DNA of 64,000 nt from Anaerolineales bacterium (GCA_021108255.1 JAIORG010000072.1:95-64094), one strand, 5' to 3'. Positions 1 through 64,000 are shown, counted from the first letter of the stretch. A program made the numbers and translations. Notes: generated by a model not told the origin, from the letters alone.

Positions 1-348
1 CCGGTGGAAGGCTACGAAGGCATCATTGATGATGCGGGAAATTCCAACCGGGCAGCTACTATGGAGGACCTGGTTGCAGGAAAAGGGTTAGTGCCCTATT
101 TTGAGAATATTGAGGATATCAAAGACTTCTTTTCTACTCCTGGTGGGGAAGATTTGGATTTTGATTGGGATGAATTTGCGGAAATCAAAATGGATTACGA
201 AGAAGGCACTGGTAAATTGTTTTTCTTCATTGCAGATGCGTTAATATACATGGAAGATGAACTGGCAGCTGAGGATTATGTGCCGTACTATAATGTTTTT
301 ACCGGATCTGATATGACAACAGAAGATTTTAATGAGTGGATAAAATAA
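1..348 (+). CDS. 3' end of a hypothetical, strongly acidic protein (ORF open to the left window edge)
   Basis: The reading frame is open from nt 1, and the track start at 4 is an internal GTG. The tail is D/E-rich with no motif I recognise. A hairpin terminator follows at 457-494. Confidence 0.4.
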   Translation, partial: PVEGYEGIIDDAGNSNRAATMEDLVAGKGLVPYFENIEDIKDFFSTPGGEDLDFDWDEFAEIKMDYEEGTGKLFFFIADALIYMEDELAAEDYVPYYNVFTGSDMTTEDFNEWIK

Positions 349-456
349 AGCCAGCTTATCAGGTATCCTAAAAGAAGATCCCGATTGGATGGATTTTCGC
401 TGAGGATTTGATATCCAATAAGCAAGGAACAGCGAGCGGGGAAAAGCAATAACAAA

Positions 457-494
457 GGCAGCAGCAAATTTTATCTTGCTGCTGCCTTGTGTTT
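457..494 (+). terminator. Rho-independent terminator candidate
   Basis: Perfect 11-bp stem GGCAGCAGCAA (457-467) / TTGCTGCTGCC (476-486) with an 8-nt loop, followed by TTGTGTTT. Confidence 0.6.
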
Positions 495-734
495 AATTAG
501 GCTTTTTTATAAAAAGTGGAAGTTTCACTGTGTTCAGCACGGCGAGGTAGTTTGCGTTCCGACCGGATCGATTGGAATGGAGGAATTCAGTGACTCCAAC
601 TCCCAGCGCAAAGATTGATATTTTTGGTTATAATAGACTTCCCAACGAGAACGCCCCGGATTTCTGGGGATTTCCCTGTTATATTTCGGAATGAACACCT
701 GAATTACTCTTCTGTGGATTTGAGGAAGTTGTAT

Positions 735-1724
735 ATGGAACACATATTAATTATAATTCTCATTACCCTGGCTTTGATCTTTGATTTTCTAAATGGATTC
801 CACGACAGCGCCAATGTTGTAGCGACCATGATTTCCTCCCGGGCAATGACTCCTACAGCTGCGCTAATCATCGCCAGTGTGGCGAATTTTATCGGCCCCT
901 TCATCTTTGGTGTCGCAGTGGCCAAAACGATTGGACAGGATGTGGCGTCACCCAGTTCAATAACCATCGCAGTTGTATTGGCTGCTTTGTTAAGCGCCAG
1001 CATCTGGAATTTAATCACCTGGTTTTTTGGGATTCCCTCCAGCTCTTCGCATGCCCTGATTGGCGGAATTATCGGCGCGGTTTTGGTGGGGTCCGGTGCC
1101 CAAGCTTTAGAATATAAGGGCCTAATCCTGATTGGACTGGCACTGTTTTTATCACCGGTTCTGGGATATTTCTTAGGACAAATCACCATGCGGATCAGCT
1201 TGTGGGCTGTCCGCAACGCGACGCCAAAAGCCAACTTGTTCTTTAAGTACGCTCAAATTCCCACCGCCTTCACCCTGGCACTCAGTCATGGTACCAATGA
1301 TGCTCAGAAAACCATGGGGATTATCACCATGGGCCTGGTTGTGCTGGGCTATCAGCAGGCATTTATTGTTCCCTGGTGGGTCATTCTGTCCAGTGCAACT
1401 GCGATTGCGATTGGTACCGCATTGGGTGGATGGCGAATTATCCACACCTTGGGCGGAAAGTTTTACCGGATTCGGCCCATACATAGCTTCACCTCACAAC
1501 TGACATCCATGGTGGTCATTCTCAGCGCCTCGCTATTTGGTGGCCCGGTAAGTACCACTCATGTTGTCAGTTCATCTATTATTGGTGTTGGTGCTGCCCA
1601 GCGGAAATCAATGGTTCGTTGGGGAGTAATGAGTGACATTTTGATCGCCTGGTTCCTGACCGTTCCAGTGACAGCAGGAATCGCGGCGCTATTATATTAT
1701 CTTGTGGATTATCTCATCCCTTAG
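735..1724 (+). CDS. pit: PiT-family inorganic phosphate transporter
   Basis: Two PiT signature repeats are present: GFHDSANVVAT near the N-terminus and HGTNDAQKTMG in the second half. The protein is polytopic and hydrophobic. Start moved from track 615 to ATG 735 (MEHILIIIL...), because the upstream extension is not membrane-like. Confidence 0.9.
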   Translation: MEHILIIILITLALIFDFLNGFHDSANVVATMISSRAMTPTAALIIASVANFIGPFIFGVAVAKTIGQDVASPSSITIAVVLAALLSASIWNLITWFFGIPSSSSHALIGGIIGAVLVGSGAQALEYKGLILIGLALFLSPVLGYFLGQITMRISLWAVRNATPKANLFFKYAQIPTAFTLALSHGTNDAQKTMGIITMGLVVLGYQQAFIVPWWVILSSATAIAIGTALGGWRIIHTLGGKFYRIRPIHSFTSQLTSMVVILSASLFGGPVSTTHVVSSSIIGVGAAQRKSMVRWGVMSDILIAWFLTVPVTAGIAALLYYLVDYLIP

Positions 1725-1765
1725 GATTGCTGGATGAGGGAAGGATCCAGAAATGGAGGAAAAAA

Positions 1766-2404
1766 ATGGGTGTCGCAGGTATTTTTAAAAGGGGTCCGAG
1801 AGAAGATAAATTTGTTGGTTTATTAATTGAGCAATCTCAGATCACCGTGGAAGGTCTTCGGCTGCTTGAAAAATGGCTCAGTAAATCCGAGCTAAAAGAT
1901 AAAGCTATAGACCAGATGAGGGCGAAAGAGATCGAAGCGGATGAAGTGCGCCGTATCTTGATTGACGAACTGCATAACACGTTCATCACCCCGCTGGATA
2001 GGGAAGATATCTTTATGATCTCCCTTTATATCGATGATATTATCGATTACTGCTATACAACAGTGGAGGAGATGCAGCTGCTGGGAATAGACGCTGATGA
2101 ACACTTGATCAGCATGGTAAAGCAGACCAGGGAAGCGACGGAAGAGCTGGAAATGGCGTTTCACCGCTTGTTTTCTAACCCCCGTGTAGCTGGAGACCAT
2201 GCCAGGCGTGCCAAAAAAATAGAGAATGAAGTGGAGCATCTTTACCGGGTAGCTATCGGAGAGCTGTTTACCCAAGCCAAGGATTTCAGCCCCCTGATGG
2301 TTATGCTTCGCCGCCGGGAAGTCTACCGGCATGTATCTAACATGGCAGACCAGGCAGACAAAGCCGCGGACATTCTGGGTATGGTGGTGATGAAGCTGAC
2401 TTAA
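1766..2404 (+). CDS. DUF47 / PhoU-like Pit accessory protein
   Basis: Helical PhoU-like sequence lying 42 nt downstream of pit, which is the classic pit-DUF47 pair. GGAGGA lies 6 nt upstream of ATG 1766, so the track start 1727 is shortened. Confidence 0.85.
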   Translation: MGVAGIFKRGPREDKFVGLLIEQSQITVEGLRLLEKWLSKSELKDKAIDQMRAKEIEADEVRRILIDELHNTFITPLDREDIFMISLYIDDIIDYCYTTVEEMQLLGIDADEHLISMVKQTREATEELEMAFHRLFSNPRVAGDHARRAKKIENEVEHLYRVAIGELFTQAKDFSPLMVMLRRREVYRHVSNMADQADKAADILGMVVMKLT

Positions 2405-2437
2405 GAGAAGGTGCTGAACGCATTTTAATGAGAAATG

Positions 2438-2472
2438 ACACACCGCTATTGGCTCAAGCGGTGTGTTGGTTT
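2438..2472 (+). terminator. Rho-independent terminator candidate after the pit operon
   Basis: 10-bp stem ACACACCGCT (2438-2447) / AGCGGTGTGT (2457-2466) with a 9-nt loop and a TGGTTT tail. Confidence 0.6.
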
Positions 2473-2859
2473 AAAACAAACTTGATCAAAAACCATCAAT
2501 ATGTAGGTAGAGTCATTCTGATCAGGATGGCTTCTTTTTTCTTTGATTTTTTCCAGCCGTTCTCTATATCCAGCTCAAGTATAATTAAATTTTCCCTTAC
2601 GTAATGGTGTACGACAAACCAGTTCTCGATGGTTCCTGGCTTTGTACTTGAAAGCATATACGGCAGAGCAGAGTTACATATAAGCAATAATGAATAGTGC
2701 AGATGAGATTTGAATTGCCTCGCGAGTTTACTCACAGATATAAATAAGGAACAGGATACGAAGCAAGAGTTCAAAGATGAATATTACAGCTTTCAAGAAG
2801 GCGCGAAACGGTTTGATGAAGCGATGAATGATATCCTTGACCGGGACATCTGTGCCAGC

Positions 2860-3756
2860 TTAACCTTCATCAACTGAAGTTTGACGAAGCACACCGCCGA
2901 TGGCTTGATGGCCTTGTCCTATCACCAGGAAAGCGTGGGGGTCAATTTCGGACACTACTGCCTTGAGTGTATTTACGTCGGATCGGATCACTGTGCAAAA
3001 CAATATCTCGTGTGTAGCTTTGGTAAACATGCCCTTTGCAGACCATGCTGTAACTCCCACTCCCAGGCGATTGAGCAATCCCTGAGCCACTGCATCTGCC
3101 GAGTTGGTCACAATAAAAGTTGTGCGCACAACACTTGGTCCTTCCAAAACATAATCTGCTGCCAGACCAAAAACAAATAGAGACATCAGGGAATAAAGTG
3201 CCCTGTCCCAGCCGAAGACCATACCAATGACCATAAGCAAGACGCCGTCAGTCAAGATATACATTTGGCTGATGGGAACTCCGGTTTTTAGTTGCAGAAC
3301 CCGGGTGACAATGCCTAAACCGGCGGTTGTGCTACGTGCGCGATAGATTATCCCTGTGCCTGTCCCGCCCAGCACACCACCATACAAAGCATTGAGCAGC
3401 AAGTCGTCGGTTATCCCGGCAGGAAGCCAGTCCGCCAGAAAATCTACACCCAGGTTGTACAAAAGAACAACATAGAGTGTGCGGATGAGAAAGTTGAAAC
3501 GCCCCAGGCGGTAAAAACCCAGGATCAGCATAGGGATATTCAAGAGGAGCATGAGCAGCCCAATTGGCCAGTTGGTGAATTTATTAAGGATGATTGCCGA
3601 GCCCGTCACCCCTCCTCCTGGTGAAATATTGGAAGGGGCGAAGAATATATCAATGCTGACGATCAACAAGAACGCGCCAATAGTCAACATTAAGTAGTCT
3701 TTTAGTATCGATCGCCAATCAGCGTTTGAGATCAAGGTTTTTAGTTTTTTTATCAT
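2860..3756 (-). CDS. YitT-family membrane protein (DUF2179 C-terminal domain)
   Basis: Five or six hydrophobic segments are followed by a soluble C-terminal domain (FIVTNSADAVAQGLL...VTAWSAKGMFT...). This is typical of the YitT/DUF2179 family. Confidence 0.8.
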   Translation of the reverse strand: MIKKLKTLISNADWRSILKDYLMLTIGAFLLIVSIDIFFAPSNISPGGGVTGSAIILNKFTNWPIGLLMLLLNIPMLILGFYRLGRFNFLIRTLYVVLLYNLGVDFLADWLPAGITDDLLLNALYGGVLGGTGTGIIYRARSTTAGLGIVTRVLQLKTGVPISQMYILTDGVLLMVIGMVFGWDRALYSLMSLFVFGLAADYVLEGPSVVRTTFIVTNSADAVAQGLLNRLGVGVTAWSAKGMFTKATHEILFCTVIRSDVNTLKAVVSEIDPHAFLVIGQGHQAIGGVLRQTSVDEG

Positions 3757-3878
3757 TGCATAGCCTTTCGCGCTCTTGTCCCCGGCTTACTTTCGCTCAC
3801 AGCGTGCCTACTAGGAATTTATGTCATTAATGAGACGGAAGCCTGATATTCTCCAAGTCGAGCAACTGTTCGAGGCTG

Positions 3879-3907
3879 GTTATAATTGGTACCGGTGTTT
3901 CTATCAA
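3879..3907 (-). promoter_or_regulatory. Candidate sigma70-type promoter for the yitT-like gene
   Basis: On the minus strand, TTGATA (3907-3902), a 17-nt spacer, then TATAAC (3884-3879). This would give a leader of about 115 nt. Confidence 0.3.
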
Positions 3908-4004
3908 TGGCCAATTGAGGGCCCCTCACCGCACACTTTAAAATGTCACACGGGTGTTTTGAGAGGTAGACGCACTAGATAAGGCATTCATGTCAACACC
4001 AACT

Positions 4005-5195
4005 TCACAAGCAAATACTCCTGTTAGAGGTCGTTAAAATATTCCCCAACCTCTGACGCGCGAGTTTGATTTTGGGGCAACAAGCATTAACCAATGATTC
4101 TGGTGAGCAACCAGGATGTTCGATGTAATAATTCAGCGCGATTTTCCCCTCAAAATCACAGTTGGCAAGCCGCAGCGCCAGATTTTCTAGGGCATCCCCA
4201 AAAGCTGTTCCGGGCAACGTGGCGACCTGAATCTTGTCGAGCAGGTGCATTGCCAATTGCTCGCTCGTTTTAACGTCTTTTTCAAAAAGTTGATCCCGAA
4301 AGGCGCCGAAGTTTGGATATAGGTAAAATGCCCCTTCTAGAACAGGATACTTAATACCCAGAGAAATAAGACCATCTCGCACGTATGATGAAATAATGCT
4401 GTGGATTTTGGTGCAGGTATTAATGTAATCTTCAACTACCGGCTCGTTTTCAAATGTTTTGAGTGATGCAAATTGTATCGGGGCAGATACAGCAGACCAG
4501 GTTTCACTGGCAATGCCGATCATTGCCGCATATATTGAATTAAGTGCCTTTGGAACGAACGCGACACCCAATCTGTATCCTCCTAATGATAAATGCTTCG
4601 ACAGACCGCTGGTGACAATGGTTCCCTCCGGGTAAAACTTTGCGATGCTGGCATGGTTTTGCTGGTAATTTACCAGTTCATAGATTTCGTCCGAAATAAC
4701 AAGAATGCCTTGTTTTCTGCACACCTGGGCTATTTGCTCCAGTCTGCTCTGGGGCATGGTCAAACCGGAGGGGTTGTTAGGGTAATTGATGTTTAGTTTT
4801 TTAGGATTCATCCCTTTCTGCCTGGCGACCACAATAGCTTTCTCCAAACTTTCAGCTGTGATATGGTAATTATCTGACATGGTGGCGGGAATTTTTATTA
4901 TAGGATCGCCGATGAGCACAGCTTGTGGCGCATAACTTACCCACGAAGGGATCGGAAGCAGCAAATCTCCTTCAACGGCCAATTGAATATCATAAATCAG
5001 TTCTTTGCTTCCAGGCCCAACGACAGTCTTGAAGTCGTCGGCATTAAACCCAAATTTCTCGGATAAATAGTGACGGGAAAGTTCTCTCAACTCAGGGAGG
5101 CCGGCTGAGGGCAAGTACATATTCTGACCTGCATTGACCGCTAAGGCTTCCCGGATTAACGGATGCACAGGAAAAGGGGATTGACCAAAACCCAT
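4005..5195 (-). CDS. Class I/II PLP aminotransferase (AspC-like); the 5' end appears frameshifted
   Basis: Family motifs are present: GFGQSPFP, NYPNNPSG, SDEIY, SGLSKHLSLGGYRLG (PLP lysine). Conserved N-terminal residues (TFSPTLEINERV...) continue upstream of the ATG in frame but have no start codon. See the corresponding finding. Confidence 0.85.
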   Translation of the reverse strand: MGFGQSPFPVHPLIREALAVNAGQNMYLPSAGLPELRELSRHYLSEKFGFNADDFKTVVGPGSKELIYDIQLAVEGDLLLPIPSWVSYAPQAVLIGDPIIKIPATMSDNYHITAESLEKAIVVARQKGMNPKKLNINYPNNPSGLTMPQSRLEQIAQVCRKQGILVISDEIYELVNYQQNHASIAKFYPEGTIVTSGLSKHLSLGGYRLGVAFVPKALNSIYAAMIGIASETWSAVSAPIQFASLKTFENEPVVEDYINTCTKIHSIISSYVRDGLISLGIKYPVLEGAFYLYPNFGAFRDQLFEKDVKTSEQLAMHLLDKIQVATLPGTAFGDALENLALRLANCDFEGKIALNYYIEHPGCSPESLVNACCPKIKLARQRLGNILTTSNRSICL

Positions 5196-5346
5196 ATGAA
5201 GCAGTTCTTGACCTCGTTCGCGCTCAAATCGGACGCGCTCGTTGATCTCAAGCGTGGGGGAAAATGTATCTTTCCAGCGCTTGCGCGGATATTAAAAGTG
5301 GATTCTCGGGTTTTTGGAGATGGCTTCATTTTATTGATATCTTGGA

Positions 5347-6135
5347 TTATAAAGTGCTATTCCCTGCGATGAGAACTTCCACAGATTGAGCTGATAAAGA
5401 TTCGCGAGCGGCTACATCAAAGGTGTCATCTGTAATCAGGCTGTGGATTTTTTCAATATTGGCAACCATATAATTTGAAACGGTTCCCCATTTGCTGTGA
5501 TCCGCCACAATGTAGACCGGACCACGGGTACGCTCCATCATGGTGCGCACTACTTCAGCCTCATCGCTGGTCGGGAAAGTACAGCCATATTTTAGACTGA
5601 TACCATCAATACCAATGAAAGTTTTATCGGCGTAGACTTGCTTAAGGTTATCAATAGAAAAATATCCGCCCACCGAAAGGGAAATTGATTGATATATCCC
5701 ACCCAGCAAGATCAGCTCAAAGCCAATGGTATTGATCTCCAAAGCAGCAAATAAATTATTGGTGATAATAGTGATGTCGGCGTTTGGGCGTATATGGCGA
5801 ATAATTTCTGTCGTGGTCGTGCCCCCATTGATAAAAACAACATCCCCATCTTCGATTAAAGAGGCGGCTAACTGACCTATCAAACGCTTCTCGTTGGGAC
5901 AATCTAGCAGCCTCTGTTGATATTCTGGTTCCCGTGATAATCGTTGACTGAGTACCGCACCACCATGAGTGCGCTCGAGAAAACCCGTCTCTTCGAGTTT
6001 CTCAAGATCACGTCGAATAGTAGCTTCTGAAGTATCTAACATTTTACTCAAATCAGCAAGGCGCGCCACTTTGTGGGTTGTCAAATATTCTTGAATTCGC
6101 TCGCATCTTTGAGCTGGTATTAAAGATTTGCTCAT
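5347..6135 (-). CDS. DeoR/GlpR-family transcriptional repressor
   Basis: N-terminal wHTH (RCERIQEYLTTHKVARLADLSKMLDTSEATIRRDLEKLEE) and a C-terminal DeoR sugar-phosphate sensor domain (FINGGTTT, IGIDGIS). Confidence 0.9.
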   Translation of the reverse strand: MSKSLIPAQRCERIQEYLTTHKVARLADLSKMLDTSEATIRRDLEKLEETGFLERTHGGAVLSQRLSREPEYQQRLLDCPNEKRLIGQLAASLIEDGDVVFINGGTTTTEIIRHIRPNADITIITNNLFAALEINTIGFELILLGGIYQSISLSVGGYFSIDNLKQVYADKTFIGIDGISLKYGCTFPTSDEAEVVRTMMERTRGPVYIVADHSKWGTVSNYMVANIEKIHSLITDDTFDVAARESLSAQSVEVLIAGNSTL

Positions 6136-6223
6136 AATAATAATCGGTTTTTTAGGTGTTTATGCTGTAAAATGACAGAATTTGAGCTGTTAGTGGTAAA
6201 ATTGTAGCAGATTTTGAAAATAT

Positions 6224-6252
6224 TTGCAAACTTTCTCGTTTATCGGTATAAT
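6224..6252 (+). promoter_or_regulatory. Candidate promoter of the kinase-aldolase-aminotransferase-HAD operon
   Basis: TTGCAA (6224-6229), a 17-nt spacer, then TATAAT (6247-6252). Confidence 0.4.
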
Positions 6253-6261
6253 GCCGATGTT

Positions 6262-6296
6262 ATTACACTTTCAACATTTGGGTTAATTTGTGTAAT
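6262..6296. promoter_or_regulatory. Inverted repeat ATTACAC-N21-GTGTAAT between promoter and start codon (possible operator)
   Basis: Perfect 7-bp arms at 6262-6268 and 6290-6296, in the DeoR/kinase divergent region. Confidence 0.3.
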
Positions 6297-6322
6297 GTAA
6301 AAAATATAATTGAAGCCAAATT

Positions 6323-7237
6323 ATGACTTTGACTATAGATGAAGCAATTGCTCGCGTCCCGCAATGGGGTAACGCTACAGATCTGAAAGCTTCCCCTCTT
6401 GCTGGGGGTATTACCAATACGAACTTCCGCATAGAAGTGAACGGGAAAAATTTTGTTCTCCGTATCCCGGGGGCAGATACCGAATTATTAGGAATTGTTC
6501 GCTCAGCCGAATGTGCCGTCAGTAAAGCTGCGGGGGAAATTGGCATCGGGCCAGAAATTTTTTATGTCATCAAGCCGGAAGGATACCTGGTCACGAGTTT
6601 CATTGAAGGGCACCTGCCTTCGATTGAGGAGCTTGGTCAACCCGGTAACATTCGCCGCGTCGCTGACACAATCAGCCGGATCCATGAAATGGCTCCGATT
6701 TCTGAAAGGTTCTCTCCATTCCGGGTAGTCGAAGATTCAGCTGAAATTGCCCGCCGATTCAATGTTGACTTTCCTGATAATTTCGGCTGGCTTATTAAGC
6801 AGATGAACGCTGCTGAAACAGCGCTGTTGAAATCCCCTTTTACTCCAAGGCTTTGCCACAATGATTTGCTCAACGCAAATTTCCTCGACGATGGTCAAAT
6901 ACGTGTTTTGGACTGGGAATATGCCGGGATGGGCGATCCTGTTTTTGATCTGGCCAATTTCTCTGTCCACCATGAATTCACAGATGAACAAGATCGCTGG
7001 CTGCTGGAATGCTATTTTGGTGAAGTTACCGGGGCTAATTGGGCCCGGATAAAGTTGCTGAAGGTCATTTCCGATTTCCGCGAGGGCATGTGGGCGATGG
7101 TACAGATTGGTATCTCAAAACTTGATTTTGACTTTCGTGGTTATGCCGACAAATATTTCGCTCGCACGACCCAGGGGAAGGAGGGGGAGGAGTGGCAGCT
7201 ATGGCTCAAAGATGTTTGTTTAAACAACAAAGCGTGA
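6323..7237 (+). CDS. Choline/ethanolamine-kinase-type phosphotransferase (APH superfamily)
   Basis: Brenner motif HNDLLNANFL and the choline-kinase motif VLDWEYAGMGDPVFDLANF are present, together with an N-terminal GGITN nucleotide loop. Confidence 0.75.
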   Translation: MTLTIDEAIARVPQWGNATDLKASPLAGGITNTNFRIEVNGKNFVLRIPGADTELLGIVRSAECAVSKAAGEIGIGPEIFYVIKPEGYLVTSFIEGHLPSIEELGQPGNIRRVADTISRIHEMAPISERFSPFRVVEDSAEIARRFNVDFPDNFGWLIKQMNAAETALLKSPFTPRLCHNDLLNANFLDDGQIRVLDWEYAGMGDPVFDLANFSVHHEFTDEQDRWLLECYFGEVTGANWARIKLLKVISDFREGMWAMVQIGISKLDFDFRGYADKYFARTTQGKEGEEWQLWLKDVCLNNKA

Positions 7238-7282
7238 CGGACATAACATATTAATGATATACAAGAGCAGGAGATTTTCCTA

Positions 7283-7420
7283 ATGCCTAAACTTTCTTCA
7301 CCCGCACGCGTTATTACCGTTGGTGGCGTTACCTGCACTTGCAGTGCGGCGCAAGTGTACGGTGAAAAGAAGCGCCCTTACAATTGCTTAAAAACCAAAA
7401 AATATTGGCAAATATCGTAA
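7283..7420 (+). CDS. Possible small Cys-containing ORF (45 aa) in the kinase-aldolase gap
   Basis: AGGAGA lies about 9 nt upstream of ATG 7283. Translation: MPKLSSPARVITVGGVTCTCSAAQVYGEKKRPYNCLKTKKYWQIS. It is below the track length cutoff and I recognise no homology. Confidence 0.2.
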   Translation: MPKLSSPARVITVGGVTCTCSAAQVYGEKKRPYNCLKTKKYWQIS

Positions 7421-7433
7421 ATAGGAGATTACT

Positions 7434-8309
7434 ATGTCAATTGTTACCGCAAAAGAAATTATGTTAGAAGCCGCCGAAGGCAAATATGCTGTTGGGGCAT
7501 TCAATATTACAAACCTGATACAAATGGAAGCCGTTGTCGAGGCTGCTGTTGAAAAGAAGGCACCGCTCATCATACAGACTTCGGTCACGCCCTCAAAATT
7601 CCTGGGCCTGGAGATTCTCGTGTCCATCTATAGGATCTTGGCCGAGTCTGCCCCCATCCCGATTTGTTTGCACCTGGATCACAGCACCAGTGTGGAATAT
7701 TGCAAACAATGCGCCGACGCTGGTTACACCAATATCATGATTGATGCCTCTAAACAAGCCTACGAAGAGAATATCAGTCAGACCAAAGAGGTTGTGGAAT
7801 ACTGCCATGGCATTGGCGGTATTTCAGTCGAGGGCGAATTGGGTACCGTTTCCGGGGTGGAGGATCAGGTAAAGGTGGCAGAAGATGAGGCCGCCCTTTG
7901 CAACCCGGAGCAAGCCGTTGAGTTCGTCGAACGCACCAGTGTAGATATTTTTGCTCCGGCGATTGGAACAGCGCACGGTGTTTACAAAACGAAAAACCCA
8001 AAAGTAGACTTTGAACGTCTGGGCAAAATCAATCAAATGCTCAACGGCAATGGGATTAAAACACCGCTGGTAGTGCATGGCGGTACAGGATTGAGTAAAG
8101 AATATGCTATCAAACTTGTTGAAATGGGAGGCGCGAAATTCAATGTCTCTACTGAATTAAAGCGCACCATGATTGATGCCACTTATGACTATATCTCAGA
8201 AAATCGAGAACAGTATAACCCCGGCAAGATCGATGTTGTTGTCAAAGATGCCATCCGGCAGGTTGTTGCAAGGTGGATTGATATATTAGGAAGCGCAGGA
8301 AAAGCGTAA
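7434..8309 (+). CDS. Class II ketose-bisphosphate aldolase (FbaA/GatY/KbaY family)
   Basis: Family motifs are present: GAFN, LHLDH, MIDAS, VEGELG, and HG..G with the C-terminal KFNV.TEL. GGAG lies 8 nt upstream. Confidence 0.9.
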   Translation: MSIVTAKEIMLEAAEGKYAVGAFNITNLIQMEAVVEAAVEKKAPLIIQTSVTPSKFLGLEILVSIYRILAESAPIPICLHLDHSTSVEYCKQCADAGYTNIMIDASKQAYEENISQTKEVVEYCHGIGGISVEGELGTVSGVEDQVKVAEDEAALCNPEQAVEFVERTSVDIFAPAIGTAHGVYKTKNPKVDFERLGKINQMLNGNGIKTPLVVHGGTGLSKEYAIKLVEMGGAKFNVSTELKRTMIDATYDYISENREQYNPGKIDVVVKDAIRQVVARWIDILGSAGKA

Positions 8310-8324
8310 AGGAGAAATGACACA

Positions 8325-9422
8325 ATGAAACCGATCCAAGACTACTTCGTCCCCTGGGTGAAGGGCATACCCATGTATGTTTCGGAGCATATTGAGCTGG
8401 CCTGGCGAAAGCCAGAACTGCATCGCATGATGTCTAATGAGAACCCGCATCCCCCATCGAAGAAAGTGCAAGAAGCCATTCAAAAATATAGTGATTTTGC
8501 CAACCGCTACCCCGATCAGGGTATGGTTGTGCGTTCAAAGATTGCTGAGATCAGCGGAATGAGCGGACCGGAAAATGTGATGATCGGAAACGGATCGAGT
8601 GAAGTTTTCGATAATATCTTCAGGAGCTTCCTCCAGGTAGGAGAAGAGGTTATTCAGCACACTCCATGCTTCGGCATCTATAAACTACGCTGTAATATTC
8701 TCGGGGGTGAACTTGTCTCTGTTCCGATGGTATATGAGGACAAACAATTAAAATTCGACATAGATGCTATTCTGGCCGCGATCACCAATAAAACCAAGAT
8801 CATCGTCGTTGCCAATCCGAACAACCCCACAGGCAATTTCATGAACACTGAAGACTTCATCAAGATCGCCGAGACGGGCATCCCCTTCATCATTGATGAG
8901 GCCTATATTGAATATTCAGGCCTTGAAAAGTCGCAGGTTGGACTGATCAAGAAATATAAGAATGTGCTCGTCACGCGCACGCTCTCCAAAGCTTACGGCT
9001 TGGCCGGAATGCGCTTCGGATATGCGCTCGGACACGAGGAAGTAATCGGTCAAATATCTGCGGCATTACTGCCCTGGAATGTCGGGACGATTCCGATGTG
9101 GGCTGCGTTGGCGGCTCTGGAAGATGCCGAAGGGCTGACCGAACGAATCGAATTCAACAACCGCGAAGTGGCATATATTGAGGATGCACTCAGCGATATC
9201 CCCGGGTTTATCATCTTTCACTCTGTCTCTAATTACATCCTTTTCGACGGGACGGATACAGGAAAAAAGGGAGATGATTTGGTCGCCTTTGCTCAAGAGA
9301 AGGGCATCATTCTCCGCCCGCAATCCCATCTGTATGGACGAAACGGTTGGTTCCGACTGACCCTGGGCACCCAAGATGAAAATCGTATGGCAGTTGCAGT
9401 AATTCGCGAGTTCTACGCTTAG
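8325..9422 (+). CDS. HisC/CobD-type class II aminotransferase (histidinol-phosphate aminotransferase family)
   Basis: Family motifs are present: SNENP, YPD, GNGSSE, NPNNPTG, IDEAY.EY, RTLSKAYGLAGMRFGY. Confidence 0.85.
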   Translation: MKPIQDYFVPWVKGIPMYVSEHIELAWRKPELHRMMSNENPHPPSKKVQEAIQKYSDFANRYPDQGMVVRSKIAEISGMSGPENVMIGNGSSEVFDNIFRSFLQVGEEVIQHTPCFGIYKLRCNILGGELVSVPMVYEDKQLKFDIDAILAAITNKTKIIVVANPNNPTGNFMNTEDFIKIAETGIPFIIDEAYIEYSGLEKSQVGLIKKYKNVLVTRTLSKAYGLAGMRFGYALGHEEVIGQISAALLPWNVGTIPMWAALAALEDAEGLTERIEFNNREVAYIEDALSDIPGFIIFHSVSNYILFDGTDTGKKGDDLVAFAQEKGIILRPQSHLYGRNGWFRLTLGTQDENRMAVAVIREFYA

Positions 9423-9489
9423 TCATCAGATAAAAAACCGGAGGGGGTGGTTATTCACCATCCGGTTTTGAAAAGAGAGGAGAATTCCA

Positions 9490-10254
9490 ATGATAAAGAT
9501 AAAAGCAGTTTTTTTCGATCAGGATGGTGTCATCATCGATACCGAACGAGACGGGCATCGAGTCGCGTTCAATCAGACATTCAAAGATTTTGGATACGAT
9601 TTTGAATGGGATGTGGAGTATTACCACGAGCTGCTGCAAGTTGCTGGTGGTAAAGAGCGCATGAAACACCACCTGCACACCCAGGGGTTTGGCGTTGAAG
9701 TTAAACCTGAGGAAGTTGATGATCTCATAATAAGAATGCACAAACATAAAACGGCTGTCTTCGTCGAATTGATCGAAAGCGGAGATTTGCCGCTGCGCCC
9801 CGGGGTTAAACGGCTGATGAAAGAGGTCAACGATGCGGGCTTGATTCTGGGTATCTGCACAACATCCAATGAACGCGCGGCACAGGCTGTTGTTAGTGGG
9901 ATGCTCAAGGAGATCAAATTCGAATTTGTCTTGGCTGGCGATATCGTTGATAATAAAAAACCTGATCCCGAAATCTATAATTTAGCCCTCGAAAAGACCG
10001 GGGTAAAACCTGAAGAGTCCGTGGTAATAGAAGATTCGAGGAACGGTGTACTTGCAGCAGCAGCAGCTGGATTGAACATCGTCGCTACCACCAATATCTA
10101 CACTGCAAGCGAGAATCTTTCAGATGCCCATATTATTGTTACCTGCCTTGGCGATCTCGGTGGAGAAAAAGGCATATTAAAGAAAGGAAGTGAAGGTCTC
10201 AAATACGACGGTGTGCTGCGGCTTGAGCAGCTGATGGACTATTTCTCAAAGTAG
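9490..10254 (+). CDS. HAD-IA family phosphatase (CbbY/PGMB-like)
   Basis: HAD motifs FFDQDGVIIDTE (DxD), CTTS, K(K)PDPEIY and EDSRNG are present. Confidence 0.85.
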   Translation: MIKIKAVFFDQDGVIIDTERDGHRVAFNQTFKDFGYDFEWDVEYYHELLQVAGGKERMKHHLHTQGFGVEVKPEEVDDLIIRMHKHKTAVFVELIESGDLPLRPGVKRLMKEVNDAGLILGICTTSNERAAQAVVSGMLKEIKFEFVLAGDIVDNKKPDPEIYNLALEKTGVKPEESVVIEDSRNGVLAAAAAGLNIVATTNIYTASENLSDAHIIVTCLGDLGGEKGILKKGSEGLKYDGVLRLEQLMDYFSK

Positions 10255-10722
10255 AGCCTAACCCGGACAAGCCGGGTACCAGATGGACCTCTGGCCACCA
10301 CAAAAGCATGAGGGATTCGAAGAAAATCTTTGTTACCCCCCCCATGTCCTATATGTTACGAGGATTCCTGAAGACTCCTCAGAAAAGGCAGCAAACTTTG
10401 GTAAACATGTTTTTGTTGTTATTTAGTTTTACAGTATAATAAATTTATTACAGTAACAACCATATCATTTATCATAGATTGGCACAGCAGGCGTAGAGAC
10501 ACATAGGTTGGGGGGTTAGCATATAGTTATTCAATTAAATGACCTATGAGAGGTTCTACTGAGCGCAACTGCAAGCTTCTTGAATTCGACTTTTTATTAT
10601 TCAAATTATTTAACCATTGTTTAGGAGGTGGTCCTATACAAGTTAGAAGAAATGGACAACTCACGATATTACCAAGCAAAAACAATTCGTTCTTCTATCA
10701 AAAAACTATTAAGGAGAAGAAA

Positions 10723-12816
10723 ATGTTCAAGAAAAAAGGACTATGGCTCATCACGTTAGTGCTGCTCTTAGCCCTAATGTTGGGCGCATGCGCCCCTGAG
10801 TCGCCGGCTGAAGAAGAAGCAGCGCCGGCTGAAGAAGAAGCAGCACCAGCTGAAGAAGAAGCAGCGCCAGCCGAAGAAGCTGGCTGCCCCGCCGTTACCA
10901 TCGCAGATCGCGCTGGGGTTGCCGCTGGTGAGTATGAGCGTCTCTACGAATTGGCCGATTACGAAGTTGCAGCTGATTGCACCATGGTTTTTGCTGGCAA
11001 CCCAGACATGGCTGATCTTAATGCCCAAATTACCAACAACCCTGAGCTACCCCCAGTAGAAGAACGTGTTCCTGCTGAGCCGCTAGTCGTTGTGCCTTAC
11101 GAGGCTATTGGTCAATATGGTGGCACTTTCCACGCAACTTCAAACGCAACTGAGTCAGGTACTTCTGACTTTTTAGCAGTTCGGCATGTAAATTTCACTC
11201 GCTTTAGCGATGATTACGTTACGATCGAACCTAATATAGCCATTGGCTGGGAATGGAATGATGACTTCACAGAAGTAACATTCTACTTGCGTGAAGGTCA
11301 CAAATGGTCAGATGGTGCGCCATTCACATCAGCAGATGTTGCATTCTGGATGAATGATATTGTTCTCAATACTGATATTTATGAGAATACACCTAGCTGG
11401 GTTCAATTTGGCGACGGTACAATGACTGTTGAAGTGATTGATGCCACAACAGTCAAATTCGTCTTCCCCGTGCCAACCCCAGGCATTGTGAGCTTCTTTG
11501 CAACCTCCTTCCGCCAACCCTTCCAACCCAAACATTTCTTCGACGCAAAAGTTGCTGAAGGAATGACTTTTGTTGATGCAGTTACACTCTACTACGGTCT
11601 TAGTGACTGGACAGATGTCCCCTCCCCACTACTTGGTGAAAAAGCGGACGATGTAAAACCCACGCTTGAATCCCATATTCTGGTTGAAGAGACCACTGAA
11701 GGGCGTCGCCTGGTTGCCAACCCTTACTTCTATATGGTTGATACAGCCGGAAATCAATTGCCCTATATCAACGAACAAGATGAAATCTACGTCCAAGACC
11801 AAGAAGTTCGTAACTTGAAAATCACCAACGGTGAAGTTGACTACAAAGTTCAGTCAATCTCCATCATCGATTACCCCCTCTACAAAGACCATGAAGCAGA
11901 CGGCAATTACACTGTTGACTTAGGCTCCGGTGTTGGCGCGAATTTGTTCTATGCTTTCAACTTGACCCACGAAGATGAAGGCTTACGCGAAATTTTCATG
12001 GATCTTCGCTTCCGTCAGGCAATGTCTATTGCTATCGACCGAGACGAAATCGTTGAGTTGATCTATCTTGGTCAGGCTGAACCCATGCAAGCCACCCCCG
12101 CAGACGGCAATACTGTCAACTTCGTCACGGCAGAACATGAGAATGCCTATGTTGAATACGATCTGGCTGGTGCCAATGCACTGCTCGACGAAATGGGTCT
12201 AGTGGATGTTGATGGCGATGGTCTCCGTGAGCGTGCAGATGGCTCCGCTCTTGCGATTGAACTCCAATACTCCACCCAAAGTGGTCCTGCTCAAATTCAA
12301 GAATTGGTAAAGAGCTATTGGGATGCCGCTGGCATTGCTACCACCCTTAAAGAAGTTACCTCTGACGAATATCGTGAAAGAGGGACGACTAATGGGGCGG
12401 ATATCGTCACTTGGTTGTATGATGCTACAACTGGTCCAGTTATCGTTCTAGATACCGCCATGCTTTTGCCACCCTTCGGATACGCTTTCAATCCTGGTCT
12501 GGCTTATGGATGGGAAGAATGGCATAACACGGACGGTGCTTCAGGTATTGAGCCGCCAGCCGATGTACTAGAATTGTACGACCTTGTCGCAGAATTCCTC
12601 CAATACCCTCTTGGCTCAGCAGAAAGCGATGCCGTAGGTGAAAAGATTGTTGATATTCATGTAGATAATCTACTCAAAATTGGTATTGCCGGCAATATTC
12701 AAATGCCTATCATTCATACCAATAACTTGGGCAACTTCGGTCCTTATACTGTAGTAAGCTACGACTACTACCGTGTTTACCCAATGATTCCATCACAATG
12801 GTACTTCACTGATTAA
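10723..12816 (+). CDS. ABC transporter substrate-binding lipoprotein, family 5 (Opp/Dpp/oligosaccharide type)
   Basis: AAGGAG lies 7 nt upstream of ATG 10723. A signal peptide with lipobox LGAC is followed by a repeat linker and then a family-5 SBP body. The track start 10546 is rejected. Confidence 0.9.
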   Translation: MFKKKGLWLITLVLLLALMLGACAPESPAEEEAAPAEEEAAPAEEEAAPAEEAGCPAVTIADRAGVAAGEYERLYELADYEVAADCTMVFAGNPDMADLNAQITNNPELPPVEERVPAEPLVVVPYEAIGQYGGTFHATSNATESGTSDFLAVRHVNFTRFSDDYVTIEPNIAIGWEWNDDFTEVTFYLREGHKWSDGAPFTSADVAFWMNDIVLNTDIYENTPSWVQFGDGTMTVEVIDATTVKFVFPVPTPGIVSFFATSFRQPFQPKHFFDAKVAEGMTFVDAVTLYYGLSDWTDVPSPLLGEKADDVKPTLESHILVEETTEGRRLVANPYFYMVDTAGNQLPYINEQDEIYVQDQEVRNLKITNGEVDYKVQSISIIDYPLYKDHEADGNYTVDLGSGVGANLFYAFNLTHEDEGLREIFMDLRFRQAMSIAIDRDEIVELIYLGQAEPMQATPADGNTVNFVTAEHENAYVEYDLAGANALLDEMGLVDVDGDGLRERADGSALAIELQYSTQSGPAQIQELVKSYWDAAGIATTLKEVTSDEYRERGTTNGADIVTWLYDATTGPVIVLDTAMLLPPFGYAFNPGLAYGWEEWHNTDGASGIEPPADVLELYDLVAEFLQYPLGSAESDAVGEKIVDIHVDNLLKIGIAGNIQMPIIHTNNLGNFGPYTVVSYDYYRVYPMIPSQWYFTD
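10804..10880 (+). repeat. In-frame 21-bp tandem repeat (about 3.6 copies) encoding (PAEEEAA)n
   Basis: CCGGCTGAAGAAGAAGCAGCG at 10804, 10825 (1 mismatch) and 10846 (1 mismatch), plus a partial fourth copy. It lies directly after the lipobox cysteine. Confidence 0.9.
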
Positions 12817-12828
12817 TAGCTTGACACG

Positions 12829-12866
12829 AAACCTGACAGGTCTTTAAGACCTGTCAGGTTTTTTGA
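12829..12866 (+). terminator. Strong Rho-independent terminator after the SBP gene
   Basis: 12-bp stem ACCTGACAGGTC / GACCTGTCAGGT with loop TTTAA, followed by a T6 run. Confidence 0.75.
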
Positions 12867-13084
12867 AAATATGGATATAAAGCCGCATCGCACATGATTT
12901 TGGCTGGGGTGCTGAATCTCAAGCAGATTAACGGCGTGAGCAGAAAAATGTCTGCGCCGAGAAGATGTTGATAAATGGCAAGCAAGTTAAAATCACACCC
13001 GCCGCTCCGCTTCGAATGCAGGCGCGCGGCTCGGCTTTTCATCCCATAAAAAAATAACATTTCTTATATTCCCGCATTAATCAT

Positions 13085-13141
13085 TGTAGTAAGGGGTTCA
13101 GCTCTTTCGTTCATAGCACAAGGACTGAAGCCCTTACTACA
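13085..13141 (+). other. Long stem-loop immediately upstream of the permease RBS
   Basis: 17-bp stem with one mismatch, TGTAGTAAGGGGTTCAG (13085-13101) / CTGAAGCCCTTACTACA (13125-13141), and a 23-nt loop. The RBS GGGAG follows at 13143. Confidence 0.5.
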
Positions 13142-13155
13142 AGGGAGAAGAAGAT

Positions 13156-14151
13156 ATGGTCAAATTTCTAGTTCAACGCATTATCGGCATGGCAGTCACA
13201 ATGTTCTTCGTGTCGATCATGGTATTCATTATTATGGAGCTTCCTCCGGGGGATTATGCAGAGCGATGGGCGTTCCGTAAATTTTCGGGGACAGGTGCTC
13301 AGATCACCGAAGCAGACCTCGACAATATTCGGGCGAACTTTGGGCTTGATCGCCCCGCCCCAGAGCGTTATTTTAAGTGGATCAGTGGGATTGTCTTACA
13401 CGGCGATTTTGGCGAAGCCTTTGCTTTTCAAACCTCCGTTAATAATGTTATTGGTCAAAAAATCTGGTTAACGCTTGCAATTCTTTTTTCGACATTGATC
13501 GTAACGTATCTTGTGGCGATACCGGTCGGAATCTACGCAGCTATCAGGCGTGGTTCCGCTGAAGATTATGCGCTGACGGTTTTTAGTTATTTGGGATTTG
13601 CCTTGCCTAACTTTTTGCTGGCTTTGGTCTTGCTATATATCTCCATCACCGTTTTCGATTCCTCTGTCGGCGGGCTTTTTTCACCCGAATACGCAGATGC
13701 CCCTTGGAGTACAGCAAAAGCTCTAGACCTTCTCAGCCATCTTATCATTCCCTCTATTATTTTGGCTTGGTCAGCCACCGCTTTTCAACTCCAGACAGTT
13801 CGAGCGACCATGCTCGACGAGCTTAATAATTTGTCTGTGACGGCTGCCCGCGCACGCGGTGTCCCCGAGTGGAAATTGCTGCTCAAATACCCCGCTCGTT
13901 TAGCGATCAATCCTGTTGTCAGTACGATGAGTTTTGATGCCAATCGTATCTTTTCGGAGCTACCGATTGTTGCTCTTGTTTTGGGATTACCCGAACTTGG
14001 TGAACTCTTGCTCAAGTCCTATCTCGATTTGGATATGTTTGTAGCGGGTGCAATTTTGCTCATCCTGACATTTATGATTGTCTTCATGAATTTTCTCTCC
14101 GATATTTTCCTCGCGATTTTAGACCCGCGAGTTAAGCTAATAGAAGGTTAA
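13156..14151 (+). CDS. ABC transporter permease (DppB/OppB type)
   Basis: Six TM segments, a family-5 system permease, with the EAA-like loop ...VTAARARGV.... Confidence 0.9.
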   Translation: MVKFLVQRIIGMAVTMFFVSIMVFIIMELPPGDYAERWAFRKFSGTGAQITEADLDNIRANFGLDRPAPERYFKWISGIVLHGDFGEAFAFQTSVNNVIGQKIWLTLAILFSTLIVTYLVAIPVGIYAAIRRGSAEDYALTVFSYLGFALPNFLLALVLLYISITVFDSSVGGLFSPEYADAPWSTAKALDLLSHLIIPSIILAWSATAFQLQTVRATMLDELNNLSVTAARARGVPEWKLLLKYPARLAINPVVSTMSFDANRIFSELPIVALVLGLPELGELLLKSYLDLDMFVAGAILLILTFMIVFMNFLSDIFLAILDPRVKLIEG

Positions 14152-14156
14152 GGGAT

Positions 14157-15311
14157 ATGACAACTACCGATTTATCCACTCAAGAAGTACAGGCTCCCAT
14201 TACCCAAATGGAATCAGAAGAGGCACAGCGTTATTATTCAGCCTCCCAATTTCAATTAATTTGGTGGCGATTTCGTAAACATCGCCTTGCGCGAACGGGG
14301 GCACTTATTCTGCTCACAATGGCTCTGGTAGGACTTTTTGCTGAATTTGTTGGTCCCTACTCAGGCATAACCCGCGTCAGTGAAGCTGTCTTAGTTGCTC
14401 CTCAAGCTCCGCAATTTTGCAATGATGATGGCTGCTCCTTACGCCCCTTCTTACCCGGCATCACATCAGAGCGTAACACAGAAACTTTGCGGATGGAAAC
14501 CAAAATTGACCCATCTGTTCGACGAGATATTTACTTCTTTGTCGAAGGCGAAGAATATAAATTACTTGGCATGTTCAAAATGAACACGCATCTCTTTGGC
14601 GTAGAAGAAGGCTCGATTCATCTCTTAGGAACCGATAGTCTAGGACGAGATATTTTCTCTCGTACCCTTCTTGCTACTCGAACATCTTTATCCATTGGTA
14701 TTATCGGTGTCATCATTGCCTTTGTGCTGGCTTTGGTAATTGGTGGCGTAGCGGGCTACTTTGGCGGTGGGCTTGATTACGCAATTCAACGTCTAACCGA
14801 AATTGTGCGCGTTATCCCTGTAATTCCTCTCTATATGGGGTTAGCAGCAGCTTTTCCTAAAGAATGGTCATCTACCCAAGTTTACTTTGCTATGACGCTG
14901 GTTTTGGCTCTCGTTGGTTGGCCCACCTTAGCCCGTCGTATTCGAGGCAAATTATTAAGTCTGCGTGGTGAAGATTACGTCATCGCTGCCAGTCTCGCTG
15001 GTGCCGGACCTAGTCGCATTATTGGGCGGCATTTACTGCCAGCCTTTATGAGCTATATCATCGTTGACTTGGTCATCTCCTTCCCGTTCATGCTCTTGAG
15101 CGAAACAGCACTTAGCTTTGTTGGATTGGGACTACGTCCCCCAACAGTGAGCTGGGGTGTTCTTTTACAGGATGCCCAAACGGTTCGCGCCATTGAGCAA
15201 GCTCCATGGCTCTTTATACCGGCTCTTTTTGTAATCGTCGCAGTGCTATCCTTTACTGTTTTAGGTGATGGCTTGCGCGATGCCGCAGACCCATATCAAG
15301 TGAGTGGCTAG
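14157..15311 (+). CDS. ABC transporter permease (DppC/OppC type)
   Basis: Long N-terminal extracytoplasmic loop followed by the BPD_transp_1 core (YVIAASLAGAGPSRII). It starts 5 nt after the preceding gene. Confidence 0.9.
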   Translation: MTTTDLSTQEVQAPITQMESEEAQRYYSASQFQLIWWRFRKHRLARTGALILLTMALVGLFAEFVGPYSGITRVSEAVLVAPQAPQFCNDDGCSLRPFLPGITSERNTETLRMETKIDPSVRRDIYFFVEGEEYKLLGMFKMNTHLFGVEEGSIHLLGTDSLGRDIFSRTLLATRTSLSIGIIGVIIAFVLALVIGGVAGYFGGGLDYAIQRLTEIVRVIPVIPLYMGLAAAFPKEWSSTQVYFAMTLVLALVGWPTLARRIRGKLLSLRGEDYVIAASLAGAGPSRIIGRHLLPAFMSYIIVDLVISFPFMLLSETALSFVGLGLRPPTVSWGVLLQDAQTVRAIEQAPWLFIPALFVIVAVLSFTVLGDGLRDAADPYQVSG

Positions 15312-15322
15312 GAGATAATTTC

Positions 15323-16348
15323 ATGGCAAAAACAAAAGAAATGACCAATAACAATCTCTTAGAGGTAAAAGATCTCAAAATTTCCTTTAAGACAGATGAA
15401 GGGATTATCACCGCCGTTGACGGAATTAAATTTTCAGTCAAACGTGGTCAAACATTAGGGATTGTTGGCGAAAGTGGCTCAGGGAAAAGCGTAAGCACAT
15501 GGTCGATTATGCGCCTTTTACCCAAGAACTCGATCATAGATAAAAAATCTTCGATTAAATTTCAACAAAAAAGTGGAAAAGTTGTTGAGATTACCAAGTT
15601 CAAATCAAATAGCCGAGAACTTCGTGAAATTCGTGGAGGTGAAGTTGCATTGATTTTTCAGGAACCTATGAGTTCCTTTTCACCCGTTTATACGATCGGC
15701 AACCAAATTATGGAAGCGGTGCTACAGCATAGAGATGTTACGAAGGAAGAAGCGCAAGAAATCGCTATAGATATGCTTGATAGAGTCGGGATTTCAAATC
15801 CCGCTCAGCGTTTTAAACAATATCCTTTTGAACTCTCAGGTGGGATGCGCCAACGAGCAATGATAGCGGTTGCGCTCTCAATGAATCCATCATTGCTAAT
15901 CGCTGATGAGCCGACTACCTCCTTAGACGTAACCATTCAAGCCCAAATTCTTGAGCTAATGAACGAATTGCAAGAAGAATTGGGGATGTCAATCATCTTC
16001 ATTACGCATAACTTGGGTGTTATCGCTCAAGTCGCAGATGAAATTGAAGTTATGTATCTCGGCAAAATCTTGGAACGTGGCACAACAAACGATATTATTC
16101 ACGAGCCACAGCATCCTTATACCCAAGCTTTATTAAAGGCTATTCCACGTTTGGACACCATTGGAGAACGGCTCACTGCGATTAGTGGCGATATTCCCAG
16201 CCCGTTATCACGACCGATTGGTTGCCCTTTTTACACACGCTGTGAAAAAGTAATGCCCGGCATCTGCGATGTTAAAATGCCAGAGCCAACTCAACTCAGC
16301 GATACCCATACTGTATATTGTTTCTTATACGAGGAAAAAAATGTCTGA
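15323..16348 (+). CDS. ABC transporter ATP-binding protein (OppD/DppD type)
   Basis: Walker A GESGSGKS, signature LSGGMRQR, Walker B LLIADEPTT, and the C-terminal oligopeptide-type motif GCPFYTRC. Confidence 0.9.
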   Translation: MAKTKEMTNNNLLEVKDLKISFKTDEGIITAVDGIKFSVKRGQTLGIVGESGSGKSVSTWSIMRLLPKNSIIDKKSSIKFQQKSGKVVEITKFKSNSRELREIRGGEVALIFQEPMSSFSPVYTIGNQIMEAVLQHRDVTKEEAQEIAIDMLDRVGISNPAQRFKQYPFELSGGMRQRAMIAVALSMNPSLLIADEPTTSLDVTIQAQILELMNELQEELGMSIIFITHNLGVIAQVADEIEVMYLGKILERGTTNDIIHEPQHPYTQALLKAIPRLDTIGERLTAISGDIPSPLSRPIGCPFYTRCEKVMPGICDVKMPEPTQLSDTHTVYCFLYEEKNV

Positions 16349-17372
16349 TACCTTACTTGAAATCAAAGACTTAAAAGTTTATTTTCCCATTCGTAGAAAG
16401 AACTTATTTAGTGGGGTTACGCAATATGTAAAAGCTGTGGATGGTGTTAGTTTTCATATCGAAAAAGGGGAAACGCTCGGTCTTGTTGGCGAAAGTGGCT
16501 CTGGAAAAACGACTGTAGGGCGTTCCATTCTGCGCGCAATTGAACCGACTGCCGGAAAAGTTACCTTTAATGTGGACGGAGAAACGATTGATTTATCCAC
16601 ATTATTAGATAAAGAATTGCGTGTTTTTCGTAAAAACATGCAACTAATTTTTCAAGACCCCTACTCTTCGCTCAATCCGCGCATGACGGTGCGCGATATT
16701 ATCGCCGAACCCATCGTCGCGCAGAAATTAGCCAAAGGTGATGAAGTGGACGAGCGTGTGCGTGAAGCCGCAGCACTCTGTAAACTCAACCTAGAATTTT
16801 TACGCCGTTTCCCCCATGCTTTTAGCGGTGGGCAAAGGCAGCGCATCGGCATTGCTCGCGCCCTTGTTTCCCGCCCGCAGTTTATCGTTTGCGATGAGTC
16901 AGTCTCTGCGCTCGATGTCTCTATTCAGGCAGAAATTCTCAATTTGCTGATGGATTTGCAAAAAGAATTCGGTTTCACTTTTCTCTTCATCGCCCATGAT
17001 TTGAGCGTGGTCGCCCATATTTCCAAACGTGTTGCGGTGATGTATTTGGGGCAACTTGTTGAGTTAGCACCTACAGAAGACCTTTTCTACACCCCAAAAC
17101 ACCCCTACACCGAAGCATTAATGTCTGCAATCCCAGAAGTTGACCCGAATCAGGAAATGAATCCTGTAAATTTGAGTGGTGAAATCCCAAGCCCTATTAA
17201 TCCTCCCTCTGGTTGCCGCTTTCATACTCGCTGCCCTTATGTCCAAGATATTTGCAAGACAGATGAGCCAAAATGGGAAGAAATTGAAGAGAAGCATTTT
17301 GTAACCTGCCATTTTGCCAACACGCTCACACTAAAGGGCGCAAAAATGCCACCTTCGGTAGATGCCGCTTAA
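16341..17372 (+). CDS. ABC transporter ATP-binding protein (OppF/DppF type)
   Basis: Walker A GESGSGKT, signature FSGGQRQR, Walker B FIVCDESVS, and GCRFHTRCP. Start set to ATG 16341 (MSDTLLEIKDL...), which overlaps the upstream stop by 8 nt. Confidence 0.9.
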   Translation: MSDTLLEIKDLKVYFPIRRKNLFSGVTQYVKAVDGVSFHIEKGETLGLVGESGSGKTTVGRSILRAIEPTAGKVTFNVDGETIDLSTLLDKELRVFRKNMQLIFQDPYSSLNPRMTVRDIIAEPIVAQKLAKGDEVDERVREAAALCKLNLEFLRRFPHAFSGGQRQRIGIARALVSRPQFIVCDESVSALDVSIQAEILNLLMDLQKEFGFTFLFIAHDLSVVAHISKRVAVMYLGQLVELAPTEDLFYTPKHPYTEALMSAIPEVDPNQEMNPVNLSGEIPSPINPPSGCRFHTRCPYVQDICKTDEPKWEEIEEKHFVTCHFANTLTLKGAKMPPSVDAA

Positions 17373-17420
17373 TCGGTAGCACCCTATCGAGTACAAGTAA
17401 GTGAAAAGGAGAGCGATTCG

Positions 17421-17921
17421 ATGACAAAAAAAATCCTGGTTCCCCTGACAAAATCGGCATTCAGTCATAAGGTATTACGAGAAGTCGAGAAATTTATCCC
17501 GCCTAAAGACAGCAAACTTATCCTGTATTATATAACCAGATCGCCAAAAGGGTCGGGGTTTGCCGCTACCGATTATCGTTCTGATTATGCGCTTGAGCCA
17601 GACGGTGAGCCACTGGGGCCAAAAGCTCATCCCGTTTTTCCCAGCCAAGAAGAAGATAGTATCCAATCTGAGGTTGAGGTTGCCCTACTCTCGGTGACGA
17701 ATGATTTGAAAGAAAAAGGGTATGATGTTTCCATCCAGATTTGCTTCGTAAACGAGGTTGTCAGTGAGATTGTGCGTATTGTAAAACGCGACAAAATCGA
17801 CTTGATTGCCATGTCTACGCGAGCGCGTGTGGGTGTCCGACATTTCTTTTTTTCTAATATAGCAGAGAAGGTTCTCGAACAAGTAGATATTCCTATGCTG
17901 CTAATTCATCCCAAAGGATAA
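17421..17921 (+). CDS. Universal stress protein (UspA family)
   Basis: Usp fold motifs KILVPL... and the C-terminal DLIAMSTRARVG...S..EKVL....PMLLI. AAGGAG lies upstream. Confidence 0.85.
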   Translation: MTKKILVPLTKSAFSHKVLREVEKFIPPKDSKLILYYITRSPKGSGFAATDYRSDYALEPDGEPLGPKAHPVFPSQEEDSIQSEVEVALLSVTNDLKEKGYDVSIQICFVNEVVSEIVRIVKRDKIDLIAMSTRARVGVRHFFFSNIAEKVLEQVDIPMLLIHPKG

Positions 17922-18037
17922 CTTTAGGCTTTATGAATTTAATAAATGAAGGGCTGAAAAGGTGTGCAAATGTTGGATCGCCCACACCCCTTGCTTTGTA
18001 TTTCCCCCTTCAATCTGTGTAAATCCTGACTCGTCAC

Positions 18038-18352
18038 ATGGGCATTAATCCAGTAAGCAAATTCTCACAGTTAATCAATATTAATTTACCAAAAATTGAA
18101 CCGATCGTTTTTGATGCAGCAATTGCCCAAAAACTGTGTAATCGCATAGATGGTATCCAGTTGCATGCTCATTCCTATTCGCTCATCCATAACCTGACAC
18201 ACGGATCGCTCAAACCAACCGACGTCCTGGGATTTGCTTACCAGCACGAGAAGTTAAAGTCTACGGAAATCGCACAAAAGCTGAAAGAAGTTGATCATCC
18301 CCGGATCAATGCCTTGTTCGACTTCACGAGCATGATCAATGCTTACGAGTAG
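18038..18352 (+). CDS. Hypothetical protein (104 aa)
   Basis: ORF only, with no SD sequence and no motif I recognise. Confidence 0.3.
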   Translation: MGINPVSKFSQLININLPKIEPIVFDAAIAQKLCNRIDGIQLHAHSYSLIHNLTHGSLKPTDVLGFAYQHEKLKSTEIAQKLKEVDHPRINALFDFTSMINAYE

Positions 18353-18373
18353 CCTTTACCTGCCCTAAGAATA

Positions 18374-18823
18374 ATGGCTCCCTATACTCGTCAGGTTCAT
18401 TTAAAGGGCGCAAAAGCGATCAAGGAGGGAAAAGGTTATGGGCAAGCAGGAGTGGTGCAGGGTTCAGTCGAAGATGAAATGCCCTATGCGCGTATGTTGT
18501 ATGAACTGCTGATGCTGGGGGAGACAAAACCACAAGTGATCTGTTTTGTATTGGAGCAAGAGGTGAATTATTATGCCCCAGCTTATCGACGCGCGGATGA
18601 AGGAGAAAATCTGATTATCCCGTTTAGAAAACCCAGCGAAACCCCTTATAATGAAGAAGATGGCGAAAGGATATTACTGAATGAGAGACGCTGGGTGAGC
18701 AATCAGGTAAATTTTATCAAGCGCTTGCTGGCAGAAATGCACTGGTTGGCGACCTTATATTTTGAAATCAATAAAAAGGAGATTTCTCAAAATGGGCAAC
18801 AAAGTTGTTTTAGTCCTTTCTGA
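18374..18823 (+). CDS. Hypothetical protein (149 aa)
   Basis: ORF only. Its 3' end overlaps the next gene by 32 nt in another frame, and I recognise no motif. Confidence 0.3.
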   Translation: MAPYTRQVHLKGAKAIKEGKGYGQAGVVQGSVEDEMPYARMLYELLMLGETKPQVICFVLEQEVNYYAPAYRRADEGENLIIPFRKPSETPYNEEDGERILLNERRWVSNQVNFIKRLLAEMHWLATLYFEINKKEISQNGQQSCFSPF

Positions 18824-19604
18824 CGCCTTGCGCTACGACACGGCCGTAGCTAGTATGGGATTTCTGGGGCATTTAGTCGAGGTCAATAAAGCCAATCTTT
18901 ACAAGGTGATAGGTGAACTGCCTTCCATCTCGCGCCCAATGTATGAAACGGTGCACACCGGGGTGCCAGTCATAGAACACGGGGTGGTCTCCAACCAGGT
19001 GGTGCGTCGCTCCGAAGTGCCCAATATCTTCCAGGCCGCGAGAGATGCTGGAAAAACTACCGCGGCAGCGGCTTATTACTGGTTCTCAGAACTCTACAAC
19101 CGTGCTCCCTTCGACCCGATAGATGACCGTGAAGTGGACGACGAATCCTTGCTTATCCAGCACGGACGCTTCTATGTTGAGGACGCCTACCCCGATGCTG
19201 AGTTATTCGCCATAGCTGGGGCATTGGTACGCAAGTTTGAACCAGAATATTTGCTAGTTCACCCGATGGGGATGGATGATTTCGGACATAAGTACGGCGC
19301 GGATTCCAAAGAGTATCGTATCCACGCCATTCGTCAAGACATGATATTGTCCAATCTGATTCCTGAATGGATGGAGCGCGGCTACAATATCCTCGTTACT
19401 GGCGACCACGGCATGAACGCTGATGGGATGCACGGCGGCACCACTCCTGATGTACGCGAAGTACCACTATTTCTCATTCGCCCCGGTGTGCCCGGAGAAG
19501 GGGATACCGGCGAGATAGTCTCTCATCTGCAGCTTGCGCCAACAGTCTGCAAACTGCTTGGCATTCCCATCCCAGAGACGATGAAACAGCCGTCAATTGT
19601 TTAG
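18792..19604 (+). CDS. Alkaline-phosphatase-superfamily hydrolase (nucleotide pyrophosphatase/phosphodiesterase or PhnA-like)
   Basis: AP-superfamily metal and nucleophile motifs are present: LSDALRYD, PSISRP.....HTG..P..HG, HPMGMDDFGHKYG, GDHGM. AAGGAG lies upstream of ATG 18792. Confidence 0.75.
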   Translation: MGNKVVLVLSDALRYDTAVASMGFLGHLVEVNKANLYKVIGELPSISRPMYETVHTGVPVIEHGVVSNQVVRRSEVPNIFQAARDAGKTTAAAAYYWFSELYNRAPFDPIDDREVDDESLLIQHGRFYVEDAYPDAELFAIAGALVRKFEPEYLLVHPMGMDDFGHKYGADSKEYRIHAIRQDMILSNLIPEWMERGYNILVTGDHGMNADGMHGGTTPDVREVPLFLIRPGVPGEGDTGEIVSHLQLAPTVCKLLGIPIPETMKQPSIV

Positions 19605-19874
19605 GGTAGATTTCGGTAAACCTTAATAAATCAAAAACGAGAATGTCATACAAGATCACCTGCAAACCCCTGCATTGCGTATAAGTCAACGGTGATATCA
19701 CCGCCAACACGGCGGGTCTAGAAGGTTTTATTGAGGACCCAATGCCAGCCTTATTGTTATACCACAAGGAGGAGCAGGCTTGCCGGGATGAACCCTTTGA
19801 GGCGAAAAGCTCGAAATGCAGTAGAACAACATCTTGTTATAAACTAACCCAATAACTATTGAATGGGGAGGAAA

Positions 19875-21134
19875 ATGAAAAACAATGCTCGCACTCACTT
19901 AACCCAAGCCTGGTCCCATTACACTGAACTGATGGCCGAACGAGCGGAGGGGATATATATTTATGCAGCCAACGGACGACGCTACCTTGACTTTTCCTCC
20001 GGCATCGGGGTGATCAATACCGGGCACTGTCATCCGGCCGTGGTTGCGGCCGCCCAAGAACAGGTCGCCAAGATGATCCACGGTCAGATCAACATCGTTT
20101 TTCACCAACCGATGCTGGACCTGGTGAGCGAGTTGCTGACGATCGTACCAAAAAGTCTCGATGGCTTCTTTTTCGCCAACAGTGGTGCCGAGGCAGTCGA
20201 GGCGTCCATCAAACTGGCAAGGCAGGCCACCAATCGGCCCAACATCATTGTCTTCCAGGGAGGATTCCACGGTCGTACTGTGGGCACTATGTCGTTGACA
20301 ACCAGCAATACTATCTACCGGGCCGGCTATGGTCCGCTGATGCCTGGCGTTTTCGTCACGCCGTTTCCTTACGTCTACCGGTATGGCTGGAGTTCGGAGG
20401 ACACGGTGGCTTTCTGCTTGCGGGAGTTGAACTTGCTCCTGTCCACTCAGACAGCGCCCCAGGAGACTGCGGCTATATTGGTCGAACCGGTGCTCGGTGA
20501 GGGTGGGTATGTTGTACCGCCAGTGGGTTTCCTCAAGTCAGTGCGACAGATATGTGATGAACATGGCATCCTTTTAATTGCTGATGAAATCCAGTCTGGA
20601 TTTGGCCGGACCGGCCGCTGGTTTGCCCACCAACGCGACGATTTTATACCCGATATCATGGTCATGGCCAAGGGTCTGGCCTCTGGCTTTCCACTAAGCG
20701 GCATCGCCTATCGGTCACCCTTGATGAACAACGCCAGCCCTGGCAGCCACGGTGGCACCTATGGGGGGAACGCGGTCGCCTGTGCTGCGGCTGCAGCCAC
20801 TGTACGGGTGCTACGTGACCAAGCCCTCGTACAGAACAGCGCCAGCATGGGGGAGTATCTTATCGGGCGATTGCGGGACTTGCAAAGCCGATTCCCAGTC
20901 ATTGGAGATGTCCGGGGATTGGGATTGATGATTGGTGTCGAATTCACCACTGCGGAGGGCCAGCCCGACGGTGCAACAGCCAAGGCAGTTCGGCTTCAGT
21001 GTCTGGATGATGGCTTGATAATGCTCACCTGCGGCACGTTCGCTAACGTCATTCGCTGGATACCACCGCTTATCGTCACCGCCGAGCAGATTGACGAGGC
21101 ATTAGCAATTTTTGAAGACGCGCTAAAAGAGTAA
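19875..21134 (+). CDS. Class III (omega) aminotransferase, GabT-like
   Basis: Class III motifs are present: SGIGVINTGHCHP, NSGAEAVE, FHGRT, DEIQSGFGRTG, MAKGLASG (PLP lysine). GGGGAGG lies upstream of ATG 19875. Confidence 0.9.
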   Translation: MKNNARTHLTQAWSHYTELMAERAEGIYIYAANGRRYLDFSSGIGVINTGHCHPAVVAAAQEQVAKMIHGQINIVFHQPMLDLVSELLTIVPKSLDGFFFANSGAEAVEASIKLARQATNRPNIIVFQGGFHGRTVGTMSLTTSNTIYRAGYGPLMPGVFVTPFPYVYRYGWSSEDTVAFCLRELNLLLSTQTAPQETAAILVEPVLGEGGYVVPPVGFLKSVRQICDEHGILLIADEIQSGFGRTGRWFAHQRDDFIPDIMVMAKGLASGFPLSGIAYRSPLMNNASPGSHGGTYGGNAVACAAAAATVRVLRDQALVQNSASMGEYLIGRLRDLQSRFPVIGDVRGLGLMIGVEFTTAEGQPDGATAKAVRLQCLDDGLIMLTCGTFANVIRWIPPLIVTAEQIDEALAIFEDALKE

Positions 21135-21162
21135 TAATATTTACAGACTTGGAGCTGATCTT

Positions 21163-22863
21163 GTGAACATTTGGCGAATCAACACCCGCACCCAAACCCT
21201 GACCATCCAGCCCACCCCTGAGTCGTGGCAACATCTCGGAGGACGTGGTTTGCTGGCGCGCATCCTCGTAGATGAAGTCCCCGCGACTTGCGAACCGCTT
21301 GGAGCGAAAAATAAGCTCATCTTTGCCCCTGGCTTGATGGTTGGACACCGACTCTCTTCCTGTGATCGCATCTCGATTGGTGGCAAATCCCCGCTCACAG
21401 GCGGCGTGAAAGAATCCAACGCAGGCGGCACGACCGGGTTGGCAATTACACATCTTGGCATCAAAGCGCTCATACTCGAAGACAAGCCCGAAAATGATGA
21501 GTGGCAAATTTTGCGTCTTTCTGCTGATGGCGCAACCTTCGACCCTGCGGGCGAGCTGTTCGGGCGGGGTGTCTTTGAAACTGCCCCTCTCCTGCTCGAA
21601 AAATATGGCAAAAAAAATGCCATCGCGCTAATCGGGCAAGGCGGTGAGATGGAATTGCGCGCGGCTGGCATCCAAAATCTCGATAAAGATCTCACCCCCT
21701 CGCGCATCGCGGCGCGCGGCGGACTCGGTGCGCTGATGGGATCGAAACGTATCAAAGCCATCGTGATTGATTTAAGCGGCGGCGCAAAACCGCCTATTGC
21801 CGATCAACCCGCCTTCCGTGCGGCACAAAATACCTATTCAAAATCACTCATGGAGAGCCCGCAAATAGCCACATATCGCGATTTCGGCACCGCCGCCATG
21901 ACTAATATGACCAACCATTTCGGCTGTCTGCCAACGCGCGGCTTTTCCGAAGGTCAGTTTGAAGGCGCAGAAAGAATCGGCGGCGAAAATATGCGCGAAA
22001 CCCTGTTGGCGCGCGGTGGCGAGAGCAACCCTTCCCACTCTTGCATGCCCGGCTGCACCATCCAATGCTCTAATGTCTACGGCGGCGAAGATGGCAAAAC
22101 CCTCGTCTCGCCCCTCGAATATGAAACCATCGGCTTGCTGGGATCGAATCTTGGCATTGACGATCTGGACGTAATCGCCCGCCTGAGTTGGGAAATCAGT
22201 GATCTGGGATTGGACACGATTGAAGTCGGTGCAGCTCTGGGAGTGGCAGCCCAAGCTGGTTTATTGGACTGGGGCGACGGTGAGCGAGCGAGTGAACTTG
22301 TTTCCGAGATCCGAGTAGGTACACCGCTCGGACGGATTCTCGGTAACGGTGCCGCGACAACGGGCAAAGTCCTCGGCGTGGAACGTGTCCCTGTCACCAA
22401 AGGTCAGGCGATGCCCGCCTATGATCCGCGTGCCATCAAGGGGACGGGTGTCACCTACGCCACCTCCCCGCAGGGAGCAGACCACACCTGCGGACTGACG
22501 ATTCGCGCCAAGATCAAGCATACCGACCCCGAAGGGCAAGCTGATATCTCGCGTGGCGGACAAATTAGCATGGCTGGATACGACACTCTCGGCGTGTGCA
22601 TCTTCGCGGGTTTCGGCTTTGCGACTGTACCTGAAACAATCCCTACTCTGCTCAACGCCCGCTACGGCTGGGATGTGGATGAAACTATTTTACAAGAACT
22701 GGGACGCGAAACTCTCAATCTGGAGCGCGAATTCAACAAAAGGGCAGGCTTCACCGTCGCCGATGACCGCCTCCCAGAATGGATGACGCGTGAGCCAGTT
22801 GCACCCACAAATGAGGTTTTCGATGTATCGGAAGAAGATTTGGATAATGTCTTTAATTGGTAA
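21163..22863 (+). CDS. aor: Aldehyde:ferredoxin oxidoreductase family (tungstopterin enzyme)
   Basis: AOR N-terminal domain (LGGRGL, NKLIFAPG, GKSPLTGG), a Cys cluster SCMPGCTIQC plus a distal DTLGVCIF, and GADH. GTG start lies 28 nt after the aminotransferase stop. Confidence 0.9.
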   Translation: MNIWRINTRTQTLTIQPTPESWQHLGGRGLLARILVDEVPATCEPLGAKNKLIFAPGLMVGHRLSSCDRISIGGKSPLTGGVKESNAGGTTGLAITHLGIKALILEDKPENDEWQILRLSADGATFDPAGELFGRGVFETAPLLLEKYGKKNAIALIGQGGEMELRAAGIQNLDKDLTPSRIAARGGLGALMGSKRIKAIVIDLSGGAKPPIADQPAFRAAQNTYSKSLMESPQIATYRDFGTAAMTNMTNHFGCLPTRGFSEGQFEGAERIGGENMRETLLARGGESNPSHSCMPGCTIQCSNVYGGEDGKTLVSPLEYETIGLLGSNLGIDDLDVIARLSWEISDLGLDTIEVGAALGVAAQAGLLDWGDGERASELVSEIRVGTPLGRILGNGAATTGKVLGVERVPVTKGQAMPAYDPRAIKGTGVTYATSPQGADHTCGLTIRAKIKHTDPEGQADISRGGQISMAGYDTLGVCIFAGFGFATVPETIPTLLNARYGWDVDETILQELGRETLNLEREFNKRAGFTVADDRLPEWMTREPVAPTNEVFDVSEEDLDNVFNW

Positions 22864-23073
22864 ATCAGGAATCAGTAGACCAGTTAGACCTAATCCCTAA
22901 TTACCTAATCAACTTAATAAATGTAGAAACTCTATGACTGTTCCGCAGTATGGCTGAAACCGATCTTTCCCAGTCATGTCTGGAGCTATTATTTTTAATT
23001 GAGCACACAAACCCTTTTTTGAGAAAGGTTTATTCAGGAATTGGTGGCGTAGTGATTTATAAAAACAATCGAC

Positions 23074-23102
23074 TTGAATTTCTACGCCACCCCAGATAGA
23101 AT
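23074..23102 (+). promoter_or_regulatory. Candidate promoter of degV
   Basis: TTGAAT (23074-23079), a 17-nt spacer, then TAGAAT (23097-23102). It is partly embedded in a 10-bp-stem hairpin (23043-23091). Confidence 0.3.
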
Positions 23103-23128
23103 AAAGCAATTAAACAAGAGGAGAATCT

Positions 23129-23983
23129 ATGAAACACAAAATAGCCTTGATTACGGACAGCACCTGCGACCTGTCTCTAAATTACAGGAAACAATACGAT
23201 ATTGAAGTTGTCCCCTTGACGATTATTTGGGGGGAGGAGCAATTTCGTGATGGAGTGGATCTGGCACCGGAAGATTTTTACCGGCGGTTGGAAACAGATC
23301 AAGTTATTCCCACTACCTCCCAGCCTACACCACAAGAGATGGTCCAGGTATATGAAAAAGCAAAAAAGAAAGGCGCGGAAGAAATCGTGATTCTCACCAT
23401 CAGCAGCGCTATGAGCGGCACGCACGAATCCGCAAAAAAAGCTGCTGAGCTGGTGGATATTCCAGTCCATGTCCAGGATTCTAAATCCAATACCATGAGC
23501 TTGGGCTGGCAGGTATTGGCCGCCGCCCGAGCCCGCGAAGCCGGGGGAGACGTTCAGGCGATGGTTACTGCCGCAAAACAGGCGCGTGACAACATGGTCT
23601 TAATGATCAGCCTGGACACCTTGAAATTCCTGCACAAAGGGGGGCGTATCGGCGGGGCCAGTCATTTTATTGGTACCCTGTTGAATTTGAAACCGCAAAT
23701 TACGGTCAATCACCAAAGCGGAGAAGTGGAAGGTGGCCGCCGATCACGGACTAGAAAAAAAGCGCTGATAGATCTTTATTCTGATTTTTTTGCCCAGATT
23801 GATTCCAGTAAAAGCCTCCGGGTCGCCGTTCTTCATAACGCTGCCCTTGAAGAGGCGGAAGAGATCGCAAACCGGATTCAGCAAGAGTTCCATCCTGAGG
23901 AACTTGTCCTCGGCTTTGTCTCCCCGGTACTGGGAGTGCATACAGGACCCGGGGCAGTTGCGATTTGCGGCTACACAGAATAA
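23129..23983 (+). CDS. DegV-family fatty-acid-binding protein
   Basis: DegV motifs IALITDSTCDL, TSQP, ISSAMSGT and LKFLHKGGRIG are present. Confidence 0.9.
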   Translation: MKHKIALITDSTCDLSLNYRKQYDIEVVPLTIIWGEEQFRDGVDLAPEDFYRRLETDQVIPTTSQPTPQEMVQVYEKAKKKGAEEIVILTISSAMSGTHESAKKAAELVDIPVHVQDSKSNTMSLGWQVLAAARAREAGGDVQAMVTAAKQARDNMVLMISLDTLKFLHKGGRIGGASHFIGTLLNLKPQITVNHQSGEVEGGRRSRTRKKALIDLYSDFFAQIDSSKSLRVAVLHNAALEEAEEIANRIQQEFHPEELVLGFVSPVLGVHTGPGAVAICGYTE

Positions 23984-24040
23984 CAGACTATCTAGGTGCC
24001 CGATTCAATTATTAATAGAACGAGACATTTTCTTACTGCT

Positions 24041-26173
24041 ATGTCTAATACAAAAAAAATCGCTGAATCCTTGCATATTCCCCTGCCAAAAGTGAATGCA
24101 GTTGTTAAGCTGCTGAATGACGGTAATACCATCCCTTTCATTGCCCGCTACCGGAAAGAAACCACTGGCGGATTGGATGAGGAGCAGCTCCGGCAAATTG
24201 AAGAAAATCTGGCAAGACTTCGATCTTTGCAGAAACGGCGGGAAACAATTGTTAATAGCATTCAGGAACAGGGAAAACTCACTCCGAAAATTAAGGAAAA
24301 TATCCAATCAGCCTCTACTCGTACAGAGTTGGAAGATCTTTATCAGCCCTATAAACCCAAACGGAAAACCAGAGCTGGTACAGCCCGGAAGAATGGTTTG
24401 GAAGGATTGTCCGATCTGATTTCGAAACAGCCGGTAATCAACCAGACGCTGGATGAAGCAGCCAAACCTTTCTTATCCACCCAGGTGAAGACCCTCGAGC
24501 AAGCCTGGCAGGGAGCCAGGGATATTGCCGCTGAAATCATAAGTGATCACCCGGAGACAAGGAAGGTTGTTCGGAAGAAAGCCTTGAGTATCAGCACGTT
24601 AACTACGGAAATGAAAGAGGATACTGATGACCCCAAACAGGTATATCTGGATTACTATGATTTTAAACTCCAGGTAAACCGGCTGCGCCCCCACCAAACA
24701 CTGGCCATTAACCGCGCGGAAAAAGAGGGAGTGTTGAAAGTAAAACTCTCCTTGCCTGAACAAATCTGGCAAAAGGCGGTCTCAGCGCACTTTCCCCAGA
24801 ACCCTTCCTCTCCATTTTCCGGGCAATTATCAAAAGCGATTAATGATGCCGCGAAAAGATTGCTCCTGCCGTCAATTTATAGAGATGTCCGCCGGGCACT
24901 GACAGAAAAAGCAGAAGATCATGCTGTACAAATCTTTGCTAAAAACCTTCATGCTCTGCTTCTCCAGCCCCCCTTAGCCGGACATACTGTGCTGGGTTTG
25001 GACCCCGGTTACCGTACTGGCTGTAAAGTTGCTGTAATTGACCCGACTGGAAAACCTCTCCAAACAGGGGTGATTTATCCCGTCCCTCCCCGCAGCCAAA
25101 TAGAAAAAGCCCGGGACTTCACGAGGGAGCTCATCCGAAAGTATGGCATTACATTGATAGTTATAGGAAACGGGACTGGTTCCAGAGAGACGGAGAATTT
25201 TACAGCGGGGCTGATTAAAGAGTTTGACGATTTGAAATATTTGATAATCAATGAAGCCGGCGCCAGCGTATACAGCGCCAGCAAATTAGCAGGACGTGAA
25301 CTGCCGGACATGGATGTCAGCTTGCGCGGCGCAGTCTCTATAGCTCGACGCGTCCAGGATCCGCTGGCAGAATATGTGAAAATTGACCCCAAATCCCTCG
25401 GTGTCGGCATGTATCAGCACGATCTAGACCAGGCAAAATTAAAGCGGAAATTAACCGATGTTGTGGAAAGCGTGGTCAACCAGGTGGGAGTGGAAATCAA
25501 CACAGCATCTCCAGCTCTCCTGGCGCATATTTCCGGCATTGGCCCCGGACTTGCGGAGAGGATCGTTTCTTATCGGGATGATAAAGGATTGTTTTCTGAA
25601 CGCGACGAATTACTGGAAGTACCCGGAATGGGGGAAAAAACCTATCAGCAAGCGGCTGGTTTTCTGCGCATCCGGGAAGGAGTAAACCCCATCGATGACA
25701 CAGCGATCCACCCGGAAAGTTATCCAGCAGCTTTAGCTGTGCTGGACCTCGCAGGTATTCAAGTAGAAGAAAAACCAAAAATTCGCCAGGCAGCCCTGGT
25801 TGAGCTGAGCCGGGACAAGTCCGCAAAAGATTTGGCCCAAGACCTTAAGGTTGGAGTGCCTACACTGATTGATATCTTCAATCAACTTGCTAAACCGGGA
25901 CGGGATCCAAGGGAAGACCTGCCGAAACCATTCCTGCGGAGTGATGTGTTATCCATGGATGATCTGGTTCAGGGGATGGAACTTCAGGGCACAGTCCAGA
26001 ACGTAGTGGAGTTCGGCGCCTTTGTTGACCTGGGGGTGAAGCAGGATGGCTTGCTGCACCGTACAAAAATCCCGGCCGGAGTGGATCTTAATCTGGGAAA
26101 TATTATCCGTGTGACTATCCTGAGTATAGATAAGGAACGGGGCCGGATTAGCCTGGGATGGGCAGGGGACTGA
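24041..26173 (+). CDS. tex: Tex-like transcription accessory protein (YqgF/HHH/S1 domains)
   Basis: LLNDGNTIPFIARYRKETTGGLDE at the N-terminus, a YqgF-like core (GLDPGYRTGCK), HhH repeats and a C-terminal S1 domain (GTVQNVVEFGAFVDLG). Start set to ATG 24041. Confidence 0.9.
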   Translation: MSNTKKIAESLHIPLPKVNAVVKLLNDGNTIPFIARYRKETTGGLDEEQLRQIEENLARLRSLQKRRETIVNSIQEQGKLTPKIKENIQSASTRTELEDLYQPYKPKRKTRAGTARKNGLEGLSDLISKQPVINQTLDEAAKPFLSTQVKTLEQAWQGARDIAAEIISDHPETRKVVRKKALSISTLTTEMKEDTDDPKQVYLDYYDFKLQVNRLRPHQTLAINRAEKEGVLKVKLSLPEQIWQKAVSAHFPQNPSSPFSGQLSKAINDAAKRLLLPSIYRDVRRALTEKAEDHAVQIFAKNLHALLLQPPLAGHTVLGLDPGYRTGCKVAVIDPTGKPLQTGVIYPVPPRSQIEKARDFTRELIRKYGITLIVIGNGTGSRETENFTAGLIKEFDDLKYLIINEAGASVYSASKLAGRELPDMDVSLRGAVSIARRVQDPLAEYVKIDPKSLGVGMYQHDLDQAKLKRKLTDVVESVVNQVGVEINTASPALLAHISGIGPGLAERIVSYRDDKGLFSERDELLEVPGMGEKTYQQAAGFLRIREGVNPIDDTAIHPESYPAALAVLDLAGIQVEEKPKIRQAALVELSRDKSAKDLAQDLKVGVPTLIDIFNQLAKPGRDPREDLPKPFLRSDVLSMDDLVQGMELQGTVQNVVEFGAFVDLGVKQDGLLHRTKIPAGVDLNLGNIIRVTILSIDKERGRISLGWAGD

Positions 26174-26340
26174 AATCAGCCCCAAAACATTTCTATATTC
26201 TTGCCATTCTTCTCTGAAAAGTTTACCCAGGGAAAGAGATTCGCTAAATCAAGTAGTTCTTAGCGAGTTTAAAGGATGCTAAAATTTACTATAGACCTTA
26301 AACTGTTTATCCCGGTTCAAAAACCCAAAGGATTGAAGAT

Positions 26341-27525
26341 ATGGCAAATAAACAACAGGATTCTGGGGAAAAGGGTTCAAAAACTATTTCTATTGGACTG
26401 GTGGGTTTTGGAGGAATTGGCAAATTGCATACGGTAAATTGGCGCAATCTTCATCTCTATTATCCAGATCTACCCGTTACATTAAAACTCCGGGGAGCAG
26501 CAGCAAGAACCAAAGACTCGGCGGATCAAGCAGTTCAGCAGGGCGGGTTTGAATACGGAACGACAGATTACCAGGAATTAATGGATGACCCAGAAATTAA
26601 CCTGATTGATATCTGTACGCCCAACAATCTCCACTATTCAATCTTTAAGGCAGCTTTGAGAGCAGGTAAACATATTTACTGTGAAAAACCCCTGGCTTTA
26701 AACCTGGAAGAAGCGGAGGAGATGCTGGCCCTGTCAGAGGCATCAGACCGGGTTGTTCAATTAGCTTTTAATTATCGGTTTATTCCTGCGGTGATGCGGG
26801 CTAAACAATTAATCGAGGAAGGGTTCCTGGGGGAGGTCATTAACTTCCGGGCGCAATATTTCCACACTGGCTACCTGAATCCAAATAAACCAATGTCCTG
26901 GCGTCTTGACCAAGGGGCATCAGGGGGAGGGGCTTTGGTTGATCTAGGTTCCCATGTTATAGATTTGATGCTCTATTTAGCAGGGCCGTTTAATAGAGTC
27001 CTGGCGCACACAAAAACATTTATCAAGCAGCGCCCGGTTGAGAAAGGAAGCCGTCAAAATGCGGAAGTTATGGTGGATGATCATGCTCAACTTATGGTGG
27101 ATTTAGTTGGAGGGGGAGTAGGGATCGTTGAGGTTTCTCGGGTCGCCCAGGGGACAACAGATGACCTAAACTTTGAAATTCATGGGAGCAAAGGAGCGAT
27201 CAAATTTGATGTCATGGATCCGAATTGGCTTTATATCTATGATGCCGGGGATAAGAAGGAACCGCTTGGAGGGGAAAATGGATTCAAACAGGTTCAAACG
27301 ATGCACAGTTATCCATCAAATGCTATCCCGGGAGCCAGAAGTATGGTCAATGCTATGGGCATGCACGCCAATTCCCAATACCAGATGATCCTAGCGGCGG
27401 CCGGGCTGCAGAGTGCCAGCCCCACCGCCCGGGATGGTTATCTTGTTCAGCAAGTGTTGGATGCCAGCTATCGTTCTGCCCGGGAAGAAACCTGGGTGGA
27501 TTTACCTTCTAGGAAAGGGGAATAA
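26341..27525 (+). CDS. Gfo/Idh/MocA-family NAD(P)-dependent oxidoreductase
   Basis: Rossmann loop GLVGFGGIGKLH and the EKP motif (CEKPLA), followed by a C-terminal alpha/beta domain. Confidence 0.85.
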   Translation: MANKQQDSGEKGSKTISIGLVGFGGIGKLHTVNWRNLHLYYPDLPVTLKLRGAAARTKDSADQAVQQGGFEYGTTDYQELMDDPEINLIDICTPNNLHYSIFKAALRAGKHIYCEKPLALNLEEAEEMLALSEASDRVVQLAFNYRFIPAVMRAKQLIEEGFLGEVINFRAQYFHTGYLNPNKPMSWRLDQGASGGGALVDLGSHVIDLMLYLAGPFNRVLAHTKTFIKQRPVEKGSRQNAEVMVDDHAQLMVDLVGGGVGIVEVSRVAQGTTDDLNFEIHGSKGAIKFDVMDPNWLYIYDAGDKKEPLGGENGFKQVQTMHSYPSNAIPGARSMVNAMGMHANSQYQMILAAAGLQSASPTARDGYLVQQVLDASYRSAREETWVDLPSRKGE

Positions 27526-27610
27526 AACCGAAAAAACACGAGATTATTTAACTTCATTCTTCTAGTTGTATTCCTGAATTTCAGATTAACAAACAGTGGT
27601 AGCACACAAA

Positions 27611-27639
27611 CGCCTGCTGAAACATCAACTCAGCAGGCG
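27611..27639. terminator. Bidirectional hairpin terminator between convergent genes
   Basis: Perfect 10-bp stem CGCCTGCTGA / TCAGCAGGCG with a 9-nt loop. Both flanks are T-rich when read in each direction. Confidence 0.6.
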
Positions 27640-27702
27640 GATTATTGTTTTGGTATCTTTCTGTTTCAATTACAGCTCTTTGAGGTACTTATTGATAACT
27701 CC

Positions 27703-29097
27703 TTAGGCATGAATAGCATTACCCGTCACAGCTTTGGCAGCTTCGTGCAGCACCTCGCTTAGAGTGGGGTGGGCATGAACGTTGTGTCCAATTTCAGCAG
27801 GGGTGAGTTCCATCTGCTGAGCCAGTGTTAATTCAGGCAGCAATTCTGTCACCTCTGGTCCAATCATGTGTGCGCCCAGTATTTCCCCATACTTTTCATC
27901 AACGACAAGTTTAACCCAGCCTCCGTAATCGTTCATCCCTAATGCTTTCCCGTTGGCCTGGAAATTAAATCGGCCTACAGCAACCTCGTATCCAGCATCC
28001 TTGGCTTGTTGCTCGGTTAAACCGAAGGAAGCTACCTGGGGATGGCAGTAAGTTGCCCGGGGCATATTCTGGTATTTGATTTCAGTTGAAGGAACTCCAG
28101 CAATATGTTCGGCGCAGATTACTCCCATTGCCATGCCAACATGAGCCAGCATTAATTTCCCGGTCACATCACCAATAGCCCAGATGCCAGGAACATTGGT
28201 TGCCATAGACTCGTCAATTTCGATAAATCCATTCTTGTCCACCTTTACCCCCGCTTTATCCAAACCTAAATCCTGGCTGTTGGGGACAAAGCTGGTTGCC
28301 AGTAGAACTTGATCGGTAGAGATTTTTTCCTCTCCCTCCGGTGTTTCCACCACCACATTCACTTTTGTCTTAAGTGTTTCAACTTTAGTTACTTTACTCT
28401 TGATCAGGGTGGTTATGCCTTGTTTGTTAATCGCCTTCTGCAGAGCAGCGCTGATTTCTTCATCTTCATTTGGAACAATTCGGTCAATCATTTCTACAAC
28501 AGTCACCGGTACCCCATAGCTGTTCCAAATGGTAGCAAATTCCATCCCAATGGCTCCCGCTCCGACAACCAGGGCGGATTTGGGCAAAGTGTCCTGCAAA
28601 ATAGCTTCCTTATAGGTAACAACCTGTTTACCGTCAATTTCGATGCCTGGGATGATAAAAGGCCTGGCGCCGGTAGCAATGATGATGTTATCCGCCTGAA
28701 GTTCTTCGGGCCCATTTTCACCGCTGATTTGAACTGTGTTTTGGGAGGTAAAAACTGCGTTGCCGGAGAAGAGGGTAACCTTGTTTTTCTTTAATAAATA
28801 TTCCACACCCTTGGTCAGTCGTTTTGAAACCTGGCGGCTGCGTTTAACCGCAGCGCCGTAATCGAGTTTTAGATTATCAAACGAAAAACCAAAATCTTTC
28901 CCCTGGGTGCGGAGAGTATAAGCTACCTCGGCGTTTTTAAGCAGGCTTTTGGAAGGGATGCAGCCGACATTAAGACACACGCCGCCTAAAAATTCCTTCT
29001 CTACTATCGCGACTTTCTGTCCCAGTTGGGCGGCTCGAATAGCAGCCACATACCCTGCAGGACCCGCACCTATAACAATCAAATCAAATTTACTCAT
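27703..29097 (-). CDS. lpdA: Dihydrolipoyl dehydrogenase (E3)
   Basis: GAGPAGY FAD loop, redox disulfide GGVCLNVGCIPSK, NAD loop GAGAIGME, and C-terminal HAHPTLSE. Start set to ATG 29097 (MSKFDLIVIG). Confidence 0.9.
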   Translation of the reverse strand: MSKFDLIVIGAGPAGYVAAIRAAQLGQKVAIVEKEFLGGVCLNVGCIPSKSLLKNAEVAYTLRTQGKDFGFSFDNLKLDYGAAVKRSRQVSKRLTKGVEYLLKKNKVTLFSGNAVFTSQNTVQISGENGPEELQADNIIIATGARPFIIPGIEIDGKQVVTYKEAILQDTLPKSALVVGAGAIGMEFATIWNSYGVPVTVVEMIDRIVPNEDEEISAALQKAINKQGITTLIKSKVTKVETLKTKVNVVVETPEGEEKISTDQVLLATSFVPNSQDLGLDKAGVKVDKNGFIEIDESMATNVPGIWAIGDVTGKLMLAHVGMAMGVICAEHIAGVPSTEIKYQNMPRATYCHPQVASFGLTEQQAKDAGYEVAVGRFNFQANGKALGMNDYGGWVKLVVDEKYGEILGAHMIGPEVTELLPELTLAQQMELTPAEIGHNVHAHPTLSEVLHEAAKAVTGNAIHA

Positions 29098-29125
29098 GAT
29101 TTTCCTCTTCCTGAAATTTTCTAAT

Positions 29126-30118
29126 TTATTCTTCAAAGGGGAATTTATGCCCCCATTGTTCCCGAACTGTATCCAGCGTTTTCATTATGCTCAGGGTTTC
29201 ATCCAGCGGCATAATATCTGATTCGGTTTTCCCCTCTTTAATGCAGCCCATTACTTCCATGGCCTCGTATTCATATCCGTTATATCCATCAATCGGTAAG
29301 GAGATCAGCTCGGGATCTTTTCCTTCCACATGCAGGGTCATTTTAACCGGTTTGTACCAGGGTGAATGGACCACGATTTTACCCTTGCTGCCAAATACAA
29401 TGGCATCTTTGTCGTCGTAGGAGATCTGGGAGGACATCAGGCACACCAATTGGCCCTGGGAGTAACGCAGCACCAGCGAGGTCTGGTAATCTGCACCGCT
29501 CTCCCCAAAACTTGCCAGGCCGGTAACCGCTTCAGGTTCTCCGAACAGGCTGGAAGCCCAGGATACTCCGTAAGAAGCGGTATCCAGCAGGACCCCTGCG
29601 CCGAGGTTAAGATCAAAGAAGCGGTTCTTTAGGTCATAGGCCGGTTTGGCAAGAAAATTGATTGTGATGCCGTTTGTTTTTCCGATCACCCCTTCTTTCA
29701 ACAATTCCCGAATCCGGACGTGGATAGGGAAGAACCTGGTCCACATAGCTTCCATCAGGAATAGATTCTTTTCCCTGGCCAGGTCAACCATGATTTGGGC
29801 TTGTTTGGCGTTGATTGAAAATGCTTTTTCACACAGGACATGCTTCCCCTGGTTAAGACTCATTGTTACGTCGCGCAGGTGATAAACACCCGGGGTGCCG
29901 ATATAGATGATATCAATATCAGGATCAGCGGCTACTTGTTCGTATTCTGTGTACCGGCGGGAAATATTAAATTTATCCCCGAATGCGTCCGCGGTATCTT
30001 GATTCCTGGAACCGACCGCCAGCAGCTCGGCATGTTCAGGGATATTGTTTAACGCTTCAGCGAAACGGGTGGCTATTTTTCCTGTACCCAGGATGCCCCA
30101 TTTTATTTGATCAGACAT
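29126..30118 (-). CDS. Gfo/Idh/MocA-family oxidoreductase
   Basis: GILGTGKIA Rossmann loop and the CEKAF (EKP-type) motif. Start set to ATG 30118 (MSDQIKWGILG) with GGAGA upstream. Confidence 0.85.
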   Translation of the reverse strand: MSDQIKWGILGTGKIATRFAEALNNIPEHAELLAVGSRNQDTADAFGDKFNISRRYTEYEQVAADPDIDIIYIGTPGVYHLRDVTMSLNQGKHVLCEKAFSINAKQAQIMVDLAREKNLFLMEAMWTRFFPIHVRIRELLKEGVIGKTNGITINFLAKPAYDLKNRFFDLNLGAGVLLDTASYGVSWASSLFGEPEAVTGLASFGESGADYQTSLVLRYSQGQLVCLMSSQISYDDKDAIVFGSKGKIVVHSPWYKPVKMTLHVEGKDPELISLPIDGYNGYEYEAMEVMGCIKEGKTESDIMPLDETLSIMKTLDTVREQWGHKFPFEE

Positions 30119-30156
30119 AAGATTCTCCTCACTTTTTAATAATATGAGACAAAAGA

Positions 30157-30579
30157 TCAATCAAAATCAATTCCTTCCTCAGCCCAGACAATCTTTCCTT
30201 CTTTTTCCCTTCTGGCAGGAATGACACAAAGAAACCCCAGGGGTTCCATCCCTGTATTGGTTATCTGATGAAGAATATCGGGAGGGATATGAATGATATC
30301 TCCCCGGCTTATGAGGTGTGTTTCTTCATCAAGCAACACTTCCCCTTGACCCTGCAGGATCAGGACTCCGTGATCGTATGGGTGCTGTTCTTTTCTGGAG
30401 TACCCCTTGGGGCCAACCTCGTAATAGCGGAAGGCAAAGTTCTCGGCGCCTTCTTTTTTGCCAATAATCCAGGTTTCAGAGACCTGGTTTACTTCCTCGT
30501 TCTGGTACATTCGGGAGCGAGCGCCATCCCATTTGAAAATCTGTTTCCAATCGCCGTTAAATTTACGTATCGTTCCCAT
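30157..30579 (-). CDS. Cupin-domain protein
   Basis: Cupin_2 pattern: HPYDHGVLILQGQGEV...GDIIHIPPDILHQITNTG. Confidence 0.7.
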   Translation of the reverse strand: MGTIRKFNGDWKQIFKWDGARSRMYQNEEVNQVSETWIIGKKEGAENFAFRYYEVGPKGYSRKEQHPYDHGVLILQGQGEVLLDEETHLISRGDIIHIPPDILHQITNTGMEPLGFLCVIPARREKEGKIVWAEEGIDFD

Positions 30580-31408
30580 GTTCAGTTCCTTTTGATCTAA
30601 GTGTGGATGCGCCCAGGATAGCTGCGAGGTCAGCTAATGAAATTCTTGAGGTTAGGTCATAACTTAATGGTGTAATGGATACCAATCCTTGAGCCATCGC
30701 ATAAGCATCTGTGTCTTGACTTAGATACTTGCCTTTGCTGGGAGTGTAAGAGATTTTTTCTGGAGCCCCGAATTGCTGGTTACGATTCTGAATTGAAGGA
30801 GTGTAATAAGGCAAACGGTCCTGCCGGGTTACGACACATTTTGTTTCTGTTGAGGCAGAAAGAGGAATTTCCAATTTAAGCACATCGGCATCAAAAGGAA
30901 GGGACTCGTTCAGCATTTTTTCAGCAATTTTACGAGTGAAATACACAGCGGTGGAGAAATCCACATTTTCGCTGTAGCTGTGATAATCAACGCTATCAAT
31001 TTCCTGGGAGACCGCCAAAGTTGGTATTCCTTTTTCTGCAGCTTCAAGCGCAGCCCCTATTGTTCCAGAGACTGTAACACAACTGCCAATATTCTCGCCA
31101 TAGTTTATACCGGAAACTGCCAGGGCGATATTCCGGTCAGATAATTCGAGCCTGGCGTGTACAACAGCCAGGGCTGGGGTTGCCTTTACGCCGAACCCTT
31201 CCCAAGTATGGTTTTCGTATTTAACGATTGTTTTTGTTATTGTCCCGTCCCCACCACAGTTCTGGGTCCGGCTTCTCCCCATGCTGGTTTGTTGTTCGAA
31301 GGGAGCGACTATTAACAAATCTCCCAGTGGGTGAAGCGCTTCAGCGGCAGCAGCCAGCCCGGGAGATTGAATGCCGTCGTCATTAGTGAGCAGGATTAAT
31401 GGTTTCAT
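30563..31408 (-). CDS. surE: 5'/3'-nucleotidase SurE
   Basis: ILLTNDDGIQSPGL N-terminal signature and SGINYGEN are present. Confidence 0.9.
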   Translation of the reverse strand: MKPLILLTNDDGIQSPGLAAAAEALHPLGDLLIVAPFEQQTSMGRSRTQNCGGDGTITKTIVKYENHTWEGFGVKATPALAVVHARLELSDRNIALAVSGINYGENIGSCVTVSGTIGAALEAAEKGIPTLAVSQEIDSVDYHSYSENVDFSTAVYFTRKIAEKMLNESLPFDADVLKLEIPLSASTETKCVVTRQDRLPYYTPSIQNRNQQFGAPEKISYTPSKGKYLSQDTDAYAMAQGLVSITPLSYDLTSRISLADLAAILGASTLRSKGTEHGNDT

Positions 31409-32220
31409 GACTGGTGCACCTCGAGCAGGGCCTGGTGCAATTGGGAGATATCTTCGTAAATAAAGTCCGGTTTAATATCGCTGCGGCTGATTTCCTCCCG
31501 GGAAGTCACCCCGGTGAGGACTGCTGCTGTCCGAATTCCCAGATTAGAAGCTCCCAGGATGTCAGTCTCCAGGCGGTCCCCGACCATGAGGGTATCCTCG
31601 GGCTTTGCGCCGAATTCCTTTAACGCGGTTTGAAAGATTGCCGGGTGCGGCTTGCCGGCCACAAAAGGCTTTACTCCCGAGGCAAATTGAAGTGCGCCGA
31701 TTACCATGCCTGTTCCTGGGTTTATTCCTTCTGGAGTAGGGAAAGAACCATCTGTATTTGTGGCAATGAAGGCGGCGCCGTTCATGATCAACCTCATGGC
31801 GATTTTAATCTTTTGATGATTGATCTGGCGGTCCATTCCCGCCACAACTGCGACTACTTCTTTCCCTGGATTTTCTTCTCCAATGGATAACTGGAAACCG
31901 GCATCTTCCAGGGTTGTTATCAGCCCATCCATGCCAACCACGTGGAGAGGAGCCCCTGGTCCAAATCGTTCAAGCAGGTACTCTGCCGTGGTGGTGGAAC
32001 TGGTAATCACGGAGTTTGAATTGGCGGAGATGCCAAATTTTCCAAGCTTATCTATGTAATCCTGGGCGGTGCGTGTGCTGTTATTTGTTAACAAAGCCCA
32101 GTTGATTCCGTTCCCAACTAAAAACTCAATAAAGGGATTTATTCCTGGAAGTGGATTGTCCGTTATCCACAAGACACCATCTGCATCCAGAAGGATGGTT
32201 TTGAATTTTACCAACTTCAT
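31405..32220 (-). CDS. HAD-IIA family sugar-phosphate phosphatase (NagD-like)
   Basis: LLDADGVLW (DxDG), LTNNSTRT, GKPHP and GDRLETDI are present. It overlaps surE by 4 nt. Confidence 0.85.
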   Translation of the reverse strand: MKLVKFKTILLDADGVLWITDNPLPGINPFIEFLVGNGINWALLTNNSTRTAQDYIDKLGKFGISANSNSVITSSTTTAEYLLERFGPGAPLHVVGMDGLITTLEDAGFQLSIGEENPGKEVVAVVAGMDRQINHQKIKIAMRLIMNGAAFIATNTDGSFPTPEGINPGTGMVIGALQFASGVKPFVAGKPHPAIFQTALKEFGAKPEDTLMVGDRLETDILGASNLGIRTAAVLTGVTSREEISRSDIKPDFIYEDISQLHQALLEVHQS

Positions 32221-32238
32221 AGTAGGCCTTCAGGGTTG

Positions 32239-33200
32239 TTATTTTTCCTTTTGACAACGTTCCTGTGCCAATTCCAGCACTCGGAGAGCTGTGAGGTTGT
32301 CTGTTACCAGGGAGTTTATGAACCTCCCGCAGGTTGCGCCCAAAATAGCTTCCGCTTTTTCAATATTGCCGGCTACGCCCAGGCGAATAGGAATTTCTAG
32401 GATTCCGGGCAGAGAGGTTCCAATCCGCCGTTGATGAAAATCAATCGGGGCAAGGTTCCCCTCAATGTCAAAATATATCGCACAAACATCTCCCACGGCA
32501 TCAGCCGCTCGAATAGTCTTTATATCTTGCAGGGAGATATGATTTTCTTTATATAGGCTGCAGAATTCCGATTTGGTTGTGCCAATTCCCATCAAGGCAA
32601 TATCACATTCTTTTCCAATTGAGACTGCTTTTTCAACAGTTGGATCTTTTAACAAAGAGGCGGCCGTTTTTTCATTCTCAACAATAAATGGCGAGAATAA
32701 ATAAGTCCCCTCCCCGCCGATTTTTTGAGCCATTTGCTCGACCAGAATCTGGGCGCTATATGAATGACGGGTTGATCCCAATACGCCCACCAACTGAACA
32801 ACCGTAGTGTCCTTGATTGGAATAGTTTCAAAGGCCTCAATGGTCGCTTGAACAGTTGTTTGTGTCCGGGCTTAATGAGATTGGCCAATAATCTTGAAGC
32901 GGCTTTGCCGAGCTGCTTCCTGATTTCGTCATAATCTGGCTGATTGCTGAAAACCACTACAGATACATGTTTAAGGTTGAGTGTTTTCTGAAGTTTACTT
33001 TCCAGTTCACGATCATACTGGAAGGGACGGTGGATAATAATCTCTACAATGCTTTTCTCCCGGGCCTCGGTTAACATCCGGGAGACGGCGGATCGGGTTA
33101 AGCCAATCATCTCCGCGATCTCGGTTTGTTTTTTATCCTCTTGATAATATTTCTCGGCTACAAAGGCTAATAGTTCATCACGCTCGTTGTTATTTCCCAT
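32239..33200 (-). pseudogene. SorC/DeoR(Bsu)/CggR-family sugar-binding transcriptional regulator, interrupted by a frameshift near 32858-32871
   Basis: The N-terminal HTH part (MGNNNERDELL...EIAEMIGLTRSAVSRMLTEAREK...LIKPG) is in one frame. The sugar-binding domain (TTVQATIEAFE...VVQLVGVLGS...DIALMGIGT...GDVCAIYFDIEGN) is in another. The two track ORFs (32649-33245 and 32239-32793) overlap, and the joined length of about 320 aa equals the family norm. Confidence 0.8.
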
Positions 33201-33252
33201 GGGGATAACCCTATTAAATTTTATTAGTGGTCGAATATGTGACAAATTTCCA

Positions 33253-33281
33253 TTGACAGATGGCTAACTACCCACTATATT
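33253..33281 (+). promoter_or_regulatory. Near-consensus promoter of the PTS EIIABC unit
   Basis: TTGACA (33253-33258), a 17-nt spacer, then TATATT (33276-33281). Confidence 0.55.
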
Positions 33282-33287
33282 ATATCA
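33279..33287 (-). promoter_or_regulatory. Extended -10 element (TGaTATAAT) pointing at the SorC regulator operon
   Basis: The minus-strand sequence TGATATAAT equals plus-strand 33279-33287. It overlaps the palindrome at 33284-33297. Confidence 0.35.
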
Positions 33288-33318
33288 CATATGTGATTGT
33301 TCACTTCACGTATGTAAG
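33284..33318. promoter_or_regulatory. Bipartite operator candidate, copy 1
   Basis: Perfect palindrome ATCACATATGTGAT (33284-33297) plus degenerate box TTCACGTATGTAAG (33305-33318). Their centres are 21 bp apart. Confidence 0.5.
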
Positions 33319-33551
33319 TGTTTGAAGAGAGCACTCCATTTTTAGATAAAAAATTAGCTGAATAATTAATGTGATTTGCTGATTGAGCTTGTTTGTATCT
33401 GCGACAGGGTGATAATATTAATTAAACAAGAAAGCAACAGTTCCCCGCTTATAAGGCGTGCGGTGGTCACGAATTTTAAGAATTGTTCAGCAAGGCATTG
33501 GTGAGATTAACTCTAGAGATAACAGAATAGAAAAAGACCAATGGATAATAG

Positions 33552-34007
33552 ATGAAAATCAAAGATTATTTATGTGATGATGCGGTGATAATTGGGCTAG
33601 ATGCCAGAGATTCTGAGCAAGTTATTCGTACTTTGGGTGGGAAGCTGCGCAATTTAGGATATGTCAAGGAAAATTTTGTTGAGGCGACTTTGGAGCGGGA
33701 GGCAAATTTGCCAACCGGGTTGCCTTTAGGGGGAGAGTACAACGCAGCCATTCCCCATGTGGACATTGAATATGTTAATCAATCAGCTCTAGGGCTGGCT
33801 ACTCTGAAACAGGATGTTGTGTTTTGTAATATGGTTGAAAACGATGTGGAAGTACCCTGCAGATTGGTGATTATGTTGGCTCTTGATCAACCAAAATCCC
33901 AGATTGAGATGCTGCAAAGCGTAGCAGCTGTGCTGCAGGATCAAGAAATTGTAAAAAAACTGGTTTCAGCTGAAACGGCAGAAGAAGTTTTTTCCATTCT
34001 GTCATAA
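33552..34007 (+). CDS. PTS EIIA component (EIIA-2: mannitol/fructose/galactitol/ascorbate type)
   Basis: PTS_EIIA_2 layout with the phosphorylatable His in AAIPHVD. EIIB and EIIC follow. Confidence 0.85.
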   Translation: MKIKDYLCDDAVIIGLDARDSEQVIRTLGGKLRNLGYVKENFVEATLEREANLPTGLPLGGEYNAAIPHVDIEYVNQSALGLATLKQDVVFCNMVENDVEVPCRLVIMLALDQPKSQIEMLQSVAAVLQDQEIVKKLVSAETAEEVFSILS

Positions 34008-34031
34008 GCATCATTAGAAAAGGATAAAAGT

Positions 34032-34316
34032 ATGGCAAAAACCGTGATCGTGTCTTGTGGAACTGGAATTGCCACTTCAACCGTAGCGGCAATAGCGATT
34101 GAAGAGGCCTGCAAGGAGGCTGGAATTGATGTCGTCACCAAGCAATGCAAAGGGCAAGAGATCCCTGAATTGCTGAAACAGGGAGCAGATTTGATTGTTA
34201 CCACCTCCGTTATGCGCTTTGATCCCGGGATCCCGGTGGTGAAAGGGCTGGCGTTTTTGACCGGAGTGGGCAAAGACGCGATTGTACAAGAGATTCTAGA
34301 TCACCTGAGAGAGTAG
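34032..34316 (+). CDS. PTS EIIB component (GatB/UlaB type)
   Basis: KTVIVSCGTGIATS with the active-site Cys near the N-terminus, and about 94 aa long. Confidence 0.85.
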   Translation: MAKTVIVSCGTGIATSTVAAIAIEEACKEAGIDVVTKQCKGQEIPELLKQGADLIVTTSVMRFDPGIPVVKGLAFLTGVGKDAIVQEILDHLRE

Positions 34317-34491
34317 TAACCAGAATTTGCTTTTAGTGTTCTTACTGGTACTGGTAAATCCAGCCAATAACTGATTTCAGGGAGATTGTGAGTTCTCTGC
34401 AAGTCTTCAAGGAGGTGATAAGTATTCCAAACAATCAGTAAAGTTAAGTAACGCACCACGTATTTTTTATTATTCTTTGGAGGATAAAAAA

Positions 34492-35886
34492 ATGGATTTC
34501 CTTACCATACTGAAGTCATTTGTTGACACCATGGGTGCCACAGTGCTTCTGCCCGTCTTCATTTTTATTTTTGCCCTTATCCTGGGCGCGAAAGCCGGTC
34601 GTGCTTTCCGGGCTGCTGTGACCATCGGTGTTGCTTTCATTGGTATTAACCTGGTAATCGGGTTGATGTGGGGTGCACTTTCCGGTGTGTCTCAGGCCCT
34701 TGTTACCAATGTAGGCATTGAACGCGATATCATTGACGTGGGATGGCCGGCAGCGGCAGCTGTGGCCTTTGCCACCGATGTTGGCTTGTGGGTAATTCCC
34801 GTTGGCTTGATCGTAAACTTTGCTCTCTTGATTCCTGGTGTAACCAAAACTCTTAACGTGGATATCTGGAACTTCTGGCACTATGCTTTGATTGGTTCCC
34901 TGGTAACCTACGCTTCTGGAAGTCTTCCCATGGGTTTGGCTGCCGCTGCTGTCGCTGCTGCCTTTATGCTCTTCCTGGGTGACTGGACTGCTAAAGGCAT
35001 TCAGGAATTTTATGACCTACCCGGCATCTCCATTCCTCACGGTATGACTGCCCCTATGGTTCCCCTGGCACTTCCTTTCAACTGGCTGTTTGACCGCATT
35101 CCTGGTCTGCGCGACGTGGATGCCGATCCGGATGGAATTGAAAAGAGCCTGGGTTCAACCTTCGGCGATCCGATGGTTATGGGGTTGGTAATTGGCTTGA
35201 TTCTTGGACTGATTGCCTACTTTGGTGAATTTGCCGGTGCCTTTATTCCCACCCTGGGGAAAATCATTGTGCTCGGTTTTGAGCTGGCCGCCGTTATGGT
35301 CCTGCTGCCCCGCATGGTCCGCATTTTGATGGAAGGACTTATCCCGGTTTCTGAAGCCGCCCGCGACTTCATGTCCAAGCGCGCTTCTGATCGCGAAGTT
35401 TACATCGGTCTGGATTCTGCAGTTCTGGTTGGACATCCTTCTGCGATTTCAACTGGTCTGCTTTTGGTACCGATTGCGATCTTGCTCTCCATCATTCTGC
35501 CTGGCAACCGCATGCTGCTCTTTGCTGACCTGGCAGTGCTGCCCTTCCTCTGTGCTCAGATTGCACCGATGGCAAAGGGTAACATCGTCCGGATGGTCTT
35601 TGTTGGAACCATTTTGTTGATCTTTGGTTTCTACTTCGCCAACGCTTTAGCCCCGGCCATTACCGCTATTGCTGGCGGAGCTGGGTTCGCCATCCCCGAA
35701 AATGCTGTACTGATTTCCAGTATTGCTGATGGATTTGTATGGTCACCGCTTGCCTTCATGCTCCTGGGTAAATACCTGGGTTGGATCGGCATTGGCCTGT
35801 TTGCGATCCTCACAGCCGCTCTGTTCTACTTCTACAAAAAGAACGAAGCTGCCTGGGACAAACTTGCTGGCGCAAGTGGAGAGTAA
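34492..35886 (+). CDS. gatC: PTS EIIC component, galactitol (GatC) family
   Basis: The N-terminus MDFLTILKSFVDTMGATVLLPVFIFIFALILGAKAGRAFRAA...IGINLVIGLM aligns by eye to E. coli GatC. GGAGG lies upstream of ATG 34492. Confidence 0.9.
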   Translation: MDFLTILKSFVDTMGATVLLPVFIFIFALILGAKAGRAFRAAVTIGVAFIGINLVIGLMWGALSGVSQALVTNVGIERDIIDVGWPAAAAVAFATDVGLWVIPVGLIVNFALLIPGVTKTLNVDIWNFWHYALIGSLVTYASGSLPMGLAAAAVAAAFMLFLGDWTAKGIQEFYDLPGISIPHGMTAPMVPLALPFNWLFDRIPGLRDVDADPDGIEKSLGSTFGDPMVMGLVIGLILGLIAYFGEFAGAFIPTLGKIIVLGFELAAVMVLLPRMVRILMEGLIPVSEAARDFMSKRASDREVYIGLDSAVLVGHPSAISTGLLLVPIAILLSIILPGNRMLLFADLAVLPFLCAQIAPMAKGNIVRMVFVGTILLIFGFYFANALAPAITAIAGGAGFAIPENAVLISSIADGFVWSPLAFMLLGKYLGWIGIGLFAILTAALFYFYKKNEAAWDKLAGASGE

Positions 35887-35916
35887 ACTACTAAGGTTAT
35901 CTTGACAAATAGAACC

Positions 35917-35957
35917 GGGGTGTGTAATCTCATAAAGGTTGCACACCCCCTTTCTTT
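35917..35957 (+). terminator. Weak terminator-like hairpin after gatC-type EIIC
   Basis: 8-bp stem GGGGTGTG (35917-35924) / CACACCCC (35942-35949) with a 17-nt loop and a CTTTCTTT tail. Confidence 0.4.
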
Positions 35958-35977
35958 GCTCTTGGAGGAAAATAAGC

Positions 35978-36451
35978 ATGGTCCGATCGTTTATTGAAGC
36001 TATATTAGGAGAAGTTGGACGGCAAATTTTATACTATTATGAAGCCAACGCTTATTGGATCAATGTCATAGTGTTGATCTATGGTGTATTTATGTTTGCT
36101 GCCTGGATGAACATGGTTAGAATTTACCGTTTCCTGATTGTGGAAATGGCAAAAGAAGCCCATACGTCCGAAGAACTCAATCGAAAAAAATCCAATAAAA
36201 AGATCCGTGATATCATCGGGATTCCCTGGGAAAAAGCCGTAGAGCAAGCTCCCTTTCCATTTCTCGCTAGAATTGGCGATCTGGTGCCCAAGCGGAACAC
36301 TATTGAAAATCTACAAGGATATTTTGACGAAAAGGACCTGGCCGATAAAACCTTGAAGGCTCTTCAAGGGGAAAATATACAAAAAATGATGCCCAGCTCC
36401 CGAAGAATGCTGCAAAAAGAGCTGGAAGAACGGAAGAAAAAATCAGCCTGA
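35978..36451 (+). CDS. Hypothetical single-pass membrane protein with a Lys/Glu-rich tail
   Basis: GGAGG lies upstream of ATG 35978. There is one hydrophobic segment (WINVIVLIYGVFMFAAWMNMV) and no motif I recognise. Confidence 0.45.
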   Translation: MVRSFIEAILGEVGRQILYYYEANAYWINVIVLIYGVFMFAAWMNMVRIYRFLIVEMAKEAHTSEELNRKKSNKKIRDIIGIPWEKAVEQAPFPFLARIGDLVPKRNTIENLQGYFDEKDLADKTLKALQGENIQKMMPSSRRMLQKELEERKKKSA

Positions 36452-36638
36452 ATGTCTTAAGAAAGACTGTTTCGAACTAATCTTGTCCGGGCAAGCTTAA
36501 CTTAACTAATACTCCCGATAATGTTCCAATGCGGGTGAATTCTCTCGTTTATTAAATATTATTGATCATAATAATTGCCCGGCAGGAAATTTTCTATTTC
36601 CCCTTGGGCAGTTCTGGGTTTAAGGAAAGTGTCAGAAC

Positions 36639-36667
36639 TTGACAAAAAGGCCGACAACCCCTATAAT
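36639..36667 (+). promoter_or_regulatory. Consensus sigma70 promoter of the ulaE-like...DUF89 operon
   Basis: TTGACA (36639-36644), a 17-nt spacer, then TATAAT (36662-36667). Confidence 0.6.
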
Positions 36668-36668
36668 T

Positions 36669-36703
36669 AGCACATACGTGAACACACAAATCACATATGT
36701 GAT
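36669..36703. promoter_or_regulatory. Bipartite operator candidate, copy 2 (inverted as a unit)
   Basis: AGCACATACGTGAA (36669-36682, reverse complement TTCACGTATGTGCT) plus ATCACATATGTGAT (36690-36703). Their centres are 21 bp apart, and the second box ends 12 nt before the ATG. Confidence 0.5.
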
Positions 36704-36714
36704 ATTGGTACTCA

Positions 36715-37593
36715 ATGAAAAAAACCTGGATCAGCACCCTTGACTCTATCCCGGTTGGCCTGTACGAAAAAGCCCTGCCAAAAAACCTCACCTGGGAAGA
36801 ACGTTTAATTCTAACCAGGCAGACCGGCTTTGATTTTTTGGAAATCTCCATTGATGATACCGATGAGCGTATCACGCGTTTAGATTGGACCAAAAAAGTG
36901 AAACAGGATATTAAGAACACTATGGAGCGGACCGGGGTGAAGATCCAATCATTAAGCCTCAGCGCTCATCGCCGATATCCCCTGGGAAGCAAATCTGCTG
37001 AAACTCGCTCAAATGCATTGGATGCTTTTAAGAAGGCAGTTGACCTGGCGGTTGAATTGGGCATTCGGACTATCTTGATTGGCGGCGCAGATAATTACTA
37101 TGGGGAAAGCGACCAGGAGTCTCAGGATTGGTTCTTAACCAACCTGGGAAAAGGCTTCGAATGGGCCAGCGGGGCGGGTGTAATGCTGGCATTAGAAAAC
37201 TGGGATATCCAGATAGACACTTTATCAAAAGCAATGGAGTATGTCCGTTATTTTAATTCTCCCTGGTTCCAGGTTTATGCAGATTTTGGGAACTTGATTT
37301 TTGCCGGAGTGGATGTGGTTTCCCAGTTAGAGGAAGTAAAGGGGCATATTGCAGCCCTCCATATTAAAGACACCCTTCCCGGGCAGCTGCGGTATGTGAC
37401 CCCAGGAGAGGGAGAAGTACCATTTGTGGATGCATTTACAAAATTAGCCCAGATCGGTTTCCAGGCGCCAGTGGTTTTAGAACTCTGGACTGAAGAATTT
37501 CCTGACGCGGTTGAAATCGTTGAGGAAGCTGGAAAATTCATTAGAGCCCGGATGAAAGATGGTTGGAGTAGATTCCAAGCCGGGCAACCATAA
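36715..37593 (+). CDS. ulaE: L-ribulose-5-phosphate 3-epimerase / L-xylulose-5-P 3-epimerase (UlaE/SgbU-like)
   Basis: Collinear by eye with E. coli UlaE: P(V/L)G(L/I)YEKALP, GFDF(L/V)E(I/M)S(I/V)D(D/E)TDER(I/L)(T/S)RLDW, LSAHRR(Y/F)PLGS, NPWFQ(V/L)Y.D.GNL. Confidence 0.85.
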   Translation: MKKTWISTLDSIPVGLYEKALPKNLTWEERLILTRQTGFDFLEISIDDTDERITRLDWTKKVKQDIKNTMERTGVKIQSLSLSAHRRYPLGSKSAETRSNALDAFKKAVDLAVELGIRTILIGGADNYYGESDQESQDWFLTNLGKGFEWASGAGVMLALENWDIQIDTLSKAMEYVRYFNSPWFQVYADFGNLIFAGVDVVSQLEEVKGHIAALHIKDTLPGQLRYVTPGEGEVPFVDAFTKLAQIGFQAPVVLELWTEEFPDAVEIVEEAGKFIRARMKDGWSRFQAGQP

Positions 37594-37614
37594 TAAGAGG
37601 AGTTACACAGTTCG

Positions 37615-38265
37615 ATGACTGACAAACCCTACCTTCAATTAGCTTTAGATTATTTTGATTTGGCACCGGCCCTGGCAATGGCGCAAATTGTTCACAGGGA
37701 AGTTGATATTATCGAGATTGGCACTCCGTTAACCAAAGCCGCGGGTATGCTGGCGGTAAAAACAATCCGGGAGATGTGTCCTGATAATTTGATCCTGGCT
37801 GATATCAAATCTCCTGATGTTGGTGGGGGGGAAGCAAAGATGGCTTTTGACGCAGGAGCTGACTGGATGACAGTCTTAGGCGCTGCACCCCTGGATACAG
37901 TCAAGCTTGCTTTAGAGGAAGCCAACTCCCGACCAGGTAAGGAAATGTTCATCGAACTTACAGGTATTCGAGATATCATTACTCGAGCCAGGGACTGGCG
38001 TGGTATCGGGGTTGAGCGTATGGTTTATCACAGGGGATGGGATGAAGGCAATCTTTCCCGCTCCTGGGATGCCCAAGACAAAGATACAATCCAGGAATTG
38101 ATCCAGATGGGATTTGAAATTTCAGTCGCTGGCGGTCTGGGACTTGATATGATTCCATTTTTCGAAGGATTAGATATTTCCGTTTTTATTATCGGCAGAG
38201 CAATCCGGGAAACTCCTGATCCTGCTGCAACCGCCCGGAAATTCCAGGAAGCGATTAATAAATAG
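37615..38265 (+). CDS. ulaD: 3-keto-L-gulonate-6-phosphate decarboxylase-like (UlaD/SgbH; OMPDC suprafamily)
   Basis: LQLALD, VDIIEIGTPL, LADIK, IELTG, VYHRGWD, GGL, and FIIGRAIR all match UlaD. These motifs fit UlaD better than hexulose-6-P synthase. Confidence 0.8.
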   Translation: MTDKPYLQLALDYFDLAPALAMAQIVHREVDIIEIGTPLTKAAGMLAVKTIREMCPDNLILADIKSPDVGGGEAKMAFDAGADWMTVLGAAPLDTVKLALEEANSRPGKEMFIELTGIRDIITRARDWRGIGVERMVYHRGWDEGNLSRSWDAQDKDTIQELIQMGFEISVAGGLGLDMIPFFEGLDISVFIIGRAIRETPDPAATARKFQEAINK

Positions 38266-38295
38266 AAGATATTTTTTTTGGGGAGGTAAAACGAT

Positions 38296-39261
38296 ATGAC
38301 TTTAACGAAGGAAAAGGCAGAGCAGTATCTATTGCAAATGTATCAAATCCGTGCCTTTGAAGAGCAGGCTGAAAAGAGCTATATGGCAGGCAAAATTCAC
38401 GGTACGATGCACCTTTCAATAGGGCAGGAGGCATCCGCAGTCGGTTCCATCAGCACACTGGAACCAACTGATTTCATTATTGGTCATCACCGGGGACATG
38501 GTCTTTGTATTGCCAAGGGAGCAGATCTCAATTTGATGATGGCTGAATTTTATGGCAAGGAAAATGGATACTGCCGGGGGCGGGGTGGATCCATGCATAT
38601 TGCTGATGTGGACGGCGGTAACCTGGGAGCGAATGGTGTTGTCGGCGGAGGCATCCCGCTGGCTGTAGGAGTTGGTATTGGTTTGAAAATGCAGGCGGAA
38701 AACAAAGTGCTGCTGGCATTTTTTGGTGATGGGGCGGCATCAACCGGTGCCTTCCACGAGTCGATGATTCTGGCAGTGCTATACCAGGTGCCTGTTGTTT
38801 TCATTTGCGAGAACAACCAGTACGCCATGTCTTTTTCAGCAAATGATTGGACAACAAGTAAAAAAATTGCGGCCCACGGAGAAATCTACGGCATGCCCGG
38901 AAGCACATCAACTGACGGAAATGACCTTCTGGAGGTTCAGAAGGCAGTCGAAGCAGCAGTTAAACGAGCGCGTGAAGGGGGAGGACCCTCTTTAATTGTA
39001 AATGATACCTACCGCTGGCGGGGACATTCCAAGAGCGATCGAAATCGTTATCGAACAAAAGAAGAAATTGAGAAATGGAAGAAGAAGGATCCGATTCTAA
39101 GATTCCAGAAGCAATGTATCGGTGAAAAATTGCTGTCGGAAAAAGAAGCTGAAAAAATTAAGGATCAGGGCTATGCTGATATCGAGTCAGCCCGCCTGTT
39201 TGCTGAAGCCAGTCCTGAACCTGACGTCGCAGCACTTGAAGAAGGGGTATACGCGCCATGA
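38296..39261 (+). CDS. TPP-dependent 2-oxo/acetoin dehydrogenase E1 alpha subunit
   Basis: [23 protein letters not shown], and the TPP motif GDGA(X)n NN are present. Confidence 0.9.
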
Positions 39262-40244
39262 GAGAGATCACATACTTAGAAGCTGTACGCGAAGCAATGA
39301 CACAGGAAATGGAGCGTGATTCCCGCGTTTTCCTGATAGGAGAAGACGTTGGTGAATACGGCGGAGCTTTTCAGGTATCCTACGGTATGCTGGAAAAGTT
39401 CGGCCCCGAACGTATCCTGGATACCCCCATTACTGAGTTGGGTTTAACTGGTGCGGCAACTGGAGCTGCCTTGATCGGCATGCGCCCTATTGCGGAAATC
39501 ATGTTCATGGATTTCACTACCCTGGCATCAGAGCAGCTGGTAAACCAGGCTGCTAAATTGCGCTTTATGTTTGGAGGGAACGCTACCGTGCCGTTGGTGT
39601 TGAGGACACCAGCAGGATCCGGAACCGGGGCAGCTGAACATCATTCCCAAAGTTTCGAAAATTGGTTTGTTCATGTTCCGGGATTAAAGGTAGTTATGCC
39701 CACTACGCCTTATGATGCTAAAGGGCTGTTAATTGCGTCCATCCGGGATGATAACCCGGTGGTTTTCATAGAACATAAACTGCTCTATAAAACTAAAGGT
39801 GATGTACCGGAAGAGCTTTATGAGATTCCGCTGGGGAAGGCGGATATTAAAAGGGAAGGAAAGGATCTTACAATTATTGCCACCTCGATCATGGTGCAAC
39901 GCTCTTTGCAGGCTGCAGAAGAGTTGGCTAAAGACGGCATAGACGTTGAGATCGTTGATCCCCGCACGCTGCGCCCCCTGGATACCGAAACTATCGTCAA
40001 TTCTGTCAAGAAAACCGGTAAGGTTCTAATTGTCCATGAAGCGGTTAAAACGGGCGGATTCGGCGGCGAACTCGCCGGCGTGATCGCCGAAAGTGAAGCG
40101 TTTGGCTATTTGGACGCGCCGATCCTGCGTTTGGCGGGACGGGAAGTTCCCATTCCATATAATCGTAATCTTGAACTTAAAGCAGTTCCTCAGGTTGAAG
40201 ATATTATCCAGAAAGCCAGGGAACTGGTAAATTTAAGGGTGTAA
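39258..40244 (+). CDS. 2-oxo/acetoin dehydrogenase E1 beta subunit
   Basis: [19 protein letters not shown], and the HSQS motif are present. ATGA overlap with E1 alpha. Confidence 0.9.
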
Positions 40245-40245
40245 T

Positions 40246-41571
40246 ATGGCAATTGAAATGATCATGCCCAAAGTGGACATGGACCAGGAAACCGGGACAG
40301 TGGTTGAATGGCTGAAAGGTAACGGTCAGCAGGTTGAGGAAGGTGAAACAATCCTGGTGATGGAAACAGACAAAATTGCCATTGATGTTGAAGCGCCGGG
40401 AACAGGGATACTGGATGGTATCTCCGCTAATCCGGGCGACGTTGTTCCTATTGGAACGGTGATAGCTTACATCCTGGCAGAAGGGGAAGATCTACCAAAG
40501 AAACCAATTGAATCAAAAGAACCTGTTCTGGAAATCCCAGAATCATCTGTTCCCGCCGAAATAGAGATATCGGCTACACCAGTTGCCAGAAATATGGCAG
40601 CAGTTCATGGTGTTAATCTGGCTGTTGTGGACTCAACTGGTACTGGCGGGAAAGTCACCAAAGCGGATGTTCAGGCAGTTGTCTCCCGGGCAGCCAAACC
40701 GGTTGATCCCCGGGAAATTTATGCAACACCAGCAGCGAGAAGAACTGCCAGAATTGAGGCCGTGAACATGGGATTAGTTCGGGGCAGTGGGCCGGGAAGT
40801 CGGATCCAGGTAGCTGATGTAAAAGGCTACCTGACCAGTAAAACCCAGGCTGATTTTGCAGCAAGCCCTCAGATACAAGCAGGGGAAGTTATTCCATTAA
40901 TTGGCATGCGCCGCACTATTGCAGAGCGATTAACGGCAAGTTACCAATCTATACCGCATATCCAATTTACTGTTCGTGTTGATATGACTAATTTCTTCAA
41001 AGCGCGGAACGACTACAATGAATTAGCCCTTAAGCGCGGAGATGACAAGGTGTCTGTTACTGCTGTGCTGGTAAAATTAGTGTCAATGGTTTTAACAGAT
41101 CATCCCTGGGTAAATAGTTCGCTCATTGATGACAAAATCATCCTTCATAAGGACATTAACATTGGCGTTGCGGTAGCCCTGGAAAAAGGATTAATTGTTC
41201 CCGTGGTCAAAAACGCAGATCAAAAAGGAATCAGTTTGATCGCCTTTGAAACCAATGATCTCATTACCCGGGCCAGAGAAGAAAATCTGAACAGCGCGGA
41301 CGTCAAAGACGGAACATTTACGATAACCAATCTTGGACCATTTGGTGTAGAGCAGTTTAATGCCATCATCAATCCTCCGGAAGCAGGTATCCTGGCGGTG
41401 GGATCCACAACATCTGAAGTTGTGGCTTTACCAGATGGCACGATTGCTACCAGGCCGATAATGCGGCTGACATTGTCTGCGGATCACAGAATTGTTGATG
41501 GTGCTGTTGCGGCTAGATTTATTGGTGATTTGAAGACCACTTTAGAGAATCCAATCTTGATGAATTATTAA
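40246..41571 (+). CDS. Dihydrolipoamide acyltransferase E2 (one lipoyl domain, two PSBD-like segments, catalytic domain)
   Basis: Lipoyl-lysine motif METDKIA, two ATP.AR...GV/M..V.G(T/S)G..G.(V/I)...DV segments, and catalytic DHR..DG. Confidence 0.9.
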   Translation: MAIEMIMPKVDMDQETGTVVEWLKGNGQQVEEGETILVMETDKIAIDVEAPGTGILDGISANPGDVVPIGTVIAYILAEGEDLPKKPIESKEPVLEIPESSVPAEIEISATPVARNMAAVHGVNLAVVDSTGTGGKVTKADVQAVVSRAAKPVDPREIYATPAARRTARIEAVNMGLVRGSGPGSRIQVADVKGYLTSKTQADFAASPQIQAGEVIPLIGMRRTIAERLTASYQSIPHIQFTVRVDMTNFFKARNDYNELALKRGDDKVSVTAVLVKLVSMVLTDHPWVNSSLIDDKIILHKDINIGVAVALEKGLIVPVVKNADQKGISLIAFETNDLITRAREENLNSADVKDGTFTITNLGPFGVEQFNAIINPPEAGILAVGSTTSEVVALPDGTIATRPIMRLTLSADHRIVDGAVAARFIGDLKTTLENPILMNY

Positions 41572-41583
41572 TTAGGAGAACTA

Positions 41584-41853
41584 ATGCTGGAAATCACTGT
41601 AATTATTATTCACGAAGTAGGGCTTCATGCCCGGCCTGCGTCCCTGTTTGTGCAGACAGCCGCAAAATATTCAAGTGATATTGAAGTCACTCATGGCGAA
41701 ATTACAACCAATGCAAAAAGTATCCTGGGTGTTCTCACCCTTGGCGCTCATAAAGGCGCGGAAATAAACATCAAAGCTGAGGGCGAAGACGCCGAAGAGG
41801 CGCTGAAAGCTTTGGAACAGCTTGTGTTGAATAATTTTGGAGAGGATGAATGA
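41584..41853 (+). CDS. ptsH: Phosphocarrier protein HPr
   Basis: GLHARPA (His-15 equivalent) and NAKSILGVLTLG (Ser-46 equivalent) are present, and the protein is 89 aa long. Confidence 0.9.
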   Translation: MLEITVIIIHEVGLHARPASLFVQTAAKYSSDIEVTHGEITTNAKSILGVLTLGAHKGAEINIKAEGEDAEEALKALEQLVLNNFGEDE

Positions 41854-43577
41854 AAAGCATTTCAGGCATTCCTGCTTCCTATGGCATTGCAATCGGCTCG
41901 GCTTTTGTGTTTGACCGTGCCGAGATAGTCATTGAGACTTATTCGATAAAAGATCCGGCTGCAGAGTGGAAACGGTTTGAAGAAGCCCGGGAAAAAACCC
42001 ACCATCAACTTGATGAAGCCTATCAGAAAACAAAAGACGATTGCGGTGAAGAAGCAGCCGAAATTTTTAATGCCCAGAAATTAATGCTTGAGGATCCTGA
42101 ATTAATCAATACGGTAAAAAACCAGGTTGAAAAAGACCTCACCAATATTGAATCGGCTTTATATAAAACAGCTGAAAGTTATGCCCAACAGCTAGAAGCT
42201 ATCAATGATGAATATCTGAGCGCACGGGCGCTGGATATCCGGGATGTTTCATCTCGCTGTTTGAGAAATCTATTGGGCACAACCGATTCGCCTGCTGCCG
42301 CATTAAAGATACCCTCGATCATCGTAGCAAGGGATCTCACTCCCTCTGATACAGTTCTGCTTGACAAGGATTTTGTTTTGGGGTTTTGCACCGCTGAAGG
42401 TGGATCAACTTCCCATACGGCAATATTGGCCAGAGGACTTGGCCTTCCTGCGGTCGTGGGAGTAGGAACCGCTATTGAAGACATTCAGAATGGCGAAGAG
42501 TTGGTTTTAGACGGTGACGCGGGGGTAATAGTTATCAATCCCGATCAGGGCGCGCTGGAAGAATTTAGCAGTAGACAGGAAAAGTTTTATAAGCTCCAGG
42601 CCGAGGCTGAAGCAATCACCCATCAACCCGCAGTGACAACTGATGGTCATCAGGTGGAAATTGTTGCCAATATTGGGAATGTAGAAGGTGTGCAAACAGC
42701 TCTCGATGCTGGAGCCGAGGGTGTGGGCTTGTTGCGCTCTGAATTCTTGTATCTGGAGAGATCCAGTTTGCCGTCAGAAGAAGAACAGTACCAGAATTAC
42801 AAAACGATCGCCGATGCCTTTGGAGATAAACCGGTTATCCTGCGTTCGCTGGATGTGGGGGGAGACAAGGATATTCCGTATATCGATATGCCTGCGGAAA
42901 CTAACCCCTTCCTGGGAGTTAGAGCAATCCGTCTTTGTTTGTCACGTCCTGAGTTGTTTAAGCCGCAATTAAGGGCGGCATTAAGAGCGGGATATGGGAA
43001 TAATCTGAAATTGATGTTCCCTATGGTTGCAACTGTAGATGATGTGCTCAAAACCCGGGAGGTACTGGAAGAGTGCCGGGGTGAGTTAAAAAACGAAGGC
43101 TTTGATGTTGCTGATGAGATGGATATCGGTATTATGATCGAGATTCCCTCCGCTGCGATTATGGCTGATCAATTATCTGAAGTTGTGGATTTCTTTTCAA
43201 TTGGAACCAATGATCTCAGCCAATATACTTTAGCAGCGGACCGAACCAATGCCCAGGTTGCTCAAATCGCATCCGGTTTCCAACCCGCCGTCTTCCGCTT
43301 GATCAAAGGGGTGATTGACGCAGCGCATTCAAATGGAAAATGGGTTGGATTGTGTGGTGAGATGGCTGGTGAGCTGTTGGCCATTCCTATTCTACTGGGA
43401 TTAGGGCTGGATGAGTTCAGCATGAATCCTCCTGCCATTCCCTTTGCAAAACAGCTAATTCGCTCGATATCTTTTAAGCACGCTCAACAGGTTGCTCAAA
43501 CAGCGCTAGACCTAAGAAGCGACACCGAAATTCGGGAATATATCCAGAAAGTGATCCCGGAAGTAAATATAGGGTAA
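41850..43577 (+). CDS. ptsI: Phosphoenolpyruvate-protein phosphotransferase (Enzyme I)
   Basis: GGSTSHTAILARGLGLPAVVG (active His), LRSEFL, GTNDL.QY, and C-terminal CGEMAG are present. ATGA overlap with ptsH. Confidence 0.95.
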   Translation: MKSISGIPASYGIAIGSAFVFDRAEIVIETYSIKDPAAEWKRFEEAREKTHHQLDEAYQKTKDDCGEEAAEIFNAQKLMLEDPELINTVKNQVEKDLTNIESALYKTAESYAQQLEAINDEYLSARALDIRDVSSRCLRNLLGTTDSPAAALKIPSIIVARDLTPSDTVLLDKDFVLGFCTAEGGSTSHTAILARGLGLPAVVGVGTAIEDIQNGEELVLDGDAGVIVINPDQGALEEFSSRQEKFYKLQAEAEAITHQPAVTTDGHQVEIVANIGNVEGVQTALDAGAEGVGLLRSEFLYLERSSLPSEEEQYQNYKTIADAFGDKPVILRSLDVGGDKDIPYIDMPAETNPFLGVRAIRLCLSRPELFKPQLRAALRAGYGNNLKLMFPMVATVDDVLKTREVLEECRGELKNEGFDVADEMDIGIMIEIPSAAIMADQLSEVVDFFSIGTNDLSQYTLAADRTNAQVAQIASGFQPAVFRLIKGVIDAAHSNGKWVGLCGEMAGELLAIPILLGLGLDEFSMNPPAIPFAKQLIRSISFKHAQQVAQTALDLRSDTEIREYIQKVIPEVNIG

Positions 43578-43584
43578 AAATCCC

Positions 43585-44436
43585 ATGCGAACATTTCCCG
43601 AATGCTACGGATGTCTCCTGCGGCAGGCTGTATCTGCCATGAATTACGGCGGGGTAGACCAGAGGACCCAAATCGATACTATAAAAGAAGTACTGCATAC
43701 CCTGGAGAAAGCCGATGATTCGCTTACTCCATCTAACCATGCCGGTCAAACGAATCGGGTAATAAGAGAGAGGGTTGGGATCGATGATCTTTACCATGAA
43801 ATTAAACAGGAAAGCCACATCTTGGCCGAGGGATATTTGGAGGATTTGATAGATTTATCAAATGGAGGCAGCGACAAACTCGAGCAAGGGCTAAAGATAA
43901 GCGCGGCGGGCAATATTATTGATGTTGTTCACGTAAATGATTATGACCTCTGGAAAGAAGTAATTACTACTGTAAACCAGGAGCTGCAGGGCGGGGGAGT
44001 AGAAGCTTTCCGGCAAAGAATCGCCGAATCGCCCTATTTGTTATATCTGGCGGACAACGTGGGAGAAACTATATTCGATCGGGTATTTATTGAAACTCTG
44101 GACATTCCCGTGATCTATGCAGTCAAAGGTGGCCCAATTCTAAATGATGCCACCCTGGAAGATGCTCTGGCAGCTGGAATTGATCAGCTAGCAGAGATAG
44201 TAGAGACAGGGTCCCGATCACCGGGCACTATTCTTAATCAATGTTCGGAGGAATTCCAGCAGCTTTTTGAGAAATCAAACCTGGTCTTATCCAAAGGACA
44301 GGCAAATTATGAAACGCTGGACGACAAGGGGGATAAAATATTTTTCTTGTTACGGGTAAAGTGCCCCGTTCTGAGCAGGGAGATTAATTCACCTCTTGAT
44401 ACACTGGTGCTGAAGCAGGGAGCCTCTCTGAAGTAA
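43585..44436 (+). CDS. DUF89-family metal-dependent (sugar-)phosphatase
   Basis: FPECYGCLLRQA N-terminus, LADNVGETIFD and SKGQANYETL motifs. It starts 7 nt after ptsI. Confidence 0.8.
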   Translation: MRTFPECYGCLLRQAVSAMNYGGVDQRTQIDTIKEVLHTLEKADDSLTPSNHAGQTNRVIRERVGIDDLYHEIKQESHILAEGYLEDLIDLSNGGSDKLEQGLKISAAGNIIDVVHVNDYDLWKEVITTVNQELQGGGVEAFRQRIAESPYLLYLADNVGETIFDRVFIETLDIPVIYAVKGGPILNDATLEDALAAGIDQLAEIVETGSRSPGTILNQCSEEFQQLFEKSNLVLSKGQANYETLDDKGDKIFFLLRVKCPVLSREINSPLDTLVLKQGASLK

Positions 44437-44475
44437 TCGGTTCAGACACGATTTTTCTCTCTCTACCCTCTCCAA

Positions 44476-45873
44476 TTAAATATTAAACACAGCCCCTTGC
44501 TCTGGATACTCGACATCCTGTATGCCGGCTTCATGCAATTTCTCCATCAATGGCTCTGCGCCGCGGGGTTCGCCGTGAACCAGGAACACCTTTTTAAGGG
44601 TTTCCTGTGTGGCCTGAGCATATTCCAGCAGCAGCTGCTGGCCAGCATGAGCGGAAAAGCCGTTAATGGTGATCACTTCTGCCTGGCGGTTGTAGGTTTT
44701 TCCGAATATTTTGATTTGTTTTTCCTGTTCAGCCAGCCGCCTTCCCAGGGTGTGGGGAGCCTGCCAGGATACAATCAAAATCGTATTGCGCGAGTCCTCA
44801 ATATGGTTCTTTAGATGATGGAGAATGCGACCTGTTTCTGCCATCCCTGAAGCGGAGATGACCACAAATGGAGGTTTTGTGAAATTAATTGCTTTGGACT
44901 CTTCCACTGAAAGAGTGTATTTTAATCCCTCGAAATCCAACGCGGCGTGGTGTTTATCCTGGGAAATAAAATCACGGGTTTCTTCATCAAAACATTCCGG
45001 GTGTTCTCTGAAAACCTGTGAGGCCCGAATAGCCAGTGGACTGTCTACAAAGACCGGGATTACCGGGATATCTCCATCCTCAACCATTTTATGCAAGCAA
45101 TACACCAGCTCTTGGGTGCGGCCAACAGCAAAGGAGGGAATTATCACCCTTCCCTTGCGGGCTATGGTTCGTTGGATCACATTACGAAATTCAAGAAAAG
45201 CTTCTTCTGGATCTCGTTTTTTCTCGTCACCATAGGTTGATTCCATGATCAGGATATCCGCATTGTCAGGAAGGATTGGATCACTGATCAGCTGTAGTCC
45301 GGGTCGGCCAATATCTCCGGAGAACCATAACCGGGAAGTTTTTCCTCTTTCTGTAATATCCAAAACGACCGCAGCGGATCCTAAAATATGACCAGCATCT
45401 ACCAGGTGGGCTTTTACCCCAGGAACCGGTTCAAAATATTCCTGATAATTGACACACGCAAACAGGGGAGCTACACGAGCAGCATCTTCCTTGGTGTAAA
45501 GAGGTTCAATGATCGGTTTGCCTTGTTTTAGGCGCTTTTTATTGAGATATTCAGCATCTTTTTCATGGATATAACCAGAATCCAGCAGCATGATATTGTC
45601 CAGGTGAGCTGTTGCGCTGGTGGTGTAAATAGGGCCGTTAAACCCCTGTTTTACCAGATTTGGCAGGTTGCCGCTGTGATCGATATGAGCGTGGGAAAGG
45701 ATCACAGCGTCAATTTCGTCTGGGCGAAAAGGAAATGTCCGGTTGCGAGTGAAGGATTCTTTTCGGCGGCCCTGGAATAAGCCGCAATCCAGCAGCAGCT
45801 TATGATTGTTGACTTCCACTAGATGCATGGAACCGGTAACTGTTCTGGCAGCCCCGTAAAAACGGATTTTCAT
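44476..45873 (-). CDS. MBL-fold beta-CASP ribonuclease (RNase J/CPSF73-like)
   Basis: LLLDCG, the HAHIDHSG motif, ESTYG, and C-terminal beta-CASP motifs (SGM, SAH..Q..L) are present. Confidence 0.85.
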   Translation of the reverse strand: MKIRFYGAARTVTGSMHLVEVNNHKLLLDCGLFQGRRKESFTRNRTFPFRPDEIDAVILSHAHIDHSGNLPNLVKQGFNGPIYTTSATAHLDNIMLLDSGYIHEKDAEYLNKKRLKQGKPIIEPLYTKEDAARVAPLFACVNYQEYFEPVPGVKAHLVDAGHILGSAAVVLDITERGKTSRLWFSGDIGRPGLQLISDPILPDNADILIMESTYGDEKKRDPEEAFLEFRNVIQRTIARKGRVIIPSFAVGRTQELVYCLHKMVEDGDIPVIPVFVDSPLAIRASQVFREHPECFDEETRDFISQDKHHAALDFEGLKYTLSVEESKAINFTKPPFVVISASGMAETGRILHHLKNHIEDSRNTILIVSWQAPHTLGRRLAEQEKQIKIFGKTYNRQAEVITINGFSAHAGQQLLLEYAQATQETLKKVFLVHGEPRGAEPLMEKLHEAGIQDVEYPEQGAVFNI

Positions 45874-47039
45874 TCAGTGCTCCTTGATATGCTGGCCTTT
45901 GTTAATACAGACAAGATATCTTCGCCAAATCTTTCCAACCTCCAGGGAACATCCGCTAACACCCTGGCTAATTCCTCTCTATTTGACGGATTGCTTGATA
46001 CCAACGCGTAAAGCAGTTCCCGGGGCAGAACCACAGCAGAGTTGACATTCATTTTTTGGGCAGTTCGTTTCCGCCAATCCCGCAGCGCTTTCTCCCTGGC
46101 AAAAATAGAGTCATCGACTCGTTCTCGCCGGGGAGGACGGACTGGATCAGAAGCCAAACCAGCTTTGATGGCTTGGACCAACCCTTCCGTGTGCTTGCGC
46201 AGGGCGTTTTTTCCAACCAGGTTCAAATTTAAAAGCTGCTGGGCGCTGGTCGGGCATTGCTCCGCCAGGTTTAACAAGGACTGGGAGCTGAGTACCTTGA
46301 ATACTGGCTGGTTTCTCTTTTTGGCAACCTGGTCCCGGTATTTAAAAAGCTTCACCAGAACAGCTGCTTTTTGGGGTGGGAGTTTTCTGGCTCCGTTGAT
46401 TCGCCAATAAGGAGCCAGTTTTTCTTCCCGATCCTGGCGGTGCACCTGACAGGCGCGGGAAAAATCTTCTGTGGCAATTGGAGTGAGTCCCTTTTTCTCT
46501 AATTCGGCTGCCAGGACCTGGCGAATTTTAATCAGGTAGTGGGTATCCATTTGTGCATACTGGAGCATGTCCTCAGCTAAGGGGCGCTTGCCCCAGTTGG
46601 CACGTTGATATTTTTTATTTACCCGGACCCCGACAATTTCTTCCAGGAGGGCATCAAGACCAAGTTTTTTTCGGCCTAGAATTTGAGCCGCCAGCATGGT
46701 GTCAAATAAATTGTGGAAATTAAAATGATACTCGTTGTACATGATTAAAATATCATATTCAGAAGCATGGAATATTTTCTCTATTCCGGGATTTGAGAAA
46801 ATATCTCCCAGGGGAGAGAGGTCCTCCAGAGCAAGAGGATCAATAATATAGTCTTTTTTGAAGCTGGAAATTTGAATCAGGCAGACCTGTTCCTGATAAG
46901 CATAGAGACTGTTGGCTTCAGTATCAACGGACAGGGTCTTTTCACCCCCAATATCCTGCAGTGTTTTTTCAAAAACATCTTGCTGGTTTACGAATTGAGG
47001 CGGCTTAAGCTTGATATTGTTTTGTGTCATAGATTTCAA
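45870..47039 (-). CDS. rnd: Ribonuclease D (DEDD 3'-5' exonuclease plus HRDC)
   Basis: VDTEAN (ExoI), FHASEYD (ExoII) and YAQMDTHYL (ExoIII) are present, followed by an HRDC-like C-terminal region. ATGA overlap with the downstream beta-CASP gene. Confidence 0.85.
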   Translation of the reverse strand: MKSMTQNNIKLKPPQFVNQQDVFEKTLQDIGGEKTLSVDTEANSLYAYQEQVCLIQISSFKKDYIIDPLALEDLSPLGDIFSNPGIEKIFHASEYDILIMYNEYHFNFHNLFDTMLAAQILGRKKLGLDALLEEIVGVRVNKKYQRANWGKRPLAEDMLQYAQMDTHYLIKIRQVLAAELEKKGLTPIATEDFSRACQVHRQDREEKLAPYWRINGARKLPPQKAAVLVKLFKYRDQVAKKRNQPVFKVLSSQSLLNLAEQCPTSAQQLLNLNLVGKNALRKHTEGLVQAIKAGLASDPVRPPRRERVDDSIFAREKALRDWRKRTAQKMNVNSAVVLPRELLYALVSSNPSNREELARVLADVPWRLERFGEDILSVLTKASISRSTE

Positions 47040-47100
47040 TTATAGCAGGGAGAAGCGTTTATTCGATCTCTGAAAATCCCTTCAAGACAATCAAATAACT

Positions 47101-47365
47101 TTGTCGTGCAGGAGTGTGTCGCTCTCTTTTCCCGTTTCGCTTGTCCTGAGTCCTTCGTCTCCACTTCGTTTCACTCAGGACGACAAACTCTCCTTTTGTC
47201 ATTCCGAGGAACGAGGAATCCACCAAACGATCAGGGGACTAAATCACCGGATTTTGCCAATTTGGATTGAAGTGATGTCTGGTCTCAGTATGGATCCTTC
47301 GCAAGCTCAGGATGACAGAAGGAAGGGAGGTTGTCATTTTCCCTGCTTGCGTAATCGAAGGACTA
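47101..47365. repeat. Cluster of about 5 REP-like hairpin repeat units (TGTCRTYCYGAG ... GARGGAWC type)
   Basis: Units include a hairpin GTCCTGAGT (47143-47151) / ACTCAGGAC (47173-47181). TGTCATTCCGAGGAACGAGGAATCC lies at 47197-47221. GGATCCTTCGCAAGCTCAGGATGACA at 47292-47317 is the opposite orientation of TGTCATCCTGAGCTTGCGAAGGATCC. Degenerate copies lie at 47101-47125 and 47331-47365. Confidence 0.6.
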
Positions 47366-47375
47366 GGGGTGACTT

Positions 47376-47849
47376 CTAAGTGGAGTGCAAGGTCTTTTCG
47401 AAAACTAGCGCGTCATCCCCCCCTTTGTAATAAGCACTCCAGGTATCAACCTGTTGGTAGGCATGTTTTTTGTAGAGCTGGATAGCGGGGTGATTAGACT
47501 GGCGTACGCTTAACCGGATCCTGGGCAAATTGATCTGAGATTCGCAGGTTTCCAGCAGCGTTGACCCGAGTCCAGCTTTCTGGTATTCAGGAAGCACAGC
47601 CAGGGTGGCTATCCAGGCAGTTTGCTGCATCCGGCGCAAATCGGCTGCGATGAATCCAATCAGCGTGTTTTTATCCGCAGCTTTAAGACGAAGCACTTGA
47701 GGCAGGGTTAGTACTCCCAGGACATCCAGCATCGGCCAGGCATCAACTTGAAAACAGATTCTTTCCAGTTGGTAAAGTTCTCTTAAGTCATGCCAGGTAG
47801 CGGGCATGATTTGAATTCCGCTACCTGGAAGAGTTTTATACTCACTCAT
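47376..47849 (-). CDS. GNAT-family N-acetyltransferase (RimI-like)
   Basis: GNAT motif A, LAVLPEYQKAGLGSTLL, with a size typical of RimI. Confidence 0.8.
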   Translation of the reverse strand: MSEYKTLPGSGIQIMPATWHDLRELYQLERICFQVDAWPMLDVLGVLTLPQVLRLKAADKNTLIGFIAADLRRMQQTAWIATLAVLPEYQKAGLGSTLLETCESQINLPRIRLSVRQSNHPAIQLYKKHAYQQVDTWSAYYKGGDDALVFEKTLHST

Positions 47850-47884
47850 TTATCAATCCAGAATGGCTGGGCCAAGGTAGTCAA

Positions 47885-49030
47885 TTATAAATCTTTTTCA
47901 TAGTAGCGGTAGGTTTTGTACACTTCCCCGCCCATGGCAATAATTGGTTTGTTCATCAAGTCATTATTATCCAGGATCCAGCTCATTTCAGCCATTTTGA
48001 TGCCTTTTTTCAAGGCTGCCTGGGCGGTCTTGAAGTAAAAAAGGGCATCTATACCCAAATTGCGATACTCTGGAATCACACCCAGGGCGAATACCCTGAT
48101 CCAGCTGACCTTGCGGCGGATCTTCCACTGCCAGACCAGCTTTCCCATCGTCCACCATTCCGGTGTATTGGGTTTGGGGTAGGCAAGTCGCAGGGGTTTA
48201 TTTAAATCTGGAAGCGTCAGACTGAAACCAACAGGTTTGCCATCTTTCTCGGCAATAAAGACCAGGTCTGGATCAATGATGGAATGCAGTTCGTCTGCCA
48301 GTTGATCAAATTCAAGATCGGTCATAGGTATAAAACCCCAGTTCATTGACCAGGCATTGTTGTAAAGAAGTTTTAACTTGTTGACTTCATCATCGTACTT
48401 CTTCATATCCAGGTTGTGGATGGTGATGTTCTTACGCGCCAGAATCCGGGTGGTAAGTTTGTCCAGCCGTTCCCCGGTGATTTCCATAAACTTTTTTACA
48501 CCTAGTTTGTAGGCCCAAAGGTCACGTGCGTACTTGTACCCTGACTTTTCAATATAATCTACATAATATGAGGGGTTGTAAGTCATCAGGATGCGGGGAT
48601 TGTCGTCAAATCCATCTACCAGCAAACCGCACTCATCGTTGGTAGACCACTGGGCAGGACCTCGCAGGGCAGTGTGCCCCCTTTCCTTCGCCCATGCTTC
48701 AGCGGTTTTAAACAACAGTTCTGCAGCTTCATAATCTTCCAGTACTTCAAAAAACCCAAAGAAGGCAACATTCTCACTCTGGTATTCATTATGGAGGTGA
48801 TTGGTAAAAACAGCAATCGTGCCTGCTATCCTCTCGCCGCGAAGCGCCATGTAGAACTGGACTTCTGAATGTTGAAAGAAAGGATTTTTCTCTGGATCGG
48901 TAAAGTGCATTCTCTCCGAAAAGATAGGCGGCACCCAATAAGGATCATCTTTATATACCGTCCAGGGGAAGCTTAAAAACGCTTTTCTATCCTCAGTGGT
49001 CTCAACAGACTTAATGATAAGGGAATTCAT
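47885..49030 (-). CDS. Two-domain GNAT-like acyltransferase of unknown specificity
   Basis: C-terminal GNAT-like motif (LGVIPEYRNLGIDALF) and an N-terminal GNAT-like half. This resembles a widespread uncharacterised family. Confidence 0.5.
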   Translation of the reverse strand: MNSLIIKSVETTEDRKAFLSFPWTVYKDDPYWVPPIFSERMHFTDPEKNPFFQHSEVQFYMALRGERIAGTIAVFTNHLHNEYQSENVAFFGFFEVLEDYEAAELLFKTAEAWAKERGHTALRGPAQWSTNDECGLLVDGFDDNPRILMTYNPSYYVDYIEKSGYKYARDLWAYKLGVKKFMEITGERLDKLTTRILARKNITIHNLDMKKYDDEVNKLKLLYNNAWSMNWGFIPMTDLEFDQLADELHSIIDPDLVFIAEKDGKPVGFSLTLPDLNKPLRLAYPKPNTPEWWTMGKLVWQWKIRRKVSWIRVFALGVIPEYRNLGIDALFYFKTAQAALKKGIKMAEMSWILDNNDLMNKPIIAMGGEVYKTYRYYEKDL

Positions 49031-49136
49031 AGAGTTGTCCTTTGAAGATTAGCGATGATCGTTTCATTGAGAAGGGGAATTAACCGGTGTGCCCCTTGAT
49101 TATACTAGATAGGAATCCCTATGGTATGATTTTAGG

Positions 49137-49892
49137 GTGATTACTCAACCCTTTATTTTGGACATATTCCCGCTTTATTCAATCATACTGACCTGTAGCG
49201 CAGCGCTCGGTTTGGGCTTGTCGGCCTGGATGGCTGCAGAGAGGAAACGGTTCATTGTTGATGCTGGAATAGGGCTGATATTTGTAAGTCTGCTGGGTGC
49301 CAGGATTGGTTATGTCTTTTTGAATTTTTCCTTTTTTAGGAACCATGCAAGTCAAATACCCCAAATCTGGCTGGGAGGCTTGAGTTGGCCGGGGGCGCTG
49401 ATGGGTGCCGGCGCTGCTTTATTGGGTATTCATCTGATCTGGAAGGAACCCCTGGGAGAGTTGGCAGACAGCTATCTTCCACTAGTGGGAACTGTCGCAG
49501 CTGCGATTTGGATGACCGGGTGGGGAGCAGGAGTTGGTTATGGTCCCCGAACGAGTGCCTGGTTTGGAATTCCAGTAAGAGATCTTTTTGGTGTTGTAGA
49601 GAACCGCTGGCCCCTCCCCATTCTTGGGACGGTGTTAAGCGCAGGATGGATAACAGGCTTAATCCTGCTTCCACTGAAACAGTGGAATGTTAAACCTGGC
49701 TGGAGGGCAGTGCTTGGATTTATAGGTATCGTAGTAATTAATGGAATTATTTCTGTTTTCCGGGTAGACCCTTCGCCTTTGCTGTGGGGATTAAGAGGTG
49801 AAACCTGGTTTTCCATAGCGCTGATGGTCTGTATTGTGGGAATTATTTTGAACCAGAGGAATTCAACAAACGATGAAAAAACTGAACCTTAA
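49137..49892 (+). CDS. lgt: Prolipoprotein diacylglyceryl transferase-like membrane protein
   Basis: GARIGYV and W.GGLSWPGALMGAG resemble Lgt motifs (GARL.YV, W.GG...HGGL.G). Seven hydrophobic segments, GTG start. Confidence 0.6.
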   Translation: MITQPFILDIFPLYSIILTCSAALGLGLSAWMAAERKRFIVDAGIGLIFVSLLGARIGYVFLNFSFFRNHASQIPQIWLGGLSWPGALMGAGAALLGIHLIWKEPLGELADSYLPLVGTVAAAIWMTGWGAGVGYGPRTSAWFGIPVRDLFGVVENRWPLPILGTVLSAGWITGLILLPLKQWNVKPGWRAVLGFIGIVVINGIISVFRVDPSPLLWGLRGETWFSIALMVCIVGIILNQRNSTNDEKTEP

Positions 49893-50688
49893 TGCCACTA
49901 AGGCTATTGATTCACTAACTAATTTTATTAAATCTACTGTGAATAATGCTGGTTTTTCCAAAGTGGTTCTGGGTGTCTCTGGCGGGGTGGATTCTTCTCT
50001 GAGTGCGTTCCTCTCAGTTCAGGCTCTGGGAGCAAAAAATGTCTTGGTGCTGCGGATGCCGTATAAAACTTCCTCGCAAGAATCTCTTGAACACGCCAAT
50101 CTGGTCATTGAGCAGCTAAGAGTGCCGTCATTGACGATTGATATTTCTGAAGCGGTAGATGCAGTCCTGGTTAACTTTCCAGATGCAAGCCCGGTACGGC
50201 GAGGGAACGTGATGGCTAGGATACGGATGATAAATGTTTATGACCAGTCGGCAGCTTTCCCGGGATTAGTCGTGGGCACGGGCAATAAAACCGAGTCCTT
50301 GCTGGGCTACAGCACCTTACACGGAGATGGAGCATTTGATTTTAACCCGCTGGTCGATCTTTATAAAGCCCAGGTACGGCAGCTGGCAGCCGAATTAGGT
50401 GTTCCCCGGCCAATCATCGAAAAACCACCTTCAGCAGATTTATGGGTGGGACAGACAGATGAAGAAGAAATCGGCTTTACTTATGACGAGATGGACCGCC
50501 TGTTGTATGCGCTTGTAGAAGAAGGACTCAGCTCAAGAGATTGCCTGGAGGCAGGATTTTCTGAAGAGTTTGTGCAGACTATCGTCAGCCGGGTTAAAAA
50601 GTATCGCTTTAAGAGCACCCTGCCCCTGGTGGGTTCAGTTGGTCAATTTCCACTTGCTGATCTAGAGAAGCTTCCAGCTTTTATTTGA
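49873..50688 (+). CDS. nadE: NH3-dependent NAD+ synthetase
   Basis: PP-loop GVSGGVDSS, GTGNKTE and SADLW are present. Confidence 0.9.
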   Translation: MKKLNLNATKAIDSLTNFIKSTVNNAGFSKVVLGVSGGVDSSLSAFLSVQALGAKNVLVLRMPYKTSSQESLEHANLVIEQLRVPSLTIDISEAVDAVLVNFPDASPVRRGNVMARIRMINVYDQSAAFPGLVVGTGNKTESLLGYSTLHGDGAFDFNPLVDLYKAQVRQLAAELGVPRPIIEKPPSADLWVGQTDEEEIGFTYDEMDRLLYALVEEGLSSRDCLEAGFSEEFVQTIVSRVKKYRFKSTLPLVGSVGQFPLADLEKLPAFI

Positions 50689-50780
50689 TTTAATTATTGA
50701 TTGGAGTAAACTATCCGTCCTTTGAAGATATCTCTCTGGAAAACAAGAAAGGGTTTAATGGATTATTTGGAGCAGAAACC

Positions 50781-52586
50781 ATGACAAAAAAAACTTTACC
50801 GGCAAGGAATGAAATACCTCAGGAAGAGACCTGGAATCTGGAAAGCATTTTTCCAAATGTAGAAGCCTGGAAGAAAACCTATGAAAAGGTAGAAAGCCGT
50901 CTGCCTGAACTTGATGAGTATAAAGGAAAATTGGACCAGAACCCCAAAACATTGCTTGACTGCCTGGTCCTTCGAGAAGAGATTCTTCGGGAGGTGGAGA
51001 AAGTCTATGTTTACAGCGGGTTGGAGAGCACTGTAGATGCCTCGGATCAAGACGCCCTGGCACGTTCAGGGCAAGGACAAGGACTGGGGGCCAGGGCATA
51101 TGCCGCGGTTTCCTTTATTGAACCAGAGATAATGACTCTGGGAATGGATCGGCTTAAGAAATGGATGGGCGAATTGGCTGAACTGGCGATTTACAGCCAT
51201 TACTTTGCAGACCTGGAGCGGCAAAAAGCGCATTTGCGGTCCGCAGAGGTGGAAGAGGTGCTGGCGCAGTCAGCTGACCCCCTCGCGCTCTTTCCCAACG
51301 CCTATGGAAGCTTGATAAACGCTGACTTAACGTTCACCCCGGCAAAAGGGAAAGATGGTTCCGAAAAAGAAGTTGGACAAACCAGTATAGATGATTTAAT
51401 CACTGACCCTGACCGGGAGATCCGCCGCACAGCCTGGGAACATTATGCGGACGCATATTTAAAGAATCAGAATACCATCGCTGCCATCCAGACCGGCGGT
51501 TTCAAACGAGATGTATTTATGGCCAAGGCCCGCCTGTATGGTTCCTCCCTGGAAGCATCCATGTATCCGGGTAACATCCCGCTGGAAGTCTTCCATAACC
51601 TGATCAAGGTTTATAAAGAAAACCTGCCTACTTGGCATCGCTATTGGCGGCTCCGGAAAGAAATATTGGGTTATGACGATCTGCATGTTTATGATATCGA
51701 AGCGCCTTTGGCTTCTACAAAACCTCATATCCCTTATCATCAGGCAGTTGATTGGATCTGCGAGGGTATGGCTCCCCTGGGAGAGGAGTTTGTCAAAACT
51801 CTCCGGAAGGGCTGCTTGGAAAGCCGTTGGGTGGATCGGGCACGCAACAAAGGCAAAACACAGGGAGCTTTTTCCTGGGGCGTGTATGATACCCAACCTT
51901 TCATCATGATGAGTTATGCTGACGACGTGTTCAGCCTCAGCACCCTGGCTCATGAGCTTGGACATTCAATGCATTCCTACTATACCCGGGAAAACCAACC
52001 CCATATCTACGGAGATTATTCTCTCTTCGTCGCTGAAGTGGCTTCCAACTTTAATCAAGCGATGGTACGAGATTATTTGTTCCGCACCCAGGAAGATCCT
52101 AATATTCAACTGGCGCTAATTGAAGAGACTATGTCTAATTACCACCGCTATTTCTTTATCATGCCAACTCTGGCGAGATTTGAGCTCGAAATGCACGAAC
52201 GCGTGGAACGAGGCGAACCGGTCAATGCCAGGTTAATGATTGACTTGACCGCTGACCTCTTTAAAGAGGGCTACGGGGAAGAAGTGGTCTTTGACCGGGA
52301 CCGGATCGGCATCACCTGGGCCCAGTTCGGACATATGTACATGAATTATTATGTCTACCAGTATGCCACGGGGATTTCCGGGGCCAACGCGCTGGTCAAT
52401 AAAGTGCTCAAAGAAGGTGAGAAAGCAGCCCAGGAGTATCTTGGTTTCTTAAAGGCAGGAAGCTCATTGTATCCCCTGGATGCCTTGCAGAAAGCAGGAG
52501 TAGACTTAACCGATCCAGAACCAGTGAAAGCAGCATTCCTGGTATTGGCAGATACGGTAGACCGCCTGGAAAAGCTGGCGCTATAG
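50781..52586 (+). CDS. pepF: Oligoendopeptidase F (M3B)
   Basis: HELGHSMH zinc motif with EVAS downstream. The N-terminus EETWNLESIF is typical of PepF. Start set to ATG 50781 with GGAG upstream. Confidence 0.9.
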   Translation: MTKKTLPARNEIPQEETWNLESIFPNVEAWKKTYEKVESRLPELDEYKGKLDQNPKTLLDCLVLREEILREVEKVYVYSGLESTVDASDQDALARSGQGQGLGARAYAAVSFIEPEIMTLGMDRLKKWMGELAELAIYSHYFADLERQKAHLRSAEVEEVLAQSADPLALFPNAYGSLINADLTFTPAKGKDGSEKEVGQTSIDDLITDPDREIRRTAWEHYADAYLKNQNTIAAIQTGGFKRDVFMAKARLYGSSLEASMYPGNIPLEVFHNLIKVYKENLPTWHRYWRLRKEILGYDDLHVYDIEAPLASTKPHIPYHQAVDWICEGMAPLGEEFVKTLRKGCLESRWVDRARNKGKTQGAFSWGVYDTQPFIMMSYADDVFSLSTLAHELGHSMHSYYTRENQPHIYGDYSLFVAEVASNFNQAMVRDYLFRTQEDPNIQLALIEETMSNYHRYFFIMPTLARFELEMHERVERGEPVNARLMIDLTADLFKEGYGEEVVFDRDRIGITWAQFGHMYMNYYVYQYATGISGANALVNKVLKEGEKAAQEYLGFLKAGSSLYPLDALQKAGVDLTDPEPVKAAFLVLADTVDRLEKLAL

Positions 52587-52621
52587 TTTTAGCGACGATT
52601 ATTTACGATTCTTAATCCAGC

Positions 52622-54313
52622 TTACAAAAACACCCCGTGACGCTTCTCTAAGATCTCACAGGTGCGGTTAATCTCTTGACCTTTTTTAGTATCAGTCCAG
52701 TTCAATTCCTCGCCGATAATTTCCGCTGCTTCAATTAGTGAATCCTTCGATAGGCGACCCAACCAGGCCAATTTTGTGCGGCGGATCAGGAAGTCATCCA
52801 GGTGGGTGACCATTTCCTGTTCAACAAGATAGGCAATTTCTCCCCGGGTATACCCGGGGAAATGTTTTAATGGAGGATCAGATTTCTTTGAGAGAAAATC
52901 GGCGATCTCTGTTGTTCTTGTGCCGTAACGGGCAAAAAGCTGCTCTATCCGCTCGAGAGGGATATCGCTCTTTTTTGTGATGTTTTTTATCCATGGTTGC
53001 TGTTTGTCCGTGCCTGCAGGATAATTCTTTCCTCCCCCGATAGGCAGCCTTGAGGTGCTCGCCTGGCGGACTTGGTTCAGGCGGTTAAGGACCTGGTCTG
53101 TGACCTGTTCCGACAACGCCCGGTAGCTGGTCCACTTCCCGCCCACGAGATTCAGAATTGGCCATGACGCACGAGAAGATTTTTCCACGATTTCAATGGA
53201 ATGATCCCGGCTGATCTGCCCGGTACTTCCCGTGGCCACGGGAAGGGGGCGGACACCGGAGAACTGAAATACGATTTGTTCCCTGGTGACTTTCAGAGAG
53301 GGAAAGATTTGAGGAACCATGCCGAGGATATATTCGGTTTCTTCTTCGGTGCAGACAGCATTATCGGGATTATCTATCCGAAGATCGGTGGACCCGATCA
53401 TGACATGATCCTGGAGGTAAGGGAAGATAAGCACGATCCGCCCATCTAAATACTCAAAAAAGATTTCATGGCCGCCGATCGCTTCCCGCAATTCAGGATG
53501 TTTAACAATTAAATGAGAGCCTTTTGTGCCTCCGATGAAGTTTGATTTACCGTTAATCTCATTGTTGATAACGTCAATCCAGGGTCCTCCGGCATTAATT
53601 ATTATTTCAGGGCTAATAGAAATATCTTCCCCGCTGATTTCATCTCTCAGCAGTATCTTGTTTTCTTCAGATCTCACAGGGCGGATGTAATTCAGCGCCC
53701 TGGCATGATTACCTTCACCTTCTCCATCCAGAAGTATTTCCATTGCTAACCGCTCCGGGGAATACATGCCGCCGTCATAATAAGTGGCAGCGAACCGTAT
53801 ATCCGGGTTGAAATCAGGCCACTTTTGAAGAGCTTTATCATGGCTGTCGATCCGGTGTCCAGGCATGGGGCTGTCCCCCCGGACATAGGCGTCGTACATC
53901 ATCAGACCTAATTTGATGATCACTGCGCCCCTCTCGGCTGGCCGATCAAGAAGACCTAAAAATTTAAGGGGGGAATTTAATAAACCAGAAAACCATTTAA
54001 AAATGGGGATCGTAGTTGGTAAGGGGTGGGTCAAATGGGGCGCGTTACGGAGCAAGTTGTTGCGTTCATGCAAGGCTTCGCGAACCAGACGGAACTCTCC
54101 ATTCTCAAGATACCTGATGCCGCCATGCAGCATATGAGAGGAAGCCATGCTGGCACCAGAGCAAAAATCAGAGCGATCAATAATTAAACAGTCAATTCCC
54201 TGCAAAGCTAAATCACGAAAAGTACCTATGCCGTTAATTCCAGCTCCAATGATGAGAACAGTTGTCTTTGGATTATTCTTAATTGACTGAATCGTTTGTG
54301 CCCGGTTCATCAT
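52622..54313 (-). CDS. glpD: FAD-dependent glycerol-3-phosphate dehydrogenase
   Basis: IIGAGINGIG, SGASMASSHMLHGGIRYLENGEFRLVREAL.ERN.LL.NAPHL aligns by eye to GlpD. Confidence 0.85.
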   Translation of the reverse strand: MMNRAQTIQSIKNNPKTTVLIIGAGINGIGTFRDLALQGIDCLIIDRSDFCSGASMASSHMLHGGIRYLENGEFRLVREALHERNNLLRNAPHLTHPLPTTIPIFKWFSGLLNSPLKFLGLLDRPAERGAVIIKLGLMMYDAYVRGDSPMPGHRIDSHDKALQKWPDFNPDIRFAATYYDGGMYSPERLAMEILLDGEGEGNHARALNYIRPVRSEENKILLRDEISGEDISISPEIIINAGGPWIDVINNEINGKSNFIGGTKGSHLIVKHPELREAIGGHEIFFEYLDGRIVLIFPYLQDHVMIGSTDLRIDNPDNAVCTEEETEYILGMVPQIFPSLKVTREQIVFQFSGVRPLPVATGSTGQISRDHSIEIVEKSSRASWPILNLVGGKWTSYRALSEQVTDQVLNRLNQVRQASTSRLPIGGGKNYPAGTDKQQPWIKNITKKSDIPLERIEQLFARYGTRTTEIADFLSKKSDPPLKHFPGYTRGEIAYLVEQEMVTHLDDFLIRRTKLAWLGRLSKDSLIEAAEIIGEELNWTDTKKGQEINRTCEILEKRHGVFL

Positions 54314-54531
54314 GTTTTGTAATCTCCGAAAAAAACCACACTGGATCGAAAATATTCAGTTATTGATTTGATAGGCATGTTTTGATATCTAACAGCCAGC
54401 TAACCTTTCTATTCTTATCTAAAGGTTATAATATGTCAAAGATATTTTATCACCCTGATAGCTACTTAGTTAACAAAGGAAATTGATTTCTTAGTGAACG
54501 GCGGCGACGGCCTGCCCTTCGGGAGGAGAGG

Positions 54532-55590
54532 ATGACTTCATTTCATACCATAAAATGGCTGGACTCTGGGTTGGTGAGCATGATTGACCAGCGCAAGCTT
54601 CCCCACGATGTTATTTACAACGAATATCAAGATCCTGCTGCTGTAGCAGGAGCGATCAAAGATATGGTCATCCGCGGCGCTCCTGCAATTGGAGCAGCCG
54701 CAGCTTATGGTTTAGCCCTGGTCCCCTGGCATGACGAGACAGGAAGCCTGGAAGAGGTTTATCAAAAACTTGGGGGAGCGGCGCAGATTCTGCGGGAGTC
54801 CCGGCCGACTGCTGTAAACCTGTTCTGGGCCATAGACCGCATGATGGCTCTGGTTGAGGAAATCGATTATTCTTCGGTAGCAGAATTAAAAGAACGGTTG
54901 TTGAAGGAAGCACTGCTGATTGCCGAAGAAGACGTGGAAACTAACAAAGCCATCGGTAAAAATGCGATGCCCTTGATTCCGGAAGGTGCTGTGATCTTCC
55001 ACCACTGCAATACGGGCAGCCTGGCAGCCGTGGATTATGGCACTGCGCTGGGTATCATCCGTTTGGCGCATGAAGAGAATAAAAACGTATTTGCTTTTGT
55101 GGACGAAACGCGACCCCGACTGCAGGGTGGGCGATTAACAGCCTGGGAACTGCTGCAGTATGGCGTTCCGTTTAAGGTCGTCGCAGACAGCACTTCAGGA
55201 CATTATATGCGGACGCAAAGGGTGGATTTATGTGTGGTGGGGACTGACCGAGTAGCAGCAAATGGCGATGTAGCAAATAAGATAGGAACCTACAATCTGG
55301 CTGTTGTAGCTCATGAAAACAAGGTGCCGTTTTATGTTGCGGTCCCAAAAACAACCATCGATATGAACACGCCTTCCGGAGATCAGATTGAAATCGAGGA
55401 GCGACCGGCTGAAGAGGTCACTCATGTTGGCAGCTGGCAGATCACACCGAATGGCACACCAGTGGGGAACCCGGCATTTGACATTACACCGGCGAAATAT
55501 GTAACTGCCTTCATTACAGAGGATGGGGTTGTGTACCCGCCATATGAAGAAAACCTGGCGAAATTATTCCTGGATGCTGCGGGAGAGTAA
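54532..55590 (+). CDS. mtnA: S-methyl-5-thioribose-1-phosphate isomerase (eIF-2B alpha/beta/delta-like family)
   Basis: IDQRKLP, IRGAPAIG, RPTAVNL, HCNTG.LA, ETRP.LQG.RLTAWEL, VGTDRVAANGD.ANKIGTY are present. Confidence 0.85.
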   Translation: MTSFHTIKWLDSGLVSMIDQRKLPHDVIYNEYQDPAAVAGAIKDMVIRGAPAIGAAAAYGLALVPWHDETGSLEEVYQKLGGAAQILRESRPTAVNLFWAIDRMMALVEEIDYSSVAELKERLLKEALLIAEEDVETNKAIGKNAMPLIPEGAVIFHHCNTGSLAAVDYGTALGIIRLAHEENKNVFAFVDETRPRLQGGRLTAWELLQYGVPFKVVADSTSGHYMRTQRVDLCVVGTDRVAANGDVANKIGTYNLAVVAHENKVPFYVAVPKTTIDMNTPSGDQIEIEERPAEEVTHVGSWQITPNGTPVGNPAFDITPAKYVTAFITEDGVVYPPYEENLAKLFLDAAGE

Positions 55591-55621
55591 GTATATTAAT
55601 TTCAAAGTGGATGAGTAATAA

Positions 55622-56413
55622 ATGAAATTTGAAAAAATAAAAAGAACCGCATGTTTCCTGTTTGACCTGGATGGTACCGTTTACCTTGGAGACCAGCTTC
55701 TTCCTGGTGTCAGGGACCTGCTGGCCTATCTGGATAAAAATTCCAGACCCTATTTATTCCTGACCAACAATTCTTCCCGCTCCCGGGCGGATTATTCATT
55801 AAAGCTGGCTAATTATGGATTAGATACACCTGACGAGAAGATTTTTTCCTCCGGTATGGCAACTGCAATTTATCTAAAGAAACAACAGCCGGGCGCAAGA
55901 GTTTATCTGGTAGGCACTCCATCGCTGGAAGAGGAGTTTCGCTCTTATGAGTTTGAGCTTGTTGAGGAGGATCCGGACTATGCTGTGCTGGGTTTTGATA
56001 CTACCCTGACCTATGAAAAAATCTGGAAGCTGTCCAATTTTGTAAGGGAGGGAAAACCCTATATCGCCACCCATCCGGACATCAACTGTCCTACTCCGGA
56101 CGGATGTATGCCTGATATTGGTGCCATGATGGCGATGATAGCCTCCTCCACAGGGCGGGAACCGGACGTAATAATCGGAAAGCCCCATTCTCCCATGGTG
56201 GAAGCCATTGTTGAAAAAACCGGATTTGATCCTGATAAACTAACCATGGTTGGAGACCGACTGTATACTGATATTGCTATGGGCGCTGCCGGGATCAGTA
56301 CTGTGCTGGTGTTGAGCGGAGAAACTGACATGGAGGATCTGGTGACATCTCCATATCAACCGGATTTTGTATGTGATAACCTGGGGGAGCTGCTGCGGTT
56401 GTTAGATGAGTAG
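55622..56413 (+). CDS. HAD-IIA family phosphatase (NagD-like), paralog of 31405-32220
   Basis: FDLDGTVY, LTNNSSRS, GKPH and GDRLYTDI are present. Confidence 0.85.
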   Translation: MKFEKIKRTACFLFDLDGTVYLGDQLLPGVRDLLAYLDKNSRPYLFLTNNSSRSRADYSLKLANYGLDTPDEKIFSSGMATAIYLKKQQPGARVYLVGTPSLEEEFRSYEFELVEEDPDYAVLGFDTTLTYEKIWKLSNFVREGKPYIATHPDINCPTPDGCMPDIGAMMAMIASSTGREPDVIIGKPHSPMVEAIVEKTGFDPDKLTMVGDRLYTDIAMGAAGISTVLVLSGETDMEDLVTSPYQPDFVCDNLGELLRLLDE

Positions 56414-56484
56414 TTGGTTTTCTGTAAACGTTATTCAGGACGATATACATCCCCTCGTCTCTCCTACCCCCCGTCCCTCTGTCA

Positions 56485-57117
56485 TCAAGTCCTTTTAATC
56501 GTCACCATGTTAAAGAGAGATAACTTGCCCCACGAGCGCTGGAAATCATTCTCAGACATCCAATACAAGTGATCCTTCCCCGGCCAGGAACTGAGAAATC
56601 CCCAGGGAGTAGGCAGATCCTCGGAGTTTCTGTGCTGTGGATCGTAAGCTCCTAGGATCATCAGATGTCCCCCCACAACGCGGGTGGCCCCCAGGGAGCT
56701 GTAAGAGTTCTTCCCTAAAGCAATGACCGGCTCATTGTTCTGGAAATAGGTGACTGAAACCATGGAAAGAGAATTCCCGAGTAGAAGGTTTTCCTTAAGG
56801 ATTTGAAATGTCCCCCTTCTGCTTCTCACTTCTGGTGCCAACCCGTTAAGCTGCCCCAGCCTGCGGACCAAGTTAGCAGCTTGAAAAACAACACTGCCAT
56901 TATTGTTGCCAAAAATAGTATATATGGGTGTGCCTTTCAAGTACCGGCCGTTGACCCAGTCCACCAACGAATCCCCGCTTAGGGAGGTGCCATAGAGCAG
57001 GTTCAGCGCAGCAGCTGCGGCGTACTTACCGCAGTGGTTAGTCTTACCCTGGTTTTGCTGATAGAAAGCTAGTTGTTTTTCTGTCCAACCCTGCCAGTAA
57101 ATAGTGATATTGGACAT
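56485..57117 (-). CDS. Putative papain-fold cysteine peptidase (C39-like domain), cytoplasmic
   Basis: YQQNQGKTNHCGKYAAAAALNLL (Gln oxyanion plus Cys) and GGHLMILGAYD (His) appear in the order expected for C39-like peptidases. There is no signal peptide. Confidence 0.4.
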   Translation of the reverse strand: MSNITIYWQGWTEKQLAFYQQNQGKTNHCGKYAAAAALNLLYGTSLSGDSLVDWVNGRYLKGTPIYTIFGNNNGSVVFQAANLVRRLGQLNGLAPEVRSRRGTFQILKENLLLGNSLSMVSVTYFQNNEPVIALGKNSYSSLGATRVVGGHLMILGAYDPQHRNSEDLPTPWGFLSSWPGKDHLYWMSENDFQRSWGKLSLFNMVTIKRT

Positions 57118-57246
57118 AATTGTTGGATCTCCTGAAAGTATTTCTTTAATAATCGACCCAGGATAAATAACAAATGGATTGTATGCCTGATATTTGAGGG
57201 TTTCCCCTCAGATTACTGATTTCAGACAACTAAATACCGGACATTT

Positions 57247-59268
57247 TTACTCGTGCAGGGTTTCCCATTCTGCCAGCAGCTTATCAAGCGCTTTTTCGGT
57301 ATCACCATAGCGTTTCCCGAGTTGAACTATCTCTCCGGCATCATCAGGAGGATCGGTCAGCGATTTGCCGAGTTCTTCCAGTAACTTTTCCAGTTCTGAA
57401 ATGAGATTTTCCACTTCCTGCAGCCGGGCAGACCTTTTACGATCATCTGCCAGGGCCTTGTTTTTGGCGGCTTTTCTATCCTTGTACGAATCCAGAGATT
57501 CTTCATCGAGGTTGATCAAATCCTGTGCAGCCGCCCTGTTTTCCCGCAGATAAGTTTGATAGGATTGGTAATTTCCTTCAAAGAGAATCAGGTTTTCCTC
57601 GTTTACATCAATTTCCCAGATCTGGCTGGCAAGGGTATTGATAAGATACCGATCGTGGGAAACCAGAAGAATGGTACCTGGGTAAGAGGTTAACACGGCC
57701 TGCAGGGTTTCCTGAGATGGAATATCAAGGTGGTTGGTTGGCTCGTCCAGCAATAACAAATTTGCTTTACTCAGAGAGAGCTTAGCCAGTGCCAGTCGCC
57801 CTCTTTCCCCCCCGGATAGCACGCCGACTTTTTTATAGACTTCTTCTCCGGAGAATAGATACGCGCCCAGGTATCCCCGGGCCGTGTTTTCTGATTGAAA
57901 TTTCCCTGCAAGTTCGATTTCTTCCAGAACAGTATTGCTGTCATCAAGATCCTGGTGAGCCTGGGCAAAGTATCCTACATCCAGGTTGGCGCCGAGCTTC
58001 ACACTGCCTGACCAGGAATTGAGTTGATCCAGGATTGTTTTCAAGAAAGTAGTTTTTCCCGCTCCGTTGGGGCCGATCAAGGCGGCACATTCTCCACGAA
58101 GCAGAGTGATGTCTGGAACAGAGAAAAGAGGTTTCTTCCCGTCCGGGTAGCCAATTTCAAGGTTAGTTGTCCGTATAACCAGGTCGCCGCCTCTCTTTTT
58201 GGTATTTAAACTCATATTTAATATCTGCGGCTGTTTCACTGGATTCCTTAAGGAAGAGATCCGCTTATGGGCTTCTTGGACACTCATATAACTGGTGCTT
58301 GTTTGGACACTCTGACTGATTTTCCCCCAGGATTTTCCCTGGATTGCCTGTATTCCCAACTGCTCAATTGACTGCACTCGTCGACTTAAGAGGCGCAGTT
58401 TACCTTTGGCTTGGTTTGTGTTCTGCCCGGCGATATTTCTTTTTACGTAATCCAGTTCATTAACCAGACGGGATTTTTCTGCTTCAAAGGTTTCCTGCTG
58501 TCGCTCCCAGCGGGATTGGCGCTGGTTTAGGTAAGCGCTGTAATTTCCACGGTAGGTTTCAAATCCTCCCCGACTCATCTCCCAAATTTGGTTGCAGACC
58601 TGATCTATAAAGTAACGGTCATGGGATACCAACAAGATACTGCCAGGGTAATTTTTTAAATATCCTTCCAGCCACTGGATTGCTTCTATATCAAGGTGAT
58701 TGGTGGGTTCGTCAAATATCAGTAAATCTGAAGAGGTGAGCAGCAATTGGCTGAGAAGAGCCCTGGTTCGTTGTCCGCCTGAGAGATGGTTTACCGGCAT
58801 GTGGAAATCTTGAGCATTGAAACCCAACCCGGCCAGCACCTGCTGAATTCTGCTTTCGTAAGTATATCCACCCCTGTGTTCAAAAGCAGCCTGGAGAGTT
58901 CCGTAGCGGGTTAAGAGCTCTTCGGTTGGCCCGCCGGGTTGGCTCATAGTTAATTCAAGCTCTTGCAGTTCGCGCTCGATCTCTCTCAGGTCATCGAAAG
59001 CGGTTAGGGTTTCTTCCCATAAAGAATGGTTTGAATTTAAATCACTTTTCTGCGGCAAATATCTGATTTTGAGCTGGTTTGCCCGTTGGATTTTTCCCTC
59101 TGAAGGAGATTCCTGGTCTGCCAGGACATTAAGCAGGGTGGTTTTTCCGATGCCATTTTCCCCTACCAGCGCGATCCTGGACTGGGGAGGGATGGTCAGG
59201 TTCAATCCGCTGAAAATATCAACAGAGCCGTATGATTTGGATAACCCCGAGGTGGTGATAAGTGACAT
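57247..59268 (-). CDS. ABC-F family ATPase (two NBDs, C-terminal coiled coil)
   Basis: Two Walker A motifs (GENGIGKTT, GPNGAGKTT), two signature motifs (LSGGQR, LSGGER), no TM segments, and a charged linker plus tail. Confidence 0.9.
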   Translation of the reverse strand: MSLITTSGLSKSYGSVDIFSGLNLTIPPQSRIALVGENGIGKTTLLNVLADQESPSEGKIQRANQLKIRYLPQKSDLNSNHSLWEETLTAFDDLREIERELQELELTMSQPGGPTEELLTRYGTLQAAFEHRGGYTYESRIQQVLAGLGFNAQDFHMPVNHLSGGQRTRALLSQLLLTSSDLLIFDEPTNHLDIEAIQWLEGYLKNYPGSILLVSHDRYFIDQVCNQIWEMSRGGFETYRGNYSAYLNQRQSRWERQQETFEAEKSRLVNELDYVKRNIAGQNTNQAKGKLRLLSRRVQSIEQLGIQAIQGKSWGKISQSVQTSTSYMSVQEAHKRISSLRNPVKQPQILNMSLNTKKRGGDLVIRTTNLEIGYPDGKKPLFSVPDITLLRGECAALIGPNGAGKTTFLKTILDQLNSWSGSVKLGANLDVGYFAQAHQDLDDSNTVLEEIELAGKFQSENTARGYLGAYLFSGEEVYKKVGVLSGGERGRLALAKLSLSKANLLLLDEPTNHLDIPSQETLQAVLTSYPGTILLVSHDRYLINTLASQIWEIDVNEENLILFEGNYQSYQTYLRENRAAAQDLINLDEESLDSYKDRKAAKNKALADDRKRSARLQEVENLISELEKLLEELGKSLTDPPDDAGEIVQLGKRYGDTEKALDKLLAEWETLHE

Positions 59269-59350
59269 AAAGCCTTCAATTTTATAGCTAAGCAGTAAGC
59301 TGACGGGCTAAATAAACCAGTTGAATAACAGATTTTCCTGGTCTGGAGCA

Positions 59351-59359
59351 TGTTATAAT
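59351..59359 (+). promoter_or_regulatory. Extended -10 element TGtTATAAT upstream of the LCP gene
   Basis: TGTTATAAT at 59351-59359, 80 nt before ATG 59439. Confidence 0.3.
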
Positions 59360-59438
59360 CGCGACCATAACAAACAGGACAATCGTGAGCTATTATAGTC
59401 TGGTATAAAAAAATTGACAGGGGTCTTTCCGAGTCGTT

Positions 59439-60863
59439 ATGAATGGTAATTCATCTCAACCAATAAAATCAACCGATTGGACAAAACGTGGTTTGTGGGC
59501 AGCTTTTTTAATTTCCGCTTTAATTACTGCCTTGCTGGCTTTCAAGGGGGCGAATAACAAAACAGGAACACCTTCGCCGGCACTGACAGATGGAGTTGCT
59601 TCCTCATTCTCTGATCCTGAGAACATACAACCCACTCTGGATAACGATCGGCTGCTTCAGGGTAATTCCGATAGGCCAGGTTTTAAAGAACTCAACCTGG
59701 ATCAGACAATTTATTTCTTGCTGACTGGATTGGATAAACGGGAATGGGAAGGAGATACCGGACCGGGATTAACGGATACAAACATCGTAGCTTTTCTCGA
59801 TGTTCAGAAACAATCTGCAGGTTTAATCTCGATTCCCCGGGACACATTTGTAGAAGTGCCCAAGTATGGACCGTTTAAAATCAATCAGGCATTTTCTCTG
59901 GGAGAGGCATACGGTTATCCGGGCGGCGGACCAGCATTGCTGATGGAAAGCGCCGGGAACTTGCTCGGGACCACCATCGATTATTATATTCAGGTGGATT
60001 TTGACGCATTTGTAATCCTGGTGGATTCGGTCAATGGGGTCGAGGTAAATGTACAAGAAAAAATACTGGTTGATCCTGATCCCTCGGTGAAAGGGGATAT
60101 GAAAAAATTATTGCCTGGAAAACAGTTGCTGTCGGGTGACCTGGCTTTAGGATATGTACGGACCAGGGGAACTGCGGAAGGGGATTTCGGTCGGACTAAG
60201 CGGCAGCAGCAAGTCCTGATCGGATTACAAAAGAAGATCTTTTCTTATGAGGTTTTACCGGGGCTGATTCCCAAGCTGCCGTCTCTATACCAGGAACTTT
60301 ATACTCATATTGAAACAAACCTCACTCTAAGCCAGGTAGTGACTCTTGCCTGGGCTGTCAAAGATATCAACCCACAAAGTCTGCAAACCACAGTTATCAA
60401 CAGGCCTCTGGTAGAAGCGGGATTTAATTCCCGGGATCAATATGTGTTATTCCCGGATATTGAACGAATTCAGAAAGTCTGGGGTGACATGCAGCAAGTA
60501 GCAGCTACTCCTGTACCGGAACCAACCCAGGAAATCACCCTGGATGAACATATCCTGGAAGAAAATGCCAAAGTGGCTGTCATGAATGGAACCACTTCAC
60601 CGGGATTGGCAGGAGAAACAGCAGATTTCTTTATCGCGAATGGTTTCCAAATTACTGAAGTGGGAAACTCGGATAAGTTCAAAGACCAAACGTTTATTTA
60701 TGATTATTCCGGGAATCCATATACAATTCAGGCACTGCTGGATTTAATGGGGTATTCTCAAACCCGGCTTTTTTACCGATCTGATCCGAACAGCACTGTT
60801 GATATTGTCATTGAGCTCGGGGCAGATTGGGTCCTTGAAAACACATTTCCAGATCCCGAATAG
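59439..60863 (+). CDS. LytR-CpsA-Psr (LCP) family protein with C-terminal LytR_C domain
   Basis: An N-terminal TM segment, an LCP core (SIPRDT, KIN.A, GG..L, YVR.R....DF.R..RQQ), and a C-terminal LytR_C-like domain (KVAVMNGT...GLAG). Confidence 0.85.
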   Translation: MNGNSSQPIKSTDWTKRGLWAAFLISALITALLAFKGANNKTGTPSPALTDGVASSFSDPENIQPTLDNDRLLQGNSDRPGFKELNLDQTIYFLLTGLDKREWEGDTGPGLTDTNIVAFLDVQKQSAGLISIPRDTFVEVPKYGPFKINQAFSLGEAYGYPGGGPALLMESAGNLLGTTIDYYIQVDFDAFVILVDSVNGVEVNVQEKILVDPDPSVKGDMKKLLPGKQLLSGDLALGYVRTRGTAEGDFGRTKRQQQVLIGLQKKIFSYEVLPGLIPKLPSLYQELYTHIETNLTLSQVVTLAWAVKDINPQSLQTTVINRPLVEAGFNSRDQYVLFPDIERIQKVWGDMQQVAATPVPEPTQEITLDEHILEENAKVAVMNGTTSPGLAGETADFFIANGFQITEVGNSDKFKDQTFIYDYSGNPYTIQALLDLMGYSQTRLFYRSDPNSTVDIVIELGADWVLENTFPDPE

Positions 60864-60920
60864 AAAAACAATTACCCTTGTCAGAACCATACAATAGGGC
60901 ATAAATTGAGAAAATCCTGT

Positions 60921-60949
60921 TTGACACCATACAAGAATACCGATAGACT
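60921..60949 (+). promoter_or_regulatory. Candidate promoter of the FHA gene
   Basis: TTGACA (60921-60926), a 17-nt spacer, then TAGACT (60944-60949). Confidence 0.35.
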
Positions 60950-60987
60950 GTAAGTAACATTCATTTTGCAGAAGCAGGAGGACGTTT

Positions 60988-61617
60988 ATGGGGTATAAAA
61001 AATTTCGTCTGACGGTTATTAAGGGATTTAATAAAGGGGAAGTGTTTCCCTTGGAGGAAGATGAGGTAATCATTGGTCGGGGAGAAGAAAATAGTATAGT
61101 CCTGAACATTGCTGAGGTTTCCAGAAAGCATTCGGTTCTAACCAGGGGGGAAGAGGGCTATATAATCAAAGATCTGGATTCCACAAACGGCACTTTTGTA
61201 GACAAGAAGAAAGTTGGAGATAAGTATCTCCTGAAACCCGGAGACACAATTATGCTGGGGGATGCGATTTACCTCACCTACCAAGCAGATGTAGATCCTG
61301 AAGAAACGCTGGTAGCACTCCGCCCGGTGGAGATCAGCTCGCCCGATGACACAGCTGAGGCACCAAAACCTGCTGCCCAGGAGAGGGCATCTTCCCCGGT
61401 AGCAGCTCAAGGGCAAAGGAAAACAGCAAAAGATAATTTATCCCAGAGCCAGGTCACTGAGGAGAAAAAAGGCCGGACATGGTTATGGGCCGGTATTGGA
61501 TGTGTAGTGGTGATTATTTTCTTGATCGTGATCGGGTTGATCATTTTTGACTACCTGAATCTGTACTGCACACCGCCATTTGATACGCTGCTGAATTTTC
61601 TCTATATCTGCCCTTAA
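60988..61617 (+). CDS. FHA-domain protein with C-terminal transmembrane anchor
   Basis: FHA core (IIGRGEEN.IVL....VSRKH..L......Y.I.DL.STNGTFV) and a C-terminal TM segment (LWAGIGCVVVIIFLIVIGLIIF). Confidence 0.85.
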   Translation: MGYKKFRLTVIKGFNKGEVFPLEEDEVIIGRGEENSIVLNIAEVSRKHSVLTRGEEGYIIKDLDSTNGTFVDKKKVGDKYLLKPGDTIMLGDAIYLTYQADVDPEETLVALRPVEISSPDDTAEAPKPAAQERASSPVAAQGQRKTAKDNLSQSQVTEEKKGRTWLWAGIGCVVVIIFLIVIGLIIFDYLNLYCTPPFDTLLNFLYICP

Positions 61618-61709
61618 TAATGAACCGGGCAAGATACTTGTTAATCCTTTCTTAAGGATTTAACTCACAGATACCGGGAGGATACTGGGCATAGACAGCT
61701 CTGGTTGAA

Positions 61710-62960
61710 ATGAATCAATCCAAGGAATATGAAATTACCCCCACCGTATATGTGTATGGTGGAGAAACCCTCGCCCGACTTCCCGATGGTCGGGCAGTTT
61801 TTATCCCTTATGCCCTTCCAGATGAAAGAATTCGGATCAGGCTCGTAGAGGAAAAAGAACGCTACACAAGGGCCGAGCTGCTTGAAGTCCTGACTGAATC
61901 TCCCGATAGAATTGAACCTCGCTGTGCTCATTTTACCCAATGCGGTGGATGCCACTATCAGCATATTCCTTATCAGGAACAATTAATCATTAAACAAGCT
62001 ATCCTGAAAAATCAACTGGAACGAGTTGGCAAACTCCCTGATCCTCCTGTGAACAGCATGATTCCATCGCCGACCGCCTGGAATTACCGGAACCATATCC
62101 AATTACATATTTCCAAAAATGGAACCCCGGGTTATTTCAAACATCGTTCAAAACAAGTGGTTCCTATTCAAGAATGCCATCTGCCGGAAGAGAGCCTAAA
62201 CCAGATCTGGCCGGCACTGGACCTGGAATTTATACCCGGGTTAGATCGGGTTAGTCTCCGGGCAGGCGAAGGGGGGCAGGATACAATGATTATCCTGGAA
62301 AGCAGCGACCCCAAACCGATTGAGTTTGTGGTTGACCTGCCTTTGTCCGCGGTCCACCAGGGGCCGGATGGAGAGATCGTGCTCTCCGGGGATGATTTTA
62401 CAATTATTGAGGTCTACGGCTTTCCTTTTGTTGTGTCTGCGGGATCCTTTTTTCAGGTAAATACTCCCGTGGCAGAATTGATGGTGGATTATCTTCTGGA
62501 TACCCTGCCCTTGGCGGAACATACAGTTCTGCTGGATGTCTATTGCGGTGTAGGGCTGTTCAGCGTGTTTTTAGCCCCCCTGGTAAAACAAGTAATTGGT
62601 ATTGAATCAGATCCTTCAGCAGTAGAAGATTTCCTCTATAACCTGGCAGGATTTGACTCGGTTGAGCTGTATGATGTCCCGGCGGAAGATATTTTGCCTT
62701 ACCTTGAGGTTTCTCCCGACATCATTTTGCTTGATCCCCCCAGGGCGGGCATTTCAAAAAAGGTTTTGGACAGTGTGGTTTCCTTACAACCGGATTTGAT
62801 TGCCTACATTTCCTGTGATCCGGCGACGCTGGCTCGGGATGTGTCACGGCTGCACAATCAAGGATATCAACTGCAGCAATCAACTCCATTTGATATGTTC
62901 CCCCAAACCTACCATATTGAGAGCATTAATTTATTTCAAAGAGCATCTCAGGATGTATGA
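61710..62960 (+). CDS. 23S rRNA (uracil-C5)-methyltransferase, RlmD/RumA family
   Basis: TRAM-like N-terminus, Fe-S Cys motif CAHFTQCGGCHYQH, SAM motif LDVYCGVG, DPPRAG, and the catalytic SCDPATLARD. Confidence 0.85.
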   Translation: MNQSKEYEITPTVYVYGGETLARLPDGRAVFIPYALPDERIRIRLVEEKERYTRAELLEVLTESPDRIEPRCAHFTQCGGCHYQHIPYQEQLIIKQAILKNQLERVGKLPDPPVNSMIPSPTAWNYRNHIQLHISKNGTPGYFKHRSKQVVPIQECHLPEESLNQIWPALDLEFIPGLDRVSLRAGEGGQDTMIILESSDPKPIEFVVDLPLSAVHQGPDGEIVLSGDDFTIIEVYGFPFVVSAGSFFQVNTPVAELMVDYLLDTLPLAEHTVLLDVYCGVGLFSVFLAPLVKQVIGIESDPSAVEDFLYNLAGFDSVELYDVPAEDILPYLEVSPDIILLDPPRAGISKKVLDSVVSLQPDLIAYISCDPATLARDVSRLHNQGYQLQQSTPFDMFPQTYHIESINLFQRASQDV

Positions 62961-63187
62961 TATTTTGCACTTTGACTGCTATTTACATTAGAGTAAAATA
63001 AAAGGACATAATCTAACTGATTCGAATAGAGGATAATCCAGAGATCGACAGGACATTCTCTCGGGAAACCATTTGATGGTGTTAATTGAACTTATTGCTC
63101 TTTGTCCATTCCAGCGGCTCAATATTCTTACCAGGTTGCTGGTTATGATTCAGTTGACCTTATCCGATACCTGAAAATGGTACCAGG

Positions 63188-63220
63188 CCTGTTTCGACAA
63201 AAACGAAACGGGCTTTTTTT
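63188..63220 (+). terminator. Rho-independent terminator/attenuator hairpin 80 nt upstream of the next start codon
   Basis: 9-bp stem CCTGTTTCG / CGAAACGGG (one G-U pair) with loop ACAAAAA, followed by CTTTTTTT. Confidence 0.7.
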
Positions 63221-63299
63221 GTCACTACTTTTGTATTATTATAGTAATCCACAAATATTCACAGAAACACCCTTTTAGATTCTCTTTGGGAGGGAAAAC

Positions 63300-64000
63300 A
63301 TGGAAGTAAATAACGACTTGAATCGCGAAATCCCCATATTGGATTGGGAATCGCACCTTGCCGAACGGACCAAAGGTATGGGGAGTTCGGTCATACGGGA
63401 ATTGCTCAAGTTTACCCAGGACCCTGACATTATTTCATTCGCTGGCGGGCTGCCAGCCCCGGAACTTTTTCCCACACGGGAAGTCGAAGAAGCATGTATT
63501 TATGTTGCCCGGGAACAGGGAAGAAAGGCTCTCCAGTACGGCGCTACGGAAGGGTATTTACCATTAAAAGAATACCTGGCGGCATCTATTCATAAATATG
63601 GAATTCCTGCTATCCCGGAAAATGTATTGTTAACCAATGGGTCTCAGCAAGCCCTGGATTTGATTGGCAAGATATTCATTGACCCGGGAAGATATGTTTT
63701 GACCGGGCGTCCCACCTATTTGGGCGCAATTCAAGCCTGGCGAGCATACCAGGCGAAATTTCATACCATGCGCCTGGATGAACAGGGCATGGTAGTTGAT
63801 GAGATTGAACGTGCCTATCACAAGGTCTTGGAAGACAGCGGGAAACCGCCGGCCTTTATTTACGTTTTGCCCAACTTTCATAATCCAGCCGGCACAACTT
63901 TGTCATTGGAGCGTCGAATAAAATTGGCCGAGGTTGCCACTAAACTTGATCTGGCTGTTATCGAAGACGATCCTTATGGGCAGCTTCGTTTTGAAGGGGA
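63300..64000 (+). CDS. PLP-dependent aminotransferase, 2-aminoadipate/aromatic (LysN / MocR-core) type, 3'-truncated by the window edge
   Basis: Not in the ORF track because no stop falls inside the window. GGGAGGG lies upstream of ATG 63300. My translation is MEVNNDLNREIPILDWESHLAERTKGMGSSVIRELLKF...ISFAGGLPAPELFP...TNGSQQALDL...PNFHNPAGTTLSLERR...IEDDPYGQLRFEG, which is typical of this family. Confidence 0.8.
   Translation, partial: MEVNNDLNREIPILDWESHLAERTKGMGSSVIRELLKFTQDPDIISFAGGLPAPELFPTREVEEACIYVAREQGRKALQYGATEGYLPLKEYLAASIHKYGIPAIPENVLLTNGSQQALDLIGKIFIDPGRYVLTGRPTYLGAIQAWRAYQAKFHTMRLDEQGMVVDEIERAYHKVLEDSGKPPAFIYVLPNFHNPAGTTLSLERRIKLAEVATKLDLAVIEDDPYGQLRFEG

What the first reader, a model, noticed from the sequence alone, without database searches (positions are those of the whole stretch)
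33253..36703. The same perfect 14-bp palindrome plus a degenerate second box 21 bp away sits on two near-consensus promoters of the PTS locus
Site 1:
- TTGACA-17 nt-TATATT lies at 33253-33281.
- It is followed by ATCACATATGTGAT (33284-33297) and TTCACGTATGTAAG (33305-33318).
- A minus-strand extended -10 element (TGaTATAAT, 33279-33287) overlaps the palindrome and points at the regulator operon.

Site 2:
- TTGACA-17 nt-TATAAT lies at 36639-36667.
- It is followed by AGCACATACGTGAA (36669-36682, reverse complement TTCACGTATGTGCT) and ATCACATATGTGAT (36690-36703).
- The ATG follows 12 nt later.

Why it looks like an operator:
- The box centres are 21 bp apart (two helical turns) at both sites, and the pair is inverted as a unit.
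- A repeated 14-mer alone is not remarkable in 64 kb.
- The case rests on the combination of perfect palindromy, an 11-nt-identical second box (TTCACGTATGT), identical spacing and placement directly after -10 elements.

Inference: one oligomeric repressor, most obviously the adjacent SorC-family protein, controls both plus-strand units and its own divergent operon.
Basis: seen in the sequence. Interest (0 to 1): 0.6.

Follow-up and report, generated by a model that had tools for sequence, protein, structure and literature searches.

The report
Conserved two-box operator of a sugar operon repressor
Two promoters of a sugar-uptake and breakdown gene cluster in an uncultured Anaerolineales bacterium each carry the same pair of 12-bp palindromes 21 bp apart; the pair is conserved across dozens of related genomes and is most likely the docking site of the neighbouring SorC/DeoR-type repressor, which makes it a solid but ordinary case of local gene regulation.

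Summary
The window holds two box pairs (TCACATATGTGA-like, 21 bp apart) where about 0.007 are expected, and none occur in 919 kb of control DNA. They sit directly after the only two near-perfect sigma-70 consensus promoters in the 64 kb.

Phylogenetic footprinting over 61 unique sites from about 45 related Anaerolineales genome and metagenome loci shows conserved boxes (1.4-2 bits per position). The 9-nt spacer and the flanks drift freely. Spacing was 21 bp in 32 of 33 pairs in 19 genomes. Site 2 follows the UlaE-like gene through insertions and is absent where that gene is absent.

The adjacent regulator is a full-length homolog of B. subtilis DeoR (SorC family, E=5e-43). Members of this family are tetramers that bind bipartite operators. 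Its recognition helix, TRSA(V/I)SR, is invariant wherever the motif occurs. In related clades the same box pair lies between face-to-face promoters for the PTS operon and the regulator operon.

RNA-hairpin, repeat-element and CRP/Rex-type readings were tested and rejected. In this window the regulator carries a 19-nt frameshifting deletion that is absent from >99%-identical contigs.

Verdict: real, well supported, and a new member of a known kind. Binding itself remains untested.

The parts
33253..33281 (+). Promoter P1 for the PTS IIA-IIB-IIC unit: -35 TTGACA (33253-33258), 17-nt spacer, -10 TATATT (33276-33281)
   Evidence: 11/12 consensus. TTGACA-N17-TAtTAT is conserved in orthologs. The window and its same-population contigs carry a 2-nt TA insertion relative to the other species.
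33285..33296 (.). Operator box O1a, TCACATATGTGA (perfect palindrome); predicted to span about -3 to +9 of P1
   Evidence: 1.2-1.8 bits per position over 58 unique sites.
33306..33317 (.). Operator box O1b, TCACGTATGTAA (right half degenerate), centre 21 bp from O1a
   Evidence: TCACrTATGTwa is conserved at site 1 in all orthologs, and the 9-nt spacer is not conserved.
33231..33242 (.). Possible auxiliary third box TCGAATATGTGA, 54 bp upstream of O1a (52 bp in L001 and L002)
   Evidence: Present only in the window/L001/L002/L123 clade. It overlaps a minus-strand TTGTCA-16-TAAAAT promoter-like site at 33245-33218.
33279..33287 (-). Minus-strand extended -10 TGATATAAT, a candidate promoter of the regulator operon that overlaps O1a
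   Evidence: Seen directly in the sequence. It is the reverse complement of the conserved TATTATATCA, so its conservation cannot be separated from that of the P1 -10 and O1a. No -35 element.
32239..33200 (-). SorC/DeoR-family regulator gene, frameshifted here by a 19-nt deletion (junction 32859/32860)
   Evidence: Pfam Sugar-bind plus an N-terminal HTH, split over two frames. The deletion shows against L001-L003 and against >99%-identical contigs L109 and L113, which are intact; it is flanked by TTGT microhomology. The intact form aligns over its full length to B. subtilis DeoR 8r7y, E=5e-43.
27703..32220 (-). Genes downstream of the regulator on the minus strand: HAD phosphatase (31405-32220), SurE (30563-31408), cupin (30157-30579), GFO/Idh/MocA oxidoreductase (29126-30160), dihydrolipoyl dehydrogenase E3 (27703-29136)
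   Evidence: syntenic in orthologs. E3 is named from its translation and its synteny with E1/E2; it was not scanned against a family library. The operon structure is inferred from the tight spacing.
33552..35886 (+). PTS IIA (33552-34007), IIB (34032-34316) and IIC of the galactitol/ascorbate type (34477-35886)
   Evidence: Pfam PF00359, PF02302 and PF03611; NCBIfam.
35917..35949 (+). Terminator-like hairpin (14-bp stem) with a T-rich tail after IIC
   Evidence: fold -26.1 kcal/mol, z -5.4.
35939..36451 (+). Conserved ORF of about 170 aa with no family match, between IIC and site 2
   Evidence: no hits; syntenic in all orthologs.
36639..36667 (+). Promoter P2 for the UlaE-like operon: TTGACA, 17 nt, TATAAT (12/12 consensus)
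   Evidence: conserved in orthologs.
36670..36681 (.). Operator box O2a, GCACATACGTGA (degenerate in this clade, perfect in most species); about -4 to +8 of P2
36691..36702 (.). Operator box O2b, TCACATATGTGA (perfect), centre 21 bp from O2a, 12 nt before the ATG
36715..43577 (+). Catabolic unit downstream of P2: L-ribulose-5-P 3-epimerase-like (36715-37593), 3-keto-L-gulonate-6-P decarboxylase/HPS-like (37615-38265), 2-oxoacid dehydrogenase E1 alpha, E1 beta and E2 (38296-41571), HPr (41584-41853), Enzyme I (41850-43577)
   Evidence: for the first three genes. E1 beta, E2, HPr and EI are named from their translations and from the Pfam labels of orthologous genes in L124. Syntenic in orthologs.

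Best explanation
The two box pairs are operators of the adjacent SorC-family (DeoR-subclass) repressor.

Proposed mechanism:
- The repressor is a dimer of dimers. Each N-terminal HTH dimer reads one 12-bp palindrome, TCACATATGTGA.
- The two sugar-binding domains tie the dimers together, so the tetramer occupies two boxes whose centres are 21 bp (two helical turns) apart on one face of the DNA.
- At both promoters the boxes begin 1-3 nt after the -10 hexamer. A bound tetramer would therefore cover roughly -4 to +30 and block open-complex formation or promoter escape.
- This would repress the PTS IIABC unit (P1) and the UlaE/UlaD-like, E1/E2, HPr and EI unit (P2). Because site 1 lies in the divergent intergenic region, it would also repress the regulator's own operon.
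- A phosphorylated sugar intermediate produced by the PTS pathway is expected to bind the C-terminal domain and release the repressor.
- In the window's sequence the regulator carries a 19-nt frameshifting deletion. If that deletion is real, this strain would express the locus constitutively.

Shown here: the existence, non-randomness, conservation, spacing and promoter placement of the boxes; the family and intactness of the regulator in relatives; and the invariance of its recognition helix.

Inferred: that this protein binds the boxes, that it is a tetramer, the transcription start sites, the effector, and repression rather than activation.
For: - Non-random: 2 pairs observed against 0.007 expected, and 0 in 919 kb of controls.
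- Footprint: 33 pairs in 19 genomes, 32 of them at exactly 21 bp. Over 58 unique sites the box positions carry 1.4-2 bits, while the spacer and flanks carry 0-0.4 bits.
- Site 2 stays immediately upstream of the UlaE-like gene when 1.3-1.7 kb is inserted (L004, L008, L021). It is missing in L005, where that gene is missing.
- An unbiased metagenome scan for the box-pair pattern returned 43 contigs, of which 35 are this locus.
- The regulator is adjacent in every sufficiently long locus, down to 51% identity.
- The regulator aligns over its full length to B. subtilis DeoR (E=5e-43), LsrR and SorC.
- DeoR's base-contacting R34 and R39 (PMC11229326) align with R36 and R41 of this protein.
- The helix TRSA(V/I)SR is invariant in nearly all motif-linked regulators; L108 has SRSNVSR. 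SorC paralogs with SRPxxS(R/K) helices in control loci have no motif.
- PMC11229326 shows that DeoR and CggR are tetramers (dimers of dimers) on bipartite operators with both halves on the same DNA side, and that their effectors are phosphosugars.
- In L081, L085, L101 and L118 the promoter plus box pair drives the regulator-led operon directly. In L104 and L124-L126 one box pair sits between face-to-face -35/-10 promoters for both directions.
- No other regulator gene is conserved in the locus.
Against: - There is no binding, expression or transcription-start data.
- The regulator and its targets are always linked, so context cannot separate 'the motif follows the regulator' from 'the motif follows the target genes'.
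- An identical box pair occurs next to an IclR-family regulator and an acyl-CoA dehydrogenase operon in unrelated contigs (L095, L105, L115). The motif by itself therefore does not identify the regulator family.
- The half-site geometry differs from DeoR's left half-operator. Here it is TCACA-N2-TGTGA; in DeoR it is TTGAA-N6-TTCAA (PMC11229326).
- No complete genome could be scanned, so sites elsewhere in the genome, as expected for a global regulator, are not excluded.
- The regulator in this window is frameshifted.
Confidence: 0.8

Rival explanations
1. The boxes are operators, but of a different, unlinked transcription factor. Candidates are an IclR-type tetramer or a CRP/FNR- or Rex-type global regulator that reads TGTGA/TCACA half-sites. 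On this reading the SorC-family protein binds elsewhere.
For: - The same TCACATATGTGA-N9-TCACATATGTGA pair lies between an IclR regulator gene and an acyl-CoA dehydrogenase operon in L095, L105 and L115.
- TGTGA/TCACA are the CRP and Rex half-sites (established knowledge).
- No complete genome was scanned.
Against: - No IclR homolog is present in the window or in any orthologous locus.
- The half-site spacings here are N2 and N9, not the N6 used by CRP and Rex (seen directly in the sequence).
- No further pair occurs in the 64-kb window or in about 270 kb of orthologous flanks.
- 35 of 43 exact pairs in the metagenome scan are this one locus.
- The only regulator conserved in the locus is the SorC-family gene, and its DNA-reading helix is invariant.
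Confidence: 0.12
2. The palindromes act at the RNA level. Because both boxes are palindromes, box 1 pairs with box 2 in the 5' leader to form a hairpin that affects transcript stability, attenuation or translation.
For: The leader can fold into a 10-bp inter-box stem: -11.3 kcal/mol, z -2.1 at site 1, and -9.5 kcal/mol, z -1.6 at site 2.
Against: - Substitutions do not preserve pairing. Within boxes there are 101 one-sided changes against 2 compensatory ones.
- Between boxes there are 82 broken pairs, 24 G-U pairs and 2 compensatory pairs. The counts are the same on the non-transcribed strand and when box 2 is shuffled among sites.
- In L104 and L124-L126 the pair is used in both orientations between face-to-face promoters.
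- No Rfam family matches.
- The pairing potential is an automatic consequence of having two copies of a palindrome.
Confidence: 0.03
3. The repeated palindrome is a chance recurrence, or a small repeat or mobile-element remnant, with no regulatory role.
For: A repeated 14-mer somewhere in 64 kb is not rare in itself. Three of the metagenome hits (L087, L090, L114) are low-GC repeat arrays that contain the same 12-mer.
Against: - 0.007 pairs are expected per window and 2 are observed; identical palindromes are otherwise absent.
- The pairs occupy conserved syntenic positions after promoters in about 45 loci, with unconserved flanks and spacer.
- There are only two copies per locus.
Confidence: 0.01

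Closest known systems
Bacillus subtilis DeoR (SorC family, DeoR subclass) and its dra-nupC-pdp operator
   Same: - Closest solved homolog of the regulator: full-length alignment, E=5e-43.
- Same domain plan, an N-terminal HTH followed by the NagB-like sugar-phosphate-binding domain PF04198.
- The base-contacting arginines R34 and R39 are conserved.
- DeoR is a tetramer, a dimer of dimers, on a bipartite operator whose two halves lie roughly two helical turns apart on one DNA face, and it is released by a phosphosugar (PMC11229326).
- The regulator gene lies next to the regulated operon.
- The DeoR right half-operator contains TTACATATGT, which equals the proximal-box variant seen in L081, L085 and L101. 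This is a lead only.
   Different: - The DeoR operator is asymmetric: a palindrome TTGAA-N6-TTCAA plus a direct repeat. It lies at -60 to -21 and overlaps the -35 element.
- Here there are two compact 12-bp palindromes, TCACA-N2-TGTGA, placed from about -4 to +30, and they are used at two promoters.
- The residues between the two arginines differ (RSAVSR here, RPTVSR in DeoR).
- The NCBIfam DeoR equivalog score is far below its cutoff (210 against 420), so this protein is not a DeoR ortholog.
- The regulated pathway is a PTS/UlaDE-like/2-oxoacid-dehydrogenase cluster, not nucleoside catabolism.
Bacillus subtilis CggR (SorC family, CggR subclass) and the gapA operator
   Same: A tetramer formed by two dimers binds a tandem operator of two similar halves roughly 20-23 bp apart. 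The operator lies downstream of the transcription start, so it acts as a roadblock. The system is autoregulated and its effector is a phosphosugar (PMC11229326, PMC2943609).
   Different: - CggR has a winged-helix DNA-binding domain of a different subclass.
- Its operator uses CGGGAC-N6-TGTC repeats at +32 to +77.
- Homology to this regulator is much weaker and limited to the effector domain (E=1e-15 to 6e-16).
LsrR (E. coli/Salmonella) and SorC (Klebsiella)
   Same: Both are full-length homologs (E=7e-34 and 3e-32). Both are tetrameric SorC-family repressors of divergently transcribed sugar or phosphosugar operons, and both respond to a phosphorylated ligand (established knowledge of the family).
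   Different: They have different operator sequences and different regulons (AI-2 uptake, sorbose PTS). The NCBIfam LsrR equivalog score is far below its cutoff (150 against 486).
UlaR (DeoR/GlpR family) and YiaJ (IclR family), regulators of the E. coli ula and yia-sgb operons
   Same: They control operons that encode UlaA/B/C-type PTS components or UlaD/UlaE paralogs, that is, similar target enzymes (established knowledge).
   Different: They belong to unrelated regulator families and have unrelated operators. The resemblance is in the target genes only.

Membership tests
SorC family transcriptional repressor (DeoR subclass), for the adjacent regulator | N-terminal helix-turn-helix DNA-binding domain followed by the C-terminal NagB-like sugar-phosphate-binding domain (Pfam PF04198) | tested here: met
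   The window fragments hit PF04198 at E=6e-41 and also hit HTH models. The intact same-population copy (L109) aligns over residues 5-312 to DeoR 8r7y at E=5e-43, and also to LsrR and SorC.
SorC family transcriptional repressor (DeoR subclass), for the adjacent regulator | Conserved DNA-contacting residues of the DeoR subclass (R34 and R39 in B. subtilis DeoR) | tested here: met
   In the alignment, RSAVSR aligns with RPTVSR. The contacts are taken from PMC11229326. The helix is invariant across orthologs.
SorC family transcriptional repressor (DeoR subclass), for the adjacent regulator | Tetramer (dimer of dimers) in solution and on DNA | not testable with these tools
   Inferred from the family (PMC11229326). 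The two-box operator is consistent with it.
SorC family transcriptional repressor (DeoR subclass), for the adjacent regulator | Intact open reading frame in this genome | tested here: not met
   The window has a 19-nt deletion at 32859/32860 that shifts the frame. The gene is intact in >99%-identical contigs L109, L113 and L099, so the deletion is a strain variant or an assembly error.
SorC-type bipartite operator, for the box pairs | Two related half-operators about two helical turns apart, on the same face of the DNA | tested here: met
   The centres are 21 bp apart at both sites, and in 32 of 33 pairs across 19 genomes. The published DeoR and CggR operators have halves about 20-23 bp apart, by my own count from the sequences in PMC11229326.
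SorC-type bipartite operator, for the box pairs | Located in or next to the promoter of the regulated operon, adjacent to the regulator gene | tested here: met
   The boxes start 1-3 nt after the -10 of the two best sigma-70-type promoters. The regulator gene is divergent from site 1.
SorC-type bipartite operator, for the box pairs | Purifying selection on the boxes but not on the spacer or flanks | tested here: met
   Information content per position over 58 unique sites; alignments.
SorC-type bipartite operator, for the box pairs | Specific binding by the cognate regulator and release by a phosphosugar effector | not testable with these tools
   Needs EMSA, footprinting or DAP-seq with the intact ortholog, plus a ligand screen.
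SorC-type bipartite operator, for the box pairs | Half-site arrangement like the DeoR left half-operator (5-nt half-sites separated by 6 nt) | tested here: not met
   Here the arrangement is TCACA-N2-TGTGA, and the conserved block is exactly 12 bp. DeoR's left half-operator is TTGAA-N6-TTCAA (PMC11229326). This is a property of DeoR itself, not of the family, because CggR differs as well.
CRP/FNR- or Rex-type site | Inverted TGTGA and TCACA half-sites separated by 6 nt | tested here: not met
   The TGTGA-to-TCACA separation between boxes is 9 nt. Within a box the order is TCACA-N2-TGTGA.

The most novel reading that the evidence does not exclude
The box pair and its SorC/DeoR-type repressor may define a previously undescribed, clade-wide regulon in uncultured Anaerolineales. 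The regulon would be a PTS-fed catabolic route that joins UlaE/UlaD-like enzymes to a pyruvate/acetoin-dehydrogenase-like E1/E2/E3 complex and a dedicated HPr/Enzyme I. Some species add corrinoid methyltransferase-like and microcompartment-shell genes. The operator geometry, two compact 12-bp palindromes spanning the transcription start, differs from both structurally characterised SorC-family operators. That implies a different docking of the DeoR-type HTH dimer on DNA.
Probability: 0.3. Interest if true: 0.45.

Novelty: new member of a known kind. Interest (0 to 1): 0.3.

Why it matters
It gives a clean, testable regulator-operator pair for an uncultured Chloroflexota lineage in which almost no transcriptional regulation is known.
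- The operator consensus is precise: TCACATATGTGA-N9-TCACATATGTGA, immediately after the -10 element.
- It indicates that canonical TTGACA/TATAAT promoters are used in this lineage.
- It delimits a co-regulated gene set whose substrate is unknown.

The regulon boundaries could guide work on what the PTS/UlaDE-like/2-oxoacid-dehydrogenase pathway degrades. The operator adds a third, geometrically distinct example to the two SorC-family operators that have structures. It does not change any general concept: a local repressor with a divergent, autoregulated, two-box operator is textbook architecture.

Tried and rejected
- RNA structure. Rfam found nothing in 33150-36750. The inter-box hairpin is only the by-product of two palindromes: there is no compensatory change within boxes or between boxes.
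- Separating the regulator from its targets by context. Homologs down to 51% identity were looked up, and all lie in the same locus. This test is uninformative, although it added three more loci with box pairs.
- Contrast with the second SorC paralog in L005. No clear two-box operator was found upstream of it, so it gives no usable comparison.
- Single extra boxes. ACAGATATGTGA at 20546 and GAACATATGTGA inside inserted genes of L006, L015 and L017 are single boxes with 2 mismatches. That is the chance level (1.9 expected per window), and the latter lies at the start of a BMC-domain ORF.
- Literature. The 12-mer appears only incidentally in three unrelated eukaryote papers and has not been described as an operator.
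- The eight metagenome contigs with the pattern but without the locus. Three are repeat arrays, three are the IclR/acyl-CoA dehydrogenase locus, and two (L096, L122) have no identifiable genes.
- Whole-genome scan of the motif.

Full report
**Observation**

Every sequence and coordinate in the finding is correct.
- Site 1 is TTGACA (33253), 17 nt, TATATT (to 33281), then ATCACATATGTGAT (33284-33297) and TTCACGTATGTAAG (33305-33318).
- Site 2 is TTGACA (36639), 17 nt, TATAAT (to 36667), then AGCACATACGTGAA (36669-36682) and ATCACATATGTGAT (36690-36703), with the ATG at 36715.
- The window contains 12 perfect 14-bp palindromes, and only these two are identical.
- With a loose definition (two TCACATATGTGA-like boxes, at most 5 mismatches together, 20-22 bp apart) the window has exactly two pairs. 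Simulated windows give a mean of 0.007, and 919 kb of unrelated control loci give none.
- The two promoters are the only matches to TTGACA-N17-TATAAT with at most one mismatch in all 64 kb, and they are the top two in the local scan.

**Context**

The window comes from an Anaerolineales (Chloroflexota) genome.

On the minus strand, diverging from site 1, lie a SorC-family regulator (32239-33200), a HAD phosphatase, SurE, a cupin, a GFO/Idh/MocA oxidoreductase and a dihydrolipoyl dehydrogenase.

On the plus strand lie:
- PTS IIA, IIB and a galactitol/ascorbate-type IIC;
- a strong terminator-like hairpin (35917-35949; z -5.4);
- a conserved 170-aa ORF with no family match;
- site 2;
- an L-ribulose-5-P 3-epimerase-like gene, a 3-keto-L-gulonate-6-P decarboxylase-like gene, 2-oxoacid dehydrogenase E1 alpha, E1 beta and E2, HPr and Enzyme I.

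**Phylogenetic footprinting**

A scan of one genome per species returned 18 syntenic loci whose IIC proteins are 69-96% identical to the window's.
- Each locus has box pairs only at the same two positions. There are 33 pairs in 19 genomes, 32 of them spaced exactly 21 bp and one spaced 20 bp.
- Alignments of both intergenic regions show conservation of the -35, the -10 and the two boxes. The promoter spacer, the 9-nt inter-box spacer and the flanks vary freely.
- Over 58 unique sites the box positions carry 1.4-2 bits and the neighbouring positions 0-0.4 bits. The conserved block is exactly the 12-mer TCACATATGTGA.
- Site 1 keeps a fixed distance of about 83 nt to the regulator's start codon, while its distance to the IIA start varies from about 80 to about 230 nt.
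- Site 2 stays directly upstream of the UlaE-like gene when 1.3-1.7 kb of other genes is inserted (L004, L008, L021). It is absent in L005, where that gene is absent.

**Unbiased search**

Metagenome contigs were scanned for the pattern TCACATATGTGA-N9-TCACRTATGT, which gave 43 contigs.
- 35 are this locus.
- Three are low-GC repeat arrays.
- Two have no recognisable genes.
- Three (L095, L105, L115; GC about 55%) carry the identical pair between an IclR-family regulator gene and an acyl-CoA dehydrogenase/CoA-transferase operon.

The sequence alone therefore does not identify the regulator family. No IclR homolog exists in the window or in the orthologous loci.

**The regulator**

In the window the gene is split over two frames. 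Alignment with L001-L003 shows a 19-nt deletion that removes the conserved IG(I/V)(S/A)WG segment and shifts the frame. Metagenome contigs more than 99% identical to the window (L109, L113, L099) have the gene intact, and the deletion lies between TTGT microhomologies. It is therefore a strain variant or an assembly error.

The intact protein aligns over its full length with B. subtilis DeoR (8r7y, E=5e-43), LsrR and SorC. It scores far below the NCBIfam equivalog cutoffs for DeoR and LsrR. It is thus a family member but not an ortholog of either.

Structural work on DeoR and CggR (PMC11229326) gives the family's mode of action:
- The proteins are tetramers made of two dimers.
- Each DNA-binding-domain dimer reads one half of a bipartite operator, and both halves lie on the same side of the DNA.
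- Phosphosugar effectors act through the C-terminal domains.
- DeoR residues R34 and R39 contact bases.

These two arginines align with R36 and R41 of the present regulator. The helix TRSA(V/I)SR is invariant in the motif-linked regulators even where overall identity falls to about 50%. SorC paralogs with SRPxxS(R/K) helices in control loci have no such motif.

**Autoregulation**

In the window's clade the regulator's promoter is uncertain.
- The extended -10 TGATATAAT (33287-33279, minus strand) is the reverse complement of the conserved TATTATATCA. Its conservation cannot be separated from that of P1 and box O1a.
- A second candidate, TTGTCA-16-TAAAAT (33245-33218, minus strand), overlaps a third weak box (33231-33242) that occurs only in this clade.

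Other clades give clearer evidence.
- In L081, L085, L101 and L118 a TTGACA-N17 promoter with a -10 hexamer and the box pair drives the regulator-led operon directly.
- In L104 and L124-L126 one box pair lies between face-to-face -35/-10 promoters, one for each direction.

**Alternatives tested**
- RNA hairpin. The two palindromes can pair with each other, but substitutions are not compensated. Within boxes there are 101 one-sided changes against 2 compensatory. Between boxes there are 82 broken, 24 G-U and 2 compensatory pairs, with the same counts on the opposite strand and after shuffling. Rfam has no match.
- CRP/Rex-type site. The half-site spacing is wrong (N2 and N9 instead of N6).
- Chance or repeat element. 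Excluded by the statistics and by the conservation pattern.
- An unlinked regulator. This cannot be fully excluded, because no complete genome could be scanned and the regulator never separates from its targets.

**Mechanism proposed**

A tetramer of the SorC/DeoR-type repressor occupies the two boxes from about -4 to +30 at P1 and P2, and blocks initiation or promoter escape. At site 1 it also limits transcription of its own operon. A phosphorylated intermediate of the PTS pathway releases it. The placement, conservation and family assignment are shown here. Binding, oligomeric state, effector, transcription starts and the direction of regulation are inferred.

**Comparison and novelty**

The system works like DeoR and CggR of B. 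subtilis. It differs in three ways:
- operator sequence and geometry, with two compact palindromes instead of a palindrome plus direct repeat (DeoR) or CGGGAC-N6-TGTC repeats (CggR);
- operator position, which spans the transcription start;
- regulon content.

The motif has not been described as an operator. This is a new member of a known kind. It is a reliable regulon prediction for an uncultured lineage, but not a surprising one. Interest 0.3.

Noticed in passing
window 32859/32860 (within regulator gene 32239-33200, minus strand): A 19-nt frameshifting deletion in the SorC-family regulator, flanked by TTGT microhomology. The gene is intact in >99%-identical metagenome contigs (L109, L113, L099). 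This is either a natural loss-of-repressor variant or an assembly error.
   Followed up: partly
window 33231-33242: A third weak box, TCGAATATGTGA, lies 54 bp upstream of box O1a (52 bp in L001 and L002). It occurs only in the window's closest clade and overlaps a minus-strand TTGTCA-16-TAAAAT promoter-like site (33245-33218) just upstream of the regulator's ATG.
   Followed up: partly
window 35917-35949: A very stable hairpin (14-bp stem, -26 kcal/mol, z -5.4) with a T-rich tail directly follows the IIC stop codon. It overlaps the nominal TTG start of the next ORF and suggests that the PTS unit ends here.
   Followed up: partly
window 35939-36451: A conserved ORF of about 170 aa with no Pfam or NCBIfam match is syntenic between IIC and the UlaE-like gene in all orthologous loci (43-93% identity). 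Its function is unknown.
   Followed up: no
window 27703-43577: The gene content of the putative regulon is unusual. A galactitol/ascorbate-type PTS and UlaE/UlaD-like enzymes are combined with a pyruvate/acetoin-dehydrogenase-like E1 alpha/beta, E2 and E3 set, a dedicated HPr and Enzyme I, and HAD, SurE, cupin and GFO-type enzymes. The substrate and pathway are not obvious.
   Followed up: no
L004 2091-3182; L008 9002-10210; L005 9583-15395; L006 11553-14067; L125 30-3697: Some orthologous loci have extra genes inserted: URO-D-like (methyltransferase-type) proteins, a B12-binding protein, a class II aldolase, a BMC shell protein, a ketopantoate-hydroxymethyltransferase-like protein, and in L005 a second SorC paralog.
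   Followed up: partly
L095 5986-6018; L105 1712-1744; L115 6811-6843: An identical TCACATATGTGA-N9-TCACATATGTGA pair lies between a divergent IclR-family regulator gene and an acyl-CoA dehydrogenase/CoA-transferase operon in unrelated contigs of about 55% GC. The same operator sequence and spacing appear to have arisen independently.
   Followed up: partly
L099, L103, L109, L110 versus window 24445-39232: Several metagenome contigs more than 99% identical to the window are joined in inverted order at different breakpoints. For example, L109 joins window 29198 to 27751 in reverse, and L099 joins 36225 to 34235 in reverse. They look like chimeric assemblies or structural variants.
   Followed up: no
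L081, L085, L101 proximal boxes; B. subtilis DeoR operator (PMC11229326): The right half of the published B. subtilis DeoR operator contains TTACATATGT, which is identical to the promoter-proximal box variant TTACATATGTGA in a distant clade of these loci. I estimate roughly 1-5% probability by chance, so it may reflect related recognition.
   Followed up: no
window 33383-33418: In the longer IIA leader of the window/L001/L002 clade there is a TGATAATAT extended -10-like element (33410-33418) downstream of the operator. It could be a second promoter with no operator. It is conserved only among close relatives.
   Followed up: no
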